Source of the DNA: a candidate division WWE3 bacterium
GTDB taxonomy: Bacteria > Patescibacteriota > WWE3 > UBA101185 > UBA10185
DNA: 64,000 bases
Direction of reading: 5' to 3'
Assembly: GCA_014729135.1 (NCBI GenBank)
Contig: WJKK01000001.1
Coordinates: forward strand, 629,407 to 693,406
The notes under the pieces are model-generated. The model was not told where the DNA came from and did not search any database. It worked only from the letters and a program-made list of their open reading frames with translations. The position numbers were made by a program, and so were the translations under genes. Each line of letters starts with the position of its first letter. Within the stretch, counting starts at the first letter, position 1. Positions 1-64,000 of the stretch are shown here, in pieces.

Positions 1-47
1 ATTCAGAAGGAGACAAAAGATCAAATATCATACAACTAGGTGACGTT

Positions 48-341
48 TTGCTTGGAATTTTCAAAGACCTACACTGTGGAGTGAATTTAGATACTTATCC
101 AGAAAATAAAAAAGAAATATTAGAAACAGAGTTTGTACGTAAATTATTAGTTAGAAGAATAATCAGAAATCCTTCTAATATAAACAGTAGCTATGGGTAT
201 TTCAACCGATTTAGTATCAGCCTTTTCCCCAAATACAGCTCCGTGCACAGATCGCTCTACCGTAAAATAGATAATTATTATGACTTAAGCAAGATCACCC
301 TTGGCTATTACTACCAAAGAAACCCAAGACTGTTTCCTTGA
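48..341 (+). CDS. hypothetical protein
   Basis: ORF of 97 aa near the window start; no recognisable motif; moderate coding-like composition. Confidence 0.25.
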   Translation: MLGIFKDLHCGVNLDTYPENKKEILETEFVRKLLVRRIIRNPSNINSSYGYFNRFSISLFPKYSSVHRSLYRKIDNYYDLSKITLGYYYQRNPRLFP

Positions 342-403
342 ATTCTACATATTTAAAATGCTATAACTTCCTATAAGTGGTACCTAAGGTTTAAACCCCA
401 GGA

Positions 404-679
404 GTGTTAAAAGGTATATATATGAATAAAAATAATATAACTAAAGAAACGAGGATAAAAATAGCTACGGAAATATCTGTTTTTTTGTTACCCGTTCTTC
501 TTCAACAACACTGCTATAAAGAAGAAAATGCAAGAAAGCAAGTTTGCATGGGGTATGCCTTTAGTGAAGAATCTATCCAAGCTTCCTTTTCAACGACTCA
601 ATTAAACCACACCCAAGAGGAGGTAACGACTACCTCTGGAACACAAAGTGAGTATGGAAAATTAATAGAAAATTTATAA
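404..679 (+). CDS. hypothetical small protein
   Basis: 91-aa ORF directly upstream of and co-oriented with the 683..2197 gene. Confidence 0.25.
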   Translation: MLKGIYMNKNNITKETRIKIATEISVFLLPVLLQQHCYKEENARKQVCMGYAFSEESIQASFSTTQLNHTQEEVTTTSGTQSEYGKLIENL

Positions 680-682
680 TAA

Positions 683-2197
683 ATGACCCAAAAAATAACC
701 CTATCCAAATCAGACTACATGCATTTTTTACGACATCCGGCTTGGTTGTGGCTTAGAAAATTCAAAAAACATAAACTTCCACCAATAGATGAAAACCTTC
801 AAGCCAGGTTCGACGCTAGGCACGAGTTTGAACTATATGCCGAAAAACTCTATCCCGAAGCAATTAAATTAGGTTTTGATAATTACGAGGAATATAGATA
901 TCTACCTGAAGAAACATTATTAGCTTTAGAACAAGGGGCTGAAACAATTTTACAAGGAAGGTTTGAAGCGGATGGCCTTACATGTATTGTAGATATTTTA
1001 GATAGAGTTGATAAAGACACCTTTGACTTAATAGAAATAAAAAGCAGTACAAAGGTTAAACCCGCACATGAATATGATTTGGCTTTTCAGACCATAGTAT
1101 TAGAAAAGGCTGGAATAAATGTTCGTAACATCTCGATTATTCATGTAAATAATAAATATGTAAAAAATGGGAAGATAGACCCTGAAAAGATTACTACTGA
1201 AGTAGATGTTACAGAGTCAGTTCGTGATTTATTAGATTTAACTAAAGAACAGATCAGCAAAGCAAGGGAAGTTCTTGAACGAAAGGAAATGCCGGATCTT
1301 TCGCCAAGATATGCTAATAAACTGGGAATTTCGAGAACACGATGGTTTCATGAGTGGTTAGATGTATACAAACACTTAAACCCAGACTTAGATCCTTACA
1401 GCATTTATTACTTAAGTTATCCCAATGAAGAGCAAATAGCAGAACTTGAAGATAGTAGAATTGAATTTATTAAAGATGTTCCTGAAGAATTAGCTTTAAG
1501 GGATAAACAAAAATTCCAAATAATCTGCACAAGAGATGACAAAAGAATTATAGATAAAGAGAAAATTCAAGAATTTCTTAGTACCTTTGAATACCCCCTA
1601 TACTTTTTTGATTATGAAACAATGTCTTCTGTTATTCCAAAATTTGATGGTTTTCAACCTTATAAAGACTATCCCTTCCAATATTCGCTACATATGCAAA
1701 AAACACCTAATTCAGAAATCACACATGAGGAATATCTGCATATAGAGCCAACAAATCCTATGCCCGGGTTATTGGAAAAACTAAAAAAAGATATTGGAAA
1801 TAAGGGTTCAATAATCACTTGGAATATGAGTTATGAAAAAAGTTGCAATAAATGTATGGCCGAGTTTTATCCCGAATATAAAAAGTTTTTAGATAGTGTA
1901 AACGAGAGAATTGTTGATTTAATGATTCCGTTTTCGAAAATGTGGTTTGTGGATAAAGATTTTTACGGTAGCGCCTCTATTAAAAAGGTACAGCCTGTCT
2001 TAGTCCCAGACAAGAGCTATAAAGAAATGGATGTTTCCGATGGTTTAAAGGCAAGAAGAATGTGGACTGAAACCATTCTTGAGGGAAAAAATGAGGAGCA
2101 AAGAGAAAAGATAATTAATGATCTAAGTGAGTATTGTACTTTGGATACTCTTGCGATGGTGGAAATATTCAAATTCTTTGTAGTAAACATAATCTAA
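683..2197 (+). CDS. DUF2779-like nuclease; N-terminal PD-(D/E)XK (Cas4/RecB-like) domain and C-terminal DnaQ-like D-x-E exonuclease motif
   Basis: The translation contains DILDRV...IEIKSS (a D...E-x-K nuclease motif). The C-terminal half contains YFFDYET, an Exo I-like D-x-E motif. Confidence 0.55.
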   Translation: MTQKITLSKSDYMHFLRHPAWLWLRKFKKHKLPPIDENLQARFDARHEFELYAEKLYPEAIKLGFDNYEEYRYLPEETLLALEQGAETILQGRFEADGLTCIVDILDRVDKDTFDLIEIKSSTKVKPAHEYDLAFQTIVLEKAGINVRNISIIHVNNKYVKNGKIDPEKITTEVDVTESVRDLLDLTKEQISKAREVLERKEMPDLSPRYANKLGISRTRWFHEWLDVYKHLNPDLDPYSIYYLSYPNEEQIAELEDSRIEFIKDVPEELALRDKQKFQIICTRDDKRIIDKEKIQEFLSTFEYPLYFFDYETMSSVIPKFDGFQPYKDYPFQYSLHMQKTPNSEITHEEYLHIEPTNPMPGLLEKLKKDIGNKGSIITWNMSYEKSCNKCMAEFYPEYKKFLDSVNERIVDLMIPFSKMWFVDKDFYGSASIKKVQPVLVPDKSYKEMDVSDGLKARRMWTETILEGKNEEQREKIINDLSEYCTLDTLAMVEIFKFFVVNII

Positions 2198-2258
2198 AAA
2201 AACGGATAAGATTATATGAATTAATATTGAATAGATTTTGTAATCCGCTCATTTAATC

Positions 2259-2564
2259 ATGCTAGAATTTAAACAGATGATCAAAAAGATATTAGTAGTT
2301 CTAGCCATAATTTTAACAATCTTATTTATTAAAAGAATTTTTAAAAAAGATACCTGGCGAGGGTTTTATTACCCTGATGAAAATAATTTGTTTAATTATA
2401 CAGTAAGTCCTTTATTTTCCTCTGCAAAAGAGTGTAGAAATTGGGTTGATAAGCAAATCCGAAAATATAACCCTTCTGGTTATGGATATAATTATGAATG
2501 CGGAAAAAATTGCAAGGCTAGAGAGAGTTCTACGTTATCTATTTGTGAAGAAACGATTAGGTAA
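2259..2564 (+). CDS. hypothetical small membrane-anchored, cysteine-containing protein
   Basis: N-terminal hydrophobic segment ILVVLAIILTILFI, then a soluble Cys-containing domain. Confidence 0.35.
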   Translation: MLEFKQMIKKILVVLAIILTILFIKRIFKKDTWRGFYYPDENNLFNYTVSPLFSSAKECRNWVDKQIRKYNPSGYGYNYECGKNCKARESSTLSICEETIR

Positions 2565-2574
2565 AATTTAGAAA

Positions 2575-2976
2575 ATGAAATTTTTCAAGAACAAAGACAG
2601 ACAAGAAAAAGCCAAAGGTATAGTTAAAAAATTGATATTAGCCTTTCTTTTAGTGCATTTTTTGGCAACTTTTTTGGGGTGGAGAAGAAAATATAAGGGA
2701 AAAACCGCGAAAGATTGGGCACAAGAATATAATTATGCTTTCTCATTATATGAGGAAGAGGTGGCTAGGAGAAGTACCACGGGAGACGACCTTTTACAAT
2801 TAAAAGAATGTGTCGAAAAAAATAGAGAAACCTTTCGTTCAATAGGTCTTGCTTGCCTTAATAAATATGATACCCAAAAGTGCATTGAATTACTCATGCA
2901 AAAAAATAATAAACTCTATGAGACTTGGCAAGAAATAAATTATGCATGTTTTGGTGAGTATTTAGATTCTTTGTAA
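2575..2976 (+). CDS. hypothetical membrane-anchored protein
   Basis: 133-aa ORF with N-terminal hydrophobic helix LILAFLLVHFLATFLGW. Confidence 0.35.
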   Translation: MKFFKNKDRQEKAKGIVKKLILAFLLVHFLATFLGWRRKYKGKTAKDWAQEYNYAFSLYEEEVARRSTTGDDLLQLKECVEKNRETFRSIGLACLNKYDTQKCIELLMQKNNKLYETWQEINYACFGEYLDSL

Positions 2977-2986
2977 GAAAGTCTAC

Positions 2987-3682
2987 TTATAATTTTAACT
3001 CTTCAGGATTACCGGAGGAAAGATCGATAACGCGTTTCTTATAAATCCTGTCAGTCCTATCATTAAATTCAGCAAATTTCTCTTGAATATAAACGTTGTT
3101 AACGATCTCGTAGTGACCTCCCATCAAGGGTTTACGTTCAAACACAACCTCATATCCATCAGTTTCTTTTGCAACCACTATATAACCTTTATAAGCTCCA
3201 TTACCAAAGGCGGAGGATGTTACAACAATCCCTCTTGTTTTCTTATAGCTAAGTAAACCTTCAACATGTGAATCATAAAATAGGTTATAACTAGAGTGAG
3301 TACATGCGTGTCCTGTGTCCGGAAAATTGTAAGTGAAGGTATCTTCAAATTCAGAATCTGTTATTCTTAGAGTTTGAATATTTTTGCTGTTTTCACAGTC
3401 TTGATGTATTTCTATTTGTTCTGATTCTTGGTCACGATCAACATCCAGATATAATAACTCCTTTAAAGAAGAAGGGTTTCGAGATAATCTGTCCCTCTTA
3501 GAGTTTTGTATGGATACAAATGTCCCTTCTCTCACAGCACTCTCTATTTTATTATCTTCAGAATTTACTAATTGAGATTTTTCACCTAGAATGTTTTCCG
3601 ATTTCGAAATATTTCCAAAGCTCAAACTATTAACGGAAGAAATAAATAAAGATAATATTGAAAATAAAACTATTCTTAGCAT
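2987..3682 (-). CDS. secreted hypothetical protein
   Basis: N-terminal signal-peptide-like sequence MLRIVLFSILSLFISSVNS; no catalytic motif recognised. Confidence 0.45.
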   Translation of the reverse strand: MLRIVLFSILSLFISSVNSLSFGNISKSENILGEKSQLVNSEDNKIESAVREGTFVSIQNSKRDRLSRNPSSLKELLYLDVDRDQESEQIEIHQDCENSKNIQTLRITDSEFEDTFTYNFPDTGHACTHSSYNLFYDSHVEGLLSYKKTRGIVVTSSAFGNGAYKGYIVVAKETDGYEVVFERKPLMGGHYEIVNNVYIQEKFAEFNDRTDRIYKKRVIDLSSGNPEELKL

Positions 3683-3889
3683 CTTAAAAACACTTGCTTA
3701 AAATTCATCATTCTTTATCAGAGTAGTAAACGCTAACCCTTTTTATTTCATCTGCCAAATTTGGATCACATCGCTCGATTTCGTGCATAGCGTCTTCATC
3801 ACCCAAACTAGCGGCCCAAACTATTAAAAGTAGAATACCAAAGCCAAAAAACATCGTATAGTAGAGGCAGTATAGCAAAAAAACGAAAA

Positions 3890-4070
3890 AGAAACTCTAA
3901 CCTCAGCCCAAACTCCCAGCCAGGGGCTTTCGCAAAGCGAAAGGCGATGGTTGATCAAAATGCGGGCGCCTTAATGCGAGCATTTTGAACTACCCGAGAA
4001 GTCTGTACTCAGACTTTGAGCTGAGCTGCACCCGAAGCATTTGCCGTAGGCAAATGGTGAGTTGTCTTTT
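3890..4070. other. GC-rich cluster of four or more perfect hairpins (possible structured ncRNA or leader) upstream of mpg
   Basis: Perfect hairpins ctttcgc-aaa-gcgaaag, caaaatgc...gcattttg, agtctg-tact-cagact and catttgcc-gtag-ggcaaatg in a locally GC-rich, non-coding stretch. Confidence 0.3.
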
Positions 4071-4778
4071 CAGCCAAAACAGATAGCGCTAAATAACTCC
4101 CGTAAATCCCAAGCTGATATAATCCCCTCACCCATGATCAACCCCAACCCCAACCTATCCCATCAAAAAGAATACCTAAAACAATACATCCTCCCCAAAG
4201 ACTTCTACTATCAAAAAGACAACAACGCAGTTTCTAAAGCACTATTAGGAAAATACCTCATCCAATTAGATCCCTTTCCTATAGGAGGAGTTATAGTAGA
4301 AACAGAAAGCTACCCCGGAAAGACAGATGTAGCTTCCCATCATCACCATGGAAAAATTACCGACAGAACAAAAGTAATCTTTAATAAAGAAAAAGGCCTT
4401 TTATATGTCTATAAAATTTACGGACTGCATCATTGTTTTGGAATCACTTCCGGAGATGGTGAAGAAAATCATAACGTGACTTTAATTAGAGCCATTAAAC
4501 CAATTTTTGGAATAAAAGAGCTTAAAAAAAGAAGAGGTACAGATAAACTTGCTAATTTATTAAGTGGTCCTGCAAAAATAGCACAGGCTTTAAATATTAC
4601 AAAACAAAATTATGGCCAATGCGTCAGAACTTCCAACATTATTATTTGTGATCTTGAGGACTTTGAAGATTTTGAAATAGAAACGGATACGCGTATAGGC
4701 ATTGAAAACTATGAGAGCGAGCATGAACAAAAGGATTGGCGCTTTTTTGTAAAGGGATGTGAATTTTTGTCACAATAA
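4062..4778 (+). CDS. mpg: DNA-3-methyladenine glycosylase (Mpg/AAG family)
   Basis: VETESYPGKTDVASHHHHGKITDRTKVIF...GLLYVYKIYGLHHCFGITSG...VTLIRAIKP...RIGIEN...WRFFVKG matches the Mpg signature ETEAY..D.ASH....T.R...MF...G..YVY..YG.H.C.N. The true start may be the internal Met at about 4134. Confidence 0.8.
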   Translation: MSFQPKQIALNNSRKSQADIIPSPMINPNPNLSHQKEYLKQYILPKDFYYQKDNNAVSKALLGKYLIQLDPFPIGGVIVETESYPGKTDVASHHHHGKITDRTKVIFNKEKGLLYVYKIYGLHHCFGITSGDGEENHNVTLIRAIKPIFGIKELKKRRGTDKLANLLSGPAKIAQALNITKQNYGQCVRTSNIIICDLEDFEDFEIETDTRIGIENYESEHEQKDWRFFVKGCEFLSQ

Positions 4779-4945
4779 CAGCAAAGGAGATAAAGGAATC
4801 CTTGGATGAAATGTTTAAGTTAGCTGATCCCCGACATAGATTAAGATGGGCTGAAAAAGTTTTAACTGCTCGATGTAGGTTAAGTTAAAACAATTCAAGC
4901 GAGTTTTCTAAAGTCTGAAAAATCCCAAACTGATATAATCTACAA

Positions 4946-6283
4946 ATGATACAGGGCATAGGAGCTTTCCTTAAATCCAACAAAAACATCCTGGGGATAT
5001 TTGCAATAACACTCCTTATCTACCTAATAAACCTACCCATAGACTACTCTAAAAGCTTGCAAACCAAAGTACCCAGGAGACTTCTAACCTCCAACGACGT
5101 AACCTCTGCCACTTTCCTGCCCTACGAAGTAATAAAAAACAAAACACTTCGCTTCTCAAAATCAACTGTAGACGCTATGCAAAGAGCACAAGTCTATGAA
5201 CCCTTTGTATACTCCGTCATTAACAAAAACGGAAAATTCCTCTCAGCGATGCCAATACTAGCAGGCATCATGGCCATCCCCATTTACATAATTCCCATCC
5301 TATTAAACAAAATACCCGCTCTTCAATACTACAAAGATCTCGTAAACATTTTAACCTTAGGACGCATTGCTGCCTCCTTTTATACAGCAATATCCGTAGC
5401 AATCTTTTTTCTAATACTCAAAGAAATCGACAAAATTAAAAACTTCAAAACGAACGCTTGGAATTACGCTTTCGTGGCCTTCTTTGCCTTTGGAACAAAC
5501 GTCTACTCCATTGCCAGTAGAGCCTTATATCAGCACACCTCCTCGCTATTATTTGTAACTTTAATCATTTATTTTGCGTTAAAAAGCCTTAAAGATGACA
5601 ACTATGTAAAGTACTTGGGCCTATTTGCGGGATTTTTATATTTAGCAAGACCTTTAAATTTAGTTTTTGTGGCGCTATTAACTGTATATGTCTTTTTTAT
5701 GCACAAAAAGGAGTTTGTTAAATACTTGCTTTATGCCTTACCGACAGCTTTATTGCTTTTTGCTTATAACATATATGCTTGGGGCAATCCGCTAACAACG
5801 GAGTATGTGGAAAAAAGCGATACAAGTTTTTCAACGCCTTTAATTGTAGGCTTGTCGGGTTACCTTTTTAGTCCGGCAAGAAGCTTTTTATTTGTAACTC
5901 CTCCTTTGGTTGTAGGTTATTTTGCAATGATACGCACCTTTATAAAAAGGAATAAGGAGAAATTGGACATTCTGTTAATTACTTTAAGCGCGACCTTTTT
6001 AATAGTTTTAATACTTTATTCCAAATGGCATGATTGGGAAGGCGGGGATAGGTTTGGATATGGTTTTTTAACGGAGTGGGTTCCTGTAATGGCGGTGCTT
6101 TCGTACATATATATTAAGCCCATGAAAAGGTTGGGAAAGGTTATTATTGGAGTGTTGATGTTGTGGTCAGTGGTAGTACAAACGAATGCCGTATGGATTA
6201 GAAAAAGCAGGTGTAGTGGTGCCTCGCATAATTGGAGTTTTTATTGCATAACACCTCAGTTTTTTAAAAAGCAGAATTACTAA
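4946..6283 (+). CDS. polytopic membrane protein, possible GT-C type glycosyltransferase
   Basis: 445 aa with about 10 or more hydrophobic helices and short loops; no soluble catalytic domain. Confidence 0.4.
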   Translation: MIQGIGAFLKSNKNILGIFAITLLIYLINLPIDYSKSLQTKVPRRLLTSNDVTSATFLPYEVIKNKTLRFSKSTVDAMQRAQVYEPFVYSVINKNGKFLSAMPILAGIMAIPIYIIPILLNKIPALQYYKDLVNILTLGRIAASFYTAISVAIFFLILKEIDKIKNFKTNAWNYAFVAFFAFGTNVYSIASRALYQHTSSLLFVTLIIYFALKSLKDDNYVKYLGLFAGFLYLARPLNLVFVALLTVYVFFMHKKEFVKYLLYALPTALLLFAYNIYAWGNPLTTEYVEKSDTSFSTPLIVGLSGYLFSPARSFLFVTPPLVVGYFAMIRTFIKRNKEKLDILLITLSATFLIVLILYSKWHDWEGGDRFGYGFLTEWVPVMAVLSYIYIKPMKRLGKVIIGVLMLWSVVVQTNAVWIRKSRCSGASHNWSFYCITPQFFKKQNY

Positions 6284-6370
6284 TAGGAATTTTCGGAAAA
6301 ATTGCCAGATTAAAATAATAATGCTTTAATAAAGTTAACTTAACACTGCTTTTTTAAGCAGAATAAACTT

Positions 6371-6865
6371 ATGACTAAGTTCAAACCTAAACCCGAAGAC
6401 TATCAAAATTACATCGAATTATCACCTACGGCAATCTTTGTAGCTAATCCGGAAGGCCAATATATCTATGTTAATCAGGCGGCTATGGATTTGCTGAACT
6501 ATTCCAAGGAGGAACTGTTAAGTATTCGGATTCCGGACATTGTGTTTGAGGAGGATTTAGAAAAGGTAATGAAAGAGTTTGGTCAATTAAAAGAGGAGGG
6601 GAGAATTACACGGGATTACACACTTAAAAGAAAGGATGGTTCGGGTGTTGAGGTTAAACTAAATGCCACTAAGCTTCCTTCAGGAGATGTCTTAGCCTTT
6701 TGTGAGGATATAACTTATTTAAGGAATATGGAGAAAAAACTTAAGGAACGCGTGGATCAGTTAGAAGAGATAAACCGCTACATGGTGGATAGGGAGCTAA
6801 AAATGGTAGAGCTAAAGAAGGAAATCGCCGACCTTAAGGCAGAATTGGATGAAAAGTCTTCCTAG
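6371..6865 (+). CDS. PAS domain protein with C-terminal coiled coil
   Basis: PTAIFVANPEGQYIYVNQAAMDLLNYSKEELLS is a PAS-like sensory fold; the C-terminal part is heptad-like. Confidence 0.5.
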   Translation: MTKFKPKPEDYQNYIELSPTAIFVANPEGQYIYVNQAAMDLLNYSKEELLSIRIPDIVFEEDLEKVMKEFGQLKEEGRITRDYTLKRKDGSGVEVKLNATKLPSGDVLAFCEDITYLRNMEKKLKERVDQLEEINRYMVDRELKMVELKKEIADLKAELDEKSS

Positions 6866-6889
6866 AGGCGCACTTCAAAATAAAACACT

Positions 6890-7288
6890 ATGTATTACAT
6901 AAAACTTCATTTTTTAACTTTTCTTGTTTTTTTAGGGATAGATGCGGTTTGGCTTATTAAAATTGCTCCAAAGTTTTACCAAAAGCATATAGGGCACCTT
7001 CTTGCTGACAAGCCTAACCTTATTCCTGCCTTAGTTTTCTACTTGTTAAACATTATAGGGATTTTGATTTTTGCTGTTAATCCTGCTTTAAAAGAATCCT
7101 CTGTTAAAAAAGCTGTGATTTTTGGGGCTTTATATGGCTTTTTTACATATGCCACTTATGACTTAACAAACCTTGCAACTTTAAAAGGATGGCCTTTGAA
7201 GGTAACTGTGGTGGACATTTGTTGGGGTACTTTTTTAAGTGCTGTGGTGGCTCTTGCCGGGTTTTATATTGGACGAAAGTTCCTTTAA
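6890..7288 (+). CDS. DUF2177-like integral membrane protein
   Basis: 132 aa with four predicted TM helices. Confidence 0.4.
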   Translation: MYYIKLHFLTFLVFLGIDAVWLIKIAPKFYQKHIGHLLADKPNLIPALVFYLLNIIGILIFAVNPALKESSVKKAVIFGALYGFFTYATYDLTNLATLKGWPLKVTVVDICWGTFLSAVVALAGFYIGRKFL

Positions 7289-7296
7289 TTTTACGA

Positions 7297-7542
7297 TTAG
7301 GAATTAAATAGAGCCTTTTTTTGTTTGCGCGAGAGGCTTTTTATTTCAGCCTCACGTTTCATGGCAGATGATCTGGTTTCAAGCTCTTCGGAGTAGACTA
7401 ATTTTACAGGCCTTCTGGATCTGGTGTACTTAGCCCCGTACCTGGAGTTATTGTGCTTTTTAACCCGTTTAGTTAAATCCGTTGTATAGCCGCAGTACAG
7501 GCTGCCATCAGAACATTCCACTAAATAAACGTAGTAAGGCAT
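7297..7542 (-). CDS. GIY-YIG nuclease family protein (UPF0213/YhbQ-like)
   Basis: YYVYLVECSDGSLYCGYTTDLTKRVKKHN is the GIY-YIG signature. Confidence 0.75.
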   Translation of the reverse strand: MPYYVYLVECSDGSLYCGYTTDLTKRVKKHNNSRYGAKYTRSRRPVKLVYSEELETRSSAMKREAEIKSLSRKQKKALFNS

Positions 7543-7584
7543 ATTAAAAGACTAACACAGTAAAAATATGCAGACTAGTAGTTT

Positions 7585-8958
7585 TTGAATTACAATGAAT
7601 ACATGCCTTTGTCATCTATCAAATCTGAAAAGGGGGAGGTAAGCCAGAGGAAAGGGTCTTTGGAGATTATAAAAAGCATTGAGTTGGATGAGGAAACGAA
7701 GTCTTGCACTTTTTCTTATGAGGAAGATGGAGAAAAAGTATCAGGTAGTTTTGAATATCATGCCAAAAAAACCACATTGCGGGAGGAGCTAACAGGAGAG
7801 TTAGCTAAAACAAAGGGGGCGGAATTTAGAGAGTTCGGGCGAAAGTTTGAGCAGTTAGGTTTGGCTGATATGGGCTTTGCTATATACACAAGGAGAAATC
7901 AAAGAGAGGCGGCGCTGGAAAAAGGGGAGAAAATGGACCCTCCTAACGTCTACATTTTAGGACACGGCTGGACAGGCACTAAAGATATTTACTCCGAAAT
8001 CCCTATGGAAACTCAAATGAGCATGGTGGAAGCTATTATGGAGCAGGATCCAGATGCAATTGTGGTAACGATGGATGGAAATGGTTTTGGAGACTCTCCT
8101 TTTAGAACGGAAGTACTTGAGGATGAGGCTCTTTTGAAAGAAAAGATTCGTCCGGAAAGTTATGCAGATCAAATTCAGTTTTTAAGTGAGGAAGTTCTAG
8201 GAGTTCCCTTAGAGGAGGTTTCTTACGTGGGGCACTCAATGGGAGGGGCAGCAGCTTTTGAACTTTCTACAAGAGGGTGCGGTTCTTGTGTTGCTTTGTC
8301 TCCGGCAGCATTTCCCACGGAGGAGCTTTTAGGAGAGGCTGAGGTAATTTCTCGAAAATCGAAAAATCTTTTACAGGAAGCGTTAAATAAACTGGGAAGC
8401 ATAAAGGGGTTGAATCTTTCCACACTTGTTTATGAAGTTTTAGGTACAAGTGTTCGCTTTGGGGAAGCATTTGGACAAATAAGTTCCCAGGCTGAAAAAA
8501 TCTCTGAAGCAGTAGTGGGTCAAGTTTTTGAACTTCTTAGTAATTATCTTCTAGGAGCAGAATTGGATCCGGAAACAAGAAAAGCCTTAGTAGGCATTCA
8601 CAAGTCACAGTTGACCGCTCAACGATTTCCAGCAGTTTCAAATGCAATTTTAGAACTAAAAGAGGGTATGCCTTTGGAGGATTTTGCCGAAAACAGTGAA
8701 AACCTAATTGTCTTTCAAGGAGAAAGTGATGTTCTAGTTCGTCCGGAAGACCTTAAAAGAACAGCTGCTTCTGTACTTGTAAAAACTTTGGAAAGTAGTC
8801 AATGGGATGAAAATGACCCTGCAGTTAAAAAAATAGTTGTATTGGTAGAACAACTTTTGGATGAATCTCAAATAGTTACAGGGGGACACTATGCTCAGGT
8901 ATATAACCCAACAGTTCCAAAAGTGGTGGCCTCCATGCATCCTAATAAGAGAAGTTGA
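7585..8958 (+). CDS. alpha/beta hydrolase fold protein (esterase/lipase-like)
   Basis: YILGHGWTG oxyanion-like segment and a GHSMGG nucleophile elbow (G-x-S-x-G). Confidence 0.55.
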   Translation: MNYNEYMPLSSIKSEKGEVSQRKGSLEIIKSIELDEETKSCTFSYEEDGEKVSGSFEYHAKKTTLREELTGELAKTKGAEFREFGRKFEQLGLADMGFAIYTRRNQREAALEKGEKMDPPNVYILGHGWTGTKDIYSEIPMETQMSMVEAIMEQDPDAIVVTMDGNGFGDSPFRTEVLEDEALLKEKIRPESYADQIQFLSEEVLGVPLEEVSYVGHSMGGAAAFELSTRGCGSCVALSPAAFPTEELLGEAEVISRKSKNLLQEALNKLGSIKGLNLSTLVYEVLGTSVRFGEAFGQISSQAEKISEAVVGQVFELLSNYLLGAELDPETRKALVGIHKSQLTAQRFPAVSNAILELKEGMPLEDFAENSENLIVFQGESDVLVRPEDLKRTAASVLVKTLESSQWDENDPAVKKIVVLVEQLLDESQIVTGGHYAQVYNPTVPKVVASMHPNKRS

Positions 8959-9006
8959 ACAAAAAAGCTTAGATAACAGCGAGAAGAAAGTGCTATCATA
9001 TAAACC

Positions 9007-10764
9007 ATGAACCCAACCTCAAATCCCTCAGAAGAACAAGGACAGGTAGAAGCACGTCAAGAAGAAGCTCGCGAGAAACTCAAAGTAGTGGAGGGACTTT
9101 ATCCGGATGAAGTATTCCAAAAACACCCGGAACTTTTAAGAAATGAAGTAGTAACTTTAGAGGGTCAATCCGCCATAGCTGTAGACTTTCCCAAATTTTC
9201 AACACTGATGAGCACTCCAGAAACAGCCTCAATAGGCGTGGGATTTTTAAATGAGTTTTATCAAAAAGTAGGAGAAATAAGAGAGCAATACGAGGGAATA
9301 ACACTTATAAAATCCGCGGGAGATGAGCTTTTATTTGTAAGCGAGGAGAACGGACTCGTGGACATTCTGTTTTCCTTAGAGATCCAGGAAGCTTTGGATG
9401 AAATGCTTGTTCAAGAAGAGTACCATGCAGTAAGGGAAGTTTTAAAGGACCCCATAACCGGAGAAGACCCCGAAATACACATAGGAATTGACTCTCCGCT
9501 GTCAGATTCTAATGAAAGGCTAAAGTTAAAGTTAATAGAATTTCAGGATGATGAAGGTAACGTAAGCCGCACAGATTTAATGACCATGTGTAAAGTTTTG
9601 CAATGTAAAAAATTGGCTAAGGAATTTATTGTGGATTCTGATGTGGTGTTTCCTCAAGAGGGGGAGGCTAGGAATGTCGTTGAAACCCTGAGGAGAGTTG
9701 GTTATGAACTAGAGGAATTGACGGAGGATGAGAAAGGGCACTTGGGGGTACAAAACCCGCAAAAAACTTATTTTAATTTAAGAAGACTAACGCAAGAGGA
9801 AAGAGAAGAGCGCCAAGAACAGGGGGTGCAGCATAAGAAAGATCGTCGAATTGAAGAGCTAAAAAGGGCTGTTGAGGAACAGGAACTTAGAGAAAAGCCG
9901 GTGCAAAGAGTAGCCTATGCATACACTCCGGAAGAAGCCGAGAAACTTAGAAAAATGGCACCTGTATATGCAAGAGAAGGAGGAGCTCAGTATCCAACAA
10001 ATTCCGAAACACAACAAGTTGAAGCGGCAGAACGACAAACAAAAGGAGAAGCAGCTTTTCTACGAATTCAAGGTCTTGATGAATTTATACAGGCTTTAGA
10101 TGAGCAGCAGGAAATCCCGCGGGATCTGGCAGAAAAACTGGCTATTAGAGTAGGTGCATATGTTGCAAGAAAAGCTACTCGCCCTATGCTTAATGAAAAG
10201 TGGCATATAAAAGAAACTGAACTTGGAGGGGATCACACAATGAATTTAGTTTTGCTAAATGACGTTTATGAAGCGCATGACTTTACAGATGAACAGTTTG
10301 AGGCTTTGCTAGAGTCGTACGATGAGATAAATTCGGGAAGGTTTAAACAGGATATGTTGGAAGCTTTACGGGAGGATCCGGATTTATTGGGAGAATTAGA
10401 AGAAGCTCAGGTTGATCTTAGCGTGATAGAGGAACTTGTTGAGAGTGCTCAATTTTCTGTTATCTCTGCCTTAACAAGATGTGGGAAGCTCGATGAAGAA
10501 ACTCCTGAGTTAGCGTGGATATTAAACGAAGGTGAAGAGGCAAAGACACATTATGCCGGAACAGAGCTTGTTGGAGGAGAGCCTATTAGTTTGGGGGCTC
10601 GGCTGGCATATAAAAATGCTTGGGGACCGGGAATAAGATTTCAGGCAGCAGAAGCTCGTAGATTAAGTGAGGCTGGTAAATTGGATCTTGCTAAGGGTAA
10701 ATTTCAAGAGGTTACAGTAAAAGGATTTGAAGATCCCATATCGATATTTGTATACCAGCCCTAA
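9007..10764 (+). CDS. highly acidic hypothetical protein
   Basis: 585 aa, E/D-rich, no recognisable motif. Confidence 0.4.
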   Translation: MNPTSNPSEEQGQVEARQEEAREKLKVVEGLYPDEVFQKHPELLRNEVVTLEGQSAIAVDFPKFSTLMSTPETASIGVGFLNEFYQKVGEIREQYEGITLIKSAGDELLFVSEENGLVDILFSLEIQEALDEMLVQEEYHAVREVLKDPITGEDPEIHIGIDSPLSDSNERLKLKLIEFQDDEGNVSRTDLMTMCKVLQCKKLAKEFIVDSDVVFPQEGEARNVVETLRRVGYELEELTEDEKGHLGVQNPQKTYFNLRRLTQEEREERQEQGVQHKKDRRIEELKRAVEEQELREKPVQRVAYAYTPEEAEKLRKMAPVYAREGGAQYPTNSETQQVEAAERQTKGEAAFLRIQGLDEFIQALDEQQEIPRDLAEKLAIRVGAYVARKATRPMLNEKWHIKETELGGDHTMNLVLLNDVYEAHDFTDEQFEALLESYDEINSGRFKQDMLEALREDPDLLGELEEAQVDLSVIEELVESAQFSVISALTRCGKLDEETPELAWILNEGEEAKTHYAGTELVGGEPISLGARLAYKNAWGPGIRFQAAEARRLSEAGKLDLAKGKFQEVTVKGFEDPISIFVYQP

Positions 10765-10835
10765 AAACGAAACTTAAGGCTAAAAATTAGACCTACTGAG
10801 TAAGTAAAATAACGACGTTAAACCAAGGTGTTTAG

Positions 10836-11354
10836 ATGACACAAAAAAGACCTAAAAAAATCACAGTTAACGACAAAATGCAGGTTAACTACACCTACAC
10901 TTTAACCGAGCCTGCCGGAAAAAACTTTAATCCTGAATTTAAACCCGACCTTACACCTAAAGAAATGCTGGAATTGGGCGTGTTTTGCGGAAAATATATG
11001 ACAGATTGTAAGGCGGAGTTTCCAAAAAGTTGGTTTAAAAACGCAAAGCTTTCACCTAAAAAGCGAGATTGTAGTTTGAATTTTTTTGAAGTGGATGCAA
11101 GTCAGCCTTTAAACGTTTGGCAGGATAAGGGTTGGATTTATGAGGAGGATCCCAGGGGATGGTTTCAGTGGTATTGTAGGTACTATAGGGGGCGGCGCCT
11201 ACCGGAGGAGGATTTACGCCAAATTAAGCGGTGGAAGGCAATGAAACGGCATATAGCTCAAGTTGAAAAGAATTGCTCAAAAGGTGATTTAAGTTGTAGA
11301 AGAAGGCAGCGGCAGGCTTTGTTGCACTGGGCGTATGACAGTAGAAATCTATAA
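10836..11354 (+). CDS. hypothetical protein
   Basis: 172-aa ORF with Trp/Arg-rich C-terminal half (GWFQWYCRYYRGRR); family not recognised. Confidence 0.4.
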   Translation: MTQKRPKKITVNDKMQVNYTYTLTEPAGKNFNPEFKPDLTPKEMLELGVFCGKYMTDCKAEFPKSWFKNAKLSPKKRDCSLNFFEVDASQPLNVWQDKGWIYEEDPRGWFQWYCRYYRGRRLPEEDLRQIKRWKAMKRHIAQVEKNCSKGDLSCRRRQRQALLHWAYDSRNL

Positions 11355-11387
11355 TTTAGTAACATAACTGTTTGTTAAAATACCTCC

Positions 11388-12413
11388 ATGGAGCAAAGAG
11401 AAATCCTCAAAACACTAAGACAATTTCAAATAAACCCCTCCCAAATAAAAAGTATTACAGACCTGAAAACACAACAAGGATGGAGTTCCAGGTACCTCTA
11501 CAAAATAGAAATCCAAGAAAACGCCTTACTACTAAAAGGTAAAACCAGAGATCAAATAAAAGGCTACCAAAAAGCCATAAAAACAGCAAAATTCCTCCTA
11601 ACGCATGAAATCCCCGCTAGAAAGTCCCACACCACCTTAAAGGGTACATATCAACACAAAGACTCAAAAGGAATTACATGGCTTCTTAGCACCTACATTC
11701 CCGGAGCAGACTTTAGAGAAATTCAAGCCACAGCCCAAACATACAAAACACTTGCAAAGTACATGCGCCGGTACATTTCGCTTACTTTAGAAAATCCTAA
11801 GATAGTTAACAAACTAGGATTAGCAGAAAAGAGATCCCGGATCGGTGTCCGGAATGACGCTTTGACGGATAACGCATTTGAAACTCTAACAAAAAACGCA
11901 CAAAAACTTAAAGACCATCATAAAATCTTTAGCAACCTCATTCCACAAGAAACAAAAGAATTTGCTAACTTTCTTAAAGCCTTTCAAAAAACATCGCCAA
12001 AATTTCAAAACCTAAAAAAATCTCTAATCCATAACGACATAAGCAATAAAAACATCGTTGTGGATCCTAAAACTAAAAAGGTTAGGGCAATAATTGATTG
12101 GGATCACGCCACATACAACTTTGCTCTAAAGGATTTAACCTATGTAATGTTTTTAATAAGGGAAGCTCCGGAAGAAAAACAGACGGATCTAAAAACGGCT
12201 TTTCTAAAACCCCTCCAAAAAGAGTTAGATCTTAGATATGACCTGCTGGATGAACTTTACATCATTTACAAAACTAATTACGTGTGGGATACGATTATTT
12301 TTCATGCCGATTTAATAGGGATGTTGGGCAACTCTACAAATGAGCTTGAAAAGTTTGAGACTATAATTAAGGAGGAGGCGCAAAAATGGCTAGAAACTTT
12401 TGGCAACAATTAG
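11388..12413 (+). CDS. phosphotransferase family kinase (APH/choline-kinase-like fold)
   Basis: LIHNDISNKNIVVD is a Brenner HxDxxxxN motif, followed by IIDWDHA, a DxD Mg-binding motif. Confidence 0.5.
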   Translation: MEQREILKTLRQFQINPSQIKSITDLKTQQGWSSRYLYKIEIQENALLLKGKTRDQIKGYQKAIKTAKFLLTHEIPARKSHTTLKGTYQHKDSKGITWLLSTYIPGADFREIQATAQTYKTLAKYMRRYISLTLENPKIVNKLGLAEKRSRIGVRNDALTDNAFETLTKNAQKLKDHHKIFSNLIPQETKEFANFLKAFQKTSPKFQNLKKSLIHNDISNKNIVVDPKTKKVRAIIDWDHATYNFALKDLTYVMFLIREAPEEKQTDLKTAFLKPLQKELDLRYDLLDELYIIYKTNYVWDTIIFHADLIGMLGNSTNELEKFETIIKEEAQKWLETFGNN

Positions 12414-13366
12414 ATACTCCTTTCACAGTGTTAGCCCCTATGGAAGACGTAACAGATTTTGTCTTTCGTGAAATTATTGCTCAGACGGCACCTCCCAATG
12501 TATTTTTTACAGAATTTACAAATGTAGCCGGCTTGATGTCAGAGGGAAGGAAAGTTGTAGCTCAAAGATTAAAGTTTTCAGAAAAGCAACGGCCTATTGT
12601 TGCTCAAATTTGGGGGACTGATCCTAAAAACTATTATGAAGGGGCTAAATTAGTTGCTGAAATGGGTTTTGATGGCGTGGATATAAACATGGGATGTCCT
12701 CAGAGAAATGTGGTTAAACAAGGAGCGGGGGCGGGGTTAATTGAGACGCCTAAGTTAGCTGCGGAAATTATTGAGTCTACAAAGGAGGGGGTGTTGGCGG
12801 CGGAAGGCGCTGAAAAAATTCCGGTTAGCGTGAAAACTCGGCTAGGATTTAAAAAAATAATTACAAAAGAATGGGCGGAGTTTTTGTTAAAACAAGATAT
12901 TGCTGCATTAACTATGCATGGAAGAACTCAAGGGCAAATGTCAAAGGTTCCTGCTAATTGGGATGAAATTAAAAAGGTTGTTAAAGCGCGGGACGAGATT
13001 GCTCCGGAAACAGTGATTATAGGAAATGGAGATGTAGCCGATCATAAAGAAGCGGTGAAAAAAGCGAAAAAATACGGAGTTGATGGTGTAATGATAGGTC
13101 GCGGAATCTTTACCAATCCCTGGGCTTTTGAGAAAGCTCCAATTGAGCATACGCCAAAAGAACATTTGGATCTGCTTCTTAAACACACTAAGCTTTTTGT
13201 CGATACTTGGGAAACTAAGAAAAACTTTGCAATTATGAAAAAGTTTTTTAAGGTGTATGTTCGTGGATTTGAAGGTGCTAGTACTTTAAGAGCTGGTTTA
13301 ATGGGATGCGAGAGTCTGGAAGAGGTTGAAACTATAGTAGAAAAGTTTATGAATAAAAATTTCTAG
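12386..13366 (+). CDS. dus: tRNA-dihydrouridine synthase
   Basis: LAPMEDVTDFVFREI and GVDINMGCPQRNV are conserved Dus FMN-binding and catalytic Cys motifs. Confidence 0.8.
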   Translation: MARNFWQQLDTPFTVLAPMEDVTDFVFREIIAQTAPPNVFFTEFTNVAGLMSEGRKVVAQRLKFSEKQRPIVAQIWGTDPKNYYEGAKLVAEMGFDGVDINMGCPQRNVVKQGAGAGLIETPKLAAEIIESTKEGVLAAEGAEKIPVSVKTRLGFKKIITKEWAEFLLKQDIAALTMHGRTQGQMSKVPANWDEIKKVVKARDEIAPETVIIGNGDVADHKEAVKKAKKYGVDGVMIGRGIFTNPWAFEKAPIEHTPKEHLDLLLKHTKLFVDTWETKKNFAIMKKFFKVYVRGFEGASTLRAGLMGCESLEEVETIVEKFMNKNF

Positions 13367-13430
13367 ACAAGCTTTTTAACTTCTAGAAGTAGGCACTTAC
13401 AAAAAGTCCCAATTACTCTATAATAAATCT

Positions 13431-13643
13431 ATGTTTAATGTAATAAGTCTAATAGTTCTAGCACTTTTGGTTTTAATGATAGATGCAGCAGCCATAATGG
13501 ATTTGACAGGAAGCGTGGAACCAAGTTATGTGCTTGAAGTTGGCTTTTTAATTGCAAGTCCTTTTATTTTAGGGATTTTGCTGGTGGTTTACTTGCGCTT
13601 AAGAAAAAAGGAACAAAGCAAAAAACCTCGGGGAAGATTTTAA
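13431..13643 (+). CDS. small membrane protein
   Basis: 70 aa with two hydrophobic helices. Confidence 0.3.
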   Translation: MFNVISLIVLALLVLMIDAAAIMDLTGSVEPSYVLEVGFLIASPFILGILLVVYLRLRKKEQSKKPRGRF

Positions 13644-13698
13644 AGACAGCCCGTGACCAATAGCACAGTTAGAACCGGACGGGCTGCCCTTATTTCCT

Positions 13699-14379
13699 TT
13701 ATGAGTAAGTTATGGTTAGCTGATCTTCAACATCAACAACACCGGCAGTATAACGTGCCGAGTCGTATGCCTCAGACCAGGCGGTGAATGTAGGAACTGT
13801 TCCCGAGAGAGTAACCTCACCATTTTCTACCTCTACAGTAACATTTTCAGCATTAACTGCTGCCTTTCTGTCCATTGAATCCGTAATGTCGGTGGCGATA
13901 TCTTTGTCGATATAACTTTCTGTAGGCACAACAGCCAAAAGGTTCTCTACGCTAAGCACACCAACCACATCGGAAGCGAGCTCTTCAGCTCGAAGCTTCT
14001 TCCAGAACGAATCTACAGTTCCCTCTAGGGTTACGATTCCAGCCTCTACAAAGACTTCTACATCTGTGGAGTCAATAGCCGAATTCCAAAGAAGTACGTT
14101 TTCAATGTTAGACTTAACTTCTTCGTCAGAAGGAATTGTTACAACTGTGGGGTATTTAACAGTTAGGTTATTCTCAACGGAAGTTACACCCCAAACACTC
14201 CAAGCATCTGTTTCAGCTGCCCTTTTTGCAGAAAAGGAGGGGACTGTTCCCGAAAGAGTAACCGCCCCATCACCTGTTACCAAAACGTTTACATCACTTG
14301 AAATAACTTGTGTGTCCCATACCAACTGATCTTTAATGTCGTTTAAAATCTGATCGTTTGTTTTTTTCATTTTATTCAC
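13699..14379 (-). CDS. BON domain protein (OsmY-like), three BON repeats
   Basis: Repeated G.V.L.G.V.S...AAE blocks such as VTLSGTVPSFSAKRAAE. Confidence 0.6.
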   Translation of the reverse strand: MNKMKKTNDQILNDIKDQLVWDTQVISSDVNVLVTGDGAVTLSGTVPSFSAKRAAETDAWSVWGVTSVENNLTVKYPTVVTIPSDEEVKSNIENVLLWNSAIDSTDVEVFVEAGIVTLEGTVDSFWKKLRAEELASDVVGVLSVENLLAVVPTESYIDKDIATDITDSMDRKAAVNAENVTVEVENGEVTLSGTVPTFTAWSEAYDSARYTAGVVDVEDQLTITYS

Positions 14380-14558
14380 CTCCTCTGCTAATAACTTAAT
14401 TACCTTGTATCTTAAAGATAGGATCTTCTTTTAAGGAAGGGGTGAAAGGCGTGTAAGAAATTTATTAAAGGTGCTCTGTAAAAAGAGGAGAGGGGAAGGC
14501 ATTTCCAAATCGGAATAGCAAGTTTAATAGCCGTCATCCTGAACTCGATTCAGGATCA

Positions 14559-15230
14559 CTAGTAACGAATAGAAAGATTATCAACAATATCCTTAACACC
14601 GGCAGTAGACTCCGCTGCACGCTTAGCAGCATTTTTAGCAATCCAAGAAGACACGACACCGTCAAAAACGACCCTCCCATTGTCCACATGCACATCAATC
14701 TGATCAATATCCGCACTTATATCCCTGTCTAAGGTAGCCAAAACATCCAGCGCAATTTGCTCATCAGTACTCCCGCGGGTAGGAACAACCGCCAGTTCAT
14801 CAACAACGTTTTTAACACCGCGAACTTGAGTTGCCAATTCCAGAGCCCTGGATTTTTTCCAGTAGTCACTGACACTCCCCAAAAGGGTTACAACGCCCTC
14901 TCTAACTTCAACATCTATGTTATCCTCTTGAAGAACAGAGCTTAGAAAAAGCGCCTCCCTAACATCTGCTTCCAAATTCTCATCCGCATAACTACTAAAA
15001 GGTTCCACATGAACTACCTCCAGATTATTCTCTACCTCCCTTACACCAAAAACGCGCTTTGTTACCTCTGTTACTGCCTGTTTTGCGCTTAAATAAGGAA
15101 CGGAACCTTCCAAAATCACCTTCCCCCCATCATCTGCAACTTCAACCGAAACATTGCTAGCCTCAACTTGTGTATTTGACTGCAACTGCTGCTCTACTTT
15201 TTTCTTAATTAATTCTTTTGATTCAACCAT
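14559..15230 (-). CDS. BON domain protein (OsmY-like), paralogue of the 13699..14379 gene
   Basis: VILEGSVPYLSAKQAV, VTLLGSVSDYWKKSRALE and VVFDGVVSSWIAKNAAKRAAE repeats. Start trimmed to the ATG at 15230 (the ORF track extends it to 15281). Confidence 0.6.
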   Translation of the reverse strand: MVESKELIKKKVEQQLQSNTQVEASNVSVEVADDGGKVILEGSVPYLSAKQAVTEVTKRVFGVREVENNLEVVHVEPFSSYADENLEADVREALFLSSVLQEDNIDVEVREGVVTLLGSVSDYWKKSRALELATQVRGVKNVVDELAVVPTRGSTDEQIALDVLATLDRDISADIDQIDVHVDNGRVVFDGVVSSWIAKNAAKRAAESTAGVKDIVDNLSIRY

Positions 15231-15333
15231 AAATTTTTTCCCTAGTATCAGAATAACCGAAAATCGTATAAATCCTTTCAAATAATTTTAAGAAAGCTGT
15301 AAGAAATTCTAGAGTCGTCAGCCTAAATAGTGC

Positions 15334-15341
15334 GGTATAAT
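15334..15341 (+). promoter_or_regulatory. candidate -10 box (GGTATAAT) upstream of the response regulator gene
   Basis: ggtataat lies 19-26 nt upstream of the ATG at 15360. Confidence 0.3.
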
Positions 15342-15359
15342 GGTTCTAACTCACTTTTT

Positions 15360-16037
15360 ATGAAAAAAATACTCATTTTGGAAAAAGACAAAGATCACAG
15401 GGAGCATCTGAAAAGAATGCTTGAGAATGAAGGTTATGAAATCATTCAAGCTAAAAAAAGTATGAGCGCTTTTAATAAACTGGATAAACAAAAGGTTGAT
15501 CTAATAATTTCAGATTACTATCTGCCAACTATTCGCGGGGAAAAGTTTTATGAAGAGATTAGCACAGTCTTTGAAAACACCCCTATTATTTTCCTAAGCA
15601 ACAGGGCAGATTCAAAAACCATAGCAAAAATCCTTCAGCATCCTAATGCAGATTATATGGTAAAGCCGGTAGTAATGGAGGAGTTGATAGCTCGAATTAA
15701 AGCCTTTATTGATGCAGACTTGAAGGATAATCCCTCTTTAAAAACGGGGGGCTTGATTTTAAACACAAAAAACTATCGGGTTTTACGTAATGACAGAGAA
15801 ATAGACCTATCGCCAACAGAATTTAAATTATTGAAATACCTAATGCAAAACAAAGGAGTGGTATTAACCCGACGGATGATTTTAAATAAGGTTTGGGGAT
15901 ACTCTTATGATGTGTCTTCAAGAATTGTTGATGTTTACATCGGGTATCTTAGGGAAAAAATTGATAAGGGAGAAAAGCAGAAATTGATAGAAACGATTCC
16001 GGGTTTTGGCTATAAAATTTTTAATTCAAAGGATTAG
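15360..16037 (+). CDS. OmpR/PhoB-type response regulator (receiver plus winged-helix), orphan
   Basis: Receiver segment ...DLIISDYYLP... and C-terminal LSPTEFKLLKYLMQNKGVVLTRRMILNKVWG...VDVYIGYLREKI. No histidine kinase is adjacent. Confidence 0.7.
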   Translation: MKKILILEKDKDHREHLKRMLENEGYEIIQAKKSMSAFNKLDKQKVDLIISDYYLPTIRGEKFYEEISTVFENTPIIFLSNRADSKTIAKILQHPNADYMVKPVVMEELIARIKAFIDADLKDNPSLKTGGLILNTKNYRVLRNDREIDLSPTEFKLLKYLMQNKGVVLTRRMILNKVWGYSYDVSSRIVDVYIGYLREKIDKGEKQKLIETIPGFGYKIFNSKD

Positions 16038-18161
<2,124 letters not shown>

Positions 18162-18175
18162 ACTAGTAATAAAGC

Positions 18176-19366
18176 CTAGAAACGTAAGATTGCGCCCAAA
18201 TCATCCTTGAGATTAAGCTCGGTGGACATAGCATCCGTCAACGGCACAATCTCTCCACCTGATAAAAGCGTCTTAACGACAAGAAAGTTCACTAAATCCC
18301 GGTTAGTAAAACCTCTCTCTTCTTCTACTATTGCGCCTCTGTTTTCAACGGAATAGTTGCCCCAAATTGTACGGGACGGATTCACAAACAGCACACTTAT
18401 TTTCTCCTCAAAAGCTGCGGGAGCCACCTTTTCCAGCCCTTCCACAACTTGTTCGGATGCCTTATGCTCCTTATAAGAATCTACAAAGTCCATCCGCTTT
18501 TCATCTATGCGATCTTTAACGATCTTCCAGGCTTCTTTAAGAATGTCCTCTGCAGCAGCTTCCTCCGGATTACCTTCAACATAGTCATCGGCTAAATTCG
18601 GATACTTGCCGAAATCTGAAAACTTGTTGTAAAGCTCTGTATCTGCAGCCAAAATCACTAGAGGCCTCTTATCATCTTCGATATCTGTGACAAAATGGTT
18701 CAGAGCCCAATCTACCTCATCCAGAAAAACCTTCTGCTGTTCATCAATAGCAGACTCCTGACTACCGTGTCCGTGTGCTCTTTGTGTCGGCTTTTCTCCC
18801 GGACGCGCTCCTCCCGCGGGATGTCTCTGAAGCTGGCTCTGAATATCATGAGTCCTTAGGGTTTCTTCTATATCTTCGGGCATTACGGTAGGCTCTTTTT
18901 TCTCCCAGTTGCGATTAACGCCTCTGTAAAGGGTAATGTGAGAATAACTAAGCGCTAAAACGTAATAAGTGGAGGATCCAAAGACGTAGGGGACTAGGGG
19001 CTTAACATTGGGAATGTCACTCACATAAAATTGTGCATCTACATTTTTGGGGAACTTGATCATTTCAGTGTAAGTTTCTGATCTAAAGATTGCTAAGCCG
19101 TCTTTTTGCTCCTGCCAAAAGGTAGTGTTTTGTTGTATTTTTTTGAGGGGTTTTAGCAAGTCATTTATTTTTGAAGCCGGCAGCGTCGACTTTTTAAGGA
19201 GTTTTTCTATTTCGTCGGTTTTATTTTTGAGGTGAATTTGTGCCTTTTCGTTGTTTTGCCAAACCGGACTCGTCGGAATGTAAAGAGAAATAACAGGAGG
19301 TTTGACCTGCCGCTGTAAAAGATTTTTAAGACGTTTTCTGGGATTCTGCTGTTTGGTAATTTTCAT
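18176..19366 (-). CDS. hypothetical protein (possible eRF1/Pelota-like fold)
   Basis: 396 aa. Central Gly/His-rich loop HPAGGARPGEKPTQRAHGHGSQE between two mixed alpha/beta regions; family not securely recognised. Confidence 0.4.
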   Translation of the reverse strand: MKITKQQNPRKRLKNLLQRQVKPPVISLYIPTSPVWQNNEKAQIHLKNKTDEIEKLLKKSTLPASKINDLLKPLKKIQQNTTFWQEQKDGLAIFRSETYTEMIKFPKNVDAQFYVSDIPNVKPLVPYVFGSSTYYVLALSYSHITLYRGVNRNWEKKEPTVMPEDIEETLRTHDIQSQLQRHPAGGARPGEKPTQRAHGHGSQESAIDEQQKVFLDEVDWALNHFVTDIEDDKRPLVILAADTELYNKFSDFGKYPNLADDYVEGNPEEAAAEDILKEAWKIVKDRIDEKRMDFVDSYKEHKASEQVVEGLEKVAPAAFEEKISVLFVNPSRTIWGNYSVENRGAIVEEERGFTNRDLVNFLVVKTLLSGGEIVPLTDAMSTELNLKDDLGAILRF

Positions 19367-19437
19367 AAATTCTTATGTTTATGGTTGCAAAGAGTTTTTA
19401 GAACTTCTTTAAATTGTTGTATGTTTTTTGTAAGAGA

Positions 19438-19465
19438 GGGGACAGTCCTCTTAGAGGACTGTCCC
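19438..19465. promoter_or_regulatory. perfect 13-bp-arm palindrome GGGACAGTCCTCT-TA-AGAGGACTGTCCC abutting a TATAAT box upstream of xseA
   Basis: Inverted repeat read directly from the sequence; TATAAT lies at 19467-19472 and the xseA ATG at 19479. Confidence 0.5.
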
Positions 19466-19478
19466 TTATAATAAATCC

Positions 19479-20816
19479 ATGGAAGATCACAGCGAAAAAA
19501 TCTTAACGGTTGGAGAATACCTTGAAGTTCTCAACGAATACATCAAACCTGTCAACTTCAGCATAATTGGGGAAGTTAGCTCCGTAACCGACAGAAGCGG
19601 AGGAGCTGTATTTTTCTCAGTCTCCGATGAGGAAGAACAGGCAGTATTAAACTGCGTCATCTGGAGAAATGTTTACAGAGGGCTTGGATTTAAACTCGAA
19701 GAAGGCATGAAAATCAAAATGACAGGTCATCCCAACATCTACAAACCCCGCGGAAGCCTCTCCTATGTTGCACGATCCATAATTCCAACGGGGGAAGGCG
19801 CCCTGTTAAAAGCCTTTGAAAAACTAAAAGAAACCTTAAAAAAAGAAGGATTCTTTGCACCTGAAAGAAAACAAAGACTCCCTAACTACATCACAAAAAT
19901 CGGCTTAATAACAGCAAAACAAAGCGACGCCATAAAAGACTTTGAAACCCACTTAGGCAACTTTGGTGCACAAGTTTATGTCCATGATGTTAGGGTAGAA
20001 GGCTTCTCAGCAGTAGAAAACATTGTAAAAGCCATTAAAGCCTTTAATGAAAGCAGCCTAGCTCGCGAAATAGATGTTTTAGTTTTAACCAGAGGGGGAG
20101 GAAGCTTGGAAAGCCTGCAAGCATTTAACTCAGAAGCAGTTGCTAGAGCAATATACTCCTCGAAAATACCCGTACTATCAGCAATAGGACATGAACGAGA
20201 TGTTACAATTTCCGATCTAGTGGCGGATGTTAGAGGCTCTACTCCAACAGATGCCGGCGAAATTTTATCTAAAGATTGGCGAGAAGCAGAAAGTAAAATC
20301 CAAACTACGCAAGAAAAAATATTTTCAAGATTCAAAAGACAACTTATAACCGATGCTGATTACGTGGCCCACCAAAAGGAGCGCATTATTGATAAATTCG
20401 AAAGACTAATCCAAAACCGGCAAAGTTACGTGAGAAGACTTTCTACAAATCTTTTTATAAATTTTAGAGGAGTTTTTCATAGATTTGGCAAGCTAAGTCA
20501 AAAATTTCAAATGAACTCGATGAGATTTGAAGCTCTTTTAAAGAAGCAAAGATCTACTGTTCAAAGATCCAGGGATTCCTTAATTAGAGGGTATGCTCAA
20601 ATATATAAAATAGCTAAAACCCGGTTAAAACAAGCAGAAAGATTGCTAGAATCAAATGATCCTCAAAAAAAATTGGAGCAAGGCTATTCTATTATGCGAA
20701 ATGAAGAGGGAAAAGTGATTAAGGCTGTTAAAAGCATTACTAAGGGTGATATACTTGTTTCAGAACTAACCGATGGTAAAGTTAAATCTCAGGTGGAGGA
20801 AATTTCGGCATCTTAA
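19479..20816 (+). CDS. xseA: exodeoxyribonuclease VII large subunit
   Basis: N-terminal OB fold, then the catalytic core VLVLTRGGGSLESLQAFNSEAVARAIYSSKIPVLSAIGHERDVTISDLVAD. Confidence 0.8.
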   Translation: MEDHSEKILTVGEYLEVLNEYIKPVNFSIIGEVSSVTDRSGGAVFFSVSDEEEQAVLNCVIWRNVYRGLGFKLEEGMKIKMTGHPNIYKPRGSLSYVARSIIPTGEGALLKAFEKLKETLKKEGFFAPERKQRLPNYITKIGLITAKQSDAIKDFETHLGNFGAQVYVHDVRVEGFSAVENIVKAIKAFNESSLAREIDVLVLTRGGGSLESLQAFNSEAVARAIYSSKIPVLSAIGHERDVTISDLVADVRGSTPTDAGEILSKDWREAESKIQTTQEKIFSRFKRQLITDADYVAHQKERIIDKFERLIQNRQSYVRRLSTNLFINFRGVFHRFGKLSQKFQMNSMRFEALLKKQRSTVQRSRDSLIRGYAQIYKIAKTRLKQAERLLESNDPQKKLEQGYSIMRNEEGKVIKAVKSITKGDILVSELTDGKVKSQVEEISAS

Positions 20817-20884
20817 GAAGGTGCAACGAATAAGACAAAAAGGATGAAAGATTTAGTTAATAAAAGTTAAAAAGAAAGGGAAAA

Positions 20885-21187
20885 ATGGCAAAAAAAGATT
20901 TGGATTTTAAAAAAGCTATAGGGGAATTGGAAGAAATTAATGAGTGGTTTTCAAGTGAAGACATTGATTTGGATGAAGGTTTAGAGAAGCTGAAAAAGGG
21001 AAAGGAGCTGATTCTAGCTTGTCAAGAACGGCTGGATAAGGTTGAAACTGAGTTTATAGACATTAAAGACGAGCTGGAAAATGCAGGAAAAACTTCGGAG
21101 GAGAATCTTGACATGGAGCTTGATGAGATTTTGCAATCCTCTGAGAATGCCGAAAACGAAGAATCGGAAACAAACCTTTTTGAATAA
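20885..21187 (+). CDS. xseB: exodeoxyribonuclease VII small subunit
   Basis: 100-aa helical protein FKKAIGELEEINEWFSSEDIDLDEGLEKLKKGKELILACQERL immediately downstream of xseA. Confidence 0.7.
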   Translation: MAKKDLDFKKAIGELEEINEWFSSEDIDLDEGLEKLKKGKELILACQERLDKVETEFIDIKDELENAGKTSEENLDMELDEILQSSENAENEESETNLFE

Positions 21188-21348
21188 GTTCTTTTTTAAA
21201 TTTCTTTTAAGTAGACATACATAAAACGCCTACTTGCCAAACCTCTCTATTCTATAGGACGTATTGGGGTTGCTCTTGCTATTTCTCCTTTATTTGACAT
21301 AATGGACAAACTTTTTTCTTTTAAATAAAAGCTAAAGAGACCAACAAG

Positions 21349-22347
21349 ATGTATAAAATACTTTATAAAAACGTAAGAAATACGAAATTAAAAAACCTCG
21401 CTGAATTTAGGCGGGGCAGTTGGATTTATGTTGAAAACCCCACACATGAAACTTTGGAAGATTTGGCGGAAAAATTTCAACTGGACTTAGGTCTTCTAGG
21501 GGACTCGCAAGACCTCTATGAAATGCCTCGAATAGAAAGGGAGGAGGGCATGATCTACATATACACACGTTTTGTTCTCGAGGAAAAACTGGAACAACCT
21601 CCCCAAACTAGAAAAAGGAAGAAACTTTGGAAACATTCTGAAATTCAGAATAAAAGCCAGCAGAAAGATAAAGTACAAACAGTACCTCTGTTAATAACCA
21701 TAGGAAAAGACTTTCTACTAACAATAACAAATAAAGACTGCCTTCCTCTAAAAAAATTTATAAAAAAAACCCAAAACATAAACACTACGCAAAAAACAAA
21801 GTTATTGCTGCAGATTCTTTTGAATATAAATCACGAATATAACATTCAAATTCATGAGATCAGCCGCAAAATCCAAAATTTAGGAACAGAACCTGAAAAA
21901 GTTACAACACAAGATGTTATACAATTTGTAGAATACGAAAGAACTCTAAATGACTTTCTGTCCAGTCTCATTCCCACAAATCTAATTTTTCAACGAATAC
22001 TGCACGGAAAATACCTGGAATTATATGAGGAGGATGAGGAACTCATGGAAGACCTATCTTTGAGCAATGGGCAGCTTATTGAACGTACAAAATCCACTTT
22101 GAAGAACATTGTTAATATTCGAGAGGCTTACTCCACAATAATGTCAGAAAAGTTGAACAAAACCATGAAGGCTTTAACGTCCGTTACGATTTTGCTGACT
22201 ATTCCCACATTAGTTTTCAGTTTTTATGGAATGAATGTGCAATTACCTATAGAGGGAGAACACTTAGCCTACCTATGGATCTTTCTAAGTTCATTGGGAA
22301 TTATGGCTATCTTGGGATGGGTGTTTAAAAAGCGCAATTTAATTTAA
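21349..22347 (+). CDS. corA: CorA-family magnesium transporter
   Basis: C-terminal two TM helices with the YGMNV (GMN) signature. Confidence 0.7.
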   Translation: MYKILYKNVRNTKLKNLAEFRRGSWIYVENPTHETLEDLAEKFQLDLGLLGDSQDLYEMPRIEREEGMIYIYTRFVLEEKLEQPPQTRKRKKLWKHSEIQNKSQQKDKVQTVPLLITIGKDFLLTITNKDCLPLKKFIKKTQNINTTQKTKLLLQILLNINHEYNIQIHEISRKIQNLGTEPEKVTTQDVIQFVEYERTLNDFLSSLIPTNLIFQRILHGKYLELYEEDEELMEDLSLSNGQLIERTKSTLKNIVNIREAYSTIMSEKLNKTMKALTSVTILLTIPTLVFSFYGMNVQLPIEGEHLAYLWIFLSSLGIMAILGWVFKKRNLI

Positions 22348-22396
22348 GGAATTCTGCAGCCTTCATCTAAGGAGAAACTCGCTTAATAAACAATGC

Positions 22397-23836
22397 CTAA
22401 GCAACCGTAAAAACCGACAAAGAATTAGTATTCCCCGGATCCTTAATTCGCTTCCCATGCACCAACAAAATAGTTTCACCTTCCTCCAAAAAACCATCCG
22501 CTTTTAACCGGGCCATTAAAACATCAGGGTCCGTAAAATCCTTCTCCTTAAAATTCAAATAAACCGGAACTACTCCATAAGTCATTGTTAAAGTCTCTAC
22601 AGTTTTTTGCTGATCGCTCAAGGCCAAAATGGGAACCTTAGGGCGATAACTTGAAAAAACACGTGCGGTATAGCCTGTCTGAGTCCCCACCAAAAGCTTA
22701 TCTATGTGAACACCGCTAAAAGGTACCAGCATAGTTAGAGCAGCGCGAACAACTGCATGCGTCCGATCTAACGAGTCGGGAATATAATCTTCTGCAGCCG
22801 TTGTATGCTTTTCATTATGGGCTGCAATACTGGTCATAAAGCGCACTGCCTCCACAGGGTGGGCTCCTACAGCGCTTTCCTCCGAAAGCATTATTGCATC
22901 AGTTCCATCGTAAATAGCACCTGCCACATCGGCTGCCTCCGCTCGAGTAGGCAAAGGATTTTCCACCATCGACTGAAGCATTTGAGTTGCAACTATTACA
23001 GGCTTTGAAGCTTCCCGGCACTTGTTAATGATCTGCTTTTGGTAGTAGGGCAGCTGCTCCAATGGAGTTTCTATACCCAAATCCCCTCGAGCTATCATAA
23101 TTGCGTCAGAAGCTGCTATTACCTCGTCAATGTTATCCAGACCCTTTTGACTTTCTACCTTAGCCACCATTTGCGCGTTTATTTTGCGATCTTTTAGTTC
23201 AGCGCGAAGGGTCTCTAAATCCTTAGCAGAACGAACAAAGGAGAGGGCTACAAAATCCGCTTTAGTTTTTGCTGCAGCATCCAACTTGTCTAGATCGGTA
23301 TCGATAAGGGAGGGGAGAGCTAGATCTTTTCCAACTAGATTTAAGCTTTTGTTATTTTGGATGATTCCTTTGTTTAAAATTTGAGCCTTTATTGTTTGTG
23401 GGGTAAGTTTTTTAGTAACTTTAAAATTATAGAAACCATCTGCAATGCTAAATTTGTCTTCGGGTTCTAAGGCCTCAATAACTGCTTGTTGTGGCAAATA
23501 AATGTAAGGATCCTCGTGTGTTTCTTGACTAGCGTAGTTGGCGTTTGAGGTTAAAGGGATTTCTGCGTTTTTTTCTAGAGGAATCCCTATTCCATTGGAG
23601 GTTTTTATGCGAATTTCCGGACCTTGAAGGTCAATCATGATTCCAATAGGGATTTTAAGTTTGTCGGCTATTTCTTGAACACGATCTATTCTTTCCAAGT
23701 GCCAGTCTGTGACGTTGTGCTTCATGTTAAAGCGAAAAACATTTACACCGGCTTTGATTAAGTTTTCTATTTTATCGGGGGAGTCGGAGGAAGGACCTAT
23801 TGTGGCTACTATTTTGGACAGTTTCTGAAGTTTCAT
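22397..23836 (-). CDS. pyk: pyruvate kinase
   Basis: KIVATIGPSSDSPDKIENLIKAGVNVFRFNMKHN N-terminus; MIARGDLGIE; MLQSMVENPLPTRAEAADVAGAIYDGTDAIMLSEESAVG. Start set to the Met of MKLQKL. Confidence 0.85.
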   Translation of the reverse strand: MKLQKLSKIVATIGPSSDSPDKIENLIKAGVNVFRFNMKHNVTDWHLERIDRVQEIADKLKIPIGIMIDLQGPEIRIKTSNGIGIPLEKNAEIPLTSNANYASQETHEDPYIYLPQQAVIEALEPEDKFSIADGFYNFKVTKKLTPQTIKAQILNKGIIQNNKSLNLVGKDLALPSLIDTDLDKLDAAAKTKADFVALSFVRSAKDLETLRAELKDRKINAQMVAKVESQKGLDNIDEVIAASDAIMIARGDLGIETPLEQLPYYQKQIINKCREASKPVIVATQMLQSMVENPLPTRAEAADVAGAIYDGTDAIMLSEESAVGAHPVEAVRFMTSIAAHNEKHTTAAEDYIPDSLDRTHAVVRAALTMLVPFSGVHIDKLLVGTQTGYTARVFSSYRPKVPILALSDQQKTVETLTMTYGVVPVYLNFKEKDFTDPDVLMARLKADGFLEEGETILLVHGKRIKDPGNTNSLSVFTVA

Positions 23837-23886
23837 TACTTTTTTATGGTAACACAACTGGAAAAGTAACAAAGGGACATAACAAA

Positions 23887-23914
23887 GGGACAGTCCTCTT
23901 AAAGGACTGTCCTC
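23887..23914. promoter_or_regulatory. GGGACAGTCCTCTTAAAGGACTGTCC palindrome (same motif family as at 19438) in the pyk upstream region
   Basis: Inverted repeat ggacagtcct/aggactgtcc read from the sequence. Confidence 0.45.
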
Positions 23915-24050
23915 TTTTGAAATCCTAGTTTAACTAGAATAGGAGAAAATGCCTCGATAGTCCCTCTGAACTCTAGGTAAAACCTTTCCCTGCACAAAAA
24001 CCATATAACAATTTCTACTTATAGTAGATTTACTGAAACAAAATTAGAAA

Positions 24051-24077
24051 GGACTGTCCCCGTAGAGGACTGTCCCC
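24051..24077. promoter_or_regulatory. two direct copies of the GGACTGTCCCC half-site upstream of the Hjc-like gene
   Basis: ggactgtcccc-gtaga-ggactgtcccc. Confidence 0.4.
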
Positions 24078-24123
24078 TCATCCCGATTCCCGCATCCTCC
24101 CACAAGTATGATAGGATTAAAAG

Positions 24124-24468
24124 GTGCCTGGAAGTTACTCACGAAATAAAGGTCGAAGACTTGAACAAGAAATTGTCAACGTACTGAAAGATGCCGGTAT
24201 TGATGCAAAAAGGATTAGCATGGTTGAAACCGGACATCATATGAAAGGCGATATCCTTGTTGCCAATCACTTAAAATGCGAGGTTAAAGGAGGGTCACAC
24301 GTACCCAAGTTTTTATATAACGCTCGAAAAGATGGAGAGGATATTCTGTTTGCGCGCAGGGACCGACAGGATTGGCTTGTTTGCATGGACTTAGAATGGT
24401 TTATTGAAAACTTCCCGGAGGTTTTAAAAAAGAAGATTGCTGAACAACTAGAGGAAGTGGTGGAATAA
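24124..24468 (+). CDS. Hjc-like PD-(D/E)XK nuclease (Holliday junction resolvase-like)
   Basis: NKGRRLEQEIVNVLKDAGI...GDILVANHLKCEVKGG matches the Hjc pattern KGS.FER.LV..L...G...............PDIIA.....IEVKS. Confidence 0.5.
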   Translation: MPGSYSRNKGRRLEQEIVNVLKDAGIDAKRISMVETGHHMKGDILVANHLKCEVKGGSHVPKFLYNARKDGEDILFARRDRQDWLVCMDLEWFIENFPEVLKKKIAEQLEEVVE

Positions 24469-24502
24469 TGCAAAAACGGGCAAAATCCTCTAAAATAAAA
24501 CC

Positions 24503-25243
24503 ATGCAAAACAAAAAACTTGCCCACAAAATTCCAACGCTTCTATTACTAGGTTCGCTTGCTTTAACTCTCACGGCCTGTACTCCAGCGGAAAAAGTTAA
24601 AAGCCTCCTGCAAAAAACAAACACAAATACAGCTGCCTCAGATCAAAAACCACAGGCAAACAAACCCTCTCCTTTTGGGGGAAATCAAAGTAGTAAGCTT
24701 ACTCAACTCCTTAGTAGAAACCAAAAATTAAAGTGCACCTACAAAAACCAGTTAATGGGCCAAGAAGTTGAAACCGTAATGTACACCGATGGAACTAACA
24801 TCTTTATGGAGGCAGAAGTTCCTCTTCAGCAGGGTCAGGAAAATCAGGTGTCAAATACAATTATTAAGGACGATACAGTTTATTTGTGGACAAAAGGCTC
24901 TAAAGAGGGGATTAAGCTTGAAAAGCAAGAACCTCAACAACAAGCAGAACAAGATATGGAAGCAGATGAAATGGAGCCTATGACGCGGGATCAACGACGT
25001 GAGATTATGGAACAGCTGCAAAATATAGACTACTCCTGTGAGACCTGGGCAGATTTTGATAAATCGGTTTTTGATCTTCCTGAAGGTGTGGAGTTTTCAA
25101 ATCCAATGGAGCAAATTGAATCCATGATGCCCGATCTTGAGGAAATGGAAACACAAATGCCGAGTCAAGAGGAGATAGCAGAAATGGAATCTATGATGGA
25201 GGAGGGCATGCAACAAATGGAGATTCCGGGAACTTCGGAATAA
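24503..25243 (+). CDS. acidic lipoprotein
   Basis: Signal peptide with lipobox LTLTAC; the C-terminal half is Met/Glu/Gln-rich. Confidence 0.5.
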   Translation: MQNKKLAHKIPTLLLLGSLALTLTACTPAEKVKSLLQKTNTNTAASDQKPQANKPSPFGGNQSSKLTQLLSRNQKLKCTYKNQLMGQEVETVMYTDGTNIFMEAEVPLQQGQENQVSNTIIKDDTVYLWTKGSKEGIKLEKQEPQQQAEQDMEADEMEPMTRDQRREIMEQLQNIDYSCETWADFDKSVFDLPEGVEFSNPMEQIESMMPDLEEMETQMPSQEEIAEMESMMEEGMQQMEIPGTSE

Positions 25244-25294
25244 GCCTCCCAAAATAAGAAAAAGAGTATCTCTTAAACCAAAAAATAGACAAAA

Positions 25295-26227
25295 ATGCAG
25301 CAGGATAAAACCAAAAATCTATTAATTCTCCCATTTGATCACAGGTCCTCCTTTTCCAAAAAAATCCTCCAAATTAAAGGAGAGCCAGACGAAAAGCAAA
25401 CCCAACAAATTAAAGATCTTAAACAGCTAATCTTTCAAGCTTTCTTGCAGGTTCAGCAAAATGACAAACATCCGCAAGAACTGGGAATCCTGGTGGATGA
25501 GCAATATGGTAAGGAAATTGTAGATAAGGCTAACGAAAAGGGAATTCCGGTTGCTTCAGGCGTTGAGGCAAGTGGCCATGACGTTTTGCATTTTGAGTAT
25601 GGTCGCAAGTTTGGAAAGCATGTTAAAAAGCTGGATCCGGATTATGTAAAGGTTTTGGTTCGTTATCATCCAGAAAATCCTAAAGGCAATAAAACTCAAA
25701 TTAAACGTCTAAAAAAGTTAAGTAAGTTTTGTAAAAAGGTAAATAAGCCTTTGTTGCTGGAGCTTTTGGTTCCTCCTACCAAAGAAGAGAAGGAGTTGGA
25801 CCACTACGACACTCAAATTCGGCCGCAAAAGACGGCCAAAGCTATTAAGGAGCTTGAAGGTAAAGTGGATGTGGCTATTTGGAAGCTGGAGGGTTTTTCA
25901 GCAAAGGGTTGGAAGGCTGTGCTGGAAGCATTACCTCAGGATGCTAAGGTAGTTGTTCTTGGTCGTGGTGAAGACGCTCAAATGGTTCATTTTTGGCTTA
26001 AAGAAGCTGCACAATTTGAACAGATTATTGGCTTTGCAATAGGTCGCACTATTTTTATGGATCCTTTGCTTAAACTTTTGAAGGAAGAGATTTCAGAGGA
26101 GGCAGCAAAAGACCAGATTGCACAAAACTATAAAGCTTTCATTGATCTTTGGAGAAATGCAAAGCAGGAATCCCAGGAATCCATCGAGTCCGCCAACTCA
26201 AATGAAGAAGAAGAAAAAGCAGCTTAA
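25295..26227 (+). CDS. class I aldolase-like protein (DUF2090/LacD-DeoC-like TIM barrel)
   Basis: KPLLLELLVPP and KVDVAIWKLEG resemble the Schiff-base lysine region of tagatose-bisphosphate/IolC-C family aldolases; weak. Confidence 0.35.
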   Translation: MQQDKTKNLLILPFDHRSSFSKKILQIKGEPDEKQTQQIKDLKQLIFQAFLQVQQNDKHPQELGILVDEQYGKEIVDKANEKGIPVASGVEASGHDVLHFEYGRKFGKHVKKLDPDYVKVLVRYHPENPKGNKTQIKRLKKLSKFCKKVNKPLLLELLVPPTKEEKELDHYDTQIRPQKTAKAIKELEGKVDVAIWKLEGFSAKGWKAVLEALPQDAKVVVLGRGEDAQMVHFWLKEAAQFEQIIGFAIGRTIFMDPLLKLLKEEISEEAAKDQIAQNYKAFIDLWRNAKQESQESIESANSNEEEEKAA

Positions 26228-26243
26228 TTTAATGTCCTCTGAT

Positions 26244-26747
26244 TTATCCTAAAGCTAAAGGAGTTTTGCGCTCAGAATACAAATACCATCCCAAAACCAA
26301 AGCACTTACACCACCCACCAGAGCCAACAACTGACCTACTCCTGTTTCGGGAACTGCAGAGCCTGTTGTTGAAGTAGTTTCAGAAGTGCTCCCCAAATCA
26401 GAAGGCACGCCCTGACCTAAATGCAATGTAAAGGCATAAGTTTCATCCCCCGAAGAAATAGAAATCTCATAATCACCCTCCGTCAAGCTCTCAGAATAAA
26501 AAGTCCAAACACCTGAACCATCAGCAGTTACCGTAGAAGACTCACCATCCACACTTACAACAACCTCCGAAGAAGCTTCAGCTACTCCCTCTAAAACGGG
26601 TTTAGTGCCGGTATACCACCACTCCGTGTAACTTTTACCCGAAGTGTCCAAGGCTCCAATTTTGGTCAAGGAAAGATCTGCTGCTAAAGCAAAAAACAAG
26701 TTGAAACTAACTAAAAAGGCTATAAGTGTTAGGCAGGCTTTTTTCAT
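26244..26747 (-). CDS. secreted surface protein with sortase-type sorting signal (VPETG, TM segment, SERK tail)
   Basis: N-terminal signal peptide MKKACLTLIAFLVSFNLFFALA. C-terminal AVPETG, then the hydrophobic stretch VGQLLALVGGVSALVLGWYLY, then SERK. Confidence 0.5.
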   Translation of the reverse strand: MKKACLTLIAFLVSFNLFFALAADLSLTKIGALDTSGKSYTEWWYTGTKPVLEGVAEASSEVVVSVDGESSTVTADGSGVWTFYSESLTEGDYEISISSGDETYAFTLHLGQGVPSDLGSTSETTSTTGSAVPETGVGQLLALVGGVSALVLGWYLYSERKTPLALG

Positions 26748-27000
26748 AACGTTTTAAGTGTAGCCTAGTTTGGTTTATACTGTCAACAGCGGAATGTGTG
26801 TGGGAATGTGCGCGGACCAACACCACAACTTTAGCAGGATTATCCTTTGTCGAAAAGTAGTTTTGCGCTTTTATAAAGGTAGGAGGTGCTTTTGGATGCA
26901 AGGAGGATCCTTAGTGAAATTACGAGCAGCACTTTTGTAAAAGCAAATCGCAGAAAAAATTAAAGAATTATCCTAGTAAAAAGCCTATAGGACTTAAAAC

Positions 27001-27876
27001 ATGAAAGCAAATTTAGCTAAAAAAGACAAAATATTGCTGCTTTTAGGGGCGGGATTAATGATTCTTGCTTGGGTTGCTCCGGTGGGGATTAAGGCAATTA
27101 AAAGCCGCAAAAAGTCGCCGGAAAAAACAGAGGCGCAGGCAAAAATAGACAAAGATTCTCCTGTTTGGACTGTTCAAGAGTATTTGCAGGATTTGCTTCA
27201 GGCGCCTCAGGAGGAGGTGGAGGAGATTTTGGGAATTTCAAATAGTTTGGTAATGGATTATGCAATCGATCGGGTTTCTTATAATGAGCAGGTAGCTAAG
27301 GTGGAAACTAAGATTTATGTTTTTAATAGTTTTTTGGAGGGGGTTTTTTATTTGGAGCAGGTGGAAGAGATGGGGGAGGGGGGTCAGCCGGAAGGGGGCA
27401 CACCAGAAAAAACTCAGGAATGGCAAATAACAAACATCGAATTTGGGAACACTTTAAATTATAAACATGCAGATGTACTTTTACAGCATGATTTTGAATG
27501 GCAAATTACTCCGCAGCAAATAGAAGGAGAGTTTTTGGCAGCTTGGAAAGCTTATTCTACTAAAGACGAGCTTGAGATTATGTTTTTAGTGGAGGGTTCG
27601 TCGGGGATGTACTCAAAGAGGCTAATGGATTGTTCTTTGGAGCAGGTTTCTAATTGTGGAGTAGAGGAGTGGGGCGATAGGGAAGTGAAAGCGGCTGTTT
27701 TAACGCAGCAGATGTTAAAAATTTTGCTGTTTGAAAGTGGAAAAGAGGATGCAAGCGAAAATGAAGGAGGCACTTTAGAGAAGTCTGTAAATGTGCTTGT
27801 TTTAATCCCAAATGTTCCCGAATATCAAAATAAGAAACAAGCGGTCGATGAACTTCTTACAGGGTTGCAATTATAA
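27001..27876 (+). CDS. membrane-anchored hypothetical protein
   Basis: N-terminal TM helix ILLLLGAGLMILAWVAPVGI; no recognisable motif. Confidence 0.4.
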   Translation: MKANLAKKDKILLLLGAGLMILAWVAPVGIKAIKSRKKSPEKTEAQAKIDKDSPVWTVQEYLQDLLQAPQEEVEEILGISNSLVMDYAIDRVSYNEQVAKVETKIYVFNSFLEGVFYLEQVEEMGEGGQPEGGTPEKTQEWQITNIEFGNTLNYKHADVLLQHDFEWQITPQQIEGEFLAAWKAYSTKDELEIMFLVEGSSGMYSKRLMDCSLEQVSNCGVEEWGDREVKAAVLTQQMLKILLFESGKEDASENEGGTLEKSVNVLVLIPNVPEYQNKKQAVDELLTGLQL

Positions 27877-27880
27877 AAAG

Positions 27881-29386
27881 CTAGTAACAAGAATAAATGA
27901 AAACTAGATCCTCATAAGGATCGGAAAAGACTTTTTCCAAGTTAGCGCAAACATCCACATTCATTCGGGAAGGATCTAATCCATTGGGGCGGTCTATATC
28001 CCTTGAGGTTACAAAATAATCCATTTGAGACTGCCACTCCGCAACTGCCACGCCTTTGTAATAGTAATTAAAACTTTCGATGTTATCAGGAATCCAAACC
28101 GTTTTATCGCGTCCTTTTGTGTTTAAATAATCAGCTGCTTGAGCAAAATATTCCCCGCTATTTTCATAAACTCCTGTTTTTAAGGCTGTGGGAGATCCTC
28201 CAAGAAGGGGAGAGTAGTAAGCGGAGTTCACCGGGAAGTACTGTAGGCAAATGAATCCGGAGAATAAAACTACCAAAGCCAAGATCAGGTTCTTATGGGC
28301 ACGTTTAAGCTGCTCTATATAAAACGCAACTGTCAGCAAGATAAAAGGGAAGAAAACTAGAGCATAACGGTCTATCTTTTTAGTGGATAAAGTTAGAAAA
28401 AGAAGGTAATTTGCAAGGCCGGCAAGAATCCAAAAGGCTTTTTTATTTTGCAGACTCTTTTTTATAGGAACTTGTATTAAAAATCCCACGAACAAGAGCA
28501 AACTAATAGGGGAGAGCTTAAAGACTAGAATAACGGGATAGTAGATATACTTCAATGCTCCGGGGAAAAGGGCGGCACGGGAATCTGTTGCGACGGCTTT
28601 AAAGATAGCGTTGTAGAGATTGGTGAAAACGTAGCCGGGGGCTACCCAAGTTGCGGGAAATAAAACCAGGAAGGTTATTGTGAACCCTGCCAAATAGAGA
28701 AGAAAAGGAGTAAATTTGCGGTTTTGTAGAAAATTACTGACTAATAGAGCCAATAGAATAGGTGCCAGAATTAACGACGTTAGTTTGGAGAGAACAGCAA
28801 GTGCAAAAAAGACCGCTGAAATTAGGAGAAATTTAGTTTTTTTGGAAGGTTCCACAGGTGGCGCAGCGAAATTAAAACGCCAATGCAGAAGAGACAAAAA
28901 AGCAGTAAAAGCAAAATACGTCTCCATGGAAGTTAGATGGAACCAGCGATCAATGCCTATTAAATAAGGTTCTGCGGTAATTAGGACTGCATAAATTAGA
29001 GCTATCTTGTTACTAAAAAGCTTTGAAATTAGGTGGATTTGGAAAAGTAAGAGGCCTGCTAAGACGAGATTAAGTTGAATCTTTGAAAGCATGTGGATGG
29101 TGGGGTAATAATCGGCATTTTCAAGCGTTTTGGGGGTTGTTTTTAGAATGTAGCGCTGAAATGAAGTAGCTGCTTGTTTTAGGGGAGCGTTTAGAAGCAT
29201 GAGTGTAACCCCCGGCTGGTAGTGCTGATAAGTGGATTTGAGATCGCCCGTTTTTATAGCTTGTAGAAAGTTGAGGCTACGCCGGTGCCAACGGGCTGCA
29301 TCAGAGTTGGAAATGTCGTTACCTGTACCTAAAACGCGAAGAAGTAGAAACATACATGCAATAAGAATGTAGACCTGCTTTTTCAT
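27881..29386 (-). CDS. GT-C fold glycosyltransferase (ArnT/PMT-like, GT39/GT83-like)
   Basis: 501 aa polytopic. N-terminal loop GTGNDISNSDAARWHRRS...GDLKSTYQHYQPGVTLM resembles the first periplasmic loop of ArnT/PMT proteins. Confidence 0.55.
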   Translation of the reverse strand: MKKQVYILIACMFLLLRVLGTGNDISNSDAARWHRRSLNFLQAIKTGDLKSTYQHYQPGVTLMLLNAPLKQAATSFQRYILKTTPKTLENADYYPTIHMLSKIQLNLVLAGLLLFQIHLISKLFSNKIALIYAVLITAEPYLIGIDRWFHLTSMETYFAFTAFLSLLHWRFNFAAPPVEPSKKTKFLLISAVFFALAVLSKLTSLILAPILLALLVSNFLQNRKFTPFLLYLAGFTITFLVLFPATWVAPGYVFTNLYNAIFKAVATDSRAALFPGALKYIYYPVILVFKLSPISLLLFVGFLIQVPIKKSLQNKKAFWILAGLANYLLFLTLSTKKIDRYALVFFPFILLTVAFYIEQLKRAHKNLILALVVLFSGFICLQYFPVNSAYYSPLLGGSPTALKTGVYENSGEYFAQAADYLNTKGRDKTVWIPDNIESFNYYYKGVAVAEWQSQMDYFVTSRDIDRPNGLDPSRMNVDVCANLEKVFSDPYEDLVFIYSCY

Positions 29387-29413
29387 AAACCCATTCTACC
29401 AAGGTTGGGGGTA

Positions 29414-29439
29414 GGGGACAGTCCTCTTAAAGGAATGTC
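29414..29439. promoter_or_regulatory. GGGGACAGTCCTCTTAAAGGAATGTC motif copy in the divergent promoter region
   Basis: Same motif family as at 19438 and 23887, with a degenerate right arm. Confidence 0.4.
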
Positions 29440-29541
29440 AAGTGTAGCGAAGCTACCTTGACTTCTTAGGTAAATGAGAGCGAAGCGATCATTTAGCTAT
29501 GCTGTCCCCTTCCCTCTCATCGAACCTGCTATACTAAAAGT

Positions 29542-30504
29542 ATGCAAAAAATCGTCGATTGGATTAAATCCAACAAACTCACCACCGTACTCATTTTGGC
29601 CATCGCCTTTCTACTCCTGGGAAACACACCTAAAAGAGGGCTACTCAACCAACTAAGCGCCTCCCCCACACGCTCGAAATCCTCCTGGAATGGAGGGCTT
29701 TCCAACATGGCCTTAGAAACAGCCGACTATGCTGCACCCACCTCCATGGAATCCCGAAGCATGCCCGGCATCCCGACACCTCCGGCAGACGCCGCCCCAC
29801 AACCCGAAGTAAAAGACCGAATGAAAGTCATGAACGCCTCAATCTCCCTACACGTTGAAGACGTCAGAAAAACTATAGATGCAATTGAAACCTACGTCAC
29901 AAACATTGGGGGCTACACAATCAACCAACACATAAACACTCCACAAGAATCCTCCGGCGGCTCCATTAACGTGAGAGTCCCAACAGAAAAATTGGATGAA
30001 ACCCTGGCCTATTTTAGAGAGCGCGCCGTTAACGTAGTTTATGAAAGCAAAAACGGGCGAGATATAACTGATGAATACATGGATGCAGAAGCTCGTCTAG
30101 AGACTTTGCAAAAAACCAAGGCGATCTTTGAGAATATGCTGGATGAGGCCACCGAATTTGACGACATTTTAAGGGCGCAAAAGGAAATTCTAAATGTGCA
30201 AAATCAAATCGACAGAATAAAAGGTCAATTGGAGTACATGAAAGGAACTGCGGAAACAGCCCGAATTTCAGTGAATCTTTCAACGGATGAGCTGGAACTG
30301 GGATATGCTCCTGCTAATGCATGGCGACCCAAAGTGGTGTTTAGGAAAGCTGTAAGACAACTGGTTATTAATTTGAGAAGTTTAGGCAATGGTGTAATTT
30401 GGCTGGCGGTTTACAGTGTAATTTGGGCTCCTGTTGTGGCAATAGTAATCTTTATCAAAAAGAGAAAATCCAAGAAGTCAACAACCAAAAAAAGCAAGAA
30501 ATAA
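29542..30504 (+). CDS. DUF4349 domain membrane-anchored protein
   Basis: N-terminal TM helix, then the soluble helical/beta domain ...ISLHVEDVRKTIDAIETYV...IDRIKGQLEYMKG..., then a C-terminal TM helix and a Lys-rich tail. Confidence 0.45.
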   Translation: MQKIVDWIKSNKLTTVLILAIAFLLLGNTPKRGLLNQLSASPTRSKSSWNGGLSNMALETADYAAPTSMESRSMPGIPTPPADAAPQPEVKDRMKVMNASISLHVEDVRKTIDAIETYVTNIGGYTINQHINTPQESSGGSINVRVPTEKLDETLAYFRERAVNVVYESKNGRDITDEYMDAEARLETLQKTKAIFENMLDEATEFDDILRAQKEILNVQNQIDRIKGQLEYMKGTAETARISVNLSTDELELGYAPANAWRPKVVFRKAVRQLVINLRSLGNGVIWLAVYSVIWAPVVAIVIFIKKRKSKKSTTKKSKK

Positions 30505-30566
30505 GAAAGCACAGAAATGAGAATACTGCCCAAAACTAAAAAACAGGAAACTTAATCACTGTCCAT

Positions 30567-31811
30567 ATGCTTTTTAAACGCAAAAAACTAATCATCACAA
30601 TAAGCAGAGAAAAGCTCGGTTTAGCTCTTGTGGACACTGCAAATAAACAAATCCTAAACAGAGCGGAAGAAAATTGGAATCCGGAGGAAACGGAAAAACT
30701 TAAAGGAATTCTGGATGACCTTTTTGCAACAGTAGGTAAAAGAAAAGTTCGAATCCTCTTGCGAAAAGACCTTTATTACCTGGCAAACTTTGAATTTGAC
30801 ACACCTCCCGATCGACAAGACGTCCTAAGTAAAGCAGCTGCAAAATTTCCCGAAAACCTGGATGAATATAGTTGGGATTTTAGAATCGAGAATCAAAACG
30901 CCAAAAAGACGCAATTTACAAAGCCCACTCAAGAAGAAAAAATCCAAGTAACCGCTTTTGCTCCGGTTAAGGAAATTTACCAAAAAATTGTTAAGCCTAT
31001 TCAAGCTGCAGGCATAAACATTGAAGCAGTTGAACCCGAAGAGCTGGCTAAAAAACGCCACGTAATTCCTGAAATCGGGCTTGCATTAAAAAAGGATATT
31101 AAAGGTAAAGACGCTAAGGTGCTTAATTTGAAAATGGATAAATCTGTTGCAAAGAAAGCTAAAAAAGAGGGTCTAAAAACTTTAAGTGAAGAGGATTCTT
31201 TTGTAGAGCGTGTGGTTTCAATTGAGAATGGTCCAAAAAAGACAATTAAGTTTGCGCTCTTGGCTGCCTTAGTTGCTTTTGTTTTTGGGATAGGTGTTTA
31301 TTTTCTTTTTTTGCGGGATTCGGGAGAAGCTGATTTAATGGAAACTTTGGAAACAAGCGAAAGTACTTCTGTTGAGGTTGAAGAGGTAGCAACAGAAACC
31401 CAGGAGGAAACAGGGGAGGAGACTAGTGAGGCGGCGGCAGAATCCTCTGAGGAAAATGAGGAAACCACAGAAACCCAGGAAGAGGTTGAAGAAACGGCAC
31501 CAACTCCTGCGGAGACGCTTTTAGAGGAGGTGGCTTTGCAGATACTAAACGGATCAGGTGTAGCGGGCGAGGCAGGAGCTACTCAGGAAATACTGGAAGC
31601 AGAAGGGTTTGAGGACATTTCTGTTGGAAATGCTGATAATTTTGATTACACAAAAACGCAGGTGCAGGTTAAAGCCTCAGTAGGAAGCAACGTTTATGAA
31701 ACTATAGAACGCGCTTTAAATAGTGAGTTTGAAGTGGGGCAAGCTGCAGAAACTTTGGATGCTACAGCGGATTATGATGTAATATTAATTGTAGGTGAAA
31801 GGCTTGAGTAG
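30567..31811 (+). CDS. membrane protein with C-terminal LytR_C-like domain and an acidic Glu/Thr-rich linker
   Basis: C-terminal LQILNGSGVAGEAGATQEILEAEGFEDISVGNADNFDYTKTQV resembles the LytR C-terminal domain. Confidence 0.4.
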   Translation: MLFKRKKLIITISREKLGLALVDTANKQILNRAEENWNPEETEKLKGILDDLFATVGKRKVRILLRKDLYYLANFEFDTPPDRQDVLSKAAAKFPENLDEYSWDFRIENQNAKKTQFTKPTQEEKIQVTAFAPVKEIYQKIVKPIQAAGINIEAVEPEELAKKRHVIPEIGLALKKDIKGKDAKVLNLKMDKSVAKKAKKEGLKTLSEEDSFVERVVSIENGPKKTIKFALLAALVAFVFGIGVYFLFLRDSGEADLMETLETSESTSVEVEEVATETQEETGEETSEAAAESSEENEETTETQEEVEETAPTPAETLLEEVALQILNGSGVAGEAGATQEILEAEGFEDISVGNADNFDYTKTQVQVKASVGSNVYETIERALNSEFEVGQAAETLDATADYDVILIVGERLE

Positions 31812-31868
31812 GCTGCATAAAAGGCGGCCAATTTGAGCAAGTATTAAATATTTTTAGTAAAGGAAATT

Positions 31869-32317
31869 ATGACTAAATTAAAACTGCCCAATTTTAAAAA
31901 GGGCGCAGAGACGGAGGTTTTACACTTATTGAGCTTCTATTAGTTATTTCAATTATTGCTGTTTTGGCAACGGTGGTTTTTGTCTCGCTGGATCCTGTTA
32001 AGCGGCTGGCTGATGGTAGAAATTCACGTCGATGGAATGATGTGAATAATATTTTAACAGCGGTGCATTCGTGCATTATTGATAATGACGGTGTTTTAGC
32101 GGATTGTGGTATTACTGATACAAGTTCTCATGTTTTAGGTACGGGAGATTTGGATTTGTCAACGGATCTGGCTAAGTATTTGAAGTCTATGCCACAGGAT
32201 CCTAAGACGGGAACTGCTGCGGATACGGGTTATTCGATTCAGGCGGATGCTAATAATATTGTGACGGTTACGGCGGATGACGCTGAGAATGGTGAGACGG
32301 TGGAGGTTTCTAGGTAG
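31869..32317 (+). CDS. type IV pilin/pseudopilin-like protein with a start-site defect (apparent frameshift between the leader and GFTLIELL)
   Basis: An ATG at 31869 encodes MTKLKLPNFKKG in frame 1. A classic prepilin segment GFTLIELLLVISIIAVLATVVF is encoded in the +2 frame from 31898, which has no start codon. The longest called ORF starts at a TTG inside the hydrophobic helix (31964). Confidence 0.45.
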
Positions 32318-32405
32318 GAACAGCGGGTAGAAGGAAATTTCTGGTAATGGAATGTGAAGTGGGAGTGGAAGACCCCGCGCGAGATCTTCCACTCAGTATG
32401 ATTAA

Positions 32406-32582
32406 TCAAGCCTTGGTCCAGTAACCCTTCCGGCAGGAAAACCCGCCGGACTGAAGATATGCATTGAGATCCGTGCGAGAAACAGTCTCGCCCGCTCGAC
32501 TCAAGGCCGACAAGATACCTCGAAAGGTAACTTCTTCTCCAGCCAGTAAACTATCCACCAGACTTCTCTGCTTTTCTGTCAT
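32406..32582 (-). CDS. small ORF (58 aa), possible DUF433-like antitoxin component
   Basis: Reverse-strand translation MTEKQRSLVDSLLAGEEVTFRGILSALSRAGETVSRTDLNAYLQSGGFSCRKGYWTKA, within a GC-rich islet. Confidence 0.25.
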   Translation of the reverse strand: MTEKQRSLVDSLLAGEEVTFRGILSALSRAGETVSRTDLNAYLQSGGFSCRKGYWTKA

Positions 32583-32597
32583 GTCTCTCTCCCTTAC

Positions 32598-32801
32598 CTA
32601 TTGACGCACAAACCAAAGAGTACCGCTTCGAGTCGAATGGCCATAAAACGTTTCGGAAGACCTCAGGTAATCGAGGAGTTTCGAGACTGTAATGCCTTGA
32701 TCACCCAAGGACATATGCAAATCAACTACGAGAATGCCTGAAGCGTCCTGTACGGCCTTCAGAATCCTCTTCTTCTGACCAAGAGTAAACAACGTCATCA
32801 C
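32598..32801 (-). CDS. small ORF (67 aa), possible DUF5615-like PIN-type toxin component
   Basis: MTLFTLGQKKRILKAVQDASGILVVDLHMSLGDQ loosely fits the DUF5615 pattern LF...L...L...G..V.HV.DLG....SD; within the same GC-rich islet. Confidence 0.3.
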   Translation of the reverse strand: MMTLFTLGQKKRILKAVQDASGILVVDLHMSLGDQGITVSKLLDYLRSSETFYGHSTRSGTLWFVRQ

Positions 32802-32872
32802 CTCCTTAATGAAAGGTTGTCAACTTAAAAAAGATAATAAAGGGAATTGCGGGCTTTGTAAAGTCCTATAAC

Positions 32873-34504
32873 CTAATCTACCAGATCCTTCCGCTTTAGA
32901 ACCGCCACAAAAGGATCCAAACCACAATGAGAACAAGGGTAATCCAACAAAGAAGCAGGCGGAGAAAAAGCCTTAACCGAAACATAATGCTTCAAAAACT
33001 CCTCTGAAGGAAACTTAAACTCATGACTAGCCTGCACCAACACATAATACTGCGGCAAAAAATTGGATCCGGGGGCCACCACATCATAAGCGCGAAGATA
33101 ATGCTCCGCTACAGTAGCATTATCATTTGTGTAAACCGTCCTAACACCCTCCAGTGAATACAGATAATCACGAACCTGCTTCCATTGCCTATTATAAGGA
33201 AAGCCGTACAAAAATAGATGGTTTTCTTCTTTGTTAGCATGCTCCAGGTGGAAACGTCCTAGCGACACATCTTTCCAGGGATATCCCAAATGAAGTTGCG
33301 GAACATAAATAAACAGGTCGCAAAGGAAGATAAATCCAAGGGTCAAAGTTGCAAGCACTGTTAAAAGGAGTTGTTTTATGCGTGAAGAGGCAAAGGTTTC
33401 ATAAAAACTTTGGAGGCCTAGTGCTGCAAGGATTATAGCCGTAATAAGATAATTGTGAATGTGGGTCCCGGGATTAGAAAAAAGCAGCTCAAAAGTAAGG
33501 AGGCCTATTATTAGCCAAAGCATGAAGGGGGAGGTGTCTTGGGTAAGTGCAGGGGGCTGGTTGGTTGTAGACTCTTTTGTTGCGGGAATCAAACTGCCTA
33601 TGATTACAAATGAAAAACTTAAAAGCAAGTAATAGGGGAGAAAGGGGGTGTAAGTTAGCATTGTATATAGGCTGTTGTTGCGGGCAAAAGTTCCTCCATT
33701 GAGACGCCGGGAAATGTAGCCTGCTGTGTGTTCTGTGAAGTATCCGTTAAGAAAGTAGGGAAGATAAAACGTGCTAAGAATAAGGAGGAGGGGGATTAAA
33801 AAGAGGAATATTTGTGGGAGGATCTTTTTTAGGAACCTTTTAGGGGTGGGGGATTTTAAATTGGGATCAGTAGGAATAAGTTGTTTTAGAAAGCCATAAA
33901 AAATTGGAATGGCAAGAAAGGCGGCATCCCAATGGGAAAGAAAAGCTAGTCCTAGGAAAGCTCCGGAAAGGATTAAGACTAATTTTGATTTTTTGGTGGA
34001 GACTTCCTCTGTAGAGTCAAGCGCATAAGAAAAGCACAAATTTGATAAAAATCCAAAAAGTAATAAGAAACTTTGGTATTGGATAGTGCGCGAAAAGGCA
34101 ATGTAAAAACCTGTTAGAGAAAGGAGAAAAGCTGCTAAGGCAGCTACTTTTTGGTTGTAAATTTTGCGGATCCAAAAGTAGAGGGCAAAAACGGCAAGTG
34201 TTCCTGCTATGGCAAAGGGAAGTCGGGTGTAAAACTCGTGAAAACCGGGATTTGGAATTTGAGGGTTGCTTGAGGGGATATTTGTTTGAAGGAGAATCTG
34301 TTGAGTAACCCAAACTACAAGAAATTGCACAGGTCCTTTGCGCTGGTTTAAGAGAAATTGTTTTGCAGGAACTGTTTTATCCCAATAAAAAGTTTTTGTT
34401 TCGTCACCATAAAAGTTAGAATAACCCAAACCTAAAAATCGGGGAGTTACCGTAACAACAAACAGGAGGGCCAAAACAAACCATTCTTTTTTTGTAACCC
34501 GCAT
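32873..34504 (-). CDS. GT-C fold glycosyltransferase (ArnT/PMT-like)
   Basis: Polytopic. First loop YGDETKTFYWDKT...QRKGPVQF resembles the DE-containing loop 1 of PMT/ArnT. Paralogous to the 39030..40631 gene. Start trimmed to the Met of MRVTKKEW. Confidence 0.6.
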   Translation of the reverse strand: MRVTKKEWFVLALLFVVTVTPRFLGLGYSNFYGDETKTFYWDKTVPAKQFLLNQRKGPVQFLVVWVTQQILLQTNIPSSNPQIPNPGFHEFYTRLPFAIAGTLAVFALYFWIRKIYNQKVAALAAFLLSLTGFYIAFSRTIQYQSFLLLFGFLSNLCFSYALDSTEEVSTKKSKLVLILSGAFLGLAFLSHWDAAFLAIPIFYGFLKQLIPTDPNLKSPTPKRFLKKILPQIFLFLIPLLLILSTFYLPYFLNGYFTEHTAGYISRRLNGGTFARNNSLYTMLTYTPFLPYYLLLSFSFVIIGSLIPATKESTTNQPPALTQDTSPFMLWLIIGLLTFELLFSNPGTHIHNYLITAIILAALGLQSFYETFASSRIKQLLLTVLATLTLGFIFLCDLFIYVPQLHLGYPWKDVSLGRFHLEHANKEENHLFLYGFPYNRQWKQVRDYLYSLEGVRTVYTNDNATVAEHYLRAYDVVAPGSNFLPQYYVLVQASHEFKFPSEEFLKHYVSVKAFSPPASLLDYPCSHCGLDPFVAVLKRKDLVD

Positions 34505-34532
34505 TTTATTTAACATACACATACATACTAAC

Positions 34533-34669
34533 AAGGATTATCCTTCGATAGAAACGAGCATCTCCCTTAGGTAGAATGTCCTCGCTGATTCGAACAAGGA
34601 TTATCCTTCAAAAAATTAGATAATTCCCTTAGATAGAACACTCCCGCAGATTTTAGTAAGGATAATCCT
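34533..34669. promoter_or_regulatory. three spaced copies of the palindrome AAGGATTATCCTT (third copy AAGGATAATCCT) within ~45-nt direct repeats, upstream of the GT-C gene
   Basis: Copies at 34533-34545, 34596-34608 and 34658-34669, each followed by TCCCTTAGRTAGAA about 25 nt downstream. Confidence 0.45.
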
Positions 34670-34671
34670 CA

Positions 34672-35643
34672 CTATTCATGTGCGGCAAGGAAGCGCTCCA
34701 AATCCAGGGCAGCCATAGTCCCCAAACCCGCCGCCGTCACCGCCTGTCGATACTTAAAATCCGCAACATCACCCGCCACAAAAACACCCTCCTTAGAAGT
34801 GTGCGTTCGTTCAAAAACCTTCACGTAACCCTTTTCATCAAACTCCACAAACCCCTCCAAAAAAGCTGTATTAGGCCGATGACCAATAGCAATAAACACT
34901 CCTTCTACCTGAGGCATTTCCGCAATCTCATTAGTCTGATTATTCAAAACCTTAATCCCTGTAACAGAGGCATTCCCCAACACCTCCACCAACTCCGTAT
35001 TAAAGTGAAAATTAATTTTCTCGTTCTTAAAGGCGCGCTCCTGCATAATCTTGCTAGCTCGCAAACCCTCACGATCCTTGCGCACCAAAACATGCACCTT
35101 AGTAGCAAATCGCGTCAAAAAAGTAGCCTCTTCCATGGCAGAATCGCCTCCACCAATAACCGCAACCTCCTTGCCCTTAAAGAAGAAACCATCACAAGTG
35201 GCACAAGCCGAAACGCCCTTACCGCGCATCTTCTGCTCACTTTCTAAACCTAGCCAACGGGCAGAAGCTCCGGTAGCAATTAAAACGGTTCGCGCATGAT
35301 ACTCATTGCCTTCCTCCGAAGTAACCTTAAAACCCTCCTCAAAAGTGCCTGAAACTGAGGCAACATTTTCATCAACAAGCCGAGTCCCAAAACGCTCCGC
35401 CTGATCTCGCGCTCGCTGCACCAAAGTAGGTCCATCTATCCCTTCAGGGAAGCCGGGAAAATTCTCCACTTCTGTAGTAGTCATCAGCTGCCCTCCCGGA
35501 GGACTTCCCGCTATAACCAAAGTCTCAAGCTGAGCCCGCGACGTGTAAATTGCTGCAGTTAATCCTGCCGGGCCTCCCCCCAAAATTGCCACGTCATAAA
35601 TTGGATTTGCTTCTGTTTTTTTGTTGTTTTTGTTATTTGGCAT
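34672..35643 (-). CDS. trxB: thioredoxin-disulfide reductase
   Basis: YDVAILGGGPAGLTAAIY (FAD GxGxxG), the redox-active site SACATCDGFFF, and GGGDSAMEEATFL (NADPH site). Start set to MPNNKNN. Confidence 0.85.
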   Translation of the reverse strand: MPNNKNNKKTEANPIYDVAILGGGPAGLTAAIYTSRAQLETLVIAGSPPGGQLMTTTEVENFPGFPEGIDGPTLVQRARDQAERFGTRLVDENVASVSGTFEEGFKVTSEEGNEYHARTVLIATGASARWLGLESEQKMRGKGVSACATCDGFFFKGKEVAVIGGGDSAMEEATFLTRFATKVHVLVRKDREGLRASKIMQERAFKNEKINFHFNTELVEVLGNASVTGIKVLNNQTNEIAEMPQVEGVFIAIGHRPNTAFLEGFVEFDEKGYVKVFERTHTSKEGVFVAGDVADFKYRQAVTAAGLGTMAALDLERFLAAHE

Positions 35644-35656
35644 AGTAGTTTCTTTT

Positions 35657-36493
35657 TTAGTTTCCTTTCTTGGAGGCGGTTTTTGAGGCTCCATTTGCAG
35701 CAGCGCCACCACCGCCAGCATCGCCGGAAGACTTAGCGTTACCTCCAAATCGCCTCTCCCTGCCTGCAAAATCAATTAATGCTTTTTTAAATTCAGCTTC
35801 TTTAAAGTCAGGCATGTGCACGTCAGCAAAGTAGAATTCGCTGTAAGCCGATTGCCATGATAAATATCCGCTTAATCGTTGTTCTCCGGAGGTTCTGATG
35901 ATTAAATCAGGGTAGGGATAGGGTTGGCCGGCTGTGTCTAAGTAGTCGGCAAATTTGTAGATTGGGTATTTTCCTTTGTACTTGGCGACTTCTTGGGTGA
36001 GCTCTTGAGGAGTTAGTTTTCCGGATTCTATGTCTTTGGTGGCTTTGGTAACTGCACGGAGGATCTCGTCGTGTCCGCCGTAGTCTAGGGCTATGTTTAA
36101 GATGTGTTTTGTGAAGTGGGCGGTTTTTTGTTCGGCTTCTTTTAAGATTTCTTGAAGTCCTCCGGGGATTCTATCTTTTCTCCCAAGATGAACAATTCGG
36201 GCCTCACTCTTAAGTGCTTCCTCCAAGTTTTTAGAAATGTTTTCTTCATACAAACGCATCAAATAATTAACCTCTGTTTCTGATCGATTCCAATTTTCTG
36301 TAGAAAACGCCCAAAGCGTAAAAGTATGAATCCCTAAATCACGTGCCTGTCTAATCACGGCATTAGCAGCTTGAAATCCTTTTGTGTGACCGCGTAATGT
36401 AGGAAGATTGCGAGAGTGAGCCCATCTTCGGTTGCCATCAGGAATAATAGCCACGTGTTTAGGTAATTTAGTTTTATCAACTGAGAAAGTCAT
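35657..36493 (-). CDS. uppS: undecaprenyl diphosphate synthase
   Basis: HVAIIPDGNRRWA and TLWAFSTENWNR are cis-prenyltransferase signatures. Gly/Ala-rich C-terminal tail. Confidence 0.85.
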   Translation of the reverse strand: MTFSVDKTKLPKHVAIIPDGNRRWAHSRNLPTLRGHTKGFQAANAVIRQARDLGIHTFTLWAFSTENWNRSETEVNYLMRLYEENISKNLEEALKSEARIVHLGRKDRIPGGLQEILKEAEQKTAHFTKHILNIALDYGGHDEILRAVTKATKDIESGKLTPQELTQEVAKYKGKYPIYKFADYLDTAGQPYPYPDLIIRTSGEQRLSGYLSWQSAYSEFYFADVHMPDFKEAEFKKALIDFAGRERRFGGNAKSSGDAGGGGAAANGASKTASKKGN

Positions 36494-36569
36494 GAGATTA
36501 GTATATCACTAGTAGAGTAAACCCAGAGGAAGGGATGACTCCAAAAGTATGATAAAATCGTAGACGTCT

Positions 36570-36646
36570 GCGAGAGTAGCTCAGCTGGCTAGAGCATCTC
36601 CCTTCCAAGGAGAGGGTCGCGGGTTCGAATCCCGTCTCTCGCTCCA
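36570..36646 (+). tRNA. tRNA-Gly (anticodon TCC)
   Basis: Manual cloverleaf: acceptor gcgagag/ctctcgc, D-arm gctc..gagc, anticodon stem tctcc/ggaga with loop cttccaa, T-arm gcggg-ttcgaat-cccgt, 3' tcca. Confidence 0.85.
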
Positions 36647-36962
36647 TTTGTGTTCGCAACGCGAACCCAAATGGCTGATCATCCGCCTACGGCGGATGAA
36701 CTGCCTAACAAGTCCGTAGGACTTGTTACATCCATCGAAATGCTCGCGTTCGCTCGCATTTGCGATGGCCCGTACAACTTTTGACAAAGTTGTACGGTCG
36801 CAAACAAGAGTAATTAGCATTTCGATGACTCAGGTAAATAGGAGCGTACTAAAGCGACTATTTAGCTGTGCCTAACAAGTCGCAATGCGACTTGTTATAG
36901 TCTACAACTTTTAGCAAAGTTGTACGGTCACAAACAAAAATAACTAGCATTTCGATGACTTA
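36647..36962. repeat. block of consecutive hairpins with an internal ~95-135 nt tandem duplication, immediately downstream of tRNA-Gly
   Basis: Hairpins gttcgc-aac-gcgaac, catccgcc-tac-ggcggatg, taacaagtcc-gta-ggacttgtta, ccgtacaacttt-tga-caaagttgtacgg. The second unit repeats taacaagtcgc-aat-gcgacttgtta and acaacttt-tag-caaagttgt. Both units end with aaacaa..ta..tagcatttcgatgact. Confidence 0.5.
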
Positions 36963-37016
36963 ACAAAATGAAAAAAAGTTGAGAGGCTACTATAAAAATT
37001 TATAAAACACAAAAAT

Positions 37017-37481
37017 ATGACAGAAACACTATTCGACAAAATAATAAACAACGAAATAGAAAATTGGAAAGTATGGGAAAGCAAAACACATCTAGCCTTT
37101 TTAACTCCCTTTCCTAACACCCTAGGACTAACTATTGTGATACCAAAGAAAAACATTGGAGATTACGTGTTTTCTTTAGAGCAGAAGGATTATCAAGAAC
37201 TCCTGGATGCTACAAAAGAAGTAGCCAAAGTCCTGGAAAAAGCTTTCGAGACTACCCGCGTAGCTATGATCTTTGAAGGAACAGGAGTAGCTCACGTACA
37301 CGCAAAACTGTATCCTCTGCATGGAGAACTTGCAAATGCCACAGATGTTTGGAGTCATCATCAGGAATTTTACCCAGAATATCTAGGATACTTAAGTACT
37401 GTAGAGGGCCCTAAAATGCCTAAAGAGAAGCTAGATGAAATTCAAAAGAAAATACTAAAGGTGCAAGAGAATATAGTTTAG
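37017..37481 (+). CDS. HIT-like family protein with atypical H-x-H-x-K motif
   Basis: LAFLTPFPNTLGLTIVIPKK...MIFEGTGVAHVHAKLYP aligns to the HIT core, but the third His is replaced by Lys. Confidence 0.5.
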   Translation: MTETLFDKIINNEIENWKVWESKTHLAFLTPFPNTLGLTIVIPKKNIGDYVFSLEQKDYQELLDATKEVAKVLEKAFETTRVAMIFEGTGVAHVHAKLYPLHGELANATDVWSHHQEFYPEYLGYLSTVEGPKMPKEKLDEIQKKILKVQENIV

Positions 37482-38647
37482 ACCCCAATCTCCCCAATAC
37501 TTCTCCAATTAACAAGACTATTATCACTAAAATCACTCTCCATATCCCCCGTATAAACCACAAAACCATTACCTACCTTAAACTGCTCACTCTCTAAACC
37601 CTTAAAGTAACGTAAACCCCCCAAAAACTCCGTATTAAAAGTAGCGCTAGACTTAATTTCAATAGGAGTTATTTCGGAACCCTTATCCAAAAGTAGATCA
37701 ACCTCATTACCGCTGCTATCCCTGAAAAAATAAACCTTAGAGCTGGAACCTATATTAAGTTTTTGCTTATACAAATCCATGACCACCATATTCTCAAAAA
37801 GGCCTCCCAGAGCAAAATGATTCTGCAGCTCCTTAACCGAGTCAATCCCTAAAAGGTAAGCAAGCAAGCCTACATCAGTAAAGTAAATTTTAGGGGACTT
37901 AATTATGCGCTTCCCAAAATTATCATAGTAGGGCTGCAAACGAAAAATTATATAACTTGCCTCCAAAATGGAAAGCCATGCTTCAACTGTTTTATGAGAA
38001 ACTCCTGCAACATTGCCCAACTGAGTTAAATTAACTAGCTGACCAACACGTCCTGCCAAAAGCTGCAGAAACCTCTCAAAGCTCGCCAAATCGCCAATGT
38101 TTTTAATATTGCGAACGTCACGCTCAACATAGGTTCTAACATATCCGGAGTAATAAGTTCTGACGTCCTGCTTTTTGTCATGCAGACCCGGATAAAATCC
38201 TTTTAGTAGGGCTTCTCTGTAATCGGTTGGAAGAATTTTATGATCCTGCATCTCATCTATTGTTAAAGGAAAAAGCGTTAAAACTGCCACCCTTCCGGCC
38301 AAACTTTGACTTACTTTTTCCGAGAGCAGGAGGTTTTGCGATCCCGTAATTATGAATTTACCCGGCTTAAAATCCTCATCTATTGAAACTTGAATATAGG
38401 AAAGGAGTTCCGGATACTTTTGTACCTCGTCTATTATAATTCCACCCTCTACGTTGTTAATAAAGGAAGCAGGATCCTCTCTAATAGCATTAAGCTCTAC
38501 TAGGTTTTCCAGGTTGACGTATTGGTGGTTTGGAAATGTATCTTTTACAAGAGTGGTTTTACCCGATTGGCGTGGGCCTGTTAAGGAAACTACTCCAAAT
38601 TCTTTGGCTGCTTTTTTTAGGTAGGGGGTTATTGAGCGTTTTATCAT
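37478..38647 (-). CDS. AAA+ ATPase (AAA_14 plus DUF4143 type)
   Basis: Walker A GPRQSGKTTL near the N-terminus and a Walker B-like IIIDEVQ; typical length for this family. Confidence 0.65.
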   Translation of the reverse strand: MIKRSITPYLKKAAKEFGVVSLTGPRQSGKTTLVKDTFPNHQYVNLENLVELNAIREDPASFINNVEGGIIIDEVQKYPELLSYIQVSIDEDFKPGKFIITGSQNLLLSEKVSQSLAGRVAVLTLFPLTIDEMQDHKILPTDYREALLKGFYPGLHDKKQDVRTYYSGYVRTYVERDVRNIKNIGDLASFERFLQLLAGRVGQLVNLTQLGNVAGVSHKTVEAWLSILEASYIIFRLQPYYDNFGKRIIKSPKIYFTDVGLLAYLLGIDSVKELQNHFALGGLFENMVVMDLYKQKLNIGSSSKVYFFRDSSGNEVDLLLDKGSEITPIEIKSSATFNTEFLGGLRYFKGLESEQFKVGNGFVVYTGDMESDFSDNSLVNWRSIGEIGV

Positions 38648-38815
38648 GGTTTTATTTTATCAACGGAGGGGCTTATTTGCAAATTGGAAGCGGGATTCCC
38701 AGATTGCAAAGATAGAGGGAAAGGCAGGAGCGTGTTCAAAAGGGGTTACTATTGGGTTTTTAGGACAGGTAGTTTATAATGAAAACCGCCTTACAAAAAG
38801 ATGGAAGCAACTTTT

Positions 38816-38891
38816 GCCCCAGTAGCTCAGAGGATAGAGCAGTTCCCTTCTAAGGAAAAGGCCGGGGGTTCGATTCCCTCCTGGGGCGCCA
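38816..38891 (+). tRNA. tRNA-Arg (anticodon TCT)
   Basis: Manual cloverleaf: acceptor gccccag/ctggggc, D-arm gctc-agaggata-gagc, anticodon stem gttcc/ggaaa with loop cttctaa, T-arm ggggg-ttcgatt-ccctc, 3' gcca. Confidence 0.85.
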
Positions 38892-38918
38892 AAAAGATTC
38901 CGCTTCGCGGAACTTTTT
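38892..38918 (+). terminator. hairpin with T-run directly after tRNA-Arg (aaaaagattccgc-ttc-gcggaacttttt)
   Basis: Near-perfect 12-bp stem ending in a T5 run. Confidence 0.4.
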
Positions 38919-38926
38919 GGTCCAAG

Positions 38927-38956
38927 CAAATACGAGCGTACTAACGCGAGTATTTG
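38927..38956. repeat. CAAATACGAGCG-TACTAA-CGCGAGTATTTG hairpin element (family shared with 41243..41274 and 3956..3987)
   Basis: Near-identical sequence in inverted orientation at 41243-41274; related arms at 3956-3987. Confidence 0.45.
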
Positions 38957-39029
38957 TTTGTTACCTCACAAGTTGTACTCAACTTGTGAAAGGCGAACTT
39001 TACAAAGCTCAAAGCATTGCTTTAACACC

Positions 39030-40631
39030 TCACTCAACAACATCCCCCGAAAAAAACAAAAAACCATCCCCCTTAGCCAACACCTCTCCACTAGGACACT
39101 CCATAGAACTTAAACTCTGCGGATCCTCTATATAAATAAAAACTTCAGGATCCTCATTCCAACCAAATCCCTGCATGTAATACTTGGCCAAGCGATACTT
39201 CTCATTAGAATAGTAAGTTTCAACTCCCAAATCCAAAGCCACCTTACGAACATCCTTCCAGTTACGACTATAAGGAAATCCAAAAATGCCCTCCACACGT
39301 TCACCGGAACTAATATTTGCAGGCATAAAACCCAAAATGTACTTTTTAGCATGCCAAGGATATTCGGGAGTAGTGTCAATAAATGCCTGAAAATTAAAGG
39401 AGGTTGTAGTAAAAAGCACTAAAACAAGCAGTGCAAAAAGAAAATTGCGAACAATACCTTTTTCCTTTAAAACAGCAGCCAGCTGACTAGCAAACAAAAT
39501 ACTAGCCGGTATAAAAACCACATAAATATGTGTCAACGCCTTTTCCATAACAAAAAAGTAGGCTACTAAACTTAATACAAACCAGCCCACAATTAAATTG
39601 TTAAAATTAAACTCCCGGCCAAAAAAGTAACTAACAAGCACGGCCAAACCAAAAACCAAACTAGATATATATAGCAGTTCATTACCCGCTCCCCGGAAAT
39701 ACCGAAAAAGACCTAACAAAAACAAGCCAATAACTAAAATACCACGATGCTTGCTAATAATTTGCTGCCGATAAATCCATAGGAAGCAGCCCACCAAGGA
39801 CAAAATCAAAAACTCCAAGGGATGATACATTTTTAAGATCTTTATCGAATAAAAAATGTTGTCATAAATGAAATCTGATTGAATTCGAGCAAAAAGCAAA
39901 TAGCGAATTATTTCCGAGGGTTCCGGCGTTCTCAGGAAAAGCACAGTAAAGTAAATTGCGGGCATTATAAGAGTAGTAGCAATGTATATGAAAGCAGGCT
40001 TAAAGCGCTTTGAAGCCATTAAAAGGAAGAGTATGGGAAGTATGAAGCTAAAAGAGTCGTAGTGAAACAGAAGGCCAACTCCGGAAAATACGCCGGATAA
40101 AATTAGGAGTCTTTTCTGTTTGGATTTAGCGGGAGCGGCTAACCCATCCAACTGAGCATATTTCAGCATTAGCCAACAAACGATAACTGAAATTAAAATT
40201 ACAAAGACTTGATACTGCACTATTCGAGAAAAAGCTATCATTAAGCCGGATAAAGAAATTAAGGAAGTGGCCAAAAGGGCCGTCATTTTATCTTTATGTT
40301 TCCTTACAAAAAAGTAAAGAAGAGGCAATAAAGCGATACCGGTTAAAGCAAAAGGTAAGCGAACATAAAGTTCAATGTTTTTTAGGTTCTCTACGTTGAA
40401 ATCATAGGCAAAGATGTTTGCCAAAGCTGAAACCGCATATTGTCCGGGGCCCTTCGTTCGCGTAAAGATGAACTTAAAAAATTCCTGCTCCCCGAAGAGG
40501 TAGTTTTGGGCAGCCACTTCATCCCCTTGAAAATCTGAATAGCCTAATTTTGCCAATCTGAAATAAGCGCCTAATAAGATAATGAGAATTATAAAAATTT
40601 TTTCGGCTGATTGAGGAAATTTCTTATTCAC
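39030..40631 (-). CDS. GT-C fold glycosyltransferase (ArnT/PMT-like)
   Basis: 533 aa polytopic. Loop 1 QGDEVAAQNYLFGEQEFFKFIFTRTKGPGQYAV carries a DE motif. Paralogue of the 32873..34504 gene. Confidence 0.6.
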   Translation of the reverse strand: MNKKFPQSAEKIFIILIILLGAYFRLAKLGYSDFQGDEVAAQNYLFGEQEFFKFIFTRTKGPGQYAVSALANIFAYDFNVENLKNIELYVRLPFALTGIALLPLLYFFVRKHKDKMTALLATSLISLSGLMIAFSRIVQYQVFVILISVIVCWLMLKYAQLDGLAAPAKSKQKRLLILSGVFSGVGLLFHYDSFSFILPILFLLMASKRFKPAFIYIATTLIMPAIYFTVLFLRTPEPSEIIRYLLFARIQSDFIYDNIFYSIKILKMYHPLEFLILSLVGCFLWIYRQQIISKHRGILVIGLFLLGLFRYFRGAGNELLYISSLVFGLAVLVSYFFGREFNFNNLIVGWFVLSLVAYFFVMEKALTHIYVVFIPASILFASQLAAVLKEKGIVRNFLFALLVLVLFTTTSFNFQAFIDTTPEYPWHAKKYILGFMPANISSGERVEGIFGFPYSRNWKDVRKVALDLGVETYYSNEKYRLAKYYMQGFGWNEDPEVFIYIEDPQSLSSMECPSGEVLAKGDGFLFFSGDVVE

Positions 40632-40746
40632 TTTTCCAGTCTATATTAAAAGGAGAGTTGGTTAAAGAATGGAGAGTTTCTAGGATGCCGGAAAATAAAC
40701 GGAGAAGTTGGCACCAACGTGGAGAGTCTTTTGCTACAATAAAGCT

Positions 40747-41157
40747 ATGAAAACAACTACAAAAAAGCCAAATGATTGTATATTCTGCAAAATCGGCAAA
40801 AAAGAAGCTCCCGCTGAAGTAATTTGGGAAAATGACAAGTTTCTAGCCTTTCTAGACATCTTTCCCGTTGTTCCGGGGGCCACTGTAGTAATCCCAAAAA
40901 CTCACCATGAGAGCTATATTAAAAATGTCGATGAAAATACTACATGTGCTTTAATGGAGGCATCAAAGGAGGTTATGGAGCTTTTGGATTCTTCGCTGGA
41001 GGATAGTGTTGGAACGAAGTTGATTTTTGAGGGGCTGGAGGTGCCTCATTTGCATGCAAAGTTGTGGCCAATGTATCCGGGAGTGAGGGAAGCGACTCCG
41101 GAGGAGCGTGTTGATCCTGAGAAGTTGAGGGAAATAGGTGAAAAGATCAGGGGTTGA
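40747..41157 (+). CDS. HIT family protein (second paralogue with H-x-H-x-K)
   Basis: N-terminal CIFCKI motif, then FLAFLDIFPVVPGATVVIPKTHHES...KLIFEGLEVPHLHAKLWP. Start set to the Met of MKTTTKK. Confidence 0.6.
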   Translation: MKTTTKKPNDCIFCKIGKKEAPAEVIWENDKFLAFLDIFPVVPGATVVIPKTHHESYIKNVDENTTCALMEASKEVMELLDSSLEDSVGTKLIFEGLEVPHLHAKLWPMYPGVREATPEERVDPEKLREIGEKIRG

Positions 41158-41242
41158 TGTATAATCTTTTTGCGCTAAACAAGAGAAGTAAGTAAGACGA
41201 GGTTTGTTCGTCAGGGTCGCTCTGCGACACCTGACGGGAGGT

Positions 41243-41274
41243 CAAAATACTCGCGTTAGCACGCTCGTATTTTG
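41243..41274. repeat. inverted copy of the CAAAATACGAGCG...CGCGAGTATTTTG hairpin element, upstream of tRNA-Leu
   Basis: The reverse complement caaaatacgagcgtgctaacgcgagtattttg nearly equals the element at 38927-38956. Confidence 0.45.
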
Positions 41275-41282
41275 ATCACCAT

Positions 41283-41309
41283 AAAAAGTTTTCTGCGAAA
41301 ACTTTTTAA
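41283..41309 (+). terminator. hairpin aaaaagttttc-tgcg-aaaacttttt abutting the tRNA-Leu 5' end (probable terminator of the upstream HIT gene)
   Basis: Perfect 11-bp A/T-rich stem with a T-run. Confidence 0.35.
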
Positions 41310-41398
41310 GGGCGAGTGGCGGAATAGGCATACGCGACAGACTTAAAATCTGTTGAGAGTTAAATCTCGTGTGGGTTCGAGTCCCACCTCGCCCACCA
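41310..41398 (+). tRNA. tRNA-Leu (anticodon TAA), long variable arm
   Basis: Acceptor gggcgag/ctcgccc, anticodon stem acaga/tctgt with loop cttaaaa, extended variable arm tgagagttaaatctcgtg, T-arm tgggttcgagtccca, 3' acca. Confidence 0.85.
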
Positions 41399-41461
41399 GA
41401 GGCTTTTGCAAAGCAAAAGGAGCTGGTTCAAACAAATAACACCATCCGCTATAATAAAACC

Positions 41462-42217
41462 ATGAACCTAAAGAACAAAAACTGCCTAATCACAGGATCC
41501 GCCAAAGGAATCGGCAAAGCCTTTGCTCACACATTTGCGGAAAAAGGCACCAATCTACTCCTTTTGGATATAAATAAGACAAAACTTGAAAAGCTTAAAG
41601 AGCAACTCCTCCAAAAACATCCAAAACTAATAATTGAAACCATAAAAATCGACTTAACCAATGCCCAAAAAATTAAAGACTTAGCAGAAGCCTTTAACAA
41701 AGAGAACTTACCCATTCATGTTTTAATTAACAATGCCGGAATAGGGATTTACAAAGATTTAGAGGAGCAGGATTTAGCCTCTTGGGAAAAGGCTTGGCAA
41801 TTAAATGTAACAGCTCCTTTTTTGTTGACAAAGTACTTGTTGCCTAATTTGGGGGCAGCTGGCAAATCGGAAAAAAACGAAAGGCCATATGTGCTAAACA
41901 CCGGATCAGGTTGCGGTCTTAAGGGAAAGGCAGGAAGAGCTTCCTATTGCACCACTAAATTTGCTTTACGGGGGCTGTCTTTAACGCTTGCAAAAGAGCT
42001 TGAAAAAAAAGCACAAGTAGTACATTTGGCTTTGGGCAGTGTATTGACGGAGTTTGGTCCCCTGGAGGTTACCGATAAAAAAGATTTATGCCAAAAGGGG
42101 AAGTGTTATTTATCTCCAAGAGAGGTGGCAGAAAAAGTAGTAGAACTTATTGAGAAAGACTATGCCCGCCCTGAGTTTGAAATGTATCCCAAAGGCTACT
42201 GGGAGAGTTTTGATTAA
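41462..42217 (+). CDS. short-chain dehydrogenase/reductase (SDR)
   Basis: ITGSAKGIGKAF (TGxxxGIG Rossmann) and YCTTKFAL (YxxxK). Start moved to the ATG at 41462 because the longer ORF begins inside tRNA-Leu. Confidence 0.75.
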   Translation: MNLKNKNCLITGSAKGIGKAFAHTFAEKGTNLLLLDINKTKLEKLKEQLLQKHPKLIIETIKIDLTNAQKIKDLAEAFNKENLPIHVLINNAGIGIYKDLEEQDLASWEKAWQLNVTAPFLLTKYLLPNLGAAGKSEKNERPYVLNTGSGCGLKGKAGRASYCTTKFALRGLSLTLAKELEKKAQVVHLALGSVLTEFGPLEVTDKKDLCQKGKCYLSPREVAEKVVELIEKDYARPEFEMYPKGYWESFD

Positions 42218-42224
42218 AACCAAA

Positions 42225-43460
42225 ATGAAAGTCTCCCAAGATCAGCAAAAAGCACTCAAAAAAATCATAAGTTGGTATCAAAACCTGCAAAAAGAAAAAC
42301 AACAACGCCTCCAAAAAAACCTCCCGCCACTAAGAGACCAATACGTCACCCTAGGAGGCTACGCCGGAACAGGCAAAACCACCCTCATAAGCGTCTTTCG
42401 ACACATCCTCTACAAGATAAGCCCACAACTAAAAGTAGGCTTCATTAGCTACACCGGAAAAGCCACACGCATCCTAAAAAACAAACTTCAAGAAAATCAA
42501 GCCATCTTTGGCGACGACTCCGTTACAACCATTCACTCCCTAATTTACTCGCCTCTAACAAACAACAAAGAGGAGATTATCGGCTGGCAAATTAAGGACG
42601 AAATCGACAAGGACTTTTTAATAATTGACGAAGCCTCCATGGTAACAAGAGAAATTTGGCAGGATCTGCAAGCCTATAAAAAGCCGATTCTAGCAGTAGG
42701 CGATCACGGGCAGCTCCCTCCAATTGGGGGAAACTTTAATTTAATGCAAAATCCCGATGTGAAACTAACAAAAATCCATAGGCAAGCACGTGGAAATCCT
42801 ATTATAGAAGTGGCAACCTTGGCTAGAGAAAAAGGGGAGATTCCCGTCAAAAAGTATGGCAAGGGCATCATGAAAATGGATCGCACCTCATGGGAAACGC
42901 AAGAAACCGTTACACAACTTTTGGAAGAATACGACGAAAATACGATAATTCTTTGTGGCTACAACAATACACGTGTTCGGATTAATCAACAAATTAGAGG
43001 CTTTTTAGGTTATCACACCCCGCATCCTGAGGTCGGAGACCGCGTTATTTGCCTTCGTAATAACCATGAAAAGGGAATTTTTAATGGAATGTTGGGTCAA
43101 ATTAAACATATTGAGCCTCACAATAAGAAATGGCTTTTTGCGCGTATCGAAATGGAGGATGGTTTTGATTTTGAGGGCCTTATTTTAAAGGAGCAGTTTA
43201 ATGCTAAGGAAGCTCTAAATTTTAGTAAGCGTCGGCGCGAAACTCTGGAAGGCGATTTGTTTGACTTTGGGTACGCTATGACGGTGCATAAAGCGCAGGG
43301 CAGTCAGGCAAAGCGGGTCATTTTGTTTGAGGAGCGTTTTAAGCAGATGGATGATGAGGCTTGGCGGAGGTGGCTTTATACGGGGGTTACGCGTGCGGAG
43401 GAGGAGCTTTTTGTGATAGGAGATTCGCAACCGCTTAATAAGCAAAATAAAGTCCTCTAA
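42225..43460 (+). CDS. RecD-like ATP-dependent DNA helicase (AAA_30/UvrD_C_2 type)
   Basis: Walker A GGYAGTGKTT, Walker B IIDEASMV, and C-terminal MTVHKAQGSQAKRVILFE. Confidence 0.6.
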   Translation: MKVSQDQQKALKKIISWYQNLQKEKQQRLQKNLPPLRDQYVTLGGYAGTGKTTLISVFRHILYKISPQLKVGFISYTGKATRILKNKLQENQAIFGDDSVTTIHSLIYSPLTNNKEEIIGWQIKDEIDKDFLIIDEASMVTREIWQDLQAYKKPILAVGDHGQLPPIGGNFNLMQNPDVKLTKIHRQARGNPIIEVATLAREKGEIPVKKYGKGIMKMDRTSWETQETVTQLLEEYDENTIILCGYNNTRVRINQQIRGFLGYHTPHPEVGDRVICLRNNHEKGIFNGMLGQIKHIEPHNKKWLFARIEMEDGFDFEGLILKEQFNAKEALNFSKRRRETLEGDLFDFGYAMTVHKAQGSQAKRVILFEERFKQMDDEAWRRWLYTGVTRAEEELFVIGDSQPLNKQNKVL

Positions 43461-43500
43461 GCAATTGTACGCATAAAAATAAGCATGTTAAAATACCAAA

Positions 43501-45345
43501 GTGCAAATAATCACCGCTGTTAAAGAAAAAAGCTATAAAAAGTATTTCGAGGATATCAGAAAAATCTCAAAAGGAACGCTGAGATTGTTGAAGTTTGTAT
43601 ATAAAGCACTGCCGGGATATACACTAACCTTCATAATCACTGCCGTTTTTATAAATTTAATTCCTTTCGTAACAACCTGGGTGAATAGCCTTTTTATAGA
43701 CACTCTAGTTGATTCCATTGGTAACGGCATCGATCAAAACCTTCAAAGGTTCACTTTGTTAATTGGTGCGGGGGTTTTAATATCCGCACTAAACAACCTA
43801 ATAAACCATCTGTCAACTATGGCGGAAACAAAAATTTGGTACGGAATGGAACGCGATTTCACCCTGGAAATAACGAAAAAATACGCCTATCTAGATACAG
43901 AACATTATGACAATCCCGAGATGAGAGATCTACTGAACAAAGTTTCTCAAAACTCAAATAAAGCGCAGCTCTTTGTTAGCCAAATTGGCTACATGATTGG
44001 CGATCTAGTTACTATTATTTCAGCAATAACAATTCTAGTGGTTTTCTCTCCCTGGATAATCCTGCTTATGTTAGTAACCTCCATACCCTCCCTAGTAGCT
44101 AACTTAGTGCATGGAAGACGTCTCTGGGGAATATGGAATGCCAAGGGCGAAAAGGGAAGAGATTTTTTCTGGACACGACACTATTTAACAAGAGAAAACT
44201 CCTTAATGGAACTACGAATTTTTAGAACAAGGGAGTACCTGCTAGAAAGAATGAATAAGCTACACACTCAATTCCAACAAGCACAGATGGAAATAGAAGA
44301 GAGCAAGAGAGTGCAGTTATTTTTATTCTCGTTGTTAAGGATTGTAGGTAGAACAGGAGCCTACATAATGATTGCATTGGCCACAATAGCCCAGAAAATT
44401 ACAATAGGACAATTTAATTTCTATGTGAGTGCAACCGGAAGACTTCAGATGGGTTTGGGCGGACTTGTTAGAAGGTTCTCCAGAATGTATGAATATGGTC
44501 TTTACATAGTGGACATTTTTGAATTTTTAGATCTAGAAGAAAAGATTATTTCAGGAAACATCTGTTTAGAAGAAAACAAGCTTCCTGTTAAAGTGGAATT
44601 TAAAGATGTTTCTTTTGAGTACCCGGGGAGAGAAGATAAAGAATGGGGCATCAAGAACTTGAATCTCACAATAAATCCGGGAGAACATATAGCTATAGTA
44701 GGGGAAAATGGAGCAGGAAAAACAACTTTGATAAAGCTTTTATTGAGATTCTACGACCCAACAAAGGGGGAAATTTTAGTTAATGAAGTGGATTTGAAAA
44801 AAATTGATTTGGACTGCTGGTATAAAAAGATCGGCGCTCTATTCCAGGAATTTAATTTCTACCATTTCACTGCAAAGGAAAACATCGGTGTAGGCAATCC
44901 TGAAAACGTGGAGGATTTGGAAAAAATAATTAAAGCAGCAAAAAAGTCAGAAGCGCACAACTTTATAGAGAAGTACGAAAAGGAATACGATCAAGTTCTG
45001 GATAAAGCGTTTAAAGAGGGAGTAACGCCATCTTCGGGACAAAAACAAAAAATAGCCTTGGCACGGGCATTTTTTAAGGACCCTGCAATTTTGATTCTGG
45101 ATGAACCAACAAGTGCTATAGATCCGAAAGCGGAGTATGAGATTTTTGAGAGATTGTTTGAGTTTGCGGCTGAAAAAACAGTAATCATCATTTCACATCG
45201 ATTTTCCACTGTGCGCAATGCCGATAGAATTTTAGTCCTTGAAGATGGCCGAATTGTAGAAGATGGAAGTCACGAGGAGCTTATGGCAATAGAGGAGGGC
45301 AAGTATAAAACAGCCTTTGAGTTGCAGCGAAAAGGTTATGAATAA
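43501..45345 (+). CDS. ABC transporter, fused permease/ATP-binding protein (exporter type)
   Basis: Six N-terminal TM helices; Walker A GENGAGKTTL; signature SSGQKQKIALARAF; Walker B ILILDEPTSAIDP. Confidence 0.8.
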   Translation: MQIITAVKEKSYKKYFEDIRKISKGTLRLLKFVYKALPGYTLTFIITAVFINLIPFVTTWVNSLFIDTLVDSIGNGIDQNLQRFTLLIGAGVLISALNNLINHLSTMAETKIWYGMERDFTLEITKKYAYLDTEHYDNPEMRDLLNKVSQNSNKAQLFVSQIGYMIGDLVTIISAITILVVFSPWIILLMLVTSIPSLVANLVHGRRLWGIWNAKGEKGRDFFWTRHYLTRENSLMELRIFRTREYLLERMNKLHTQFQQAQMEIEESKRVQLFLFSLLRIVGRTGAYIMIALATIAQKITIGQFNFYVSATGRLQMGLGGLVRRFSRMYEYGLYIVDIFEFLDLEEKIISGNICLEENKLPVKVEFKDVSFEYPGREDKEWGIKNLNLTINPGEHIAIVGENGAGKTTLIKLLLRFYDPTKGEILVNEVDLKKIDLDCWYKKIGALFQEFNFYHFTAKENIGVGNPENVEDLEKIIKAAKKSEAHNFIEKYEKEYDQVLDKAFKEGVTPSSGQKQKIALARAFFKDPAILILDEPTSAIDPKAEYEIFERLFEFAAEKTVIIISHRFSTVRNADRILVLEDGRIVEDGSHEELMAIEEGKYKTAFELQRKGYE

Positions 45346-45418
45346 AAACCTTTGCGTACTGTGCTTGAAGCGCTAAAAGCCTCCATTGTAGAGAACAAGA
45401 AACCTGTATAATTGACCC

Positions 45419-46093
45419 ATGAAAATCACACTCCCTAAAATAATTCTAGTAGCAACTCTCTTTACATTTATCGGGGGAGGCGTCTACTTGAATCTGCAGG
45501 AAAAAGCTTCCATAGACAACTCCAAAATCCCTCAGAAACTAGAGGAGGAACGCGGTTTTCAACGCTGGATAACTAACGCTAAAAATAAAGATATTTTGGT
45601 AGAGGCGGATGAATTCAGACTTCTTGAAGAAAACGAGATTTATAACACGCGATGGATGCAGGTTTATTCGCTGGATGAGCCCGGTAGAAAAGAGGAGTTT
45701 GAGGCTAATTTAGAGGCGCATAAAAATGTGGATCATGTGATTTTTTCGCCAAGTGATCGCATATTTTTAGATTATAGAAATATGGCTAGAGACAGATATG
45801 CTCCTAATGAAGTGCATTTGTATGGGCAAAAAGAGGATAAGATTTTGGATGCGCGTGTGCTGGAGTGTGTAAATGGAAATAATTGTTATTTTGATCGCGC
45901 TTATTTTTTGGATAATGATGTTTTTGTTGTGCATGAGGTTTCTTTGGCAGATCCTGCAAATTTGTGTAAACCGGATGAGACTTGTGCTTATACTTTTAAA
46001 GTTCATTTGGTGGATTTGATTAATAATAAGCGGTGGATTTATGAGTCGGAAGAAAAGCCCATGGAGTTTACCTGGGCCAAACGGGAGTTGTAA
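45419..46093 (+). CDS. membrane-anchored hypothetical protein
   Basis: N-terminal TM helix IILVATLFTFIGGGVYL; Cys-containing soluble domain. Confidence 0.4.
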   Translation: MKITLPKIILVATLFTFIGGGVYLNLQEKASIDNSKIPQKLEEERGFQRWITNAKNKDILVEADEFRLLEENEIYNTRWMQVYSLDEPGRKEEFEANLEAHKNVDHVIFSPSDRIFLDYRNMARDRYAPNEVHLYGQKEDKILDARVLECVNGNNCYFDRAYFLDNDVFVVHEVSLADPANLCKPDETCAYTFKVHLVDLINNKRWIYESEEKPMEFTWAKREL

Positions 46094-46127
46094 AGGCGCT
46101 TTTGTTAGGTTTAAAGCGAGCCTAAGT

Positions 46128-47456
46128 TTAAATAGGGTGCCAAATGTGAAACCCATCTTTCCATTGGGCTAGATACCAATAGCAAGATATCCAATATAAA
46201 ACGGTTACCAAATAAAACTTCCAATTATTAAAAGGGACAGTCCTTGGAGGGGACAGCACATCGAAATCCTCCTTTGTCGGATTGTCGATGAGTTGTCGAA
46301 GTAGCAACTTCGACACTCCTTTGAAAGGACTGTCCTCTGATTTCAATGTGCTGTCCCTTAAAACACCTATAAGAAATATGGGAAAACCCCACAACAAGTA
46401 CGTGCGATTTAGAACTGGTGTTAGGAGATAGAAGGATAGAAAGGGGAGTGACGCAATGGAAAATTTGTTTTTTATGTGCAAACGCCCTGTTAGATTTTTA
46501 ACCTTACCTTCTTTACAGAAGTTATTTACGAACTGCAACAACTTATTGGCAGTTATTAAAATCCACCCGGAGAAGATGCTGCCTAAAGAATAAAATCCAA
46601 ATGGAATAATCCTAAAAAGCTCTACTGAATAATAGTAACTAATGTAATACAAAAAAGGACGGCCTTGAACAAAGCGATCTCCATGAACAAGGAGAGCTCC
46701 TTGAATGTAAGTCCAAAAATCCTGAAAATTTGTCATAAAGGGCAAACTAAAAGCAAAGGCAGTAATAAATCCGGCAGTCAAAAACTTTAGAGGTTTTTTA
46801 GACCGGAACAAAAACAACGGAAAAGTTATAACTGCAAAGGTCTTAAACAAAACAGAAAGCGCAAAGAAAAGCCCGGTCAAAACGTCATCCTCTTCCAAGT
46901 GATAAAGTGCTAAAAGCAAAAATAAAATAGGCACTGAATCGAAACCGGCCAGAGAATTTTTCAAAACCAAATAAAAATTAAACATCCAGGCTGTAACTGC
47001 AAAAAGAGCAGCCAACCTATCCTTTTTAGACAGGTACCACCAAAGAAAAATTCCAACCCCTAAATTAGCTAAGATTCCCGGCAAATGCAGCAGAAAAAAC
47101 GGAGAACACCAGTTAAAATCCAGCTTTAAAATCAAAGTGCAAATTACCGAAAACACATACAAAAAAGTATTTACATATAAAATCCCCGGAAAATAAGCAT
47201 AACCCTTGTTTGTGGGATCGTTTTCCAAGTTGGCATAAGAAGTTAGCGTCCATTCATAGGGATTTTTCCCTGCAACTAAATCGTAAATGGCTTTTTTATG
47301 TGTGGTGTAATCCCCTCCGGAGGTGGCTTGAAGCGCAAGATTTAAGCGCTTTATAGACCCAAATCCTAAAACTAAAATTGCAAATAAGGATAACAATTTA
47401 GGAACATAAACTTTTAAAACAGTTGAGGACCTTTTATTACAAGGAAACAAACACAT
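46128..47456 (-). CDS. GT-C fold glycosyltransferase, GT87/DUF2029-like (paralogue of the 50144..51445 gene). The C-terminus is uncertain because it reads through a large palindrome
   Basis: Shared blocks with the paralogue: DLVAGKNPYEWT, YAYFPGILYVNTF, HGDRFVQGRPFLYY, PVLNRTYLLWGFPIFLIGVL. The 3' ~110 codons overlap the GGACAGTCC composite palindrome at 46234-46358. Confidence 0.5.
   Translation of the reverse strand: MCLFPCNKRSSTVLKVYVPKLLSLFAILVLGFGSIKRLNLALQATSGGDYTTHKKAIYDLVAGKNPYEWTLTSYANLENDPTNKGYAYFPGILYVNTFLYVFSVICTLILKLDFNWCSPFFLLHLPGILANLGVGIFLWWYLSKKDRLAALFAVTAWMFNFYLVLKNSLAGFDSVPILFLLLALYHLEEDDVLTGLFFALSVLFKTFAVITFPLFLFRSKKPLKFLTAGFITAFAFSLPFMTNFQDFWTYIQGALLVHGDRFVQGRPFLYYISYYYSVELFRIIPFGFYSLGSIFSGWILITANKLLQFVNNFCKEGKVKNLTGRLHIKNKFSIASLPFLSFYLLTPVLNRTYLLWGFPIFLIGVLRDSTLKSEDSPFKGVSKLLLRQLIDNPTKEDFDVLSPPRTVPFNNWKFYLVTVLYWISCYWYLAQWKDGFHIWHPI
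46234..46358. repeat. ~125-nt composite palindrome built from GGACAGTCC-family arms plus an inner GTCGAAGT hairpin
   Basis: gggacagtccttggaggggacagcacatcgaaatcc ... gttgtcgaagtagcaacttcgacac ... ggactgtcctctgatttcaatgtgctgtccc; the outer arms are near-perfect reverse complements. Confidence 0.5.
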
Positions 47457-47541
47457 AAAAACATTCTAGCACCTCTAAAAACAAAACACTTTAGATGGAA
47501 GCTCAAAGAAAAAGGATAAAAAGAAATGTTATAATAACAGC

Positions 47542-47739
47542 ATGTACAATTGGTCAACGGATGAAAAGAAGCTTAAAAATCACCCTCAAAAACACAAACT
47601 CTGGAAACTGGAGCAACTAATCAACTTTGGCCTTGGAAAAGAAAGGTTAAACCGAAAAGATCTTAAAAGAAATCTGAAAAAACTAACAATAGACCCTCAA
47701 AAAAAGAAATATCTTCAATTCCTACTAAAAAAGGCCTAA
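47542..47739 (+). CDS. small basic protein, possible cognate partner (antitoxin-like) of the downstream AbiEii-like gene
   Basis: 65-aa Lys-rich ORF ending at the ATG of the 47739 gene (4-nt overlap ATGA). Confidence 0.25.
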   Translation: MYNWSTDEKKLKNHPQKHKLWKLEQLINFGLGKERLNRKDLKRNLKKLTIDPQKKKYLQFLLKKA

Positions 47740-48410
47740 TGAGTCTACTTACAAAGCAACAGAAAAAGTTTTTACACTTATTTTCGCAGGAGAAACTTTT
47801 AACAAAAAGGTTCTACCTTACAGGAGGAACCGCCCTTATAGAGTATTACATTCCCTATAGATACTCAGATGACTTGGACTTTTTTTCCGAGGCAGAAATC
47901 AACATCGACGCCGTTTTAACTTTTTTTAAATCAATCAAAAAAGAACTAGGCTATAAAGAATTCGATTACAACACTTCGTATAACCGAAATTTAATCTTCT
48001 TAAACTTTGGAGATTATGTTCTAAAAACCGAATTCACATACTTTCCTTTTCCGCCAATTCAGATAAATAAGCCTAAAGAAGGCATCCAAATAGATAGTCT
48101 CATTGATATAGCTGTAAACAAACTCTTTACTATATATCAAAACCCAAGGGGGCGTGATTTCATGGATTTATATATGATTCAAGAGAAAGAGAATTTTGAC
48201 ATGGAGCTTTTAATATCGCGTGCTCGTGCTAAATTTGACTGGCATGTTGATCCATTAAAACTGGGGGCGCAATTTATGTTAGCTAAGGAAACTAAGGACG
48301 AGCCCGTTTTGGTAAAAGATCTAAAAAGAGAGAATTGGGAAGACTATTTCATTGAAGCTGCAAAAAGCTTAGAGAGTGAAATTTTCGAAAGTAAGGATTC
48401 CCAGACTTAG
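47739..48410 (+). CDS. AbiEii/AbiGii-like nucleotidyltransferase (type IV TA toxin family fold)
   Basis: FYLTGGTALIEYYIPYRYSDDLDFF matches the GGTAL....HR.S.DLDF nucleotidyltransferase motif. Confidence 0.55.
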   Translation: MSLLTKQQKKFLHLFSQEKLLTKRFYLTGGTALIEYYIPYRYSDDLDFFSEAEINIDAVLTFFKSIKKELGYKEFDYNTSYNRNLIFLNFGDYVLKTEFTYFPFPPIQINKPKEGIQIDSLIDIAVNKLFTIYQNPRGRDFMDLYMIQEKENFDMELLISRARAKFDWHVDPLKLGAQFMLAKETKDEPVLVKDLKRENWEDYFIEAAKSLESEIFESKDSQT

Positions 48411-48448
48411 GGAATGAGCACAATTGCCTCTTAAGTGAAGACAACAGC

Positions 48449-50074
48449 TTATTTACACTTATAAATTTTCCAATAGGGGAGGGATCTAAAGCGTATTTTT
48501 GTTTCAAGTGTGCAGTGGGAATAGTCGGGAGGTAGTTCTTCATGATTTGCAGCCACTAAATATTCCACAGTCCAACCGTTAGGTAAATCCTGATTTAACG
48601 TGTAGATCTTTCCTTTTACAAAAGGACGCAGCCGATGCACCTTGTTAGATGTAATTACTATTTTAAGATCAGAGGGATTGTCTTTGGAGTTTAAGTAATC
48701 ACCAACATTACTACATAACGAACAGCCAAACTGATCTTTCCCTTTGATGCTAGGATATAAAAGATAATTTGGAAAATAATAGGCAGTAGTGGAAACGGCA
48801 AGTAAAAAACTTGCTAATAAAAAGTATTTTTTATTCTTATTGGAGAAGGTTTTTTTTATTTGAACTAAAAGATACCCTCCAAAAAAAGCTAAAAAGGGAA
48901 TCAAAGGCAAAAGATAGCGATCCATTTTTTGAGCAACTAAAGACATCTGTACAAAATAGAAAAGTGCATAACAAAGAATTAAAATTGCTGATTTCTCGCG
49001 CGAGAAAACTTTATTAAAACTTCTTAATAATTCCTTAATATTCCTAGAGGATAAGTCAAACGAAGTAAAAATGTCACTAAGAAAATTACGAATATAAAGA
49101 GCAATACCTAAAAAAGCAGAAACCAGAAATACAAGAGTTAAATCTCTATACAGGGGCTCAAAGTAATCAAAAAACCCATTAAAAATTTCGGAGGAGGCAT
49201 CAGCACCATCGCGACCAACTCGCGCTAAAAACAATCCCTCGTTAATAAAAATAATTTTAAGGTTTTCCAGCGGTTCTATCCACATATCAGGGAAAACTGC
49301 TACAAAAGTAAAAGCACATGTAAAAAACCAAATTAAAACCGCTTTAAGATAAAACCAGAAATTACGACGTTGTGTAATGAAATCCGAAAAAAGTGCTAAA
49401 ACAAAATAAGGCAGTAAAAAAATAGCGGAGGATTTAGAAAGCAATGCCAATCCTGCGAAAACTCCCGAAAAAATAAGCCATTTCCATTTAGGTACTTCAG
49501 AAGAACTCAAAAAAAGTAAAAGCAAAAGTGCGGAAATTCCCATAAACGCCGTAACAGTGCTGTCTGCATGAAAATTCCGGGAAAGGCCAATATAAAAGGG
49601 TTGCAAACCGAACAACAAAACCGAGAAAAAAGCTAACTTCTTAGAAAAAAGCTTAGAAACAACTAAATAGTAAACCAAAATAAATCCCAAACTAACAAGA
49701 ATTAAAGGAGCAATTACAGCCGTATGAACCAAATGGAAAGTGTCGTAAGTCCATATTTGAGGGCGAAAACCATAATGCCACTCGTATAAATTCAAGAACG
49801 TCTCCAAACTTAACCCGGAAAGCCAATGAACCGTAATTCCCGGCTTGGGATTTTGCAAAGTTTCGCCCCAATCATGATCCTGAATTTCGGAAATAAACTC
49901 CTCTGTACGGGAATACCAAAACTGGGCATCATTGTTTATGGAGGCGCGTCCCAAACGATAGAAACTAAAGAAGGTTATTAAGAGGAAAAGAACAACAAAG
50001 AGTTTGTCGTAAAAGGAAAATTGAGATGCAAAAGTACTGACATTTTCCTTAAAGTTTTTGCAAAAAGAAACCAT
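48449..50074 (-). CDS. GT-C fold glycosyltransferase (ArnT/PMT-like)
   Basis: 541 aa polytopic with an ArnT-like N-terminal loop; C-terminal soluble domain of ~100 aa. Confidence 0.55.
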   Translation of the reverse strand: MVSFCKNFKENVSTFASQFSFYDKLFVVLFLLITFFSFYRLGRASINNDAQFWYSRTEEFISEIQDHDWGETLQNPKPGITVHWLSGLSLETFLNLYEWHYGFRPQIWTYDTFHLVHTAVIAPLILVSLGFILVYYLVVSKLFSKKLAFFSVLLFGLQPFYIGLSRNFHADSTVTAFMGISALLLLLFLSSSEVPKWKWLIFSGVFAGLALLSKSSAIFLLPYFVLALFSDFITQRRNFWFYLKAVLIWFFTCAFTFVAVFPDMWIEPLENLKIIFINEGLFLARVGRDGADASSEIFNGFFDYFEPLYRDLTLVFLVSAFLGIALYIRNFLSDIFTSFDLSSRNIKELLRSFNKVFSREKSAILILCYALFYFVQMSLVAQKMDRYLLPLIPFLAFFGGYLLVQIKKTFSNKNKKYFLLASFLLAVSTTAYYFPNYLLYPSIKGKDQFGCSLCSNVGDYLNSKDNPSDLKIVITSNKVHRLRPFVKGKIYTLNQDLPNGWTVEYLVAANHEELPPDYSHCTLETKIRFRSLPYWKIYKCK

Positions 50075-50143
50075 AAACTTAGTATACAGGACGCTTCTAA
50101 CAAGGAGAATTTAAAGAAAACAAACATGGTATAAAAGTATAGT

Positions 50144-51445
50144 ATGTTTAAAAAGGCAACATCTAAAATACCTCCTAAAAAGAACCTGGAAAAATCCACA
50201 AAAATCAAAAAAAGCGAACTTACAAAAAGCATAAGCATCACTCTTTTAATAACAACAATTCTAATTTCCTTAATCTTACGCCTAGTAATCTTTCAAGAAG
50301 AGGGAGGCGACCACCTAATCTATAAAAAAGCCGTTCTCGACTTTTGCGCCGGGGAAAATCCATACACCTACACATACAAATCCTTTACAAACAAACAAGC
50401 AAATTTGGACCGCGGCTATGCATACTTCCCAACGCTTTTGTACATTCTTACCTTTATGTGGAAGATTAACACCATCACTGCAACAGAAATGCCAACCGCC
50501 ATTCTCTGGAAAATTCCGGTACTTTTGGCAGATATGGGGATTGCTGCTCTCTTATACAACTACTTTGCTAAACGAAAAAAACATCTCTTGGCAACGCTAG
50601 CAACAAGCATTTGGCTCTTAAACCCCCACTTTTTAACCCGCTATGAATATACATTACTTGATCCCATTCAAGTCCTTTTCACATTTTTAGCCCTAAAATC
50701 CTTAAGCAAAAACTCTTACAAAACGGGAATCTTATATGCTCTGGCGGTAAGCACAAAGTTGATTCCGGCAATACTTTTTCCAATATTTTTCATTAAAACC
50801 AAAAATAAAGTGAAATTCCTAATGGTATTTGGCCTGGTATTTCTTCTAATCAGTTTGCCCTTTCTTACAAGTAGAAGCAATATTTTCTATTACATACAAG
50901 GAACGTTTCTGGTTCATGGAGAGAGATTTATACAAGGCAGGCCTTTCCTTTCTTTTCTGACACTTTTTACTCAGAAGGCAGGTCTATCTTTTTATCAGGA
51001 AAAATTTACAAGTCTTTTCTCTAAAATTGCTCTTTTATCAGGACCTATGTTAACAACGATTCTTCTCCTTAAAGACAAAAACAAGAACAAGTATTTATTA
51101 ACCGCAACTTCGTTTGCTCTTTATTTCCTTTTAACACCGGTTTTTAATAGGACGCATTTTTTATGGGGATTTCCTTTCTTTTTAATAGCCCTTTATCGAT
51201 TAACTAAGATAAAAAAACCAATGTGGACTTATGTTTCATGGGGAGGGCTTTACGCGGCGTTTTTCTTTTACCTTCTTTTTTGGTCAAAGGGTCTAAAGCC
51301 CCCTTCACAAGAACATCCTTATGTTTGGATGGATAATGCAGACTCCCTGGAGTTGGAGTGGCCCCTAAAACAGAGGAGCCGGCAAAAGTTTTATGAGTAT
51401 CGTGGGAAATTTTACAGATGGACTAATAGAGAAGAAAAGTTGTAA
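50144..51445 (+). CDS. GT-C fold glycosyltransferase, GT87/DUF2029-like
   Basis: DFCAGENPYTYTY, YAYFPTLLYILTF, HGERFIQGRPFLSF and PVFNRTHFLWGFPFFLIALY are shared with the 46128..47456 gene. Confidence 0.5.
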   Translation: MFKKATSKIPPKKNLEKSTKIKKSELTKSISITLLITTILISLILRLVIFQEEGGDHLIYKKAVLDFCAGENPYTYTYKSFTNKQANLDRGYAYFPTLLYILTFMWKINTITATEMPTAILWKIPVLLADMGIAALLYNYFAKRKKHLLATLATSIWLLNPHFLTRYEYTLLDPIQVLFTFLALKSLSKNSYKTGILYALAVSTKLIPAILFPIFFIKTKNKVKFLMVFGLVFLLISLPFLTSRSNIFYYIQGTFLVHGERFIQGRPFLSFLTLFTQKAGLSFYQEKFTSLFSKIALLSGPMLTTILLLKDKNKNKYLLTATSFALYFLLTPVFNRTHFLWGFPFFLIALYRLTKIKKPMWTYVSWGGLYAAFFFYLLFWSKGLKPPSQEHPYVWMDNADSLELEWPLKQRSRQKFYEYRGKFYRWTNREEKL

Positions 51446-51449
51446 ACCT

Positions 51450-53306
51450 TTAATCAGTAACGCAATAACCGCCAATAACAGGAGTCTTACCAAGTAAACT
51501 GTAAATTGGAGAAAAGTAAGAATTCTTGTAACTAAAATCCTCCTCATGCCACTCCAAAGGTTCAACGCCTGCCGTAGCTTTATTCTCAAACACCTCCGGG
51601 TTCTTATAGAAATAATTAAAGGTTCTACTGTTTTCTGTGCGATTTAAAAATGACAGTAAAATTCCGGGATTTTCCGGTTCAATTACATCTTTTTGAACAA
51701 AACATTCATAATTCAAGCCTCCCGGAATTGCTTCCATTACATCCGCGGGATTATCAAACCTGCCAACATGCATGTAACGCGTAAAGGAACCGCGAACAAA
51801 GACATTAGTAACAAGATTATGCTCCTCCTGAAATTTATAACCCAGCTTCCAGCGCAACTCCTCTTCGGTGTAAAAATCCCAAGTTAAAAACACTGTTACT
51901 ATAGCCAAGAAAGAAAGAGCAATAAACCCGCAGCTACGAGCATAAAAACCCTTTAGATCTACCAACAAACCACTCCTTGATAAGTAAACACCCACTAGAA
52001 GCGTCAAAAAAGGAAAGGCAGCAATAAAATAACGATCATAAAAATCGCTGGTTAAAAGGCTCCCAACAAAAACAACTCCAAAAAGGCCAAGAACAGTTAA
52101 ACTTAAAGAAAGCATTTGTAAATCAAAATCCTTGCGACAACAAGAGGCAATAAAACCTTCCAGCCAGTCAATAAATAAGTAAACTCCCAACAAAAAAGTG
52201 AATGATAAGTAAACGCTTAGACCCAACTTAAAAGGGATGTTGTCAAAAAGGCTAATCCAGTGGGTGAAATCGGATTTTGTGTAAAAACCTTCAATGTAAA
52301 AGACGTTGCCAACCGCAAAAATATCCTTTTGATAAAAAAGCGGAAAAATTAACAAAGCGGCAACAAGACTAATCCATTTAACTTTTACAGGAATCTTTTT
52401 GTAAGCCACATAAACAAGTGGTGAAAGGAAAAAGGCCACATAAGGAATTAAATAGGGATACATCTTAATTTGCTTATAGAAATTTTCTAAATCAACGGGA
52501 TTGCCTAAAATACGCGTTTCTGAAGCTTCAACATATTGTGGCCATTTTGTGTACAAGAACAAAAGGCTTATAAAAGGCACTACTAAAATAACGAGCTCCT
52601 TCCACTTAAACTTTTTTGTGTGAAATTGATCATGTGCCAAAACTAAAAAGTAGGCTATTAAAAAGACGAGGCCAAATTGGCGGATATAAAGACTAGCGCC
52701 TGCTAAAAGACTTGCTACTAAGAGGTGGGTAATATTTCGTTTTTCTAAATAGTGAAGGAAAAGGTAAAGACTCCAGATGGCAAAGGTTAAAAAGTAGATT
52801 TCGGTCATGTAGGAAAGAGCAGAGGTGAAAAAGAGGGGATTAAAGATGATTGTTAGTAGTGTTAGGGCTGTTAGGGTTTTTTTAGTTTTTTTGGGCTGCA
52901 GTTTTTGGAGGGTTTTGTAGGCACCAAATAAGAAAGCAAAGCTAAAAAGGATGGTTAAAATGCGGAGGGACAGGAAGCTAAATCCAAAAAGTTTTGTCCA
53001 GAGAATTCCTAAAAGGCCTTGCAGAACAAAGGCTGTGTCAATTAGGCGGTTTTTTGCAAAGATGCCCTGTGAAAAGAGGCGGGTGTGAATGTAGAAGTCC
53101 CAATCGTCGTTTACAGCGTGGTTTCCCCAAGGGCTTACAAGGAGGATGGCTAGGATGTAGAGAGCGAGGGTTATGGTTAAGGGGTTTTTGAGGATTGGGG
53201 GGAGGGAGGAGGTTTTTGGGATTTTGACTTTATGGAGAATTCTACAAAGGGGGTTTTGTGATTTTTGAAAGATTTTCATTTTTTTTAGTTTTGCAGGAAG
53301 TTTCAT
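51450..53306 (-). CDS. large polytopic membrane protein, GT-C-like
   Basis: 618 aa with 12 or more TM helices and a C-terminal soluble domain; loop HAVNDDWDFYIHTRLF near the N-terminus. Confidence 0.5.
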   Translation of the reverse strand: MKLPAKLKKMKIFQKSQNPLCRILHKVKIPKTSSLPPILKNPLTITLALYILAILLVSPWGNHAVNDDWDFYIHTRLFSQGIFAKNRLIDTAFVLQGLLGILWTKLFGFSFLSLRILTILFSFAFLFGAYKTLQKLQPKKTKKTLTALTLLTIIFNPLFFTSALSYMTEIYFLTFAIWSLYLFLHYLEKRNITHLLVASLLAGASLYIRQFGLVFLIAYFLVLAHDQFHTKKFKWKELVILVVPFISLLFLYTKWPQYVEASETRILGNPVDLENFYKQIKMYPYLIPYVAFFLSPLVYVAYKKIPVKVKWISLVAALLIFPLFYQKDIFAVGNVFYIEGFYTKSDFTHWISLFDNIPFKLGLSVYLSFTFLLGVYLFIDWLEGFIASCCRKDFDLQMLSLSLTVLGLFGVVFVGSLLTSDFYDRYFIAAFPFLTLLVGVYLSRSGLLVDLKGFYARSCGFIALSFLAIVTVFLTWDFYTEEELRWKLGYKFQEEHNLVTNVFVRGSFTRYMHVGRFDNPADVMEAIPGGLNYECFVQKDVIEPENPGILLSFLNRTENSRTFNYFYKNPEVFENKATAGVEPLEWHEEDFSYKNSYFSPIYSLLGKTPVIGGYCVTD

Positions 53307-53435
53307 CCTTTTTAATATACTATATTGTACTTATGTTTAGGGGCTAGTGAGATGTATGATTTTTGTTTAAACCTGCGAATGCTTTAAGAAGGTGATAAAA
53401 TTGCAAGTGCTTTGGAAACATGTGATTCCTTGTAG

Positions 53436-53512
53436 CGGGGTGTAGCTCAGTTGGCTAGAGTGCGCGCTTTGGGAGCGTGAGGTCCCGGGTTCGAGTCCCG
53501 GCACCCCGACCA
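53436..53512 (+). tRNA. tRNA-Pro (anticodon TGG)
   Basis: Acceptor cggggtg/caccccg, D-arm gctc-agttggcta-gagt, anticodon stem cgcgc/gcgtg with loop tttggga, T-arm ccggg-ttcgagt-cccgg, 3' acca. Confidence 0.8.
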
Positions 53513-53579
53513 GGGTTTTTAGTAGCTTGTTATTCCCATAACGGTAATAAATAATGCGGTTCTAAACCTTGATAACCAA

Positions 53580-53600
53580 ACAGGACAACTCGAACTTTTT
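53580..53600. repeat. Repeat B copy (ACAGGACAACTCGAACTTTTT) at the left edge of the GNAT cassette
   Basis: Identical core to 54299-54320; a related copy lies at 59994-60018. Confidence 0.55.
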
Positions 53601-53618
53601 CAGTGTTAAAATTAGTGT

Positions 53619-54215
53619 ATGGACATAAAATCACCGCAAAACTTAATGGAACTAACAGATGTATTCAGGTTTGTCGAAAAGGTGCTAAAATTGGAACCAG
53701 GCCATATAAGGGATCTCAGCTTTTACAAGAAGCAATTTGAAACAACACCCTACTTTTCTATTTATGTCGAAAAAGACAACGAAGTATTAGGGGCATTGCT
53801 GGCAGTGCCTCAGGGAAACGATGGACTGTTAGTAGGTGAAGTAGCTGTATCAGAAAAGGCTAGGGGAAAAGGAATAGGTTCCTTGTTACTTACCGAAATT
53901 GAAAAAAGAGCCAAGAAATACAAAAAGAAGAATGTCCTATTGGGATCACTAGAGACTGCAGAAGAATTTTACTTAAAGCACCAATATAAACCCAAATTAT
54001 TCATTCAGCTACAAGGTACCAATAGATTAAAAGAACTAAAGAATTTCGCCAAAGATAATTCTTATGAAAAAGATATTATTTGGGAAAATGAAGGAGATGG
54101 ATTTAGCAAAATAATAATCGAAACTTCAACCATAGACAAAAAACTTCAGGATAAGGCTAAGACATTATCTGGTGCACACACACAATACCTATTTTCAAAA
54201 AAGTTGCAAACATAG
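53619..54215 (+). CDS. GNAT family N-acetyltransferase
   Basis: VAVSEKARGKGIGSLLLTEIEKRAKK is the acetyl-CoA binding motif A (R/Q-x-x-G-x-G/A). Confidence 0.7.
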   Translation: MDIKSPQNLMELTDVFRFVEKVLKLEPGHIRDLSFYKKQFETTPYFSIYVEKDNEVLGALLAVPQGNDGLLVGEVAVSEKARGKGIGSLLLTEIEKRAKKYKKKNVLLGSLETAEEFYLKHQYKPKLFIQLQGTNRLKELKNFAKDNSYEKDIIWENEGDGFSKIIIETSTIDKKLQDKAKTLSGAHTQYLFSKKLQT

Positions 54216-54320
54216 TCCGCTATGGTCGACCAGGATTACAAACATTATTTCCTTACTGTAGCAACAATGAATACCGAGTTCTAAATTTTGGAGACCTAAC
54301 AGGACAACTCGAACTTTTTT
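54202..54320. repeat. composite attC-like junction: 31-nt Repeat A (AGTTGCAAACATAGTCCGCTATGGTCGACCA), a 66-nt spacer, and 22-nt Repeat B (ACAGGACAACTCGAACTTTTTT)
   Basis: Repeat A overlaps the GNAT stop codon. Repeat B overlaps the stop of the minus-strand 54319 gene. The outer termini AAAAAGTT..GTCC and GGAC..AACTTTTT are inverted. Confidence 0.55.
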
Positions 54321-55263
54321 ATTCAATAGTGGTAATTGGCCTACTCTGAGTTATATAAAATGTATTATCCCTATAAGCCCACTCAATATCTTGGGGCTTG
54401 TCGTAAAATGATTCTACTGTTGTACATATCCTTGCTAATTCCTGAATACGTCTATAATCCAACTTTTGACTATACTCTTCTTCGATTTCTTCCCATTCCA
54501 AGCCTTTTAGATCTTTGGGTAAAGCTAACTTTCTATCTTGTTCGGCAATATCAACACGCAAAACTACATCGTATTCCTTGTTATACTCATAAGAATCGGG
54601 GGTCAATTGGCCAGAAACTATACCCTCACCAAGTCCATATACTGCTTCAATAAGCATAATGTTCTTTTGCATTGAAATTGGATGAACTGTAAAGCATATG
54701 CCAGAAATGTCGCTTTGAACCATCTCTTGTACTACAACTGCCACCGCTCCATCTTTTGGTTTTATTTTCCTTTCTAAAGCATAAGTTATCGCTCTGGGGG
54801 AATAAAGAGATGCCCAACATTTTTTTATGTTGTCTATCAGATCTTCTTTAGTAGTGTTTAAATACGTTTCAAGTTCACCCGCCCAAGAATCTGTATCCGA
54901 ATCCTCAGAAGTGGCGGAACTACGGACAGCAACCAAATTCAGGTTTAGTGTATCGTACTGTGTCAAAATTTCATTCTTGAGCTTGTCGGCAATGCTTCCT
55001 TTTGTTATGGCCGCTTGGATTCTTTCACTGGCCTTGTTTATACCATCAAGATTACTTACAGTAACTTTTTCTAAAGAACTACTAATTACCTTTTCTAGTT
55101 CGTTAGTACTCAAAAACTTTTCAAAAGCTCTCGTTGTAACAACAAAACCTTGAGGTATAGGAATACCATACTGATACATCTTTGCCAGGGAAGCTCCCTT
55201 ACCACCAGTAAGTTTATTGTCTGTACACTTTGAATTTTCGAATATAAGAACTAGATCTTCCAT
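54319..55263 (-). CDS. PEP-utilising enzyme, N-terminal ATP-grasp (PPDK_N-like) domain protein
   Basis: KLTGGKGASLAKMYQYGIPIPQGFVVTTRAFEKFL matches the PEP synthase/PPDK nucleotide-binding N-domain. Confidence 0.65.
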   Translation of the reverse strand: MEDLVLIFENSKCTDNKLTGGKGASLAKMYQYGIPIPQGFVVTTRAFEKFLSTNELEKVISSSLEKVTVSNLDGINKASERIQAAITKGSIADKLKNEILTQYDTLNLNLVAVRSSATSEDSDTDSWAGELETYLNTTKEDLIDNIKKCWASLYSPRAITYALERKIKPKDGAVAVVVQEMVQSDISGICFTVHPISMQKNIMLIEAVYGLGEGIVSGQLTPDSYEYNKEYDVVLRVDIAEQDRKLALPKDLKGLEWEEIEEEYSQKLDYRRIQELARICTTVESFYDKPQDIEWAYRDNTFYITQSRPITTIE

Positions 55264-55265
55264 AT

Positions 55266-56768
55266 TTACTCCACAACCTCAACAATACCTTTTACGGCAT
55301 TAACTTTAACTTTATCTCCTGTTTTTATAATTTTTGTAGCGGATTTTGTACCTATTACACAAGGTATTTTAAGCTCCCTGGATACTATAGCTGCATGACT
55401 AGTAATACCACCCTCATTAGTAACTATCGCAGATGATTTTCTTATAGCAGGCATCAAACTTGGCCTAGTATTTCCAATAACTAGAATTGCACCTTCGGGC
55501 ATGCTTTTAACCTTCTTGTTAAAATCTTTATCTCCCCAGTTCATACAATAAGCTTTTCCTTCCACAACACCAGGAAAGGCAGTATTGCCCTCAATTTCTT
55601 TAATGGCATCGTAATTAGGCTTAGGTACTAGTTTGTTGAATTCAGCTATTGCACTGTCTCCATAAACAGACTTAGTAAGAACATCATTCTTTACTAAGAA
55701 TAGGTAGGCTTTGTAGCGATCCTTTGTCTTAAAGCTATCTTCAATATCTTCTTTACTAAAATCAATCTGAACTAGTTCACCAGGAGATAACGCCAACAGT
55801 GTATATGCAGGGATTTGCGTTAGCCTGGAAATTTTATAAACGAGTTCTCTCAACATCCTAAAGTACGCTGACCAAAGAATTCGTAGCTCAAGACGGTAGC
55901 GACCTAAATTTGCTAAACAGTCAGCTACATAAACTGTAGGCATTTCCAAACGGTGCTTATTTATAAATTCTTCTTTATTCACTCTGGCATTCTCGACAGC
56001 TTTGCTAAGCTCTGTTACTTTCTCGGACAAATTAACCTTAGAATCCAAACAATCCCTAAGAAGACCTATATAGTGCTGCAAATCCCAGTGGTCTGCTCCT
56101 TCATTTCCACTTAAGTGGCCATATTTTTTTATATGACTGTCTAGGGCATCTTTAAATTCCTTATAATCGGTAATCGTTTCTAGATTTATATCAGGCAAAA
56201 CATCTTCATATTTAAGTAGCAGTTTAAAAAAATCCTCCTCTTCATGATGCAACATAGATTTCTCCACAGGCGCTGTTAAAACAGCCACTGCTTCAGATAA
56301 ATCATCCTGTTCTAAATCATTAGCTAGATGATCTTCCAATCCTTTTGTAAATTGTGGGTTGGTCATGTTAAAAAAGGCAAACACATCAATTAGGGCCTGG
56401 GAAATATTAGCTAGAAGTTTTTGAATCACCGCCAAATCTTCCACATCATCAAACTGGGTCCTGAACAAGATTTGATCTTCCTTCAACTTCTTCTGTTTTT
56501 TCTTTACAGAATTAATAAATTCTCTATATTGTTCTTTATCCTGAAAATAGCTATAACCAAACTTCCCAGCTGCCTCCAAATCCTCTGGGGAGTGATAGGC
56601 TTCCAATACCTCATTCCTTGCAAATAGCAGCATACCTTTTGAAAAATACCCAAACAACTCTTTTTGCCTATCTACACAAAAAATTGTCCCATGTCCCATT
56701 TCAAATACGGGCGCATCTGCAACTTCCCAGATTTTTTCCCATTTTAGTGGCTCCTTTTTATCTACCAT
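55266..56768 (-). CDS. PEP-utilising enzyme mobile (phosphohistidine swivel) domain protein with a ~370-aa unknown N-terminal region
   Basis: C-terminal GGITSHAAIVSRELKIPCVIG is the phospho-His swivel-domain signature. It is separated by 2 nt from the downstream PPDK_N gene. Confidence 0.65.
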   Translation of the reverse strand: MVDKKEPLKWEKIWEVADAPVFEMGHGTIFCVDRQKELFGYFSKGMLLFARNEVLEAYHSPEDLEAAGKFGYSYFQDKEQYREFINSVKKKQKKLKEDQILFRTQFDDVEDLAVIQKLLANISQALIDVFAFFNMTNPQFTKGLEDHLANDLEQDDLSEAVAVLTAPVEKSMLHHEEEDFFKLLLKYEDVLPDINLETITDYKEFKDALDSHIKKYGHLSGNEGADHWDLQHYIGLLRDCLDSKVNLSEKVTELSKAVENARVNKEEFINKHRLEMPTVYVADCLANLGRYRLELRILWSAYFRMLRELVYKISRLTQIPAYTLLALSPGELVQIDFSKEDIEDSFKTKDRYKAYLFLVKNDVLTKSVYGDSAIAEFNKLVPKPNYDAIKEIEGNTAFPGVVEGKAYCMNWGDKDFNKKVKSMPEGAILVIGNTRPSLMPAIRKSSAIVTNEGGITSHAAIVSRELKIPCVIGTKSATKIIKTGDKVKVNAVKGIVEVVE

Positions 56769-56841
56769 AGGAACATTCTACACCAATAAGTAACAAGCTA
56801 GATAGAAATAACACTTTTCATGTATGTATTTTGACTGAAAA

Positions 56842-56872
56842 AGTTGCAAACATAGTCCGCTATGGTCGACCA
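56842..56872. repeat. Repeat A copy (AGTTGCAAACATAGTCCGCTATGGTCGACCA), identical to 54202-54232
   Basis: 31/31 nt identity read from the sequence, plus a shared AAAAAG prefix. Confidence 0.6.
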
Positions 56873-57031
56873 TACTTGATGGTTTTTTCTTCAGCATCCT
56901 TTAAAACCTTATATAACGGACTAATCTCGCAGTTCGCAAAAATGATCAAAAACAAGGCAAATAACACTTTGCAACCAAAAATCTATATATAACACTAATA
57001 AATTGGTTCTAGTCTTGGGTAGCGTTTCTTT

Positions 57032-57727
57032 TCAGAGAGGACTTTTAATATTTCTTAATTTCGGATTTGTAACTTGAGTATATCTTTGTGTGGTTCTAAT
57101 ATTTTGATGACCGAGTAATTCTTGAACATACCTAATATCAACTCCGTTTTCTAATAAGTGAGTTGCAAAACTATGTCGTAGTGAATGAAATGTCGCCTCC
57201 TTCTTAATTTCGGCGTTTCTCATAGCATTAGTAAAAATTTTTTGTGCTGTACGAGTTGTAAGTTTTCCCCCTCGTTCACTTGGAAAAACATATTCGTTTG
57301 GCTTCCCAGAATTAATTATCATTTTTAGATCATTTTTAATCTTCTCTGGGATAATTGTTATTCTATCCTTTTTCCCCTTGGCTTTCTTAATATGAAGTGT
57401 AAGATTATTAATATCTACGTCTTTGACTTTTAAGTTGACAACTTCACTAACTCTTAATCCTGCTCCATATGCTACGGAAAGGATCAATCTATGCTTATTA
57501 TTATTTGTTACTTCAGTCAATCTTTTGATTTCTTTACGATTTAGTATTACTGGAAGACTTTTGTTGTGTTTCGCAGATTTAATATCTATTTTGGAGGAAG
57601 TTTTTACAACGTTATAGTAATAAAACTTAATTGAATTCAAATATAGATTCCTTGTCTTAGCAGAGAGTCCTTTATCTGAACAGGTGAGTAGAAAGTTTCG
57701 TATGTTATCGATATCTAACTGCTTCAA
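57032..57727 (-). CDS. tyrosine-type site-specific recombinase/integrase (short, 231 aa)
   Basis: GLRVSE (catalytic Arg), HSLRHSFATHLL (H-x-x-R) and LGHQNIRTTQRYTQV (Tyr nucleophile). TTG start. Much shorter than IntI/XerC. Confidence 0.75.
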   Translation of the reverse strand: MKQLDIDNIRNFLLTCSDKGLSAKTRNLYLNSIKFYYYNVVKTSSKIDIKSAKHNKSLPVILNRKEIKRLTEVTNNNKHRLILSVAYGAGLRVSEVVNLKVKDVDINNLTLHIKKAKGKKDRITIIPEKIKNDLKMIINSGKPNEYVFPSERGGKLTTRTAQKIFTNAMRNAEIKKEATFHSLRHSFATHLLENGVDIRYVQELLGHQNIRTTQRYTQVTNPKLRNIKSPL

Positions 57728-58024
57728 ATTGGTTTTCTTGAACTGAAAGTATTTTTGAATTCCATTCGTGTAGCTTTTGATTGTTTTTTGGCTGTAATTG
57801 CGAATTTTTAACTCTCGTACAGTTGCTGTTGTTTCTTTTTTGATCTTTTTGTTTCTTATGTTATGATGTCGATAATTAATTTAGAGTGTTATATTAGAAG
57901 CAGTTCGCATAGTATATGAAATTCTGTACACATTACAAAAATACTTCGGATAGTAACGAGTTAAATGAAATATTCTTCTGAAAATTATTTTTATTCTGTA
58001 TTTTTGACACTTTTTTTAACCTAA

Positions 58025-59116
58025 ATGACGGCCGAAGTGATAAGACCAACCCAAGATTTTTCCGATATCCTCAATATTCCTAAAGATGAACTGGAAGACT
58101 CAGTTTGGAGAAACTTTTGGGGTGGCTTGTATGCTGTACGAGAAGAATCTCCAAATATAGCTCGGTTATTCCAAGAAGCTTTAGTCAATCGTAACAAATT
58201 TATTCCAACATCCATTGCTAACTATAGACACCTGATACCACGACCATTCAACTATCTCTTATTGCAAGAAGATCTTGATATAGAAATCGACCGTCTTTCA
58301 GCTATTGATTGGCAAAAGCATATCCGTCGTATTACAACTACCAAATCACGAGAACTATCCAACCTACTCGAGACAAAAACCTTGGCAGTATTTAACAGCA
58401 AACGCTATCTTCCAATATTGTTTTTGAGAGATATGTTAGGTTTTAACACAAATCGATGTGCTGATTTAGGATGCAGTGTGAACTTTGGTTTCACTAAATT
58501 AACCCAAATAACCCCCGATGCGTTCGATACCATTGTAAACCAATTAGACCATAATACTACACCCCAGCCTCTTGATGTTCCTGAATACGAGATTGGTTTT
58601 GACTATCAACAAAGAGATTTGTTATGGACTCAAGCATGTTATTTCCCTCAATATATTCAACATATGCGAAAGAAATTAGGTGAGCTTGAGGACGTATATC
58701 AATCTCAGAATAATCATTTTGAAGCTGTCGATTTGACAAAAAATATTGTTAGTCAAAAACCATCTCTTGAAGAAATTATCGGAACGATGGATGTAGTACA
58801 TGCAAGTCTTGTTTTTTACTTACTTGATGAAGAAGGTCGGAAAGCTTTTACTGATAACGCTTTGAGATTGTTAAAAGAAGGTGGTGCATTTATTCAGACC
58901 GACATGTTTGATCCAGATCTTAAACTAGATAGTGCACGCTCTGTTAGAACTGTAGTGAAATTTAAAGAAAGTGACTATAAATTCTCCCATGGATTAGAAC
59001 TGATTGAGTATGCACACTCAGCTACCAAAGACCATGGACCGTCTGATAGTTGCAATGTGTGGTATCCAGGAAAAGACTGGAACGAACTTAAAAAAAGTGT
59101 CAAAAATACAGAATAA
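58025..59116 (+). CDS. hypothetical protein (possible methyltransferase-like C-terminal region)
   Basis: 363 aa. ALRLLKEGGAFIQTDMF resembles a SAM-MTase LLKPGG segment, but no clear motif I. Confidence 0.35.
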   Translation: MTAEVIRPTQDFSDILNIPKDELEDSVWRNFWGGLYAVREESPNIARLFQEALVNRNKFIPTSIANYRHLIPRPFNYLLLQEDLDIEIDRLSAIDWQKHIRRITTTKSRELSNLLETKTLAVFNSKRYLPILFLRDMLGFNTNRCADLGCSVNFGFTKLTQITPDAFDTIVNQLDHNTTPQPLDVPEYEIGFDYQQRDLLWTQACYFPQYIQHMRKKLGELEDVYQSQNNHFEAVDLTKNIVSQKPSLEEIIGTMDVVHASLVFYLLDEEGRKAFTDNALRLLKEGGAFIQTDMFDPDLKLDSARSVRTVVKFKESDYKFSHGLELIEYAHSATKDHGPSDSCNVWYPGKDWNELKKSVKNTE

Positions 59117-59573
59117 AAATAATTTTCAGAAGAATACATCATTTATTTTTCTCTCTATTGGATTAGTCATAGTACTAATTTATATTGTAGGAGCTATATT
59201 GATAAATCTCGCATTTAAACCGGAAGATAATCCTTATAATTGGAATATAGAAAATTGCACTAAAATAGTAAATCAATACAAAAACGAGAAAAATAAAATT
59301 GATAATTTTGAAGATGGATTCCGTGTTGATCCAGGTCCTCCATTCAGAATCGTTTTCATTAACTATAGAGGTGTAGTTGATAATTGGAATGGTATTATCT
59401 ATGATCCTTCTAAAGAGATAGAAAAAATTATCAATTACGATCAGGTTGGTTGGGAAAGTTGGTGGAATGATCCAAATCTAAACTCATTAAAAAGTATATT
59501 TGGCGGAGATGTTGCTGGTTGTAAAAAAATGGATGATTGGGGTGATGACTGGTATTTTTGCTCATTCACCTGA
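59004..59573 (+). CDS. small membrane-anchored hypothetical protein (true start probably downstream of the overlap with the 58025 ORF)
   Basis: TM helix FIFLSIGLVIVLIYIVGAILINLAF, then a Trp/Asn-rich soluble part. Confidence 0.3.
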   Translation: MSMHTQLPKTMDRLIVAMCGIQEKTGTNLKKVSKIQNKNNFQKNTSFIFLSIGLVIVLIYIVGAILINLAFKPEDNPYNWNIENCTKIVNQYKNEKNKIDNFEDGFRVDPGPPFRIVFINYRGVVDNWNGIIYDPSKEIEKIINYDQVGWESWWNDPNLNSLKSIFGGDVAGCKKMDDWGDDWYFCSFT

Positions 59574-59808
59574 TAATACAAAATTCTTCAACAAAATAAA
59601 TAAGGATGAGGCGGATATAGAAAAAGTAGTGGATTGGATTACACAGAGAGGCTATGGGGAAGATAGGGAATTTCAATTTCACTCATCTACAGACTTAATA
59701 CAACGCAGACAAAACGGTTATTATTTAGAAGAGACCCTAACTTCCTGAAAAAATGCAGAGACGGTACATATAGATGAAAAGGGTAGAATTATCTAGCAAT
59801 CATGTAAA

Positions 59809-60018
59809 AGTTACAAACATAGTCCGCTATGGCCGACCATTTGTCGTTGCGAAGCAACTACAAATGCTTAACAAAATACAAGCACCCTTCCTTTTCTTTA
59901 AAATGGGGGCGTAGTATTTTGTTATGCCTGCAAGTGTTGCAAAGCAACCTTGCAGAACATCGATTAAGAGCAAAGCATTTTTGACGAGCTAATCAGAACA
60001 ACCCAAACTTTTTCAATG
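59809..60018. repeat. attC-like junction: Repeat A variant (AGTTACAAACATAGTCCGCTATGGCCGACCA), two GTTGC-NNN-GCAAC palindromes, and a Repeat B variant (CAGAACAACCCAAACTTTTTCAATG)
   Basis: 29/31 identity to Repeat A; palindromes gttgcgaagcaac (59846-59858) and gttgcaaagcaac (59936-59948). Confidence 0.5.
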
Positions 60019-60031
60019 ATAAACTGTAAAT

Positions 60032-60802
60032 ATGAAAATAACACCTAACAGAATTAGAAAACTGGTGGAAATAGCTTATGTAATAGAGCCACTCTTGGAT
60101 AAAGAGGACTGTACAACAAGGTTTATAGATCTTCCTGGTAAGACAATATATGACTTCATACTTGCTGGATTAAATGTGGGGGAAGTATTTGAAGATTACG
60201 CAAGAAGTGTTCAAGAGCATAATAACAAGGAACTTTTATCCCATTTTGAGAGAGCAGTAAAACTTAGCAATGAATACAAGCATGAAAAGCTAATCAACAT
60301 AGGACTCTTAGAATTTATGTTCGTTGCAGTCAAATCCCGACTTATCTCAAATACATTAGAAAAAAGTTTAGACAACATTAAAAAGGTGCTACAGGATACT
60401 TCTAATGAGGATGTACGAAATGAATACAAGGTCTTTGTTGGCGCACTATCTACATCGGAAAAAGACACAAAAAAATCCTTATGGATTGAAACATATAAAG
60501 ATTTTTTGGGGTTTAATAATCTTCACGAGTACTATTTACACGCTGAAGAAGCACTCTCTAAGGATAAGACTACTGCTAATTACCAGGTAGCTCATGAGTT
60601 TACAGAGGGATTTCCTATATTGAAACAATATGTGAACAGCATTGAAAAAAGTAAGGGACTAATAAAAAGTATTGAAAACACGTATGAAAAACTCCATAAA
60701 GAGAACCCCCAAGTTAAAATAGGTATACTGGCAGATTTTAGTGCTGTAGCAATATTTTTGTACTTAAGCTACCAAGACCCCTCAACATACGTCCTTAACT
60801 AA
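60032..60802 (+). CDS. hypothetical protein
   Basis: 256-aa ORF bounded by junction repeats; no motif recognised. Confidence 0.35.
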   Translation: MKITPNRIRKLVEIAYVIEPLLDKEDCTTRFIDLPGKTIYDFILAGLNVGEVFEDYARSVQEHNNKELLSHFERAVKLSNEYKHEKLINIGLLEFMFVAVKSRLISNTLEKSLDNIKKVLQDTSNEDVRNEYKVFVGALSTSEKDTKKSLWIETYKDFLGFNNLHEYYLHAEEALSKDKTTANYQVAHEFTEGFPILKQYVNSIEKSKGLIKSIENTYEKLHKENPQVKIGILADFSAVAIFLYLSYQDPSTYVLN

Positions 60803-60820
60803 AGTAGAGTTGCCAAAAAA

Positions 60821-60853
60821 AGTTGCAAGCATAATCAGCTATAGGCGATCAAA
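60821..60853. repeat. degenerate Repeat A copy (AGTTGCAAGCATAATCAGCTATAGGCGATCAAA)
   Basis: Shares AAAAAGTTGCAA..CATA.TC.GCTAT.G.CGA..A with Repeat A. Confidence 0.4.
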
Positions 60854-60886
60854 TCTTCACTTTTACTTTTTGTTATAATTTTTAAT

Positions 60887-61318
60887 ATGAAGTACGAATT
60901 TTACATAGCCGCCAGATGGAGAAATAAGGAAAACGTTTTAAAGCTTGCCCGAGGGTTAGAATCACGCAAGAAAATCGCCTACAATTTTATTGAAGGTGAT
61001 GGCGAACAATATGAATTCAAAGAACAAGAAAAAATTTTAGAACCTGAGGAATTAATGGAAAAATTTGAGAGCATTCCTAATTGGAAAAATGATTCAAAAG
61101 TAAAAGAGATATTTGAGGTAGACATACAAGCTATTAAAAATTCCGAGAAGTTGATCCTTTTGCTTCCTGCAGGAAAATCTGCTCACATAGAGGCTGGAAT
61201 AGCCTATGGAATGGGTAAAGAGTGTATTGTTATCGGGGAACAAAAAGAAGCGGAAAGTTTGTACCTCATATTCTCCAAATTTTACGAAACTATCGAAGAT
61301 TTTGTTAAATCAGTATAG
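60887..61318 (+). CDS. hypothetical protein (possibly nucleoside 2-deoxyribosyltransferase-like fold)
   Basis: 143 aa; LILLLPAGKSAHIEAGIAYGMGKECIVIG weakly resembles NDT-family C-terminal motifs. Confidence 0.3.
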   Translation: MKYEFYIAARWRNKENVLKLARGLESRKKIAYNFIEGDGEQYEFKEQEKILEPEELMEKFESIPNWKNDSKVKEIFEVDIQAIKNSEKLILLLPAGKSAHIEAGIAYGMGKECIVIGEQKEAESLYLIFSKFYETIEDFVKSV

Positions 61319-61373
61319 TTGTAAACACAACCCATTGTACTACATGGTGTCGTGAAACAACCCCAACTCCTCC
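61318..61373. repeat. short degenerate junction (AGTTGTAAACACAACCC ... AAACAACCCCAACTCCTCC) resembling Repeat A + Repeat B
   Basis: Partial matches to both repeat cores between two cassette genes. Confidence 0.3.
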
Positions 61374-61390
61374 AATGCTAAAATCAACGC

Positions 61391-61960
61391 ATGTCAGAAA
61401 AAATCCAAAAACTAGAAAACAAACTAACCGAAATAATGTCTCGATGGGGCGGTTTAGATCATGGTCAAGAAACAAGAGAATGGCTCTTAAAGATCGATCC
61501 TCAATCCCCTTGGCAATTACAAATAGCTGCTTTTGCTCATGATATTGAAACTGCAATACCCTACATTGAAGGCATGACTCCAAAAAGGTTCTCTAGAGAA
61601 GATTGTGAAAACTACGACGAGTACAAGGGAAGACATGCTAAAAGAAGCGCACAAGTAATTGAACACATAATGACAACCTACAACTTTCCTAAGGAAGATA
61701 TTAAAAAAGTCTGCAATGCAATAGAAAAACGTGAGGTAGGAGGAGACACAGATAGCGATTTAGTTAGAGACGCCGACAGTATAAGATGGTTCGATAAAAA
61801 AGGACATCCTAAATATATTGAAAATTACGGAATTGATGCTGCTAAAGAGAAAGCTCTGTGGATGTATGAGAGAGCAACGAAAAAAACAAGGGAATTGATT
61901 GATTCGCTACCCTATGATAAAAGAATCAAGAACTACATAGCTCAAAAGGACGCCTCATAA
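61391..61960 (+). CDS. HD domain protein
   Basis: LQIAAFAHDIETAIPY contains the H..HD metal-binding motif. Confidence 0.45.
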   Translation: MSEKIQKLENKLTEIMSRWGGLDHGQETREWLLKIDPQSPWQLQIAAFAHDIETAIPYIEGMTPKRFSREDCENYDEYKGRHAKRSAQVIEHIMTTYNFPKEDIKKVCNAIEKREVGGDTDSDLVRDADSIRWFDKKGHPKYIENYGIDAAKEKALWMYERATKKTRELIDSLPYDKRIKNYIAQKDAS

Positions 61961-62001
61961 AAAGTGCTGTGACGGTATGCATTACAGTCAACCAGTAGAT
62001 A

Positions 62002-62538
62002 TCAAACTTCAATCAAACTTTTCCAATTGTTCTTATAATACTCATAACGCTCCTCAAAAACATCTCGCTTAGTTATGGAAATGCCTAATTTTTCAAACTT
62101 TTTTCTTAATACACCTAAGGTCTTGTCCTTTAAATCCGCAGAAACCATCTTTTCAATCTCAATGATATAACCATAACCTTCCGTATAATCCAAAAACATC
62201 TTGGTACCTTCCCACATATAAACAAGTCTGTTCCTTTTCCATACAATCTCAACAGAAAAACCTAAAGCTTCAAAAAGCCTCTTTAAATTCTCAAAATCCT
62301 TCTTCTTGCATACAATTTCAATTTCTTCTCTAGCCTCATCATGAATTGCTCCTTTTTTAAGCCAGACTTTAGAACCTGAATTATTTAGCTGTATTCTTAG
62401 ATCTTGTTTAGTATCAAAATAATGGGTGATTTGTGTGTCTTGTTTTAAAAACTTTCCATTTTCGTCTAGAAATTTTTTTAAATCATGGTATTTTTTCTCG
62501 TCGATAAAACTGCGAAGTTCGACCTCAACATTTCCCAT
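62002..62538 (-). CDS. CYTH domain protein (class IV adenylyl cyclase / triphosphate tunnel family)
   Basis: N-terminal VEVELRSF is the ExExK/R tunnel motif; ~178 aa is typical of the family. Confidence 0.45.
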   Translation of the reverse strand: MGNVEVELRSFIDEKKYHDLKKFLDENGKFLKQDTQITHYFDTKQDLRIQLNNSGSKVWLKKGAIHDEAREEIEIVCKKKDFENLKRLFEALGFSVEIVWKRNRLVYMWEGTKMFLDYTEGYGYIIEIEKMVSADLKDKTLGVLRKKFEKLGISITKRDVFEERYEYYKNNWKSLIEV

Positions 62539-62647
62539 GGTTTGATTTTAGCAGAGAAGAATTGAAGACAGGCGCTGCTTAGGTTCAGCAAATAAAAACA
62601 GCGCTCTAACAGCACAGCCCGGATTTCTCTAATGTTAAAATGGCAAC

Positions 62648-63199
62648 ATGAACACCAAAATAAAAGACTACACACGGAAAGAAGTGGAAAAAATACTAAA
62701 TGAAAAAAACATGACTTTAAAACAATTTCTTAAACAAATTCAAAAACAAGGGTACCTTTTACACGGTTCCCCTAATTGCAACATAGAAAAATTTGAACCC
62801 AAAGAGCCGGGAGACCTTAGAGGGGGATGGACAACACAAAAAGGAGTATATGCAACTTCCTCAGAACAACCAATTATTTTTTCGCTCATTCACAGAGACA
62901 AAGTTAAAGGTGAGTTTTACTTTGAGTCCGGAAAGACTTCAGATGGGAAAATACTTTACGGAATCTCTAAAGATATTAAAGAAAGCAATGCTATACAACC
63001 CGGGTGCATGTATATATTTGAAAATGAGGGCTTTATAGAAAATCCAAACAATCCCGGAGAATGGATGAATCCGAATCCTGTTAGACCTGTGGGAAAGATA
63101 CCGACTGAATTGGAGGATATAGATGCAGTTATCAGAGTTGTGGAGATTCCACCGGAAGATCAGGACTGGGAAAATTACGAACCAAAGTTTTTAGATTGA
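62648..63199 (+). CDS. hypothetical protein
   Basis: 183-aa ORF; no recognisable motif. Confidence 0.35.
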   Translation: MNTKIKDYTRKEVEKILNEKNMTLKQFLKQIQKQGYLLHGSPNCNIEKFEPKEPGDLRGGWTTQKGVYATSSEQPIIFSLIHRDKVKGEFYFESGKTSDGKILYGISKDIKESNAIQPGCMYIFENEGFIENPNNPGEWMNPNPVRPVGKIPTELEDIDAVIRVVEIPPEDQDWENYEPKFLD

Positions 63200-63235
63200 G
63201 GACCTCACACATATAAAAAGCACGGGGAAACTCCA

Positions 63236-64000
63236 CTACACCACAAAATCAATATACTTAGGCAGATACTCCTTATAAGAATCAATAAAACCCTCCAAAA
63301 CAGCCGGCGACTCCAACAGAGGCTCCAAATCCTTATATAGAAATTCGCTATCAATAACCAACACCTTCTCCTTAAAATCCTCTAGTGCTTTGGAAAGCGT
63401 CTTATCTGCTAACAATACCTTTAAACGCTCAATATTCATTTTCAACTCGAAAGAAGACTTAGAAGACAACTGCAAAAACCAATAAAGATCATATACATCA
63501 CGCCCTTTAAACGGAATCTTCTGAAACTTTCCTTTAAAGAAGGAACGGTTTAAAAATGCTACAAACTTATTAGCAAAAAGCGTAGGTAAGTCATAAGAAG
63601 TAACGAAAAACTGAAACTTACCCGCCGTAATAAGGTTTTTATCCGTATCATAAACTCCTGCGGTCTCCTGTGAAACATCCACACGCACAAATATATCCTC
63701 GGGAATACGATCCTCATAAAATTCAAGCTCCTTAAGAAGAGGAAATTTGAAGTAAACTGTATTCCTATTACCCGAGATAGAATAGTCAATTGTTTTATAC
63801 TGAACTTTTGAACGAAAATACGTCAGCACATCCTTGCTAAACTGCTCAATGTCAAAACTACCTAAAAAGTCAAAATCGAGATCTTCAGACAGGCGATTTA
63901 AACCGTAAACCTTGCGCAAACATGTGCCCCCTGTAAAAAGCAGTTCATTATAGTCGGTGCTTGTAAAAACAAAATTTAAAATGTAATTTTGGATCTCTTC
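63236..64000 (-). CDS. AbiEii/AbiGii-like nucleotidyltransferase, 5' end beyond the window
   Basis: The called ORF starts at a TTG at 63919. The frame stays open upstream to the window edge and encodes ...NELLFTGGTCLRKVYGLNRLSEDLDFDF, the canonical GGTxL...R.SEDLDF motif. So the gene continues past position 64000. Confidence 0.5.
   Translation of the reverse strand, partial: EEIQNYILNFVFTSTDYNELLFTGGTCLRKVYGLNRLSEDLDFDFLGSFDIEQFSKDVLTYFRSKVQYKTIDYSISGNRNTVYFKFPLLKELEFYEDRIPEDIFVRVDVSQETAGVYDTDKNLITAGKFQFFVTSYDLPTLFANKFVAFLNRSFFKGKFQKIPFKGRDVYDLYWFLQLSSKSSFELKMNIERLKVLLADKTLSKALEDFKEKVLVIDSEFLYKDLEPLLESPAVLEGFIDSYKEYLPKYIDFVV

What the first reader, a model, noticed from the sequence alone, without database searches (positions are those of the whole stretch)
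53570..64000. Integron-like array of repeat-bounded gene cassettes around a short tyrosine recombinase, beginning right after tRNA-Pro
The last ~10.5 kb carries 11 or more small, functionally unrelated genes in both orientations. They are separated by recurring conserved junction elements. Repeat A (31 nt) is found at 54202, 56842 and 59809, with degenerate copies at 60821 and 61318. Repeat B is found at 53580, 54299 and 59994. A tyrosine recombinase (57032..57727, minus) is transcribed divergently from the plus-strand genes that start at 58025. This is the geometry of intI/attI/cassettes. Near-identical junction sites across cassettes recall sedentary chromosomal integrons. Two departures from the canonical model are visible. 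The recombinase is only 231 aa and has no obvious IntI-specific insertion. Repeat-bounded units also lie on the far side of the recombinase, between tRNA-Pro and 56872, so this could instead be a tRNA-linked island or a different recombination system.
Basis: partly seen in the sequence, partly recalled or inferred. Interest (0 to 1): 0.85.

Follow-up and report, generated by a model that had tools for sequence, protein, structure and literature searches.

The report
Cassette array beside tRNA-linked recombinase
In a candidate-phylum (WWE3) bacterium, a small Xer-like recombinase gene next to a proline tRNA gene is surrounded by at least four, probably six, small gene units that each end in the same 35-base site; it looks like a gene-capture platform that works like an integron but uses a different kind of enzyme and different sites.

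Summary
The repeats are real and confined to the last 10.5 kb. Repeat A (35 nt) occurs four times, all on the + strand, plus two weak copies. Repeat B occurs two to three times.

It is not a canonical integron. The recombinase is really 270 aa, starting at an ATC codon. It is XerA-like and lacks the IntI-specific insertion. A–B junctions do not fold better than shuffled sequence. A covariance model built from relatives' attC-like sites finds nothing in the window.

The integron idea is still partly right. In relatives of this recombinase, strain-variable cassettes are inserted at a conserved attI-like box 115 nt upstream of the gene. That box is also present in the window. Each inserted cassette brings a hairpin site supported by covariation.

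In every locus examined where the downstream flank could be read, the gene also sits tail-to-tail with a tRNA gene, or a remnant of one. The interval holds partial copies of the tRNA 3' end and inserted DNA.

In the window, A occupies the position of such a copy and ends in CGACCA, like tRNA-Pro.

Best reading (about 0.55): units were added one after another by site-specific recombination at the tRNA-Pro 3' end, and A is the arm each unit carries. This is a new variant of a known kind.

The parts
53436..53512 (+). tRNA-Pro(tgg). Its 3' end ...CCCCGACCA is the proposed attachment site (attB).
   Evidence: ARAGORN and Rfam at 65 bits. The tRNA end plus flank, CGACCAGGGTT, matches the end of A1 plus its flank, CGACCAGGATT.
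53513..54232 (+). Unit 1. It holds a spacer, box B1 (53559-53600), a TGTTAAAAT extended -10-like box, the GNAT acetyltransferase gene (53619-54215) and A1 (54198-54232).
   Evidence: A 68%-identical GNAT gene in L022/L023 lies in another genomic context and is also followed by a diverged A-like end, and preceded by ...ATGCTCGACCA.
54233..56872 (+). Unit 2. It holds a spacer, box B2 (54278-54319), two minus-strand genes of a split PEP-utilising enzyme (PPDK_N 54319-55263; PEP-utilizers 55266-56768) and A2 (56838-56872).
   Evidence: The PPDK_N gene is common across Patescibacteria (more than 6800 homologues, the best non-self hit at 57% identity, the rest mostly about 50%), so it is not rare cargo.
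56873..57031 (-). R0, the conserved 3' flank of the recombinase gene.
   Evidence: It aligns with L014 and L032 as far as ...GTCAAGTATGGTCG. Beyond that point the window has rc(A2), L014 has a tRNA-Pro-like end, and L032 has an 18-nt copy of its tRNA-Pro 3' end.
57032..57844 (-). XerA-like ('Cand'-type) simple tyrosine recombinase, 270 aa, with an ATC at the start position.
   Evidence: Pfam Phage_integrase, 153 bits. NCBIfam NF040815, 222 bits against a cut-off of 220; integron integrase TIGR02249, 207 bits against a cut-off of 265. PDB matches: XerA 4a8e at 149 bits; IntI4 2a3v at 145 bits in two pieces, with 23 aa in the query where IntI4 has 66. ATC is also found at this position in L016.
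57925..57961 (-). attI-like box, ...TTTAAC|TCGTTACTATCCGAAGTATTTTTG, ending 115 nt upstream of the recombinase start.
   Evidence: The box is conserved at the same distance in L014, L016, L017, L018, L027-L033. In L030 a cassette is inserted exactly at this junction relative to L029.
57962..59145 (+). First cassette at the attI-like box. A methyltransferase-like gene (58025-59116) lies between 58-nt inverted repeats (57962-58019 and 59088-59145). The ends are of the family type, GTTAAATGAAATA... and ...TACATCATTTA, but the inner part of its attC-like site is missing.
   Evidence: Inverted repeat I1, 97% complementary. The two mismatches lie inside the TGAAATA/TACATCA terminal boxes, the same two boxes that differ at both ends of L018 cassettes. 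Weak methyltransferase hits.
59146..59839 (+). Two small ORFs (a membrane-anchored protein, 59055-59573, and an 82-aa ORF, 59500-59748), then A3 (59805-59839). In the model, unit 3 is 56873-59839 and carries the recombinase.
59840..60851 (+). Unit 4. It holds a 150-nt spacer with three hairpins (one attC-like, 59866-59926, GCTTAAC...GTTATGC), box B3 (59991-60013), a 256-aa gene (60032-60802) and A4 (60817-60851).
   Evidence: Folding gives z -4.9 for 59800-59945 and z -3.3 to -3.6 for the central hairpin.
60852..61350 (+). Unit 5. A nucleoside-deoxyribosyltransferase-like gene (60887-61318) and a weak A copy (about 61314-61350).
   Evidence: p about 0.02.
61351..61997 (+). Unit 6. A B-like box with TGCTAAAAT, the DUF4202 gene (61391-61960) and a weak A copy (61959-61997).
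   Evidence: end block p about 0.004.
61998..64000 (.). Further accessory genes: CYTH (62002-62538, minus), a B-like/promoter box (62607-62647), a 183-aa gene (62648-63199) and an AbiEii toxin-like gene (63236-63919, minus). No supported A copy here. The array may run past the window end.

Best explanation
The region is a recombination hot spot built around a small Xer/XerA-like tyrosine recombinase whose gene lies tail-to-tail with tRNA-Pro.

Small DNA units of 0.5-3 kb, carrying one or a few accessory genes in either orientation, have been added one after another at the 3' end of tRNA-Pro by conservative site-specific recombination. The crossover lies in or next to the terminal CGACCA.

Each incoming circle carried repeat A as the left arm of its attachment site. 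A is a diverged copy of the tRNA-Pro 3' end and ends in CGACCA. After integration, A lies at the far end of the unit. This produces the direct series tRNA|U1-A1|U2-A2|U3-A3|U4-A4|(U5-A5|U6-A6).

Unit 3 carries the recombinase itself, its attI-like box, and one cassette of the hairpin type that relatives capture at that box. The other units have no recombinase and would be moved in trans.

B is a conserved box at the near end of several units. It lies next to a TGnTAAAAT promoter-like element placed 5-10 nt before the start codon.

Shown: the repeats and their order and orientation; the recombinase family and its missing IntI insertion; the attI-like box; cassette gain at that box, and covarying hairpins, in relatives; the tRNA neighbourhood with partial tRNA 3' copies; and the positional equivalence of A with those copies.

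Inferred: that this recombinase acts on A, where exactly the crossover lies, that the units pass through circular forms, and that the system is still active.
For: 1. A copies are all direct, each lies at the right end of a unit whatever the gene orientation, and they occur only in this region.

2. The three-way alignment of the recombinase 3' flank is conserved up to ...GTATGGTCG. Beyond that, L032 has an 18-nt copy of its tRNA-Pro 3' end, L014 has a tRNA-like end (GTCCAGTACCCCCGACCA) that forms a 10-nt direct repeat CCCCGACCAT with its real tRNA-Pro across a 4.2-kb element, and the window has A2 (GTCCGCTATGGTCGACCA).

3. tRNA-Pro and A1 share CGACCAGG at the junction (p about 0.009).

4. L004 shows tRNA-Pro, then a perfect 18-nt partial copy (16 nt of the tRNA 3' end plus 2 flanking bases), then a gene, then A. 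L003 shows tRNA-Pro, one gene, then A.

5. The 30-nt core of A is identical in genomes whose conserved genes are only about 55-66% identical. It always lies near the 3' end of a tRNA or tmRNA (L001 tRNA-Glu, L002 tmRNA, L003/L004 tRNA-Pro).

6. In L001, A flanks a single kinase-like gene on both sides.

7. A tRNA, or a tRNA remnant, lies convergent with the recombinase gene in every locus examined where the downstream flank could be read. The interval often holds partial tRNA 3' copies or inserted elements.

8. The family does capture genes. The identical recombinase P0061 sits beside different upstream gene sets in five strains, and L030 has a 1-kb unit inserted at the attI-like box.
Against: No circular junction, empty site or excision product was seen for the window's own units.

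The identity between A and the tRNA at the junction is only 6-8 nt, and the statistics are modest (p about 0.01).

A3-A6 lie beyond the attI-like box, far from the tRNA, which requires integration into existing A sites.

L001-L004 show A without a recombinase within about 4 kb.

A does not resemble the attI-like box significantly, so nothing links the enzyme to A except proximity.

Unit 2 carries a gene pair that is common in Patescibacteria and need not be mobile.

The recombinase has an ATC start, so it may be weakly expressed or dead, although L016 shares the ATC.
Confidence: 0.55

Rival explanations
1. It is a true, if divergent, integron. The A-spacer-B junctions are attC sites that fold as single strands and are recombined with attI by the neighbouring integrase.
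For: The recombinase family sits beside hairpin-site cassette arrays in relatives. The attI-like box is present. The outer 8 nt of A and B are complementary (AAAAAGTT/AACTTTTT). L016 has a compact A-like/inverted A-like hairpin with z -4.5.
Against: A1-B2 folds no better than shuffles (z -0.3), and A5-B5 gives z -1.3. The box order GTT...AAC is inverted relative to attC. The covariance model and half-site HMMs of the family's sites do not hit the window. Units also lie on the 3' side of the recombinase gene. The homology break with L014/L032 falls at the inner end of A (CGACCA), not at the outer boxes. The IntI insertion is absent.
Confidence: 0.1
2. The recombinase is the cell's chromosome-dimer resolvase (Xer). 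A, or the attI-like box, is its dif site. The units are elements that exploit Xer (IMEX), stacked at dif as CTX and TLC are in Vibrio.
For: The best family match is XerA. 'Cand' recombinases of candidate phyla are classed as Xer-related (PMC8138268). A contains an inner palindrome, CATAG-N4-CTATG, and is highly conserved across genomes. Cumulative G-C skew peaks near 54 kb. The single-stranded CTX phage genome, folded into a hairpin, is integrated by XerCD (this last point is from my own knowledge).
Against: The skew follows gene strand and only 10 kb lies beyond the peak, so it is not informative. In L017, seven housekeeping genes next to the array point away from the locus, which is not expected at a terminus. 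A is tied to tRNA and tmRNA 3' ends in five of five genomes. A is absent from L017-L033, which have the same recombinase family. Homologues 65-72% identical occur in other phyla and on many 1-2 kb contigs, which suggests mobility.
Confidence: 0.12
3. A and B are expression signals with no role in recombination. A would be a terminator read on the minus strand and B a promoter box, copied along with neighbouring genes by ordinary duplication or homologous recombination.
For: rc(A) is flagged as a weak hairpin plus T-run at A1 and A2. It directly follows the tmRNA gene in L002. B is followed by a TGnTAAAAT box 5-10 nt before the ATG in three units.
Against: The number of terminator-like sites is not above shuffles. 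A3 and A4 have no minus-strand gene upstream. The stem has 6 pairs, two of them G-T. All 30 positions, loop and flanks included, are identical across genomes with about 60% identical proteins. A sits at unit ends whatever the gene orientation and takes the place of a tRNA 3' copy.
Confidence: 0.08
4. It is a fossil. The array records past integrations, but the system is no longer active in this genome. The start codon is lost, the only hairpin-type cassette has lost its site, and the outer A copies are decaying.
For: ATC replaces ATG. No attC-like site is detectable. A4-A6 are progressively degenerate, from 83% identity down to marginal.
Against: A1 and A2 are 100% identical, which suggests recent events or selection. 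The ATC is shared with L016, which does have attC-like sites. The catalytic residues R, K, HxxR, H and Y are visible in the translation. The reading frame is intact.
Confidence: 0.15

Closest known systems
Sedentary chromosomal integrons (IntI, attI, attC cassette arrays)
   Same: A tyrosine recombinase is transcribed divergently from an array of small unrelated accessory genes, toxin genes included. An insertion box lies just upstream of the gene. In relatives, new cassettes enter at that box and bring an imperfect-palindrome site with ...AAC/GTT... boxes and compensatory stem changes.
   Different: The enzyme lacks the IntI-specific insertion, which the literature treats as necessary for attC recombination (PMC9668308, citing Messier and Roy 2001). 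The platform is always beside a tRNA gene. In the window the junction repeats are not attC-like, lie on both sides of the gene, and many units have their own promoter-like box.
Tandem accretion of integrative elements and integrase-less derivatives (CIMEs) at the 3' end of a tRNA gene
   Same: The array starts at a tRNA 3' end. The units are separated by direct repeats derived from that end. One unit carries the integrase and the others carry none.
   Different: The units are very small, mostly single genes. The shared repeat is a diverged, element-borne 35-nt arm that matches the tRNA only in its last 6-8 nt. The integrase is a simple Xer-like enzyme without an arm-binding domain. The comparison with CIMEs rests on my own knowledge and was not tested here.
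Xer-exploiting elements (IMEX such as CTX/TLC) and XerS/difSL-type single-recombinase modules
   Same: A Xer-family enzyme, a target site close to its own gene, tandem stacking of integrated elements, and a precedent for a folded single-strand attachment site used by an enzyme without the IntI insertion.
   Different: There is no evidence that any site here is dif or lies at the terminus. The link to tRNA 3' ends is not a feature of IMEX.
pdif modules of Acinetobacter plasmids
   Same: Small gene modules, including toxin-antitoxin genes, bounded by short Xer-type sites.
   Different: pdif sites alternate in orientation and are 28-bp XerC/D sites (my own knowledge). Here all copies are direct and 35 nt long.

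Membership tests
Integron | Integrase of the IntI clade with the IntI-specific additional domain around patch III | tested here: not met
   TIGR02249 scores 207 bits against a cut-off of 265, and the match stops at profile position 178. Against IntI4 (2a3v), the query has 23 aa where IntI4 has 66. Relatives P0061, P0009, P0022 and P0001 behave the same way.
Integron | attI insertion site next to the integrase gene, on its promoter side | tested here: met
   A conserved box ends 115 nt upstream of the start in the window and in 11 other loci. A cassette has been inserted exactly there in L030 relative to L029. Function in the window itself is inferred.
Integron | Cassettes each ending in an attC site (imperfect palindrome, AAC/GTT boxes, single-strand fold) | tested here: not met
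   In the window, the best covariance-model hit is 10.4 bits with E 1.2, half-site HMMs find nothing, and the A-B fold gives z -0.3. The feature is met in relatives: 26 sites at 34-108 bits, and 9 of 18 pairs with compensatory changes.
Integron | Co-oriented, mostly promoterless cassettes expressed from Pc | tested here: inconclusive
   Genes lie on both strands. Several have a TGnTAAAAT box just before the ATG. No expression data are available.
tRNA-targeting integrative elements in tandem (accretion) | Integration at the 3' end of a tRNA gene, with direct repeats of that end at element borders | tested here: met
   CGACCAGG is shared by the tRNA-Pro end and A1. A2 aligns with the partial tRNA copies of L014 and L032. 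The direct repeats measure 10 nt in L014, 18 nt in L032 and 18 nt in L004 (16 nt of the tRNA plus 2 flanking bases).
tRNA-targeting integrative elements in tandem (accretion) | A tyrosine integrase gene next to the tRNA | tested here: met
   A tRNA, or a tRNA remnant, lies convergent with the recombinase gene in every locus where the downstream flank could be read, at 128 nt to 5.3 kb.
tRNA-targeting integrative elements in tandem (accretion) | Excision to circles, and empty sites in the population | not testable with these tools
   No reads are available, and the source contig could not be fetched.
Xer/dif with IMEX | Xer-family simple recombinase | tested here: met
   NF040815 (XerA) scores 222 bits against a cut-off of 220. 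PDB XerA 4a8e scores 149 bits.
Xer/dif with IMEX | A single dif site at the replication terminus | tested here: inconclusive
   The skew peak near 54 kb is confounded by gene strand and by the window end. Gene orientation in L017 argues against a terminus.
pdif modules | Modules bounded by Xer sites in alternating orientation | tested here: not met
   All A copies are on the + strand.

The most novel reading that the evidence does not exclude
Patescibacteria, and some other uncultured phyla, may carry a widespread gene-capture platform that parallels the integron. It would be run by a Xer/XerA-like recombinase without the IntI insertion, always anchored beside a tRNA gene, with two capture points. 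The first is an attI-like box that receives cassettes carrying covarying hairpin sites. The second is the tRNA 3' end, which receives units carrying a tRNA-end-like arm (repeat A). The window shows mainly the second mode. I found no description of this in the searched literature.
Probability: 0.4. Interest if true: 0.85.

Novelty: new variant of a known kind. Interest (0 to 1): 0.68.

Why it matters
Integron specialists hold that the IntI-specific insertion is what allows a Xer-like enzyme to recombine folded cassette sites.

Here, an abundant recombinase family lacks that insertion (more than 7700 database relatives). In relatives it sits beside strain-variable cassette arrays with hairpin sites, and it is always paired with a tRNA gene.

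If this enzyme does the capturing, there are two possibilities. Hairpin-site capture may have arisen more than once, or this may be a surviving intermediate between Xer/dif and integrons. It would also give reduced-genome, symbiotic bacteria a route to acquiring accessory genes.

The window adds a second kind of unit, bounded by a 35-nt site that is shared unchanged between distant genomes. That site could serve as a search handle for mobile genes in these phyla.

Tried and rejected
1. Collection scans with A. The genome scan gave only 3 loci and the metagenome scan only 1. The 9 viral hits lie inside a coding sequence and are chance matches.

2. The source contig could not be extended. Exact-protein look-ups failed, so nothing beyond 64000 was seen.

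3. Rfam at a permissive threshold finds only the tRNA.

4. I thought A resembled the attI-like box by eye (TTACAAAAATACTTCGG against TTACAAACATAGTCCGC). A shuffle test gave nothing at p <= 0.02, so I dropped the idea.

5. I read B as an inverted copy of A. Only the terminal 8-mer and the T-loop-like GTTCGAGT are supported (p 0.02-0.04), so I treat this as weak.

6. A copies at 63215 and 63937 are not supported.

7. G-C skew as a terminus test is uninformative.

8. No cassette genes are shared at high identity between the window and L001-L018. The CYTH genes of the window and L016 are only 25% identical.

9. PADLOC finds only AbiEii.

10. The PPDK_N homologue search showed a common Patescibacteria gene rather than a traceable cassette.

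11. I considered the 58-nt inverted repeat as an invertible switch. It is better explained as the extended terminal repeats of a family-type cassette, but inversion was not excluded.

Full report
**Observation.**
- Repeat A (AAAAAGTTGCAAACATAGTCCGCTATGGTCGACCA) is identical at 54198 and 56838, 91% identical at 59805 and 83% at 60817. All copies are on the + strand.
- Its core occurs nowhere else in the 64 kb, and 0 hits are expected in shuffles.
- The 21-nt core of repeat B is identical at 53580 and 54299, and 42 nt are 86% identical. Weaker copies sit at 59991 and 62607.
- Two further A copies are marginal: 61314-61350 (p about 0.02), and 61959-61997, whose end matches a copy in L001 (p about 0.004). 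Candidates at 63215 and 63937 fail.
- tRNA-Pro(tgg) ends at 53512.
- The genes are small and unrelated: GNAT, a split PEP-utilising enzyme, a methyltransferase-like protein, a deoxyribosyltransferase-like protein, DUF4202, CYTH and an AbiEii toxin.

**The recombinase.**
- The 231-aa length is an artefact of ORF calling. The frame is open upstream, and relatives start 39 codons earlier. The window has ATC where L014 has ATG. L016, from a Dojkabacteria genome, also has ATC, and L032 appears to start at GTG (read from the sequence). ATC is therefore probably a weak start rather than a lesion.
- The 270-aa protein matches NCBIfam XerA (NF040815) end to end at 222 bits, just over its cut-off of 220. 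It matches integron integrase TIGR02249 at 207 bits, below the cut-off of 265, and that match breaks at profile position 178.
- Against solved structures it scores about the same for archaeal XerA (149 bits, one piece) and Vibrio IntI4 (145 bits, two pieces). Between the two IntI4 pieces the query has 23 residues where IntI4 has 66. The IntI-specific insertion is absent.
- The source is a candidate division WWE3 genome. The family has more than 7700 relatives, typically 270 aa and 65-87% identical. They occur across Patescibacteria and in a few other phyla, often on very short contigs.
- Smyshlyaev et al. place such proteins in a Xer-related 'Cand' subgroup (PMC8138268).

**What the family does elsewhere.** This is the main support for the integron-like idea.
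- In L018 (73% identical recombinase), ten small unrelated genes run divergently from the recombinase. They are separated by imperfect palindromes of the form ...TTTCATATAAC GTTTCGGTATATACGATG ... CCGTATATGCCGT GTTATATGATGTA. These fold well as single strands (z -3 to -6.4).
- The identical protein P0061 occurs in five strains. Its downstream flank is the same in all (tRNA-Ser, tRNA-Val, mur genes, L19, FtsH), but the upstream gene sets differ.
- L030 differs from L029 by a unit of about 1 kb inserted exactly between ...CATATAAC and TCGTTTTTATACGATG. The unit brings its own palindrome.
- Seventeen such sites align with 18 predicted pairs, and 9 of these pairs show compensatory changes.
- A covariance model built from them recovers sites that were not used in training, in L014, L016, L017, L025-L028 (34-50 bits).
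- The junction box is conserved. It ends 115 nt before the recombinase start in all these loci and in the window at 57925-57961.
- The family therefore sits on an integron-style platform, although the enzyme lacks the insertion that the integron literature regards as necessary (PMC9668308). I found no paper describing this.

**Why the window's repeats are not that kind of site.**
- Half-site HMMs and the covariance model find nothing in the window (best hit 10.4 bits, E 1.2).
- Only the first unit after the box, the methyltransferase-like gene, has family-type ends: GTTAAATGAAATA... and ...TACATCATTTA. Here they are extended into 58-nt inverted repeats. The two mismatches between the arms lie inside the TGAAATA/TACATCA terminal boxes, the same two boxes that differ at both ends of L018 cassettes. 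The inner palindrome is missing.
- A-B junctions do not fold better than shuffles (z -0.3 and -1.3). Their outer boxes read GTT...AAC, not AAC...GTT.

**What A is.**
- A's core is identical in four other Patescibacteria loci, from genomes whose shared genes are about 55-66% identical to the window's. In each case it lies close to the 3' end of a tRNA or tmRNA. In L001 it is 200 nt from tRNA-Glu and flanks one kinase-like gene on both sides. In L002 it abuts the tmRNA. In L003 and L004 it lies one gene downstream of tRNA-Pro, as in the window.
- In every locus of the recombinase family where the downstream flank could be read, a tRNA gene or a remnant of one lies convergent with the recombinase gene, 128 nt to 5.3 kb away. 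The interval holds partial copies of the tRNA 3' end, or whole inserted elements.
- The 159-nt 3' flank of the gene (R0) aligns between the window, L014 and L032 up to ...GTATGGTCG. Beyond that point L032 carries an 18-nt copy of its tRNA-Pro end. L014 carries a tRNA-like end that forms a 10-nt direct repeat with its real tRNA-Pro across a 4.2-kb element. The window carries A2.
- A therefore stands where a displaced tRNA 3' end stands in relatives. It aligns with it (GTCC......CGACCA) and shares CGACCAGG with the window's own tRNA-Pro junction.

**Model.**
- Circles carrying an attachment site made of A, the core CGACCA and the unit's left end recombine with the tRNA-Pro 3' end, or with an existing A. 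Each event leaves A at the far end of the unit. The resulting series is tRNA|U1-A1|U2-A2|U3-A3|U4-A4|(U5-A5|U6-A6).
- Unit 3 (56873-59839) carries the recombinase. The other units would be moved in trans.
- A 68%-identical GNAT gene in another genome, in a different context, is also bounded by A-like ends. This is modest support for mobility of the units.
- B marks the near end of several units and precedes a TGnTAAAAT box 5-10 nt before the ATG. Its likeness to an inverted A, or to the tRNA T-loop, rests on 8-mers only.

**Limits.**
- Nothing ties the enzyme to A except position.
- The shared core is short.
- A3-A6 are far from the tRNA.
- Unit 2 holds a gene pair that is common in the phylum.
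- No reads or flanking sequence were available.
- The rivals were weighed separately: a divergent true integron, a dif site with stacked Xer-exploiting elements, plain terminator/promoter modules, and an inactive relic. None fits the orientation, the position and the cross-genome identity of A as well as the main model. The dif reading in particular cannot be excluded without the whole genome.

**Verdict.** The integron label is partly right for the platform and wrong for the repeats. The best description is a tRNA-anchored, Xer-like gene-capture locus with tandem repeat-bounded units. It is a new variant of known kinds (integron, tRNA-site accretion and Xer-exploiting elements) and of fairly high interest.

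Noticed in passing
window 57962-58019 and 59088-59145: 58-nt inverted repeats, 97% complementary, enclose the whole methyltransferase-like gene next to the recombinase. The right arm also encodes the first residues of the next ORF. I read them as extended cassette termini, but an invertible segment is not excluded.
   Followed up: partly
window 59838-59957: Three adjacent hairpins lie between A3 and B3 (z -4.9). The middle one (59866-59926, GCTTAAC...GTTATGC, 11-bp stem) looks like a short canonical attC, yet it is not hit by the family model or by Rfam.
   Followed up: partly
window 57842-57844 (minus strand); L016 about 1633: The recombinase start position is ATC in the window and in a Dojkabacteria relative, appears to be GTG in L032, and is ATG in the others. 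This may be a deliberately weak start.
   Followed up: partly
window 54319-56768 (minus strand): The PEP-utilising enzyme is split into two genes in unusual order (mobile domain first, ATP-grasp second). This arrangement is conserved in thousands of Patescibacteria homologues.
   Followed up: no
window 63236-63919 (minus strand): The AbiEii toxin-like gene starts at profile position 23-51, so it may be truncated. No antitoxin gene was identified beside it.
   Followed up: no
L033 1900-2220: Several tandem units of about 110 nt, each beginning with a partial copy of the tRNA-Ser 3' end, fill the gap between the recombinase and tRNA-Ser. Part of the stretch is masked as N.
   Followed up: no
L014 3135-5630 and L018 10937-16128: Elements with replication/relaxase-type genes and a serine recombinase sit between the Xer-like recombinase and the tRNA. 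In L018 the serine recombinase ORF overlaps the tRNA-Ser 3' end.
   Followed up: no
L001 2082-2740: A LAGLIDADG-type ORF and a run of about 10 G lie immediately upstream of the first A copy.
   Followed up: no
L027 672-887 and 2750-2860: Two attC-like sites lie in the opposite orientation to all the others relative to the recombinase, which suggests an inverted stretch of the array.
   Followed up: no
L016 70-200 and L018 6984-7112: Nearly the same attC-like site occurs in two different genomes, hinting at cassette exchange between lineages.
   Followed up: no
window 53207-53365: Three copies of a 20-nt G/T-rich motif (AGGGGGTTTTGTGATTTTTG) lie between the membrane glycosyltransferase-like gene and tRNA-Pro.
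   Followed up: no

Follow-up and report, generated by a model that had tools for sequence, protein, structure and literature searches.

The 64-kb stretch of DNA analysed here (the window) carries a tRNA-Pro gene that is followed, in this order, by a leader ending in a first copy of Repeat B, the gene of a GNAT acetyltransferase, a copy of Repeat A (A1), a second leader ending in B, a gene pair coding a PEP-utilising enzyme, A2, the gene of a tyrosine recombinase, an element bounded by 58-nt inverted repeats, A3, a group of hairpins with a B-like sequence, ORF 60032-60802, A4 and ORF 60887-61318 (Table 1). The genes lie on both strands, and the best-preserved cassettes are found on the 3' side of the integrase gene, between it and tRNA-Pro.

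Table 1. Features of the window between tRNA-Pro and the last possible remnant of Repeat A. The division into cassettes and the role of the sites are those of the proposed explanation.
Feature	Position	Strand	Evidence
tRNA-Pro(TGG), proposed primary attB	53436..53512	+	ARAGORN; Rfam 65 bits; 3' end ..AGTCC..CGACCA; register matches A
Cassette 1 leader, 88 nt, ends in B copy 1 (53559-53600, core 53580-53600)	53513..53600	+	Homology to 54233-54319 stops at B end
GNAT acetyltransferase, putative cassette 1 cargo	53619..54215	+	Pfam PF13508/PF00583; ORF list
Repeat A copy 1 (A1), putative pseudo-tRNA-3'-end att site closing cassette 1	54198..54232	+	Repeat searches, alignment
Cassette 2 leader, 87 nt, ends in B copy 2 (54278-54319)	54233..54319	+	Homology to cassette 1 leader
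Split PEP-utilising enzyme, putative cassette 2 cargo	54319..56768	-	Pfam, NCBIfam
PPDK_N, part of the split enzyme	54319-55263	-	Pfam, NCBIfam
PEP-utilizers mobile-domain protein, part of the split enzyme	55266-56768	-	Pfam, NCBIfam
Repeat A copy 2 (A2), putatively closing cassette 2, adjoins int-arm	56838..56872	+	Repeat searches, flank alignment
Int-arm, conserved 3' flank of the integrase gene	56873..57031	-	Alignment with L011 and L013; conservation stops at CGACCA of A2
Tyrosine recombinase/integrase, 270 aa, apparent ATC start, Xer/XerA-like	57032..57844	-	Pfam, NCBIfam, relatives
Integrase upstream region, conserved with L010, L011 and L006	57845..57961	-	Homology ends at 57961/57962
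Repeat A copy 3 (A3), 3 mismatches, ends CCGACCA, putatively closing the integrase-bearing element	59805..59839	+	Repeat searches
Cassette 4 leader: three hairpins (59840-59990), then weak B-like copy (59993-60013)	59840..60013	+	Folding z-scores; B-like match
256-aa protein, no family match, putative cassette 4 cargo	60032..60802	+	Pfam, NCBIfam, PADLOC searches
Repeat A copy 4 (A4), 6 mismatches, core CGATCA, most decayed clear copy	60817..60851	+	Repeat searches
Possible fifth A remnant (A5), AGTTGTAAACA, overlaps stop of ORF 60887-61318; weak assignment	61317..61327	+	Sequence comparison

Homologues of the split PEP-utilising enzyme are widespread across Patescibacteria, and the pair could be resident rather than cargo. 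The closest PPDK_N homologue found in the homologue search has 57% identity and, since none exceeds this value, cassette 2 is not traceable elsewhere. The context of a GNAT homologue in another genome (locus L015; related loci are designated by L numbers) has a doubtful A-like core, CTCGACCA, 75 nt upstream of the gene and no A downstream of it. The 256-aa protein coded by ORF 60032-60802 gave no match in Pfam or NCBIfam and a marginal Avs2 hit in PADLOC (E 0.0073, 11.8 bits).

The element with 58-nt inverted repeats (57962-59145, 1184 bp) has ends that are 97% complementary. Its 363-aa ORF (58025-59116) matched neither Pfam nor PADLOC, and NCBIfam gave no more than a marginal hit to the corrinoid-protein methyltransferase CpaM (E 0.0032, far below cut-off). 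The left end of the element, at 57961/57962, coincides exactly with the point where homology to the regions upstream of the integrase genes of L010 and L011 breaks off, and no target-site duplication was detected around it. It is possibly a new insertion sequence, or else a cassette that was inserted here. The right edge of the accessory region is occupied by a gene for a homologue of AbiEii-type nucleotidyltransferase toxins (63236-63919, minus strand; PADLOC E = 1e-17), and ORF 47739-48410 (plus strand) possibly codes a similar protein as judged by eye.

Copies and extents of Repeats A and B

Repeat A is 35 nt long (AAAAAGTTGCAAACATAGTCCGCTATGGTCGACCA) and includes the sequence originally quoted, AAAAAGTTGCAAACATAGTCCGC, at 54198-54220, 4 nt further left than the start first given for it. 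Its four copies, all on the plus strand, lie between 54.2 and 60.9 kb, and their decay rises with distance from tRNA-Pro: the copies at 54198 and 56838 are identical and those at 59805 and 60817 have 3 and 6 mismatches, respectively. No other copy was found in the 64-kb window and none in 100 shuffles. The core of Repeat B, ACAGGACAACTCGAACTTTTT, is likewise present as quoted at 54299-54319 and is identical at 21/21 positions to 53580-53600; the two cores sit within a 42-nt repeat (53559-53600 and 54278-54319) that is 86% identical, and a third, weak copy is found at 59993-60013. The copies of A and B are limited to one 7.5-kb stretch of the window, where they lie at the boundaries of gene cassettes, in agreement with the link to gene boundaries on which the original prediction depended.

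That prediction had described A and B as mutually inverted ends of a single ~120-nt site overlapping stop codons on both sides. The reverse complement of B, rc(B), aligns with A over AAAAAGTT, then over 9 versus 6 nt and then over GTCC..T.TGGT, and can be read as a diverged inverted A. The inverted relation is longer than had been noted, and it is real, but it stands only modestly above chance, the local alignment score being matched by 61-116 of 5000 shuffles (p about 0.01-0.02). The outer boundaries of the unit were placed correctly. The stretches that follow tRNA-Pro (53513-53600) and A1 (54233-54319) are homologous and equal in length, and when 53513-53618 is compared with 54233-54338 the identity is 57% in the leader, 86% in B and 22% right after AACTTTTT; because of this collapse the right edge of the ~122-nt unit is a true homology boundary. 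The overlap with stop codons holds on one side, where the last 18 nt and the TAG (54213-54215) of the GNAT gene lie within A1, but on the other side the minus-strand TAA (54319-54321) overlaps B by just 1-2 nt.

A second inverted stretch of this kind is found in the int-arm that follows A2 (about 56913-56939, A-like, p about 0.05), so that an inverted mimic seems to be recurrent at the junctions of the array. Similarity between Repeat B and the int-arm was not significant. At most places A is found without B (56838, 60817, L001, L003 and L004). This independence bears on the interpretation of A...B as a miniature inverted-repeat element (MITE) of ~122 bp, which would account for the inverted ends (AAAAAGTT...AACTTTTT) and for a homology boundary exactly at the end of B. 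Since A and B occur independently, no target-site duplication is seen at 54197/54320 and all copies belong to one locus in one orientation, a MITE is barely conceivable.

A role of A as a promoter or terminator was also considered and rejected. The reverse complement of A holds a weak hairpin followed by a T-run that is flagged as terminator-like on the minus strand. The orientation of A relative to the flanking genes is inconsistent, which makes a function as transcription signal unlikely.

Two further families of repeats were noted elsewhere in the window. A conserved palindromic motif of ~30 nt, AAATACGAGCGTACTAACGCGAGTATTT, is found after tRNA-Gly and tRNA-Arg and, inverted, just before tRNA-Leu (36831-36863, 38923-38955 and 41245-41272), with 67-nt repeats at 36773 and 36903, after tRNA-Gly. 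The palindromic repeat GGGACAGTCCTCTTAGAGGACTGTCCC is dispersed in six copies (19435, 23883, 24046, 29411, 46230 and 46306) and is probably a family of terminator-like hairpins.

Folding of the junctions and features of the recombinase

The original prediction had likened the inverted GTT/AAC cores to attC sites while noting their misfit to the RYYYAAC...GTTRRRY consensus. Neither core of the consensus is matched, and the unit reads AAAAAGTT...AACTTTTT on both strands, with GTT before AAC. Folding of 54190-54330 as single strand is no better than that of shuffled sequences (z -0.33 on the plus and -0.27 on the minus strand), and the junctions at 56830-56960 and 60805-60890 are unremarkable. 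The sole structured junction is 59797-60025, whose structure comes from three internal hairpins and not from pairing of A with B. These strong hairpins lie between A3 and the next gene (59840-59990; z -4.7 and -6.05), and two of them are tipped by the GTTGC-NNN-GCAAC micro-palindromes that had been pointed out in this junction, both present (59847-59859 and 59937-59949). No Rfam family corresponds to them; Rfam gave only tRNAs and a tmRNA. Hairpin elements of relatives fold with z -2.2 to -6.4.

The recombinase gene can be read beyond its listed TTG start as far upstream as an ATC (57842-57844), which gives a product of 270 aa, the length typical of the family. The same ATC start is found in L010, whose integrase is 89% identical, and L011 has ATG at this place; an identical protein of 231 aa (P0003) is annotated in a candidate division WWE3 genome. 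The protein matches PF00589 (E = 6.6e-45), and its translation holds the catalytic R, H-x-x-R and Y motifs (GLRVSE, HSLRHSF and RTTQRYT). Its match to the integron integrase model TIGR02249 is in two pieces (query 3-139 to profile 40-178; 156-231 to about 252-327) that skip profile positions 179-251, the region of the IntI insert, and scores 186.5 bits against a cut-off of 265. The best NCBIfam match is archaeal XerA, also below cut-off. Members of the integrase family are 65-89% identical across distant phyla; a search of viral contigs for the integrase protein and for the int-arm pattern gave no match.

Related loci and homology breakpoints

Scans for Repeat A revealed one locus in each of three Patescibacteria reference genomes and one metagenome contig, and none in viral contigs. 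Every A locus found adjoins a tRNA or tmRNA gene. In L003 a tRNA-Pro gene is followed by one gene and by A, oriented as in the window. L004 has the order tRNA-Pro, 150 nt, a 16-nt copy of the tRNA 3' end, gene, A, gene. L001 is a one-gene cassette, an APH-family gene between two copies of A, the second of which is followed by a 15-nt copy of the tRNA-Glu 3' end and by tRNA-Glu itself. In L002 rc(A) comes directly after the 3' end of the tmRNA, with genes coding a Fic protein and a methyltransferase beside it. Note that in L001 and L002 the orientation of A is opposite to that of the neighbouring tRNA-Glu or tmRNA, which counts against accretion at tRNA ends. No integrase gene was found in the 8 kb around A in L001-L003, and no A-like site accompanies the close integrase homologues of L005-L009; these two points likewise count against it.

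These loci bear on the possibility that A and B are fossil integration scars, or a local regulatory or terminator motif, and that the genes between them are no longer, or never were, mobile units. The terminator-like hairpin and T-run of rc(A), its position directly after the tmRNA in L002 and the decay of A4 and of the possible A5 would fit. Against it stand the inconsistent orientation of A and the 100% identity over 35 nt of A1, A2 and the copies of L001 and L004, whose flanks are unrelated; identity of this kind points to constraint or recent spread and not to neutral scars. This interpretation is considered unlikely, though it keeps some weight.

Integrase homologues with 73-89% identity were traced to their contigs. 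In four of these the integrase gene is convergent with a tRNA gene, namely tRNA-Pro at 325 nt in L013 and at 4.4 kb in L011, and tRNA-Ser at 960 nt in L014, where partial tRNA repeats are present, and at 5.3 kb in L006. The region 1800-2220 of L014, between integrase and tRNA-Ser, holds several partial copies of the tRNA-Ser 3' end together with repeated blocks of ~60 nt, interrupted by an N run, and has the look of a tandem series of very short segments bounded by att sites.

Downstream of the stop codon of the integrase gene, 165 nt are conserved in the window, L011 and L013, and this conservation ends exactly at ...CAAGTATGGTCG. Beyond the breakpoint the window has rc(A2), L011 has the A-like sequence CTCAAAGTTCGTAACGCGTCCAGTACCCCCGACCA (A*), which also resembles the end of its own tRNA-Pro (p about 0.01), and L013 has a 17-nt exact copy of the 3' end of the adjacent tRNA-Pro. 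In L010 a partial tRNA-Pro 3' half was read further downstream of the integrase gene, past an unrelated stretch of ~100 nt. In a multiple alignment, A, A* and true tRNA-Pro ends line up without gaps across GTCC-N8-C.ACCA, with GTCC and C.ACCA invariant. A and the tRNA-Pro end of the window share 11/31 positions, a local alignment that is not significant alone, with AGTCC and CGACCA in register (GTCC, 10 nt, CGACCA). From the alignment and the breakpoint it follows that A takes the place of a copy of the tRNA-Pro 3' end, with exchange at or just left of CGACCA. Compared with four other genomes, the A junctions behave as recombination junctions; the layout of the locus, the homology breakpoints and the tRNA link are direct observations. 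Because the repeats stand at cassette boundaries, are direct around a tyrosine recombinase gene and are junction-like in comparisons with four other genomes, "cassette recombination sites" is a fair description of them.

This part of the attC reading is retained, but its specific part is not. Were the locus a true integron, the ~122-nt A...B would fold as a single-stranded attC whose outer GTT/AAC would be recombined by an integron integrase. The inverted ends with their unequal spacers (9 versus 6 nt) recall R and L boxes with extrahelical bases, a cassette-like array surrounds a tyrosine recombinase whose score with the integron-integrase model is 186 bits, and in L006 a 73%-identical integrase lies beside genes with strongly folding GTTAAGT/ACTTAAC inverted-repeat junctions. 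The A...B junction nevertheless folds like its shuffles, the boxes of the consensus are absent, most sites have A without B, the TIGR02249 match lacks the IntI insert and stays below cut-off, the cassette genes lie in both orientations, and the homology breakpoints fall at CGACCA, between A and B. An integron is largely refuted by the folding and the breakpoints and is judged very improbable.

Alternatively, A could be a dif-type site of the chromosome, used by a single Xer-like recombinase and flanking elements that exploit Xer, such as IMEX or the pdif modules of Acinetobacter. By eye A can be read as an 11-6-11 site (TTGCAAACATA GTCCGC TATGGTCGACC) with dyad symmetry like that of E. coli dif, the likeness being limited to CATA..TATG. 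The XerA-like recombinase, the single A locus in each reference genome that carries A, the inverted arrangement of A and B, as of pdif sites around modules, and a maximum of cumulative GC skew at 54 kb would all agree with such a site. The skew is, however, a plateau from 34 kb onward, and the window extends just 10 kb beyond the site on the right. In relatives the position of A is taken by a genuine copy of a tRNA 3' end, the homologous integrases adjoin tRNA-Pro or tRNA-Ser with partial tRNA repeats present, and the 65-89% identity of the family across distant phyla is more like that of a mobile gene than of a housekeeping Xer. The genuine tRNA copies outweigh the dif reading, which we regard as improbable. 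Note that the cumulative GC skew rises over 0-34 kb before it flattens, and that the replication terminus may be nearby.

A proposed array of cassettes at tRNA-Pro

The locus probably consists of small integrative cassettes that have accumulated in tandem at the 3' end of tRNA-Pro, an explanation that we favour with some reservation. A and B are most likely attachment sites modelled on this tRNA end, and the array is most likely a genomic island of a familiar kind in an unusually cassette-like form rather than a classical integron. In the proposed mechanism A would be a 35-nt double-stranded att site that mimics the 3' part of tRNA-Pro, with strand exchange at or just left of CGACCA. A circular cassette would carry A joined to its own leader, and the tyrosine integrase (57032-57844) would recombine it with the tRNA end or an A already in place. 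This would restore the tRNA end and leave A on the far side of the insert. Repeated insertion would then yield tRNA-Pro / B-GNAT-A / B-PEP enzyme-A / int-arm-integrase-...-A / hairpins-ORF-A / and so on. If new cassettes enter next to the tRNA, decay of A should rise with distance from it, as is seen. The cassette leaders differ, and A alone is common to all junctions, which counts against this model.

Each A...B junction, including 54198-54320, would accordingly be composite, with A as the right end of the upstream cassette and the leader plus B as the left end of the downstream one. The single ~120-nt site of the original prediction is therefore kept in its outer limits but with an exchange point inside it. 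Since the breakpoints put the crossover between A and B, near CGACCA, A and B would belong to two different neighbouring cassettes, and the homologous leaders after tRNA-Pro and A1 together with the CGACCA breakpoint indicate that the ~122-nt unit is composite. The GNAT gene running into A and the PPDK_N stop codon abutting B fit an assignment of A to the left and of B to the right cassette. B itself would be a decayed A-like sequence (a pseudo-tRNA end) in inverted orientation and might serve as an accessory arm site. Action of this integrase on A, a function of B and continued mobility of the cassettes are inferences.

The closest parallel among known loci is provided by integrative elements stacked in tandem at tRNA genes, some of which have no integrase and are mobilised in cis. 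Tandem accretion at tRNA genes includes such cis-mobilisable elements (CIMEs) in Streptococcus thermophilus ICESt1/ICESt3, and Prochlorococcus islands have repeated partial tRNA-Pro 3' ends. Common to these systems and the locus are a tyrosine integrase, insertion at a tRNA 3' end, direct att-type repeats that part units of which several have no integrase of their own, and a stronger decay of older repeats. The locus differs in its very small units (0.7-3 kb, often a single gene), in a site that is a diverged 35-nt mimic, identical across different Patescibacteria, instead of a plain copy of the tRNA end, in the position of the integrase gene at the distal end and convergent with the tRNA, and in the second, inverted mimic (B) at its junctions.

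An integron is resembled functionally: a single recombinase would serve a series of small cassettes, most of them with one gene and each with its own recombination site at one end, and the cargo is of drug-modifying type (GNAT, APH in L001, and the PEP-utilising enzyme, which is rifampicin-phosphotransferase-like). The locus fails, however, each defining integron feature testable here, having no IntI insert, no folded single-strand attC and no R/L box consensus; its primary site is a tRNA 3' end and not an attI beside the 5' end of the integrase gene, and its cassettes, which point in both directions, appear to have promoters of their own. The Xer/dif elements (IMEX and the pdif modules of Acinetobacter plasmids) share with it an Xer-like recombinase and sites of ~28-35 bp that flank small gene modules in inverse orientation, but the sites at this locus adjoin tRNA 3' ends and appear to derive from them, and the copies of A are all direct.

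The putative cargo (GNAT, APH, PEP-utilising enzyme and Fic) is typical accessory material. Patescibacteria genomes are tiny, and to our knowledge little is known about how these bacteria gain accessory genes; no account of integrons or comparable arrays in this group turned up in literature searches. If the cassette reading is true, the build-up of one- or two-gene cassettes at a tRNA gene, by means of a conserved 35-nt site and an integrase common to many lineages, would be a compact route of gene capture, working like an integron but of separate origin. The combination of A, a tRNA end and the integrase arm would then be a simple sequence handle for mobile cargo, including enzymes of drug-modifying type. 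A broader proposal is made tentatively, and we hold it to be rather doubtful: Patescibacteria might carry an integron-like gene-capture platform in which a resident, widely shared 270-aa Xer-like integrase without IntI domain uses a tRNA 3' end as its primary site. Its single-gene cassettes (GNAT, APH, PEP-utilising enzymes, Fic) would each have a 35-nt double-stranded tRNA-mimic site and be exchanged between lineages.

Strongly folding inverted-repeat elements, TAATGTGCTGCGACTA...TAGTCGCAGCACATTA (z about -6), were observed upstream of the homologous integrase genes in L006 (5700-9000), L010 (1340-1500) and L011 (30-210). The same integrase family may also serve arrays with hairpin-type junctions on its 5' side, as in L006. 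There, small genes are separated by hairpin junctions with motifs of the GTTAAGT/ACTTAAC type, an arrangement with the appearance of a genuine attC-like array, placed 5' of an integrase gene of this family.

What the first reader, a model, noticed from the sequence alone, without database searches (positions are those of the whole stretch)
54319..56768. Split, permuted PEP-utilising enzyme carried as a cassette
Two adjacent minus-strand genes, 2 nt apart, encode two separate pieces. The first (55266..56768) is an unknown ~370-aa region fused to a phosphohistidine swivel domain (GGITSHAAIVSRELKIPCVIG). The second (54319..55263) is a PPDK_N-type ATP-grasp nucleotide-binding domain. In PEP synthase, PPDK and rifampin phosphotransferase, the ATP-grasp domain is N-terminal and the swivel His domain central or C-terminal, on a single polypeptide. 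Here the order is reversed and the protein is split. This suggests a two-component phosphotransferase acting on an unknown substrate; antibiotic or metabolite phosphorylation is a possibility. It sits inside the repeat-bounded region.
Basis: partly seen in the sequence, partly recalled or inferred. Interest (0 to 1): 0.55.

Follow-up and report, generated by a model that had tools for sequence, protein, structure and literature searches.

The report
Two-subunit RPH-like dikinase on cassette
Two adjacent genes in a candidate-phylum (WWE3) bacterium encode the two halves of an ATP-driven, rifampin-phosphotransferase-like kinase for an unknown substrate; the split design is already known from other bacteria, but this pair rides on a small repeat-bounded mobile cassette and belongs to a large, apparently undescribed family of ultra-small bacteria and archaea in which one ATP-binding subunit often sits beside many very different substrate-binding subunits.

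The parts
55266..56768 (-). Gene A (500 aa): substrate-binding and phospho-His carrier subunit. Residues 1-385 form an RPH-type substrate-binding domain and residues 390-500 form the swivel domain.
55614..56768 (-). A, residues 1-385: small beta-sheet followed by a long helical bundle. This is the putative substrate-binding and second phosphotransfer site, carrying the clade-conserved residues H212, K215-Y216, R292-L-E294-L-R296, W299 and R351.
   Evidence: Secondary structure. Clade alignment. The profile aligns A positions 196-495 to RPH residues 553-866. The domain diverges fast: only 99 hits at E<1e-3 among 1.84 billion representatives.
55269..55601 (-). A, residues 390-500: phosphohistidine swivel domain. 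The motif is T450-N-E-G-G-I-T-S-H458, and the catalytic His458 codon lies at 55395-55397.
   Evidence: Pfam. PDB PEP synthase 8a8e at E 1e-20. The His is invariant in alignment A2 and present in all 256 complete swivel modules surveyed.
54319..55263 (-). Gene B (314 aa): stand-alone ATP-grasp (PPDK_N) nucleotide-binding subunit.
   Evidence: PF01326 at E 4e-90. PDB hits: RPH ATP-grasp 5hv6 at E 8e-51 and HpeI 9GOJ at E 6.5e-46. It retains K22 (GGKG), R114 (VRSSAT), E120/D121, D292/E294/W295 and Q306-S-R308-P, each at least 90% conserved across 32 B-type domains. The top 120 homologues are all stand-alone proteins.
54198..54232 (+). Junction repeat copy 1 (AAAAAGTTGCAAACATAGTCCGCTATGGTCGACCA), marking the boundary downstream of B.
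   Evidence: It is identical to copy 2.
56838..56872 (+). Junction repeat copy 2, marking the boundary upstream of A. With copy 1 it defines a 2,640-bp unit.
   Evidence: A 100% identical copy occurs in an unrelated metagenome contig, L082, downstream of a tRNA-Pro.
59805..59839 (+). Junction repeat copy 3 (91% identical).
60817..60851 (+). Junction repeat copy 4 (83% identical).
53436..53512 (+). tRNA-Pro(TGG), the probable anchor of the cassette array. Its 3' end ...CCCCGACCAGG parallels the repeat end ...GGTCGACCAGG.
   Evidence: ARAGORN and Rfam. Junction comparison. L082 shows the same layout, with an 18-nt duplicate of the tRNA 3' end.
53559..53600 (+). 42-nt direct repeat D8, copy 1. 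It lies 46 nt after the tRNA 3' end.
54278..54319 (+). 42-nt direct repeat D8, copy 2 (86% identical). It lies 45 nt after junction repeat 1 and abuts B's stop codon.
57032..57727 (-). Xer/XerA-like tyrosine recombinase in the neighbouring unit. It is the candidate enzyme for cassette movement.
   Evidence: PF00589 at E 7e-45. NF040815 XerA at E 6e-57, below the curated cut-off, and the integron-integrase models match only around the IntI-specific insert. The conserved N-terminus extends about 40 aa upstream without a canonical start codon.
53619..54215 (+). GNAT acetyltransferase, the cargo of the first unit of the array (tRNA side).
   Evidence: Pfam. Only weak NCBIfam similarity to ArsN2 and AAC(6').

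Best explanation
Genes A and B encode a two-subunit, ATP-dependent dikinase of the rifampin-phosphotransferase (RPH) type. B is the ATP-grasp subunit. It binds Mg-ATP and transfers the beta-phosphate to His458 on the swivel domain at A's C-terminus, releasing AMP and Pi. The swivel domain then returns to A's own helical substrate-binding domain and passes the phosphate to a bound acceptor, most likely a hydroxyl group of a small molecule. The domain identities, the fold, the intact catalytic motifs, and the conserved, translationally coupled split are shown here. The catalytic cycle and the transient A:B contact are inferred from RPH and HpeHI. The acceptor is unknown. The pair sits on a 2.6-kb repeat-bounded cassette beside a GNAT cassette, and the substrate domain evolves very fast. 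I therefore infer an accessory role: modifying or inactivating an environmental or host-derived compound (a xenobiotic or antibiotic), or scavenging a metabolite, rather than core metabolism. The pair is one 1:1 instance of a CPR/DPANN family in which one conserved ATP-grasp module probably serves many divergent substrate/His modules.
Against: There is no biochemical evidence for this protein pair, and no substrate can be assigned. The genes adjacent to the window pair give no pathway clue. A's middle domain is only 14-16% identical to RPH, and neither Pfam nor NCBIfam recognises it. The residue-level equivalence of R292/E294/R296 to RPH Arg666/Glu667/Lys670 is unverified, because the HMM register differs by a few residues. 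No multimer model of A:B could be run, and the monomeric fusion model has uncertain domain packing (pTM 0.63). Some family members are fused to XRE HTH domains, and TrmB regulators recur nearby, which leaves room for a regulatory rather than purely enzymatic role. A's swivel carries the PEP-synthase-type Thr at position -2 from the His, where RPH and HpeH have Met, so the family is not simply RPH-like.
Confidence: 0.8

Rival explanations
1. The pair is a pseudogene or assembly artefact: a single fused RPH/PEP-synthase-like gene broken by a stop or frameshift and rearranged.
For: Fused homologues of 790-840 aa do exist in related lineages.
Against: A frameshift cannot place the C-terminal part upstream of the N-terminal part. 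B's 120 best homologues are all stand-alone. Four orthologous loci from other organisms have the same A-then-B order with overlapping or abutting stop and start codons. Both ORFs are full length with every conserved residue intact. An SD-like GGAG precedes B's ATG.
Confidence: 0.01
2. The pair is a genuine rifamycin-inactivating phosphotransferase (antibiotic resistance) in split form.
For: RPH is the closest solved fold. The pair is carried on a mobile cassette next to a GNAT with faint AAC(6')-like similarity. CPR 'rph-like' genes have been listed in an in-silico resistome survey (PMC8651080).
Against: NCBIfam RIF_Ptrans_rph scores are 54.8 bits for A and 228.6 bits for B, against a cut-off of 999. 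A's substrate domain is 14-16% identical to RPH and about 45 residues shorter. The family's substrate domains differ from one another as much as from RPH (22-25% identity), which argues for many different substrates. Stogios et al. assign rifampin activity only to RPH clade A.
Confidence: 0.05
3. The pair is a phenol-type catabolic kinase orthologous to PpsAB, CreHI or HpeHI, initiating degradation of an aromatic compound.
For: The subunit architecture and gene order are identical. B matches HpeI at E 6.5e-46.
Against: The NCBIfam PRK08296 models match A only over the swivel domain, at 92 bits against a cut-off of 578. By their architecture (about 600 aa with a C-terminal swivel) these models probably represent the PpsA/HpeH type, but I did not verify that. 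HpeH, CreH and PpsA share about 45% identity with each other and have Met where A has Thr. No carboxylase, dephosphorylating or ring-cleavage genes lie nearby. CPR bacteria are not known to catabolise aromatic compounds (general knowledge).
Confidence: 0.05
4. The pair is a regulatory phosphorelay rather than a small-molecule kinase. A would sense a ligand through its helical domain and pass phosphate to a protein partner or control transcription, in the manner of PTS enzyme I.
For: Some A-family members carry an N-terminal XRE HTH domain (P0079, P0086, P0107). An XRE gene precedes the pair in L001. TrmB-type regulators recur next to arrays in 9 loci. The swivel carries the PEP-synthase-type regulatory Thr.
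Against: The only structural relative of the helical domain is a small-molecule-binding domain. The window unit has no HTH gene. HAD, His-phosphatase and HD phosphohydrolase neighbours fit small-molecule phospho-ester chemistry at least as well.
Confidence: 0.08
5. This rival concerns the repeats only. The 35-nt repeats would be conserved transcription terminators or regulatory elements, not recombination sites, so the 'cassette' appearance would be incidental.
For: Read on the minus strand, each copy resembles a weak terminator, with a 6-pair stem including G-T pairs followed by a T-run. Copy 1 lies downstream of B.
Against: All four copies have one orientation while the flanking genes lie on both strands. 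The hairpin is no more stable than in shuffled sequence for 3 of the 4 folds. The 35-nt sequence is 100% conserved in contig L082, where the tRNA-Pro is only 83% identical and the cargo differs, and there it follows a duplicated tRNA 3' end typical of site-specific integration. A tyrosine recombinase sits inside the array. The orthologous pair in L083 is bracketed at the same spacing by a different repeat.
Confidence: 0.2

Closest known systems
Two-component small-molecule dikinases HpeHI (Rhodococcus), CreHI (Corynebacterium), PpsAB phenylphosphate synthase (Thauera/Aromatoleum) and AcvAB (Sphingobium)
   Same: The subunit composition is the same: one subunit of substrate-binding domain plus C-terminal swivel His domain, and one stand-alone ATP-grasp subunit. 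The gene names (hpeH/hpeI, ppsA/ppsB) suggest the substrate/His gene also comes first in those systems, but I did not check their gene order. The TxxGGxxxH motif is shared. RPH is the only full-length structural relative of the large subunit. B matches the HpeI crystal structure 9GOJ at E 6.5e-46.
   Different: A is about 100 aa shorter than HpeH or PpsA. Its substrate domain is not detected by the NCBIfam PRK08296 models, which probably represent that clade. It has Thr rather than Met two residues before the catalytic His. There is no catabolic operon around it, and no PpsC-like third subunit was seen. The host is a CPR bacterium, the gene pair is on a mobile cassette, and the wider family forms multi-paralogue arrays and multi-module fusions not reported for the phenolic kinases.
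Rifampin phosphotransferase RPH (Listeria; PDB 5FBS, 5FBT, 5FBU, 5HV1)
   Same: All three domains have the same folds. Natural fusions of the window's family are collinear with RPH (ATP-grasp, substrate domain, swivel) and match it at E 9e-38. The presumed ping-pong dikinase mechanism through a swivelling phospho-His is the same.
   Different: RPH is a single 867-aa polypeptide, whereas here there are two proteins. Substrate-domain identity is only 14-16%. Scores lie far below the NCBIfam equivalog cut-offs. The rifampin-contact residues were not tested.
PEP synthase / pyruvate phosphate dikinase
   Same: The ATP-grasp and swivel domains are the closest sequence relatives. For B, PEP synthase NF005057 scores 283 bits. 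For A's swivel, 8a8e scores E 1e-20 and the GGxTSHAAIV motif includes the regulatory-type Thr.
   Different: No PEP/pyruvate-binding TIM-barrel domain (PF02896) is present in either protein or nearby. The swivel is C-terminal rather than central. The scores are less than half the curated cut-offs. The pair therefore cannot make PEP by the known mechanism.
Integron gene cassettes, Xer-dependent dif modules, and tRNA-targeted integrative islets
   Same: There is an array of small units of 1-3 genes (0.7-3 kb), separated by a conserved direct repeat, with a tyrosine recombinase present and a tRNA gene at one end.
   Different: The repeat is only about 33 nt and does not form an attC-type bulged hairpin. 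The recombinase lacks the IntI-specific insert and lies inside the array rather than at its head. The cargo genes lie on both strands. Only ...CGACCA(GG) is shared with the tRNA 3' end in this window.

Membership tests
Two-component RPH-like small-molecule dikinase (architecture class of HpeHI/CreHI/PpsAB) | A stand-alone ATP-grasp (PPDK_N) subunit with intact nucleotide and Mg-binding residues | tested here: met
   PF01326 at E 4e-90 covers 295 of 314 aa. The HpeI structure 9GOJ matches at E 6.5e-46. K22, R114, E120/D121, E294 and Q306/R308 are conserved.
Two-component RPH-like small-molecule dikinase (architecture class of HpeHI/CreHI/PpsAB) | A second subunit made of an RPH-type (RIF-binding-like) substrate domain followed by a C-terminal swivel domain | tested here: met
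Two-component RPH-like small-molecule dikinase (architecture class of HpeHI/CreHI/PpsAB) | A catalytic His within the T/S-x-x-G-G-x-x-x-H motif | tested here: met
   A has T450-N-E-G-G-I-T-S-H458. The motif definition comes from PMC12167813. The His is invariant in the family.
Two-component RPH-like small-molecule dikinase (architecture class of HpeHI/CreHI/PpsAB) | The two genes are adjacent, co-oriented and conserved as a pair | tested here: met
   The gap is 2 nt. The same pair occurs in L001, L003, L083 and L084.
Two-component RPH-like small-molecule dikinase (architecture class of HpeHI/CreHI/PpsAB) | Both subunits are required for ATP-dependent phosphorylation of a small molecule, giving AMP and Pi | not testable with these tools
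   This needs enzyme assays.
PpsA/HpeH/CreH sequence clade (phenolic-substrate kinases) | About 45% mutual identity over the whole large subunit, or a match to the NCBIfam PRK08296 models above their cut-off | tested here: not met
   The best PRK08296 model scores 92 bits against a cut-off of 578, and aligns only A residues 389-500. A has Thr where that clade has Met. That PRK08296 represents this clade is my inference from its architecture and was not verified.
Rifampin phosphotransferase (RPH) | NCBIfam equivalog NF041857 or NF000283 score above cut-off, on a single three-domain polypeptide | tested here: not met
   A scores 54.8 bits and B 228.6 bits against a cut-off of 999, and there are two polypeptides.
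Rifampin phosphotransferase (RPH) | Phosphotransfer residues Arg666, Glu667 and Lys670 in the substrate domain | tested here: inconclusive
   A's clade conserves R292-L-E294-L-R296 on the equivalent long helix. HMMER places this motif within about 6 residues of RPH 660-670. The register was not verified by a residue-level superposition.
PEP synthase / PPDK | A C-terminal PEP/pyruvate-binding TIM-barrel domain (PF02896) and a central swivel domain | tested here: not met
   There is no PF02896 hit in A, B or their neighbours. Scores against TIGR01418 and NF005057 are 89-283 bits, against cut-offs of 598-740.
Classical integron | An IntI integrase with the IntI-specific additional domain | tested here: not met
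   TIGR02249 scores 186 bits against a cut-off of 265, and the matches (3-139 to model 40-178, and 156-231 to model 252-327 of PRK15417) skip the insert.
Classical integron | attC sites that fold as imperfect hairpins of 60-140 nt | tested here: not met
   The conserved core is about 33 nt. Folding energies are not distinguishable from shuffles for 3 of the 4 folds.
tRNA-anchored site-specific integrative cassette array | A tRNA gene at one end, a tyrosine recombinase, and direct repeats at unit junctions related to the tRNA 3' end | tested here: inconclusive
   The tRNA-Pro, the recombinase and four junction repeats are present. Only CGACCAGG is shared with the tRNA end in the window. L082 shows an 18-nt duplicate of the tRNA 3' end plus the same repeat. 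Recombination itself was not shown.

The most novel reading that the evidence does not exclude
[quoted passage not shown] In this system one conserved ATP-grasp module would charge the swivel His of many paralogous carrier proteins, each with its own rapidly diversifying substrate-binding domain. In the surveyed loci, substrate domains share a median 22-25% identity and swivel domains 49-61%. The modules occur as tandem arrays of 5-10 genes with at most one ATP-grasp gene in view, or as polyproteins with one ATP-grasp and at least 8 swivel modules (at least 3,703 aa). Single pairs also move as small repeat-bounded cassettes. This would amount to a combinatorial repertoire for phosphorylating many different small molecules, such as host metabolites, antibiotics or envelope precursors, in organisms with otherwise minimal metabolism.
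Probability: 0.45. Interest if true: 0.75.

Novelty: new member of a known kind. Interest (0 to 1): 0.48.

Why it matters
The window locus shows that the two-component RPH-like dikinase design is not confined to its known examples. Until now it had been characterised only in aromatic-compound catabolism by Actinobacteria and Proteobacteria. Here it occurs in a CPR bacterium, on a small mobile cassette, in a distinct sequence family that no curated model recognises. CPR and DPANN organisms have tiny genomes, yet many of them devote 5-10 tandem genes, or single genes of more than 10 kb, to this family. That implies strong selection for phosphorylating many different compounds. Finding the substrates could reveal how these episymbionts detoxify, scavenge or modify molecules from their hosts or competitors, and whether the family is a reservoir of antibiotic-modifying enzymes. 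The proposed one-to-many arrangement also offers a natural test of how a swivel-domain carrier recognises a shared ATP-grasp partner in trans. Separately, the tRNA-Pro-anchored array of units bounded by about 33-nt repeats is a candidate integron-like gene-capture platform in CPR bacteria.

Tried and rejected
1. PADLOC: no defence-system model matches A, B or their neighbours, so I did not pursue an anti-phage reading, despite Shedu and methylase neighbours in one related locus.
2. PHROGs: only a generic 'kinase' family matched, through the ATP-grasp and swivel domains.
3. Viral contigs: 14 loci matched, all through the swivel domain only and none with the middle domain. The repeat is absent from viral contigs. 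There is no evidence for a phage origin.
4. Rfam over the whole window found only 4 tRNAs and nothing at the repeats.
5. The attC/integron reading was rejected.
6. Single-sequence searches of PDB and NCBIfam with A detect only the swivel domain. A profile and a structure model were needed to identify the N-terminal domain.
7. The exact-match metagenome scan for the repeat returned only one contig, so the breadth of the cassette system remains unknown.
8. The closest orthologous locus, L001, shows no bracketing repeats, so cassette carriage is not universal.
9. Eight full-text literature searches found no description of CPR/DPANN arrays of this family (one search found the HpeHI paper). The library covers open-access papers only, so absence is not proof.
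11. No other copy of A or B exists in the 64-kb window.
Full report
OBSERVATION. Both minus-strand ORFs are present exactly as described: A at 55266..56768 (500 aa) and B at 54319..55263 (314 aa). A's TAA stop is followed by two bases and then B's ATG. A GGAG motif lies within A's last codons, which suggests translational coupling. Pfam places PF00391 (PEP-utilizers, the swivel domain) at A residues 424-494 (E 5e-24) and finds nothing in A residues 1-390. It places PF01326 (PPDK_N) across nearly all of B (E 4e-90). The window carries no other copy of either gene. The best protein match identifies the source as a candidate division WWE3 (CPR) genome on an 864-kb contig. NCBI annotates A as 455 aa there, but residues 5-45 are conserved in homologues, so the 500-aa reading is preferred.

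IS THE SPLIT REAL? Yes. A fused homologue, P0014 (793 aa), aligns to B over its residues 14-317 (42% identity) and to A over residues 322-791 (32% identity). The window pair therefore corresponds to one cut at the domain boundary, with the two genes in swapped order. A frameshift cannot produce that arrangement. The 120 best homologues of B are all stand-alone PF01326-only proteins of 304-336 aa from many CPR lineages, at 45-57% identity. The nearest relatives of A (41-46% identity) in four other loci (L001, L003, L083, L084) are each followed by a B gene, with stop and start codons abutting or overlapping by up to 4 nt. B retains every residue that is at least 90% conserved across 32 B-type domains: K22 in GGKG, R114 in VRSSAT, E120/D121, D292/E294/W295 and Q306-S-R308-P. 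A retains the invariant His458 and every residue conserved in its own clade.

COMPARISON WITH WHAT IS KNOWN. This subunit composition has been described. Dexter et al. [quoted passage not shown] HpeI is the ATP-grasp subunit (crystal structure 9GOJ) and HpeH carries the substrate-binding and swivel domains. The same holds for CreHI and for phenylphosphate synthase PpsAB. An H581Q substitution abolishes HpeH activity, and HpeH alone catalyses phosphotransfer between substrates. B matches 9GOJ at E 6.5e-46, and A carries the T/SxxGGxxxH motif those authors define (T450-NEGGITS-H458). The RPH mechanism is described by Stogios et al. (PMC4844700). His attacks the beta-phosphate of ATP at the ATP-grasp site. 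The swivel domain then moves more than 40 A to the substrate domain, where Arg666, Glu667 and Lys670 position the phosphate for transfer. I infer the same cycle here, in trans.

The window's proteins are nevertheless not members of the characterised clades. The NCBIfam PRK08296 models (about 600 aa with a C-terminal swivel, probably the PpsA/HpeH type) match A only over the swivel domain, at 92 bits against a cut-off of 578. The RPH equivalog scores 55 and 229 bits against a cut-off of 999. PEP synthase models score less than half their cut-offs, and no PEP/pyruvate-binding domain (PF02896) is present. A has Thr two residues before the catalytic His, as in PEP synthase, where RPH and HpeH have Met. 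A's clade conserves R292-L-E294-L-R296 on the long helix. HMMER aligns this within a few residues of RPH 660-670, but I could not verify the register.

THE WIDER FAMILY. I fetched 79 loci from GTDB species genomes using the family's conserved swivel motifs. Together with two loci fetched earlier this made 81 loci, and I labelled their ORFs with my own HMMs for the middle domain, the swivel domain and PPDK_N. Thirty-one of the 81 loci carry three or more A-type genes within the roughly 16-kb region sampled. Examples are L015 with 10, L061 with 9 plus one B gene at the end, L043 and L080 with 6 plus one B, and L025 with 5 plus one B. Eighteen loci carry fusions, including one ATP-grasp followed by 3-4 modules (L011, 2,029 aa; L021; L051). 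One ORF of at least 3,703 aa has one ATP-grasp and at least 8 swivel modules (L044). Hosts are CPR bacteria (Woese-, Nealson-, Taylor-, Uhr- and Saccharibacteria, among others) and DPANN archaea (Nano-, Woese- and Micrarchaeota, and Iainarchaeum). Adjacent A/B pairs occur in both orders: 5 as A then B, and 6 as B then A.

Within arrays, the substrate domains share a median 22-25% identity while the swivel domains share 49-61%. All 256 complete swivel modules keep the catalytic His. Searched alone against 1.84 billion representative proteins, A's middle domain finds only 99 proteins at E<1e-3, which confirms very rapid divergence. Recurrent neighbours of these arrays are TrmB-type regulators (9 loci), HAD phosphatases (7), branch-1 histidine phosphatases (6), Pta (5), cytidylyltransferase-like proteins (4) and HD hydrolases (4). 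L084 places the orthologous pair among envelope glycosylation genes with a histidine phosphatase next door. The only related literature I found is a bulk in-silico listing of 'rph-like' genes in CPR genomes (PMC8651080). No paper describing the arrays or the multi-module fusions turned up. The search covered open-access papers only.

THE CASSETTE. An identical 35-nt direct repeat lies at 54198-54232 and at 56838-56872, bracketing the pair at a spacing of 2,640 bp. Copies at 91% and 83% identity lie at 59805 and 60817. All four are in one orientation and have sharp boundaries, and shuffled sequence gives 0 expected matches. The array begins just after tRNA-Pro (53436-53512). The sequence following the tRNA 3' end (...CGACCAGG, 46 nt, then a 42-nt element) is mirrored after repeat 1 (...CGACCAGG, 45 nt, then an 86%-identical copy of that element). 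The four units carry, in order: a GNAT acetyltransferase; the dikinase pair; a Xer/XerA-like tyrosine recombinase together with an inserted IS-like element; and an orphan 256-aa ORF.

An unrelated metagenome contig, L082, has a tRNA-Pro, then an 18-nt duplicate of that tRNA's 3' end, then different cargo, then the same 35-nt repeat at 100% identity, although its tRNA is only 83% identical. In L083 the orthologous pair is bracketed by a different 30-nt repeat at nearly the same spacing, 2,613 bp, and no such repeat appeared in 200 shuffles. The array is not a classical integron. The repeat does not form an attC-like hairpin, and the recombinase lacks the IntI-specific insert and lies inside the array. 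A rival reading is that the repeats act as weak minus-strand terminators. That reading fits poorly with their single orientation among genes on both strands, and with their conservation next to a duplicated tRNA end. That recombination occurs at these repeats is an inference and was not shown.

MECHANISM AND CONFIDENCE. The following are shown here: the domain identities, the fold, the intact catalytic motifs, the conserved split and coupling, and the bracketing repeats. The following are inferred: B phosphorylates His458 of A from the beta-phosphate of ATP, releasing AMP and Pi; A then transfers the phosphate to a ligand bound in its helical domain; and the unit moves by site-specific recombination. 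The acceptor is unknown. The cassette context, the neighbouring GNAT and the hypervariable substrate domain favour an accessory role in detoxification, modification or scavenging. My confidence in the two-component dikinase reading is 0.8. The rivals are a pseudogene or artefact (0.01), a true rifampin phosphotransferase (0.05), a phenol-type catabolic kinase (0.05) and a regulatory phosphorelay (0.08).

VERDICT. The locus itself is a new, divergent member of a known kind, the two-component RPH-like dikinase. Two points go beyond the known systems. The first is that the pair is carried on a small repeat-bounded cassette at a tRNA gene in a CPR bacterium. The second is that it belongs to a large CPR/DPANN family whose arrays and polyproteins suggest one ATP-grasp module serving many divergent substrate modules.

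Noticed in passing
window 57962-59145: This is an IS-like mobile element. It has 58-nt terminal inverted repeats (97% complementary) around an orphan 363-aa ORF (58025-59116) with no hit in Pfam, NCBIfam, PHROGs or PADLOC. The only homologue among 5.8 billion proteins (86% identity) lies on JGI contig L085. That contig shares exactly the IR-bounded 1,186 nt with the window (90.6% identity) and nothing else. The ORF is a candidate novel transposase.
   Followed up: yes
window 57032-57961 (minus strand): The conserved N-terminal SAM-like region of the Xer-like recombinase continues about 40 aa upstream of the first ATG/GTG/TTG start codon, with no canonical start in frame. The gene either uses an unusual start codon or is N-terminally truncated.
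   Followed up: partly
loci L010, L015, L061, L080, L025, L035, L043; fusions in L011, L021, L044, L051, L059: These loci hold tandem arrays of 5-10 paralogous 'substrate domain + swivel' genes with at most one PPDK_N gene in view. Some hold single ORFs with one PPDK_N and 3 to at least 8 swivel modules (L044 is at least 3,703 aa). All modules keep the catalytic His, and the substrate domains share only about 23% identity.
   Followed up: yes
proteins P0079, P0086, P0107; L001 5699-5920: Some A-family proteins carry an N-terminal XRE-type HTH domain, and an XRE gene precedes the orthologous pair in a Woesebacteria locus. This hints at a regulatory link.
   Followed up: no
L084 9458-9904; L002 5184-6050; loci listed: HAD, histidine-phosphatase and HD phosphohydrolase genes, TrmB regulators, Pta and cytidylyltransferase-like genes recur next to the dikinase arrays. 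L084 embeds the pair among PMT_2, GT2 and Polysacc_synt envelope genes. The window also has three large membrane-protein genes just upstream of tRNA-Pro (48449-53306), two of which hit PMT_2.
   Followed up: partly
L083 7173-7219 and 10155-10201: A second pair of 47-nt direct repeats (83% identity, spacing 2,982 bp) brackets three other genes in the same contig that carries the repeat-bracketed orthologous A-B pair. That contig may also be a cassette array.
   Followed up: no
window 19435, 23883, 24046, 29411, 46230, 46306: There is a family of 31-nt palindromic elements (GGGACAGTCCTCTTAGAGGACTGTCCC), with six copies in intergenic positions. They look like REP or terminator elements.
   Followed up: no
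window 60887-61318: A 143-aa ORF immediately after the last junction repeat resembles a nucleoside 2-deoxyribosyltransferase (phrog_12607 at E 4e-11, with a weak match to Pfam PF15891).
   Followed up: no
window 36773-36839 and 36903-36969: A 67-nt tandem-like direct repeat (85% identity), with internal inverted repeats, lies just downstream of tRNA-Gly (36570-36646).
   Followed up: no
window 46000-64000 versus 16000-45000: The part of the window holding the glycosyltransferase genes and the cassette array has lower G+C (0.33-0.39) than the central part (0.40-0.45). This is consistent with accessory or acquired DNA.
   Followed up: no
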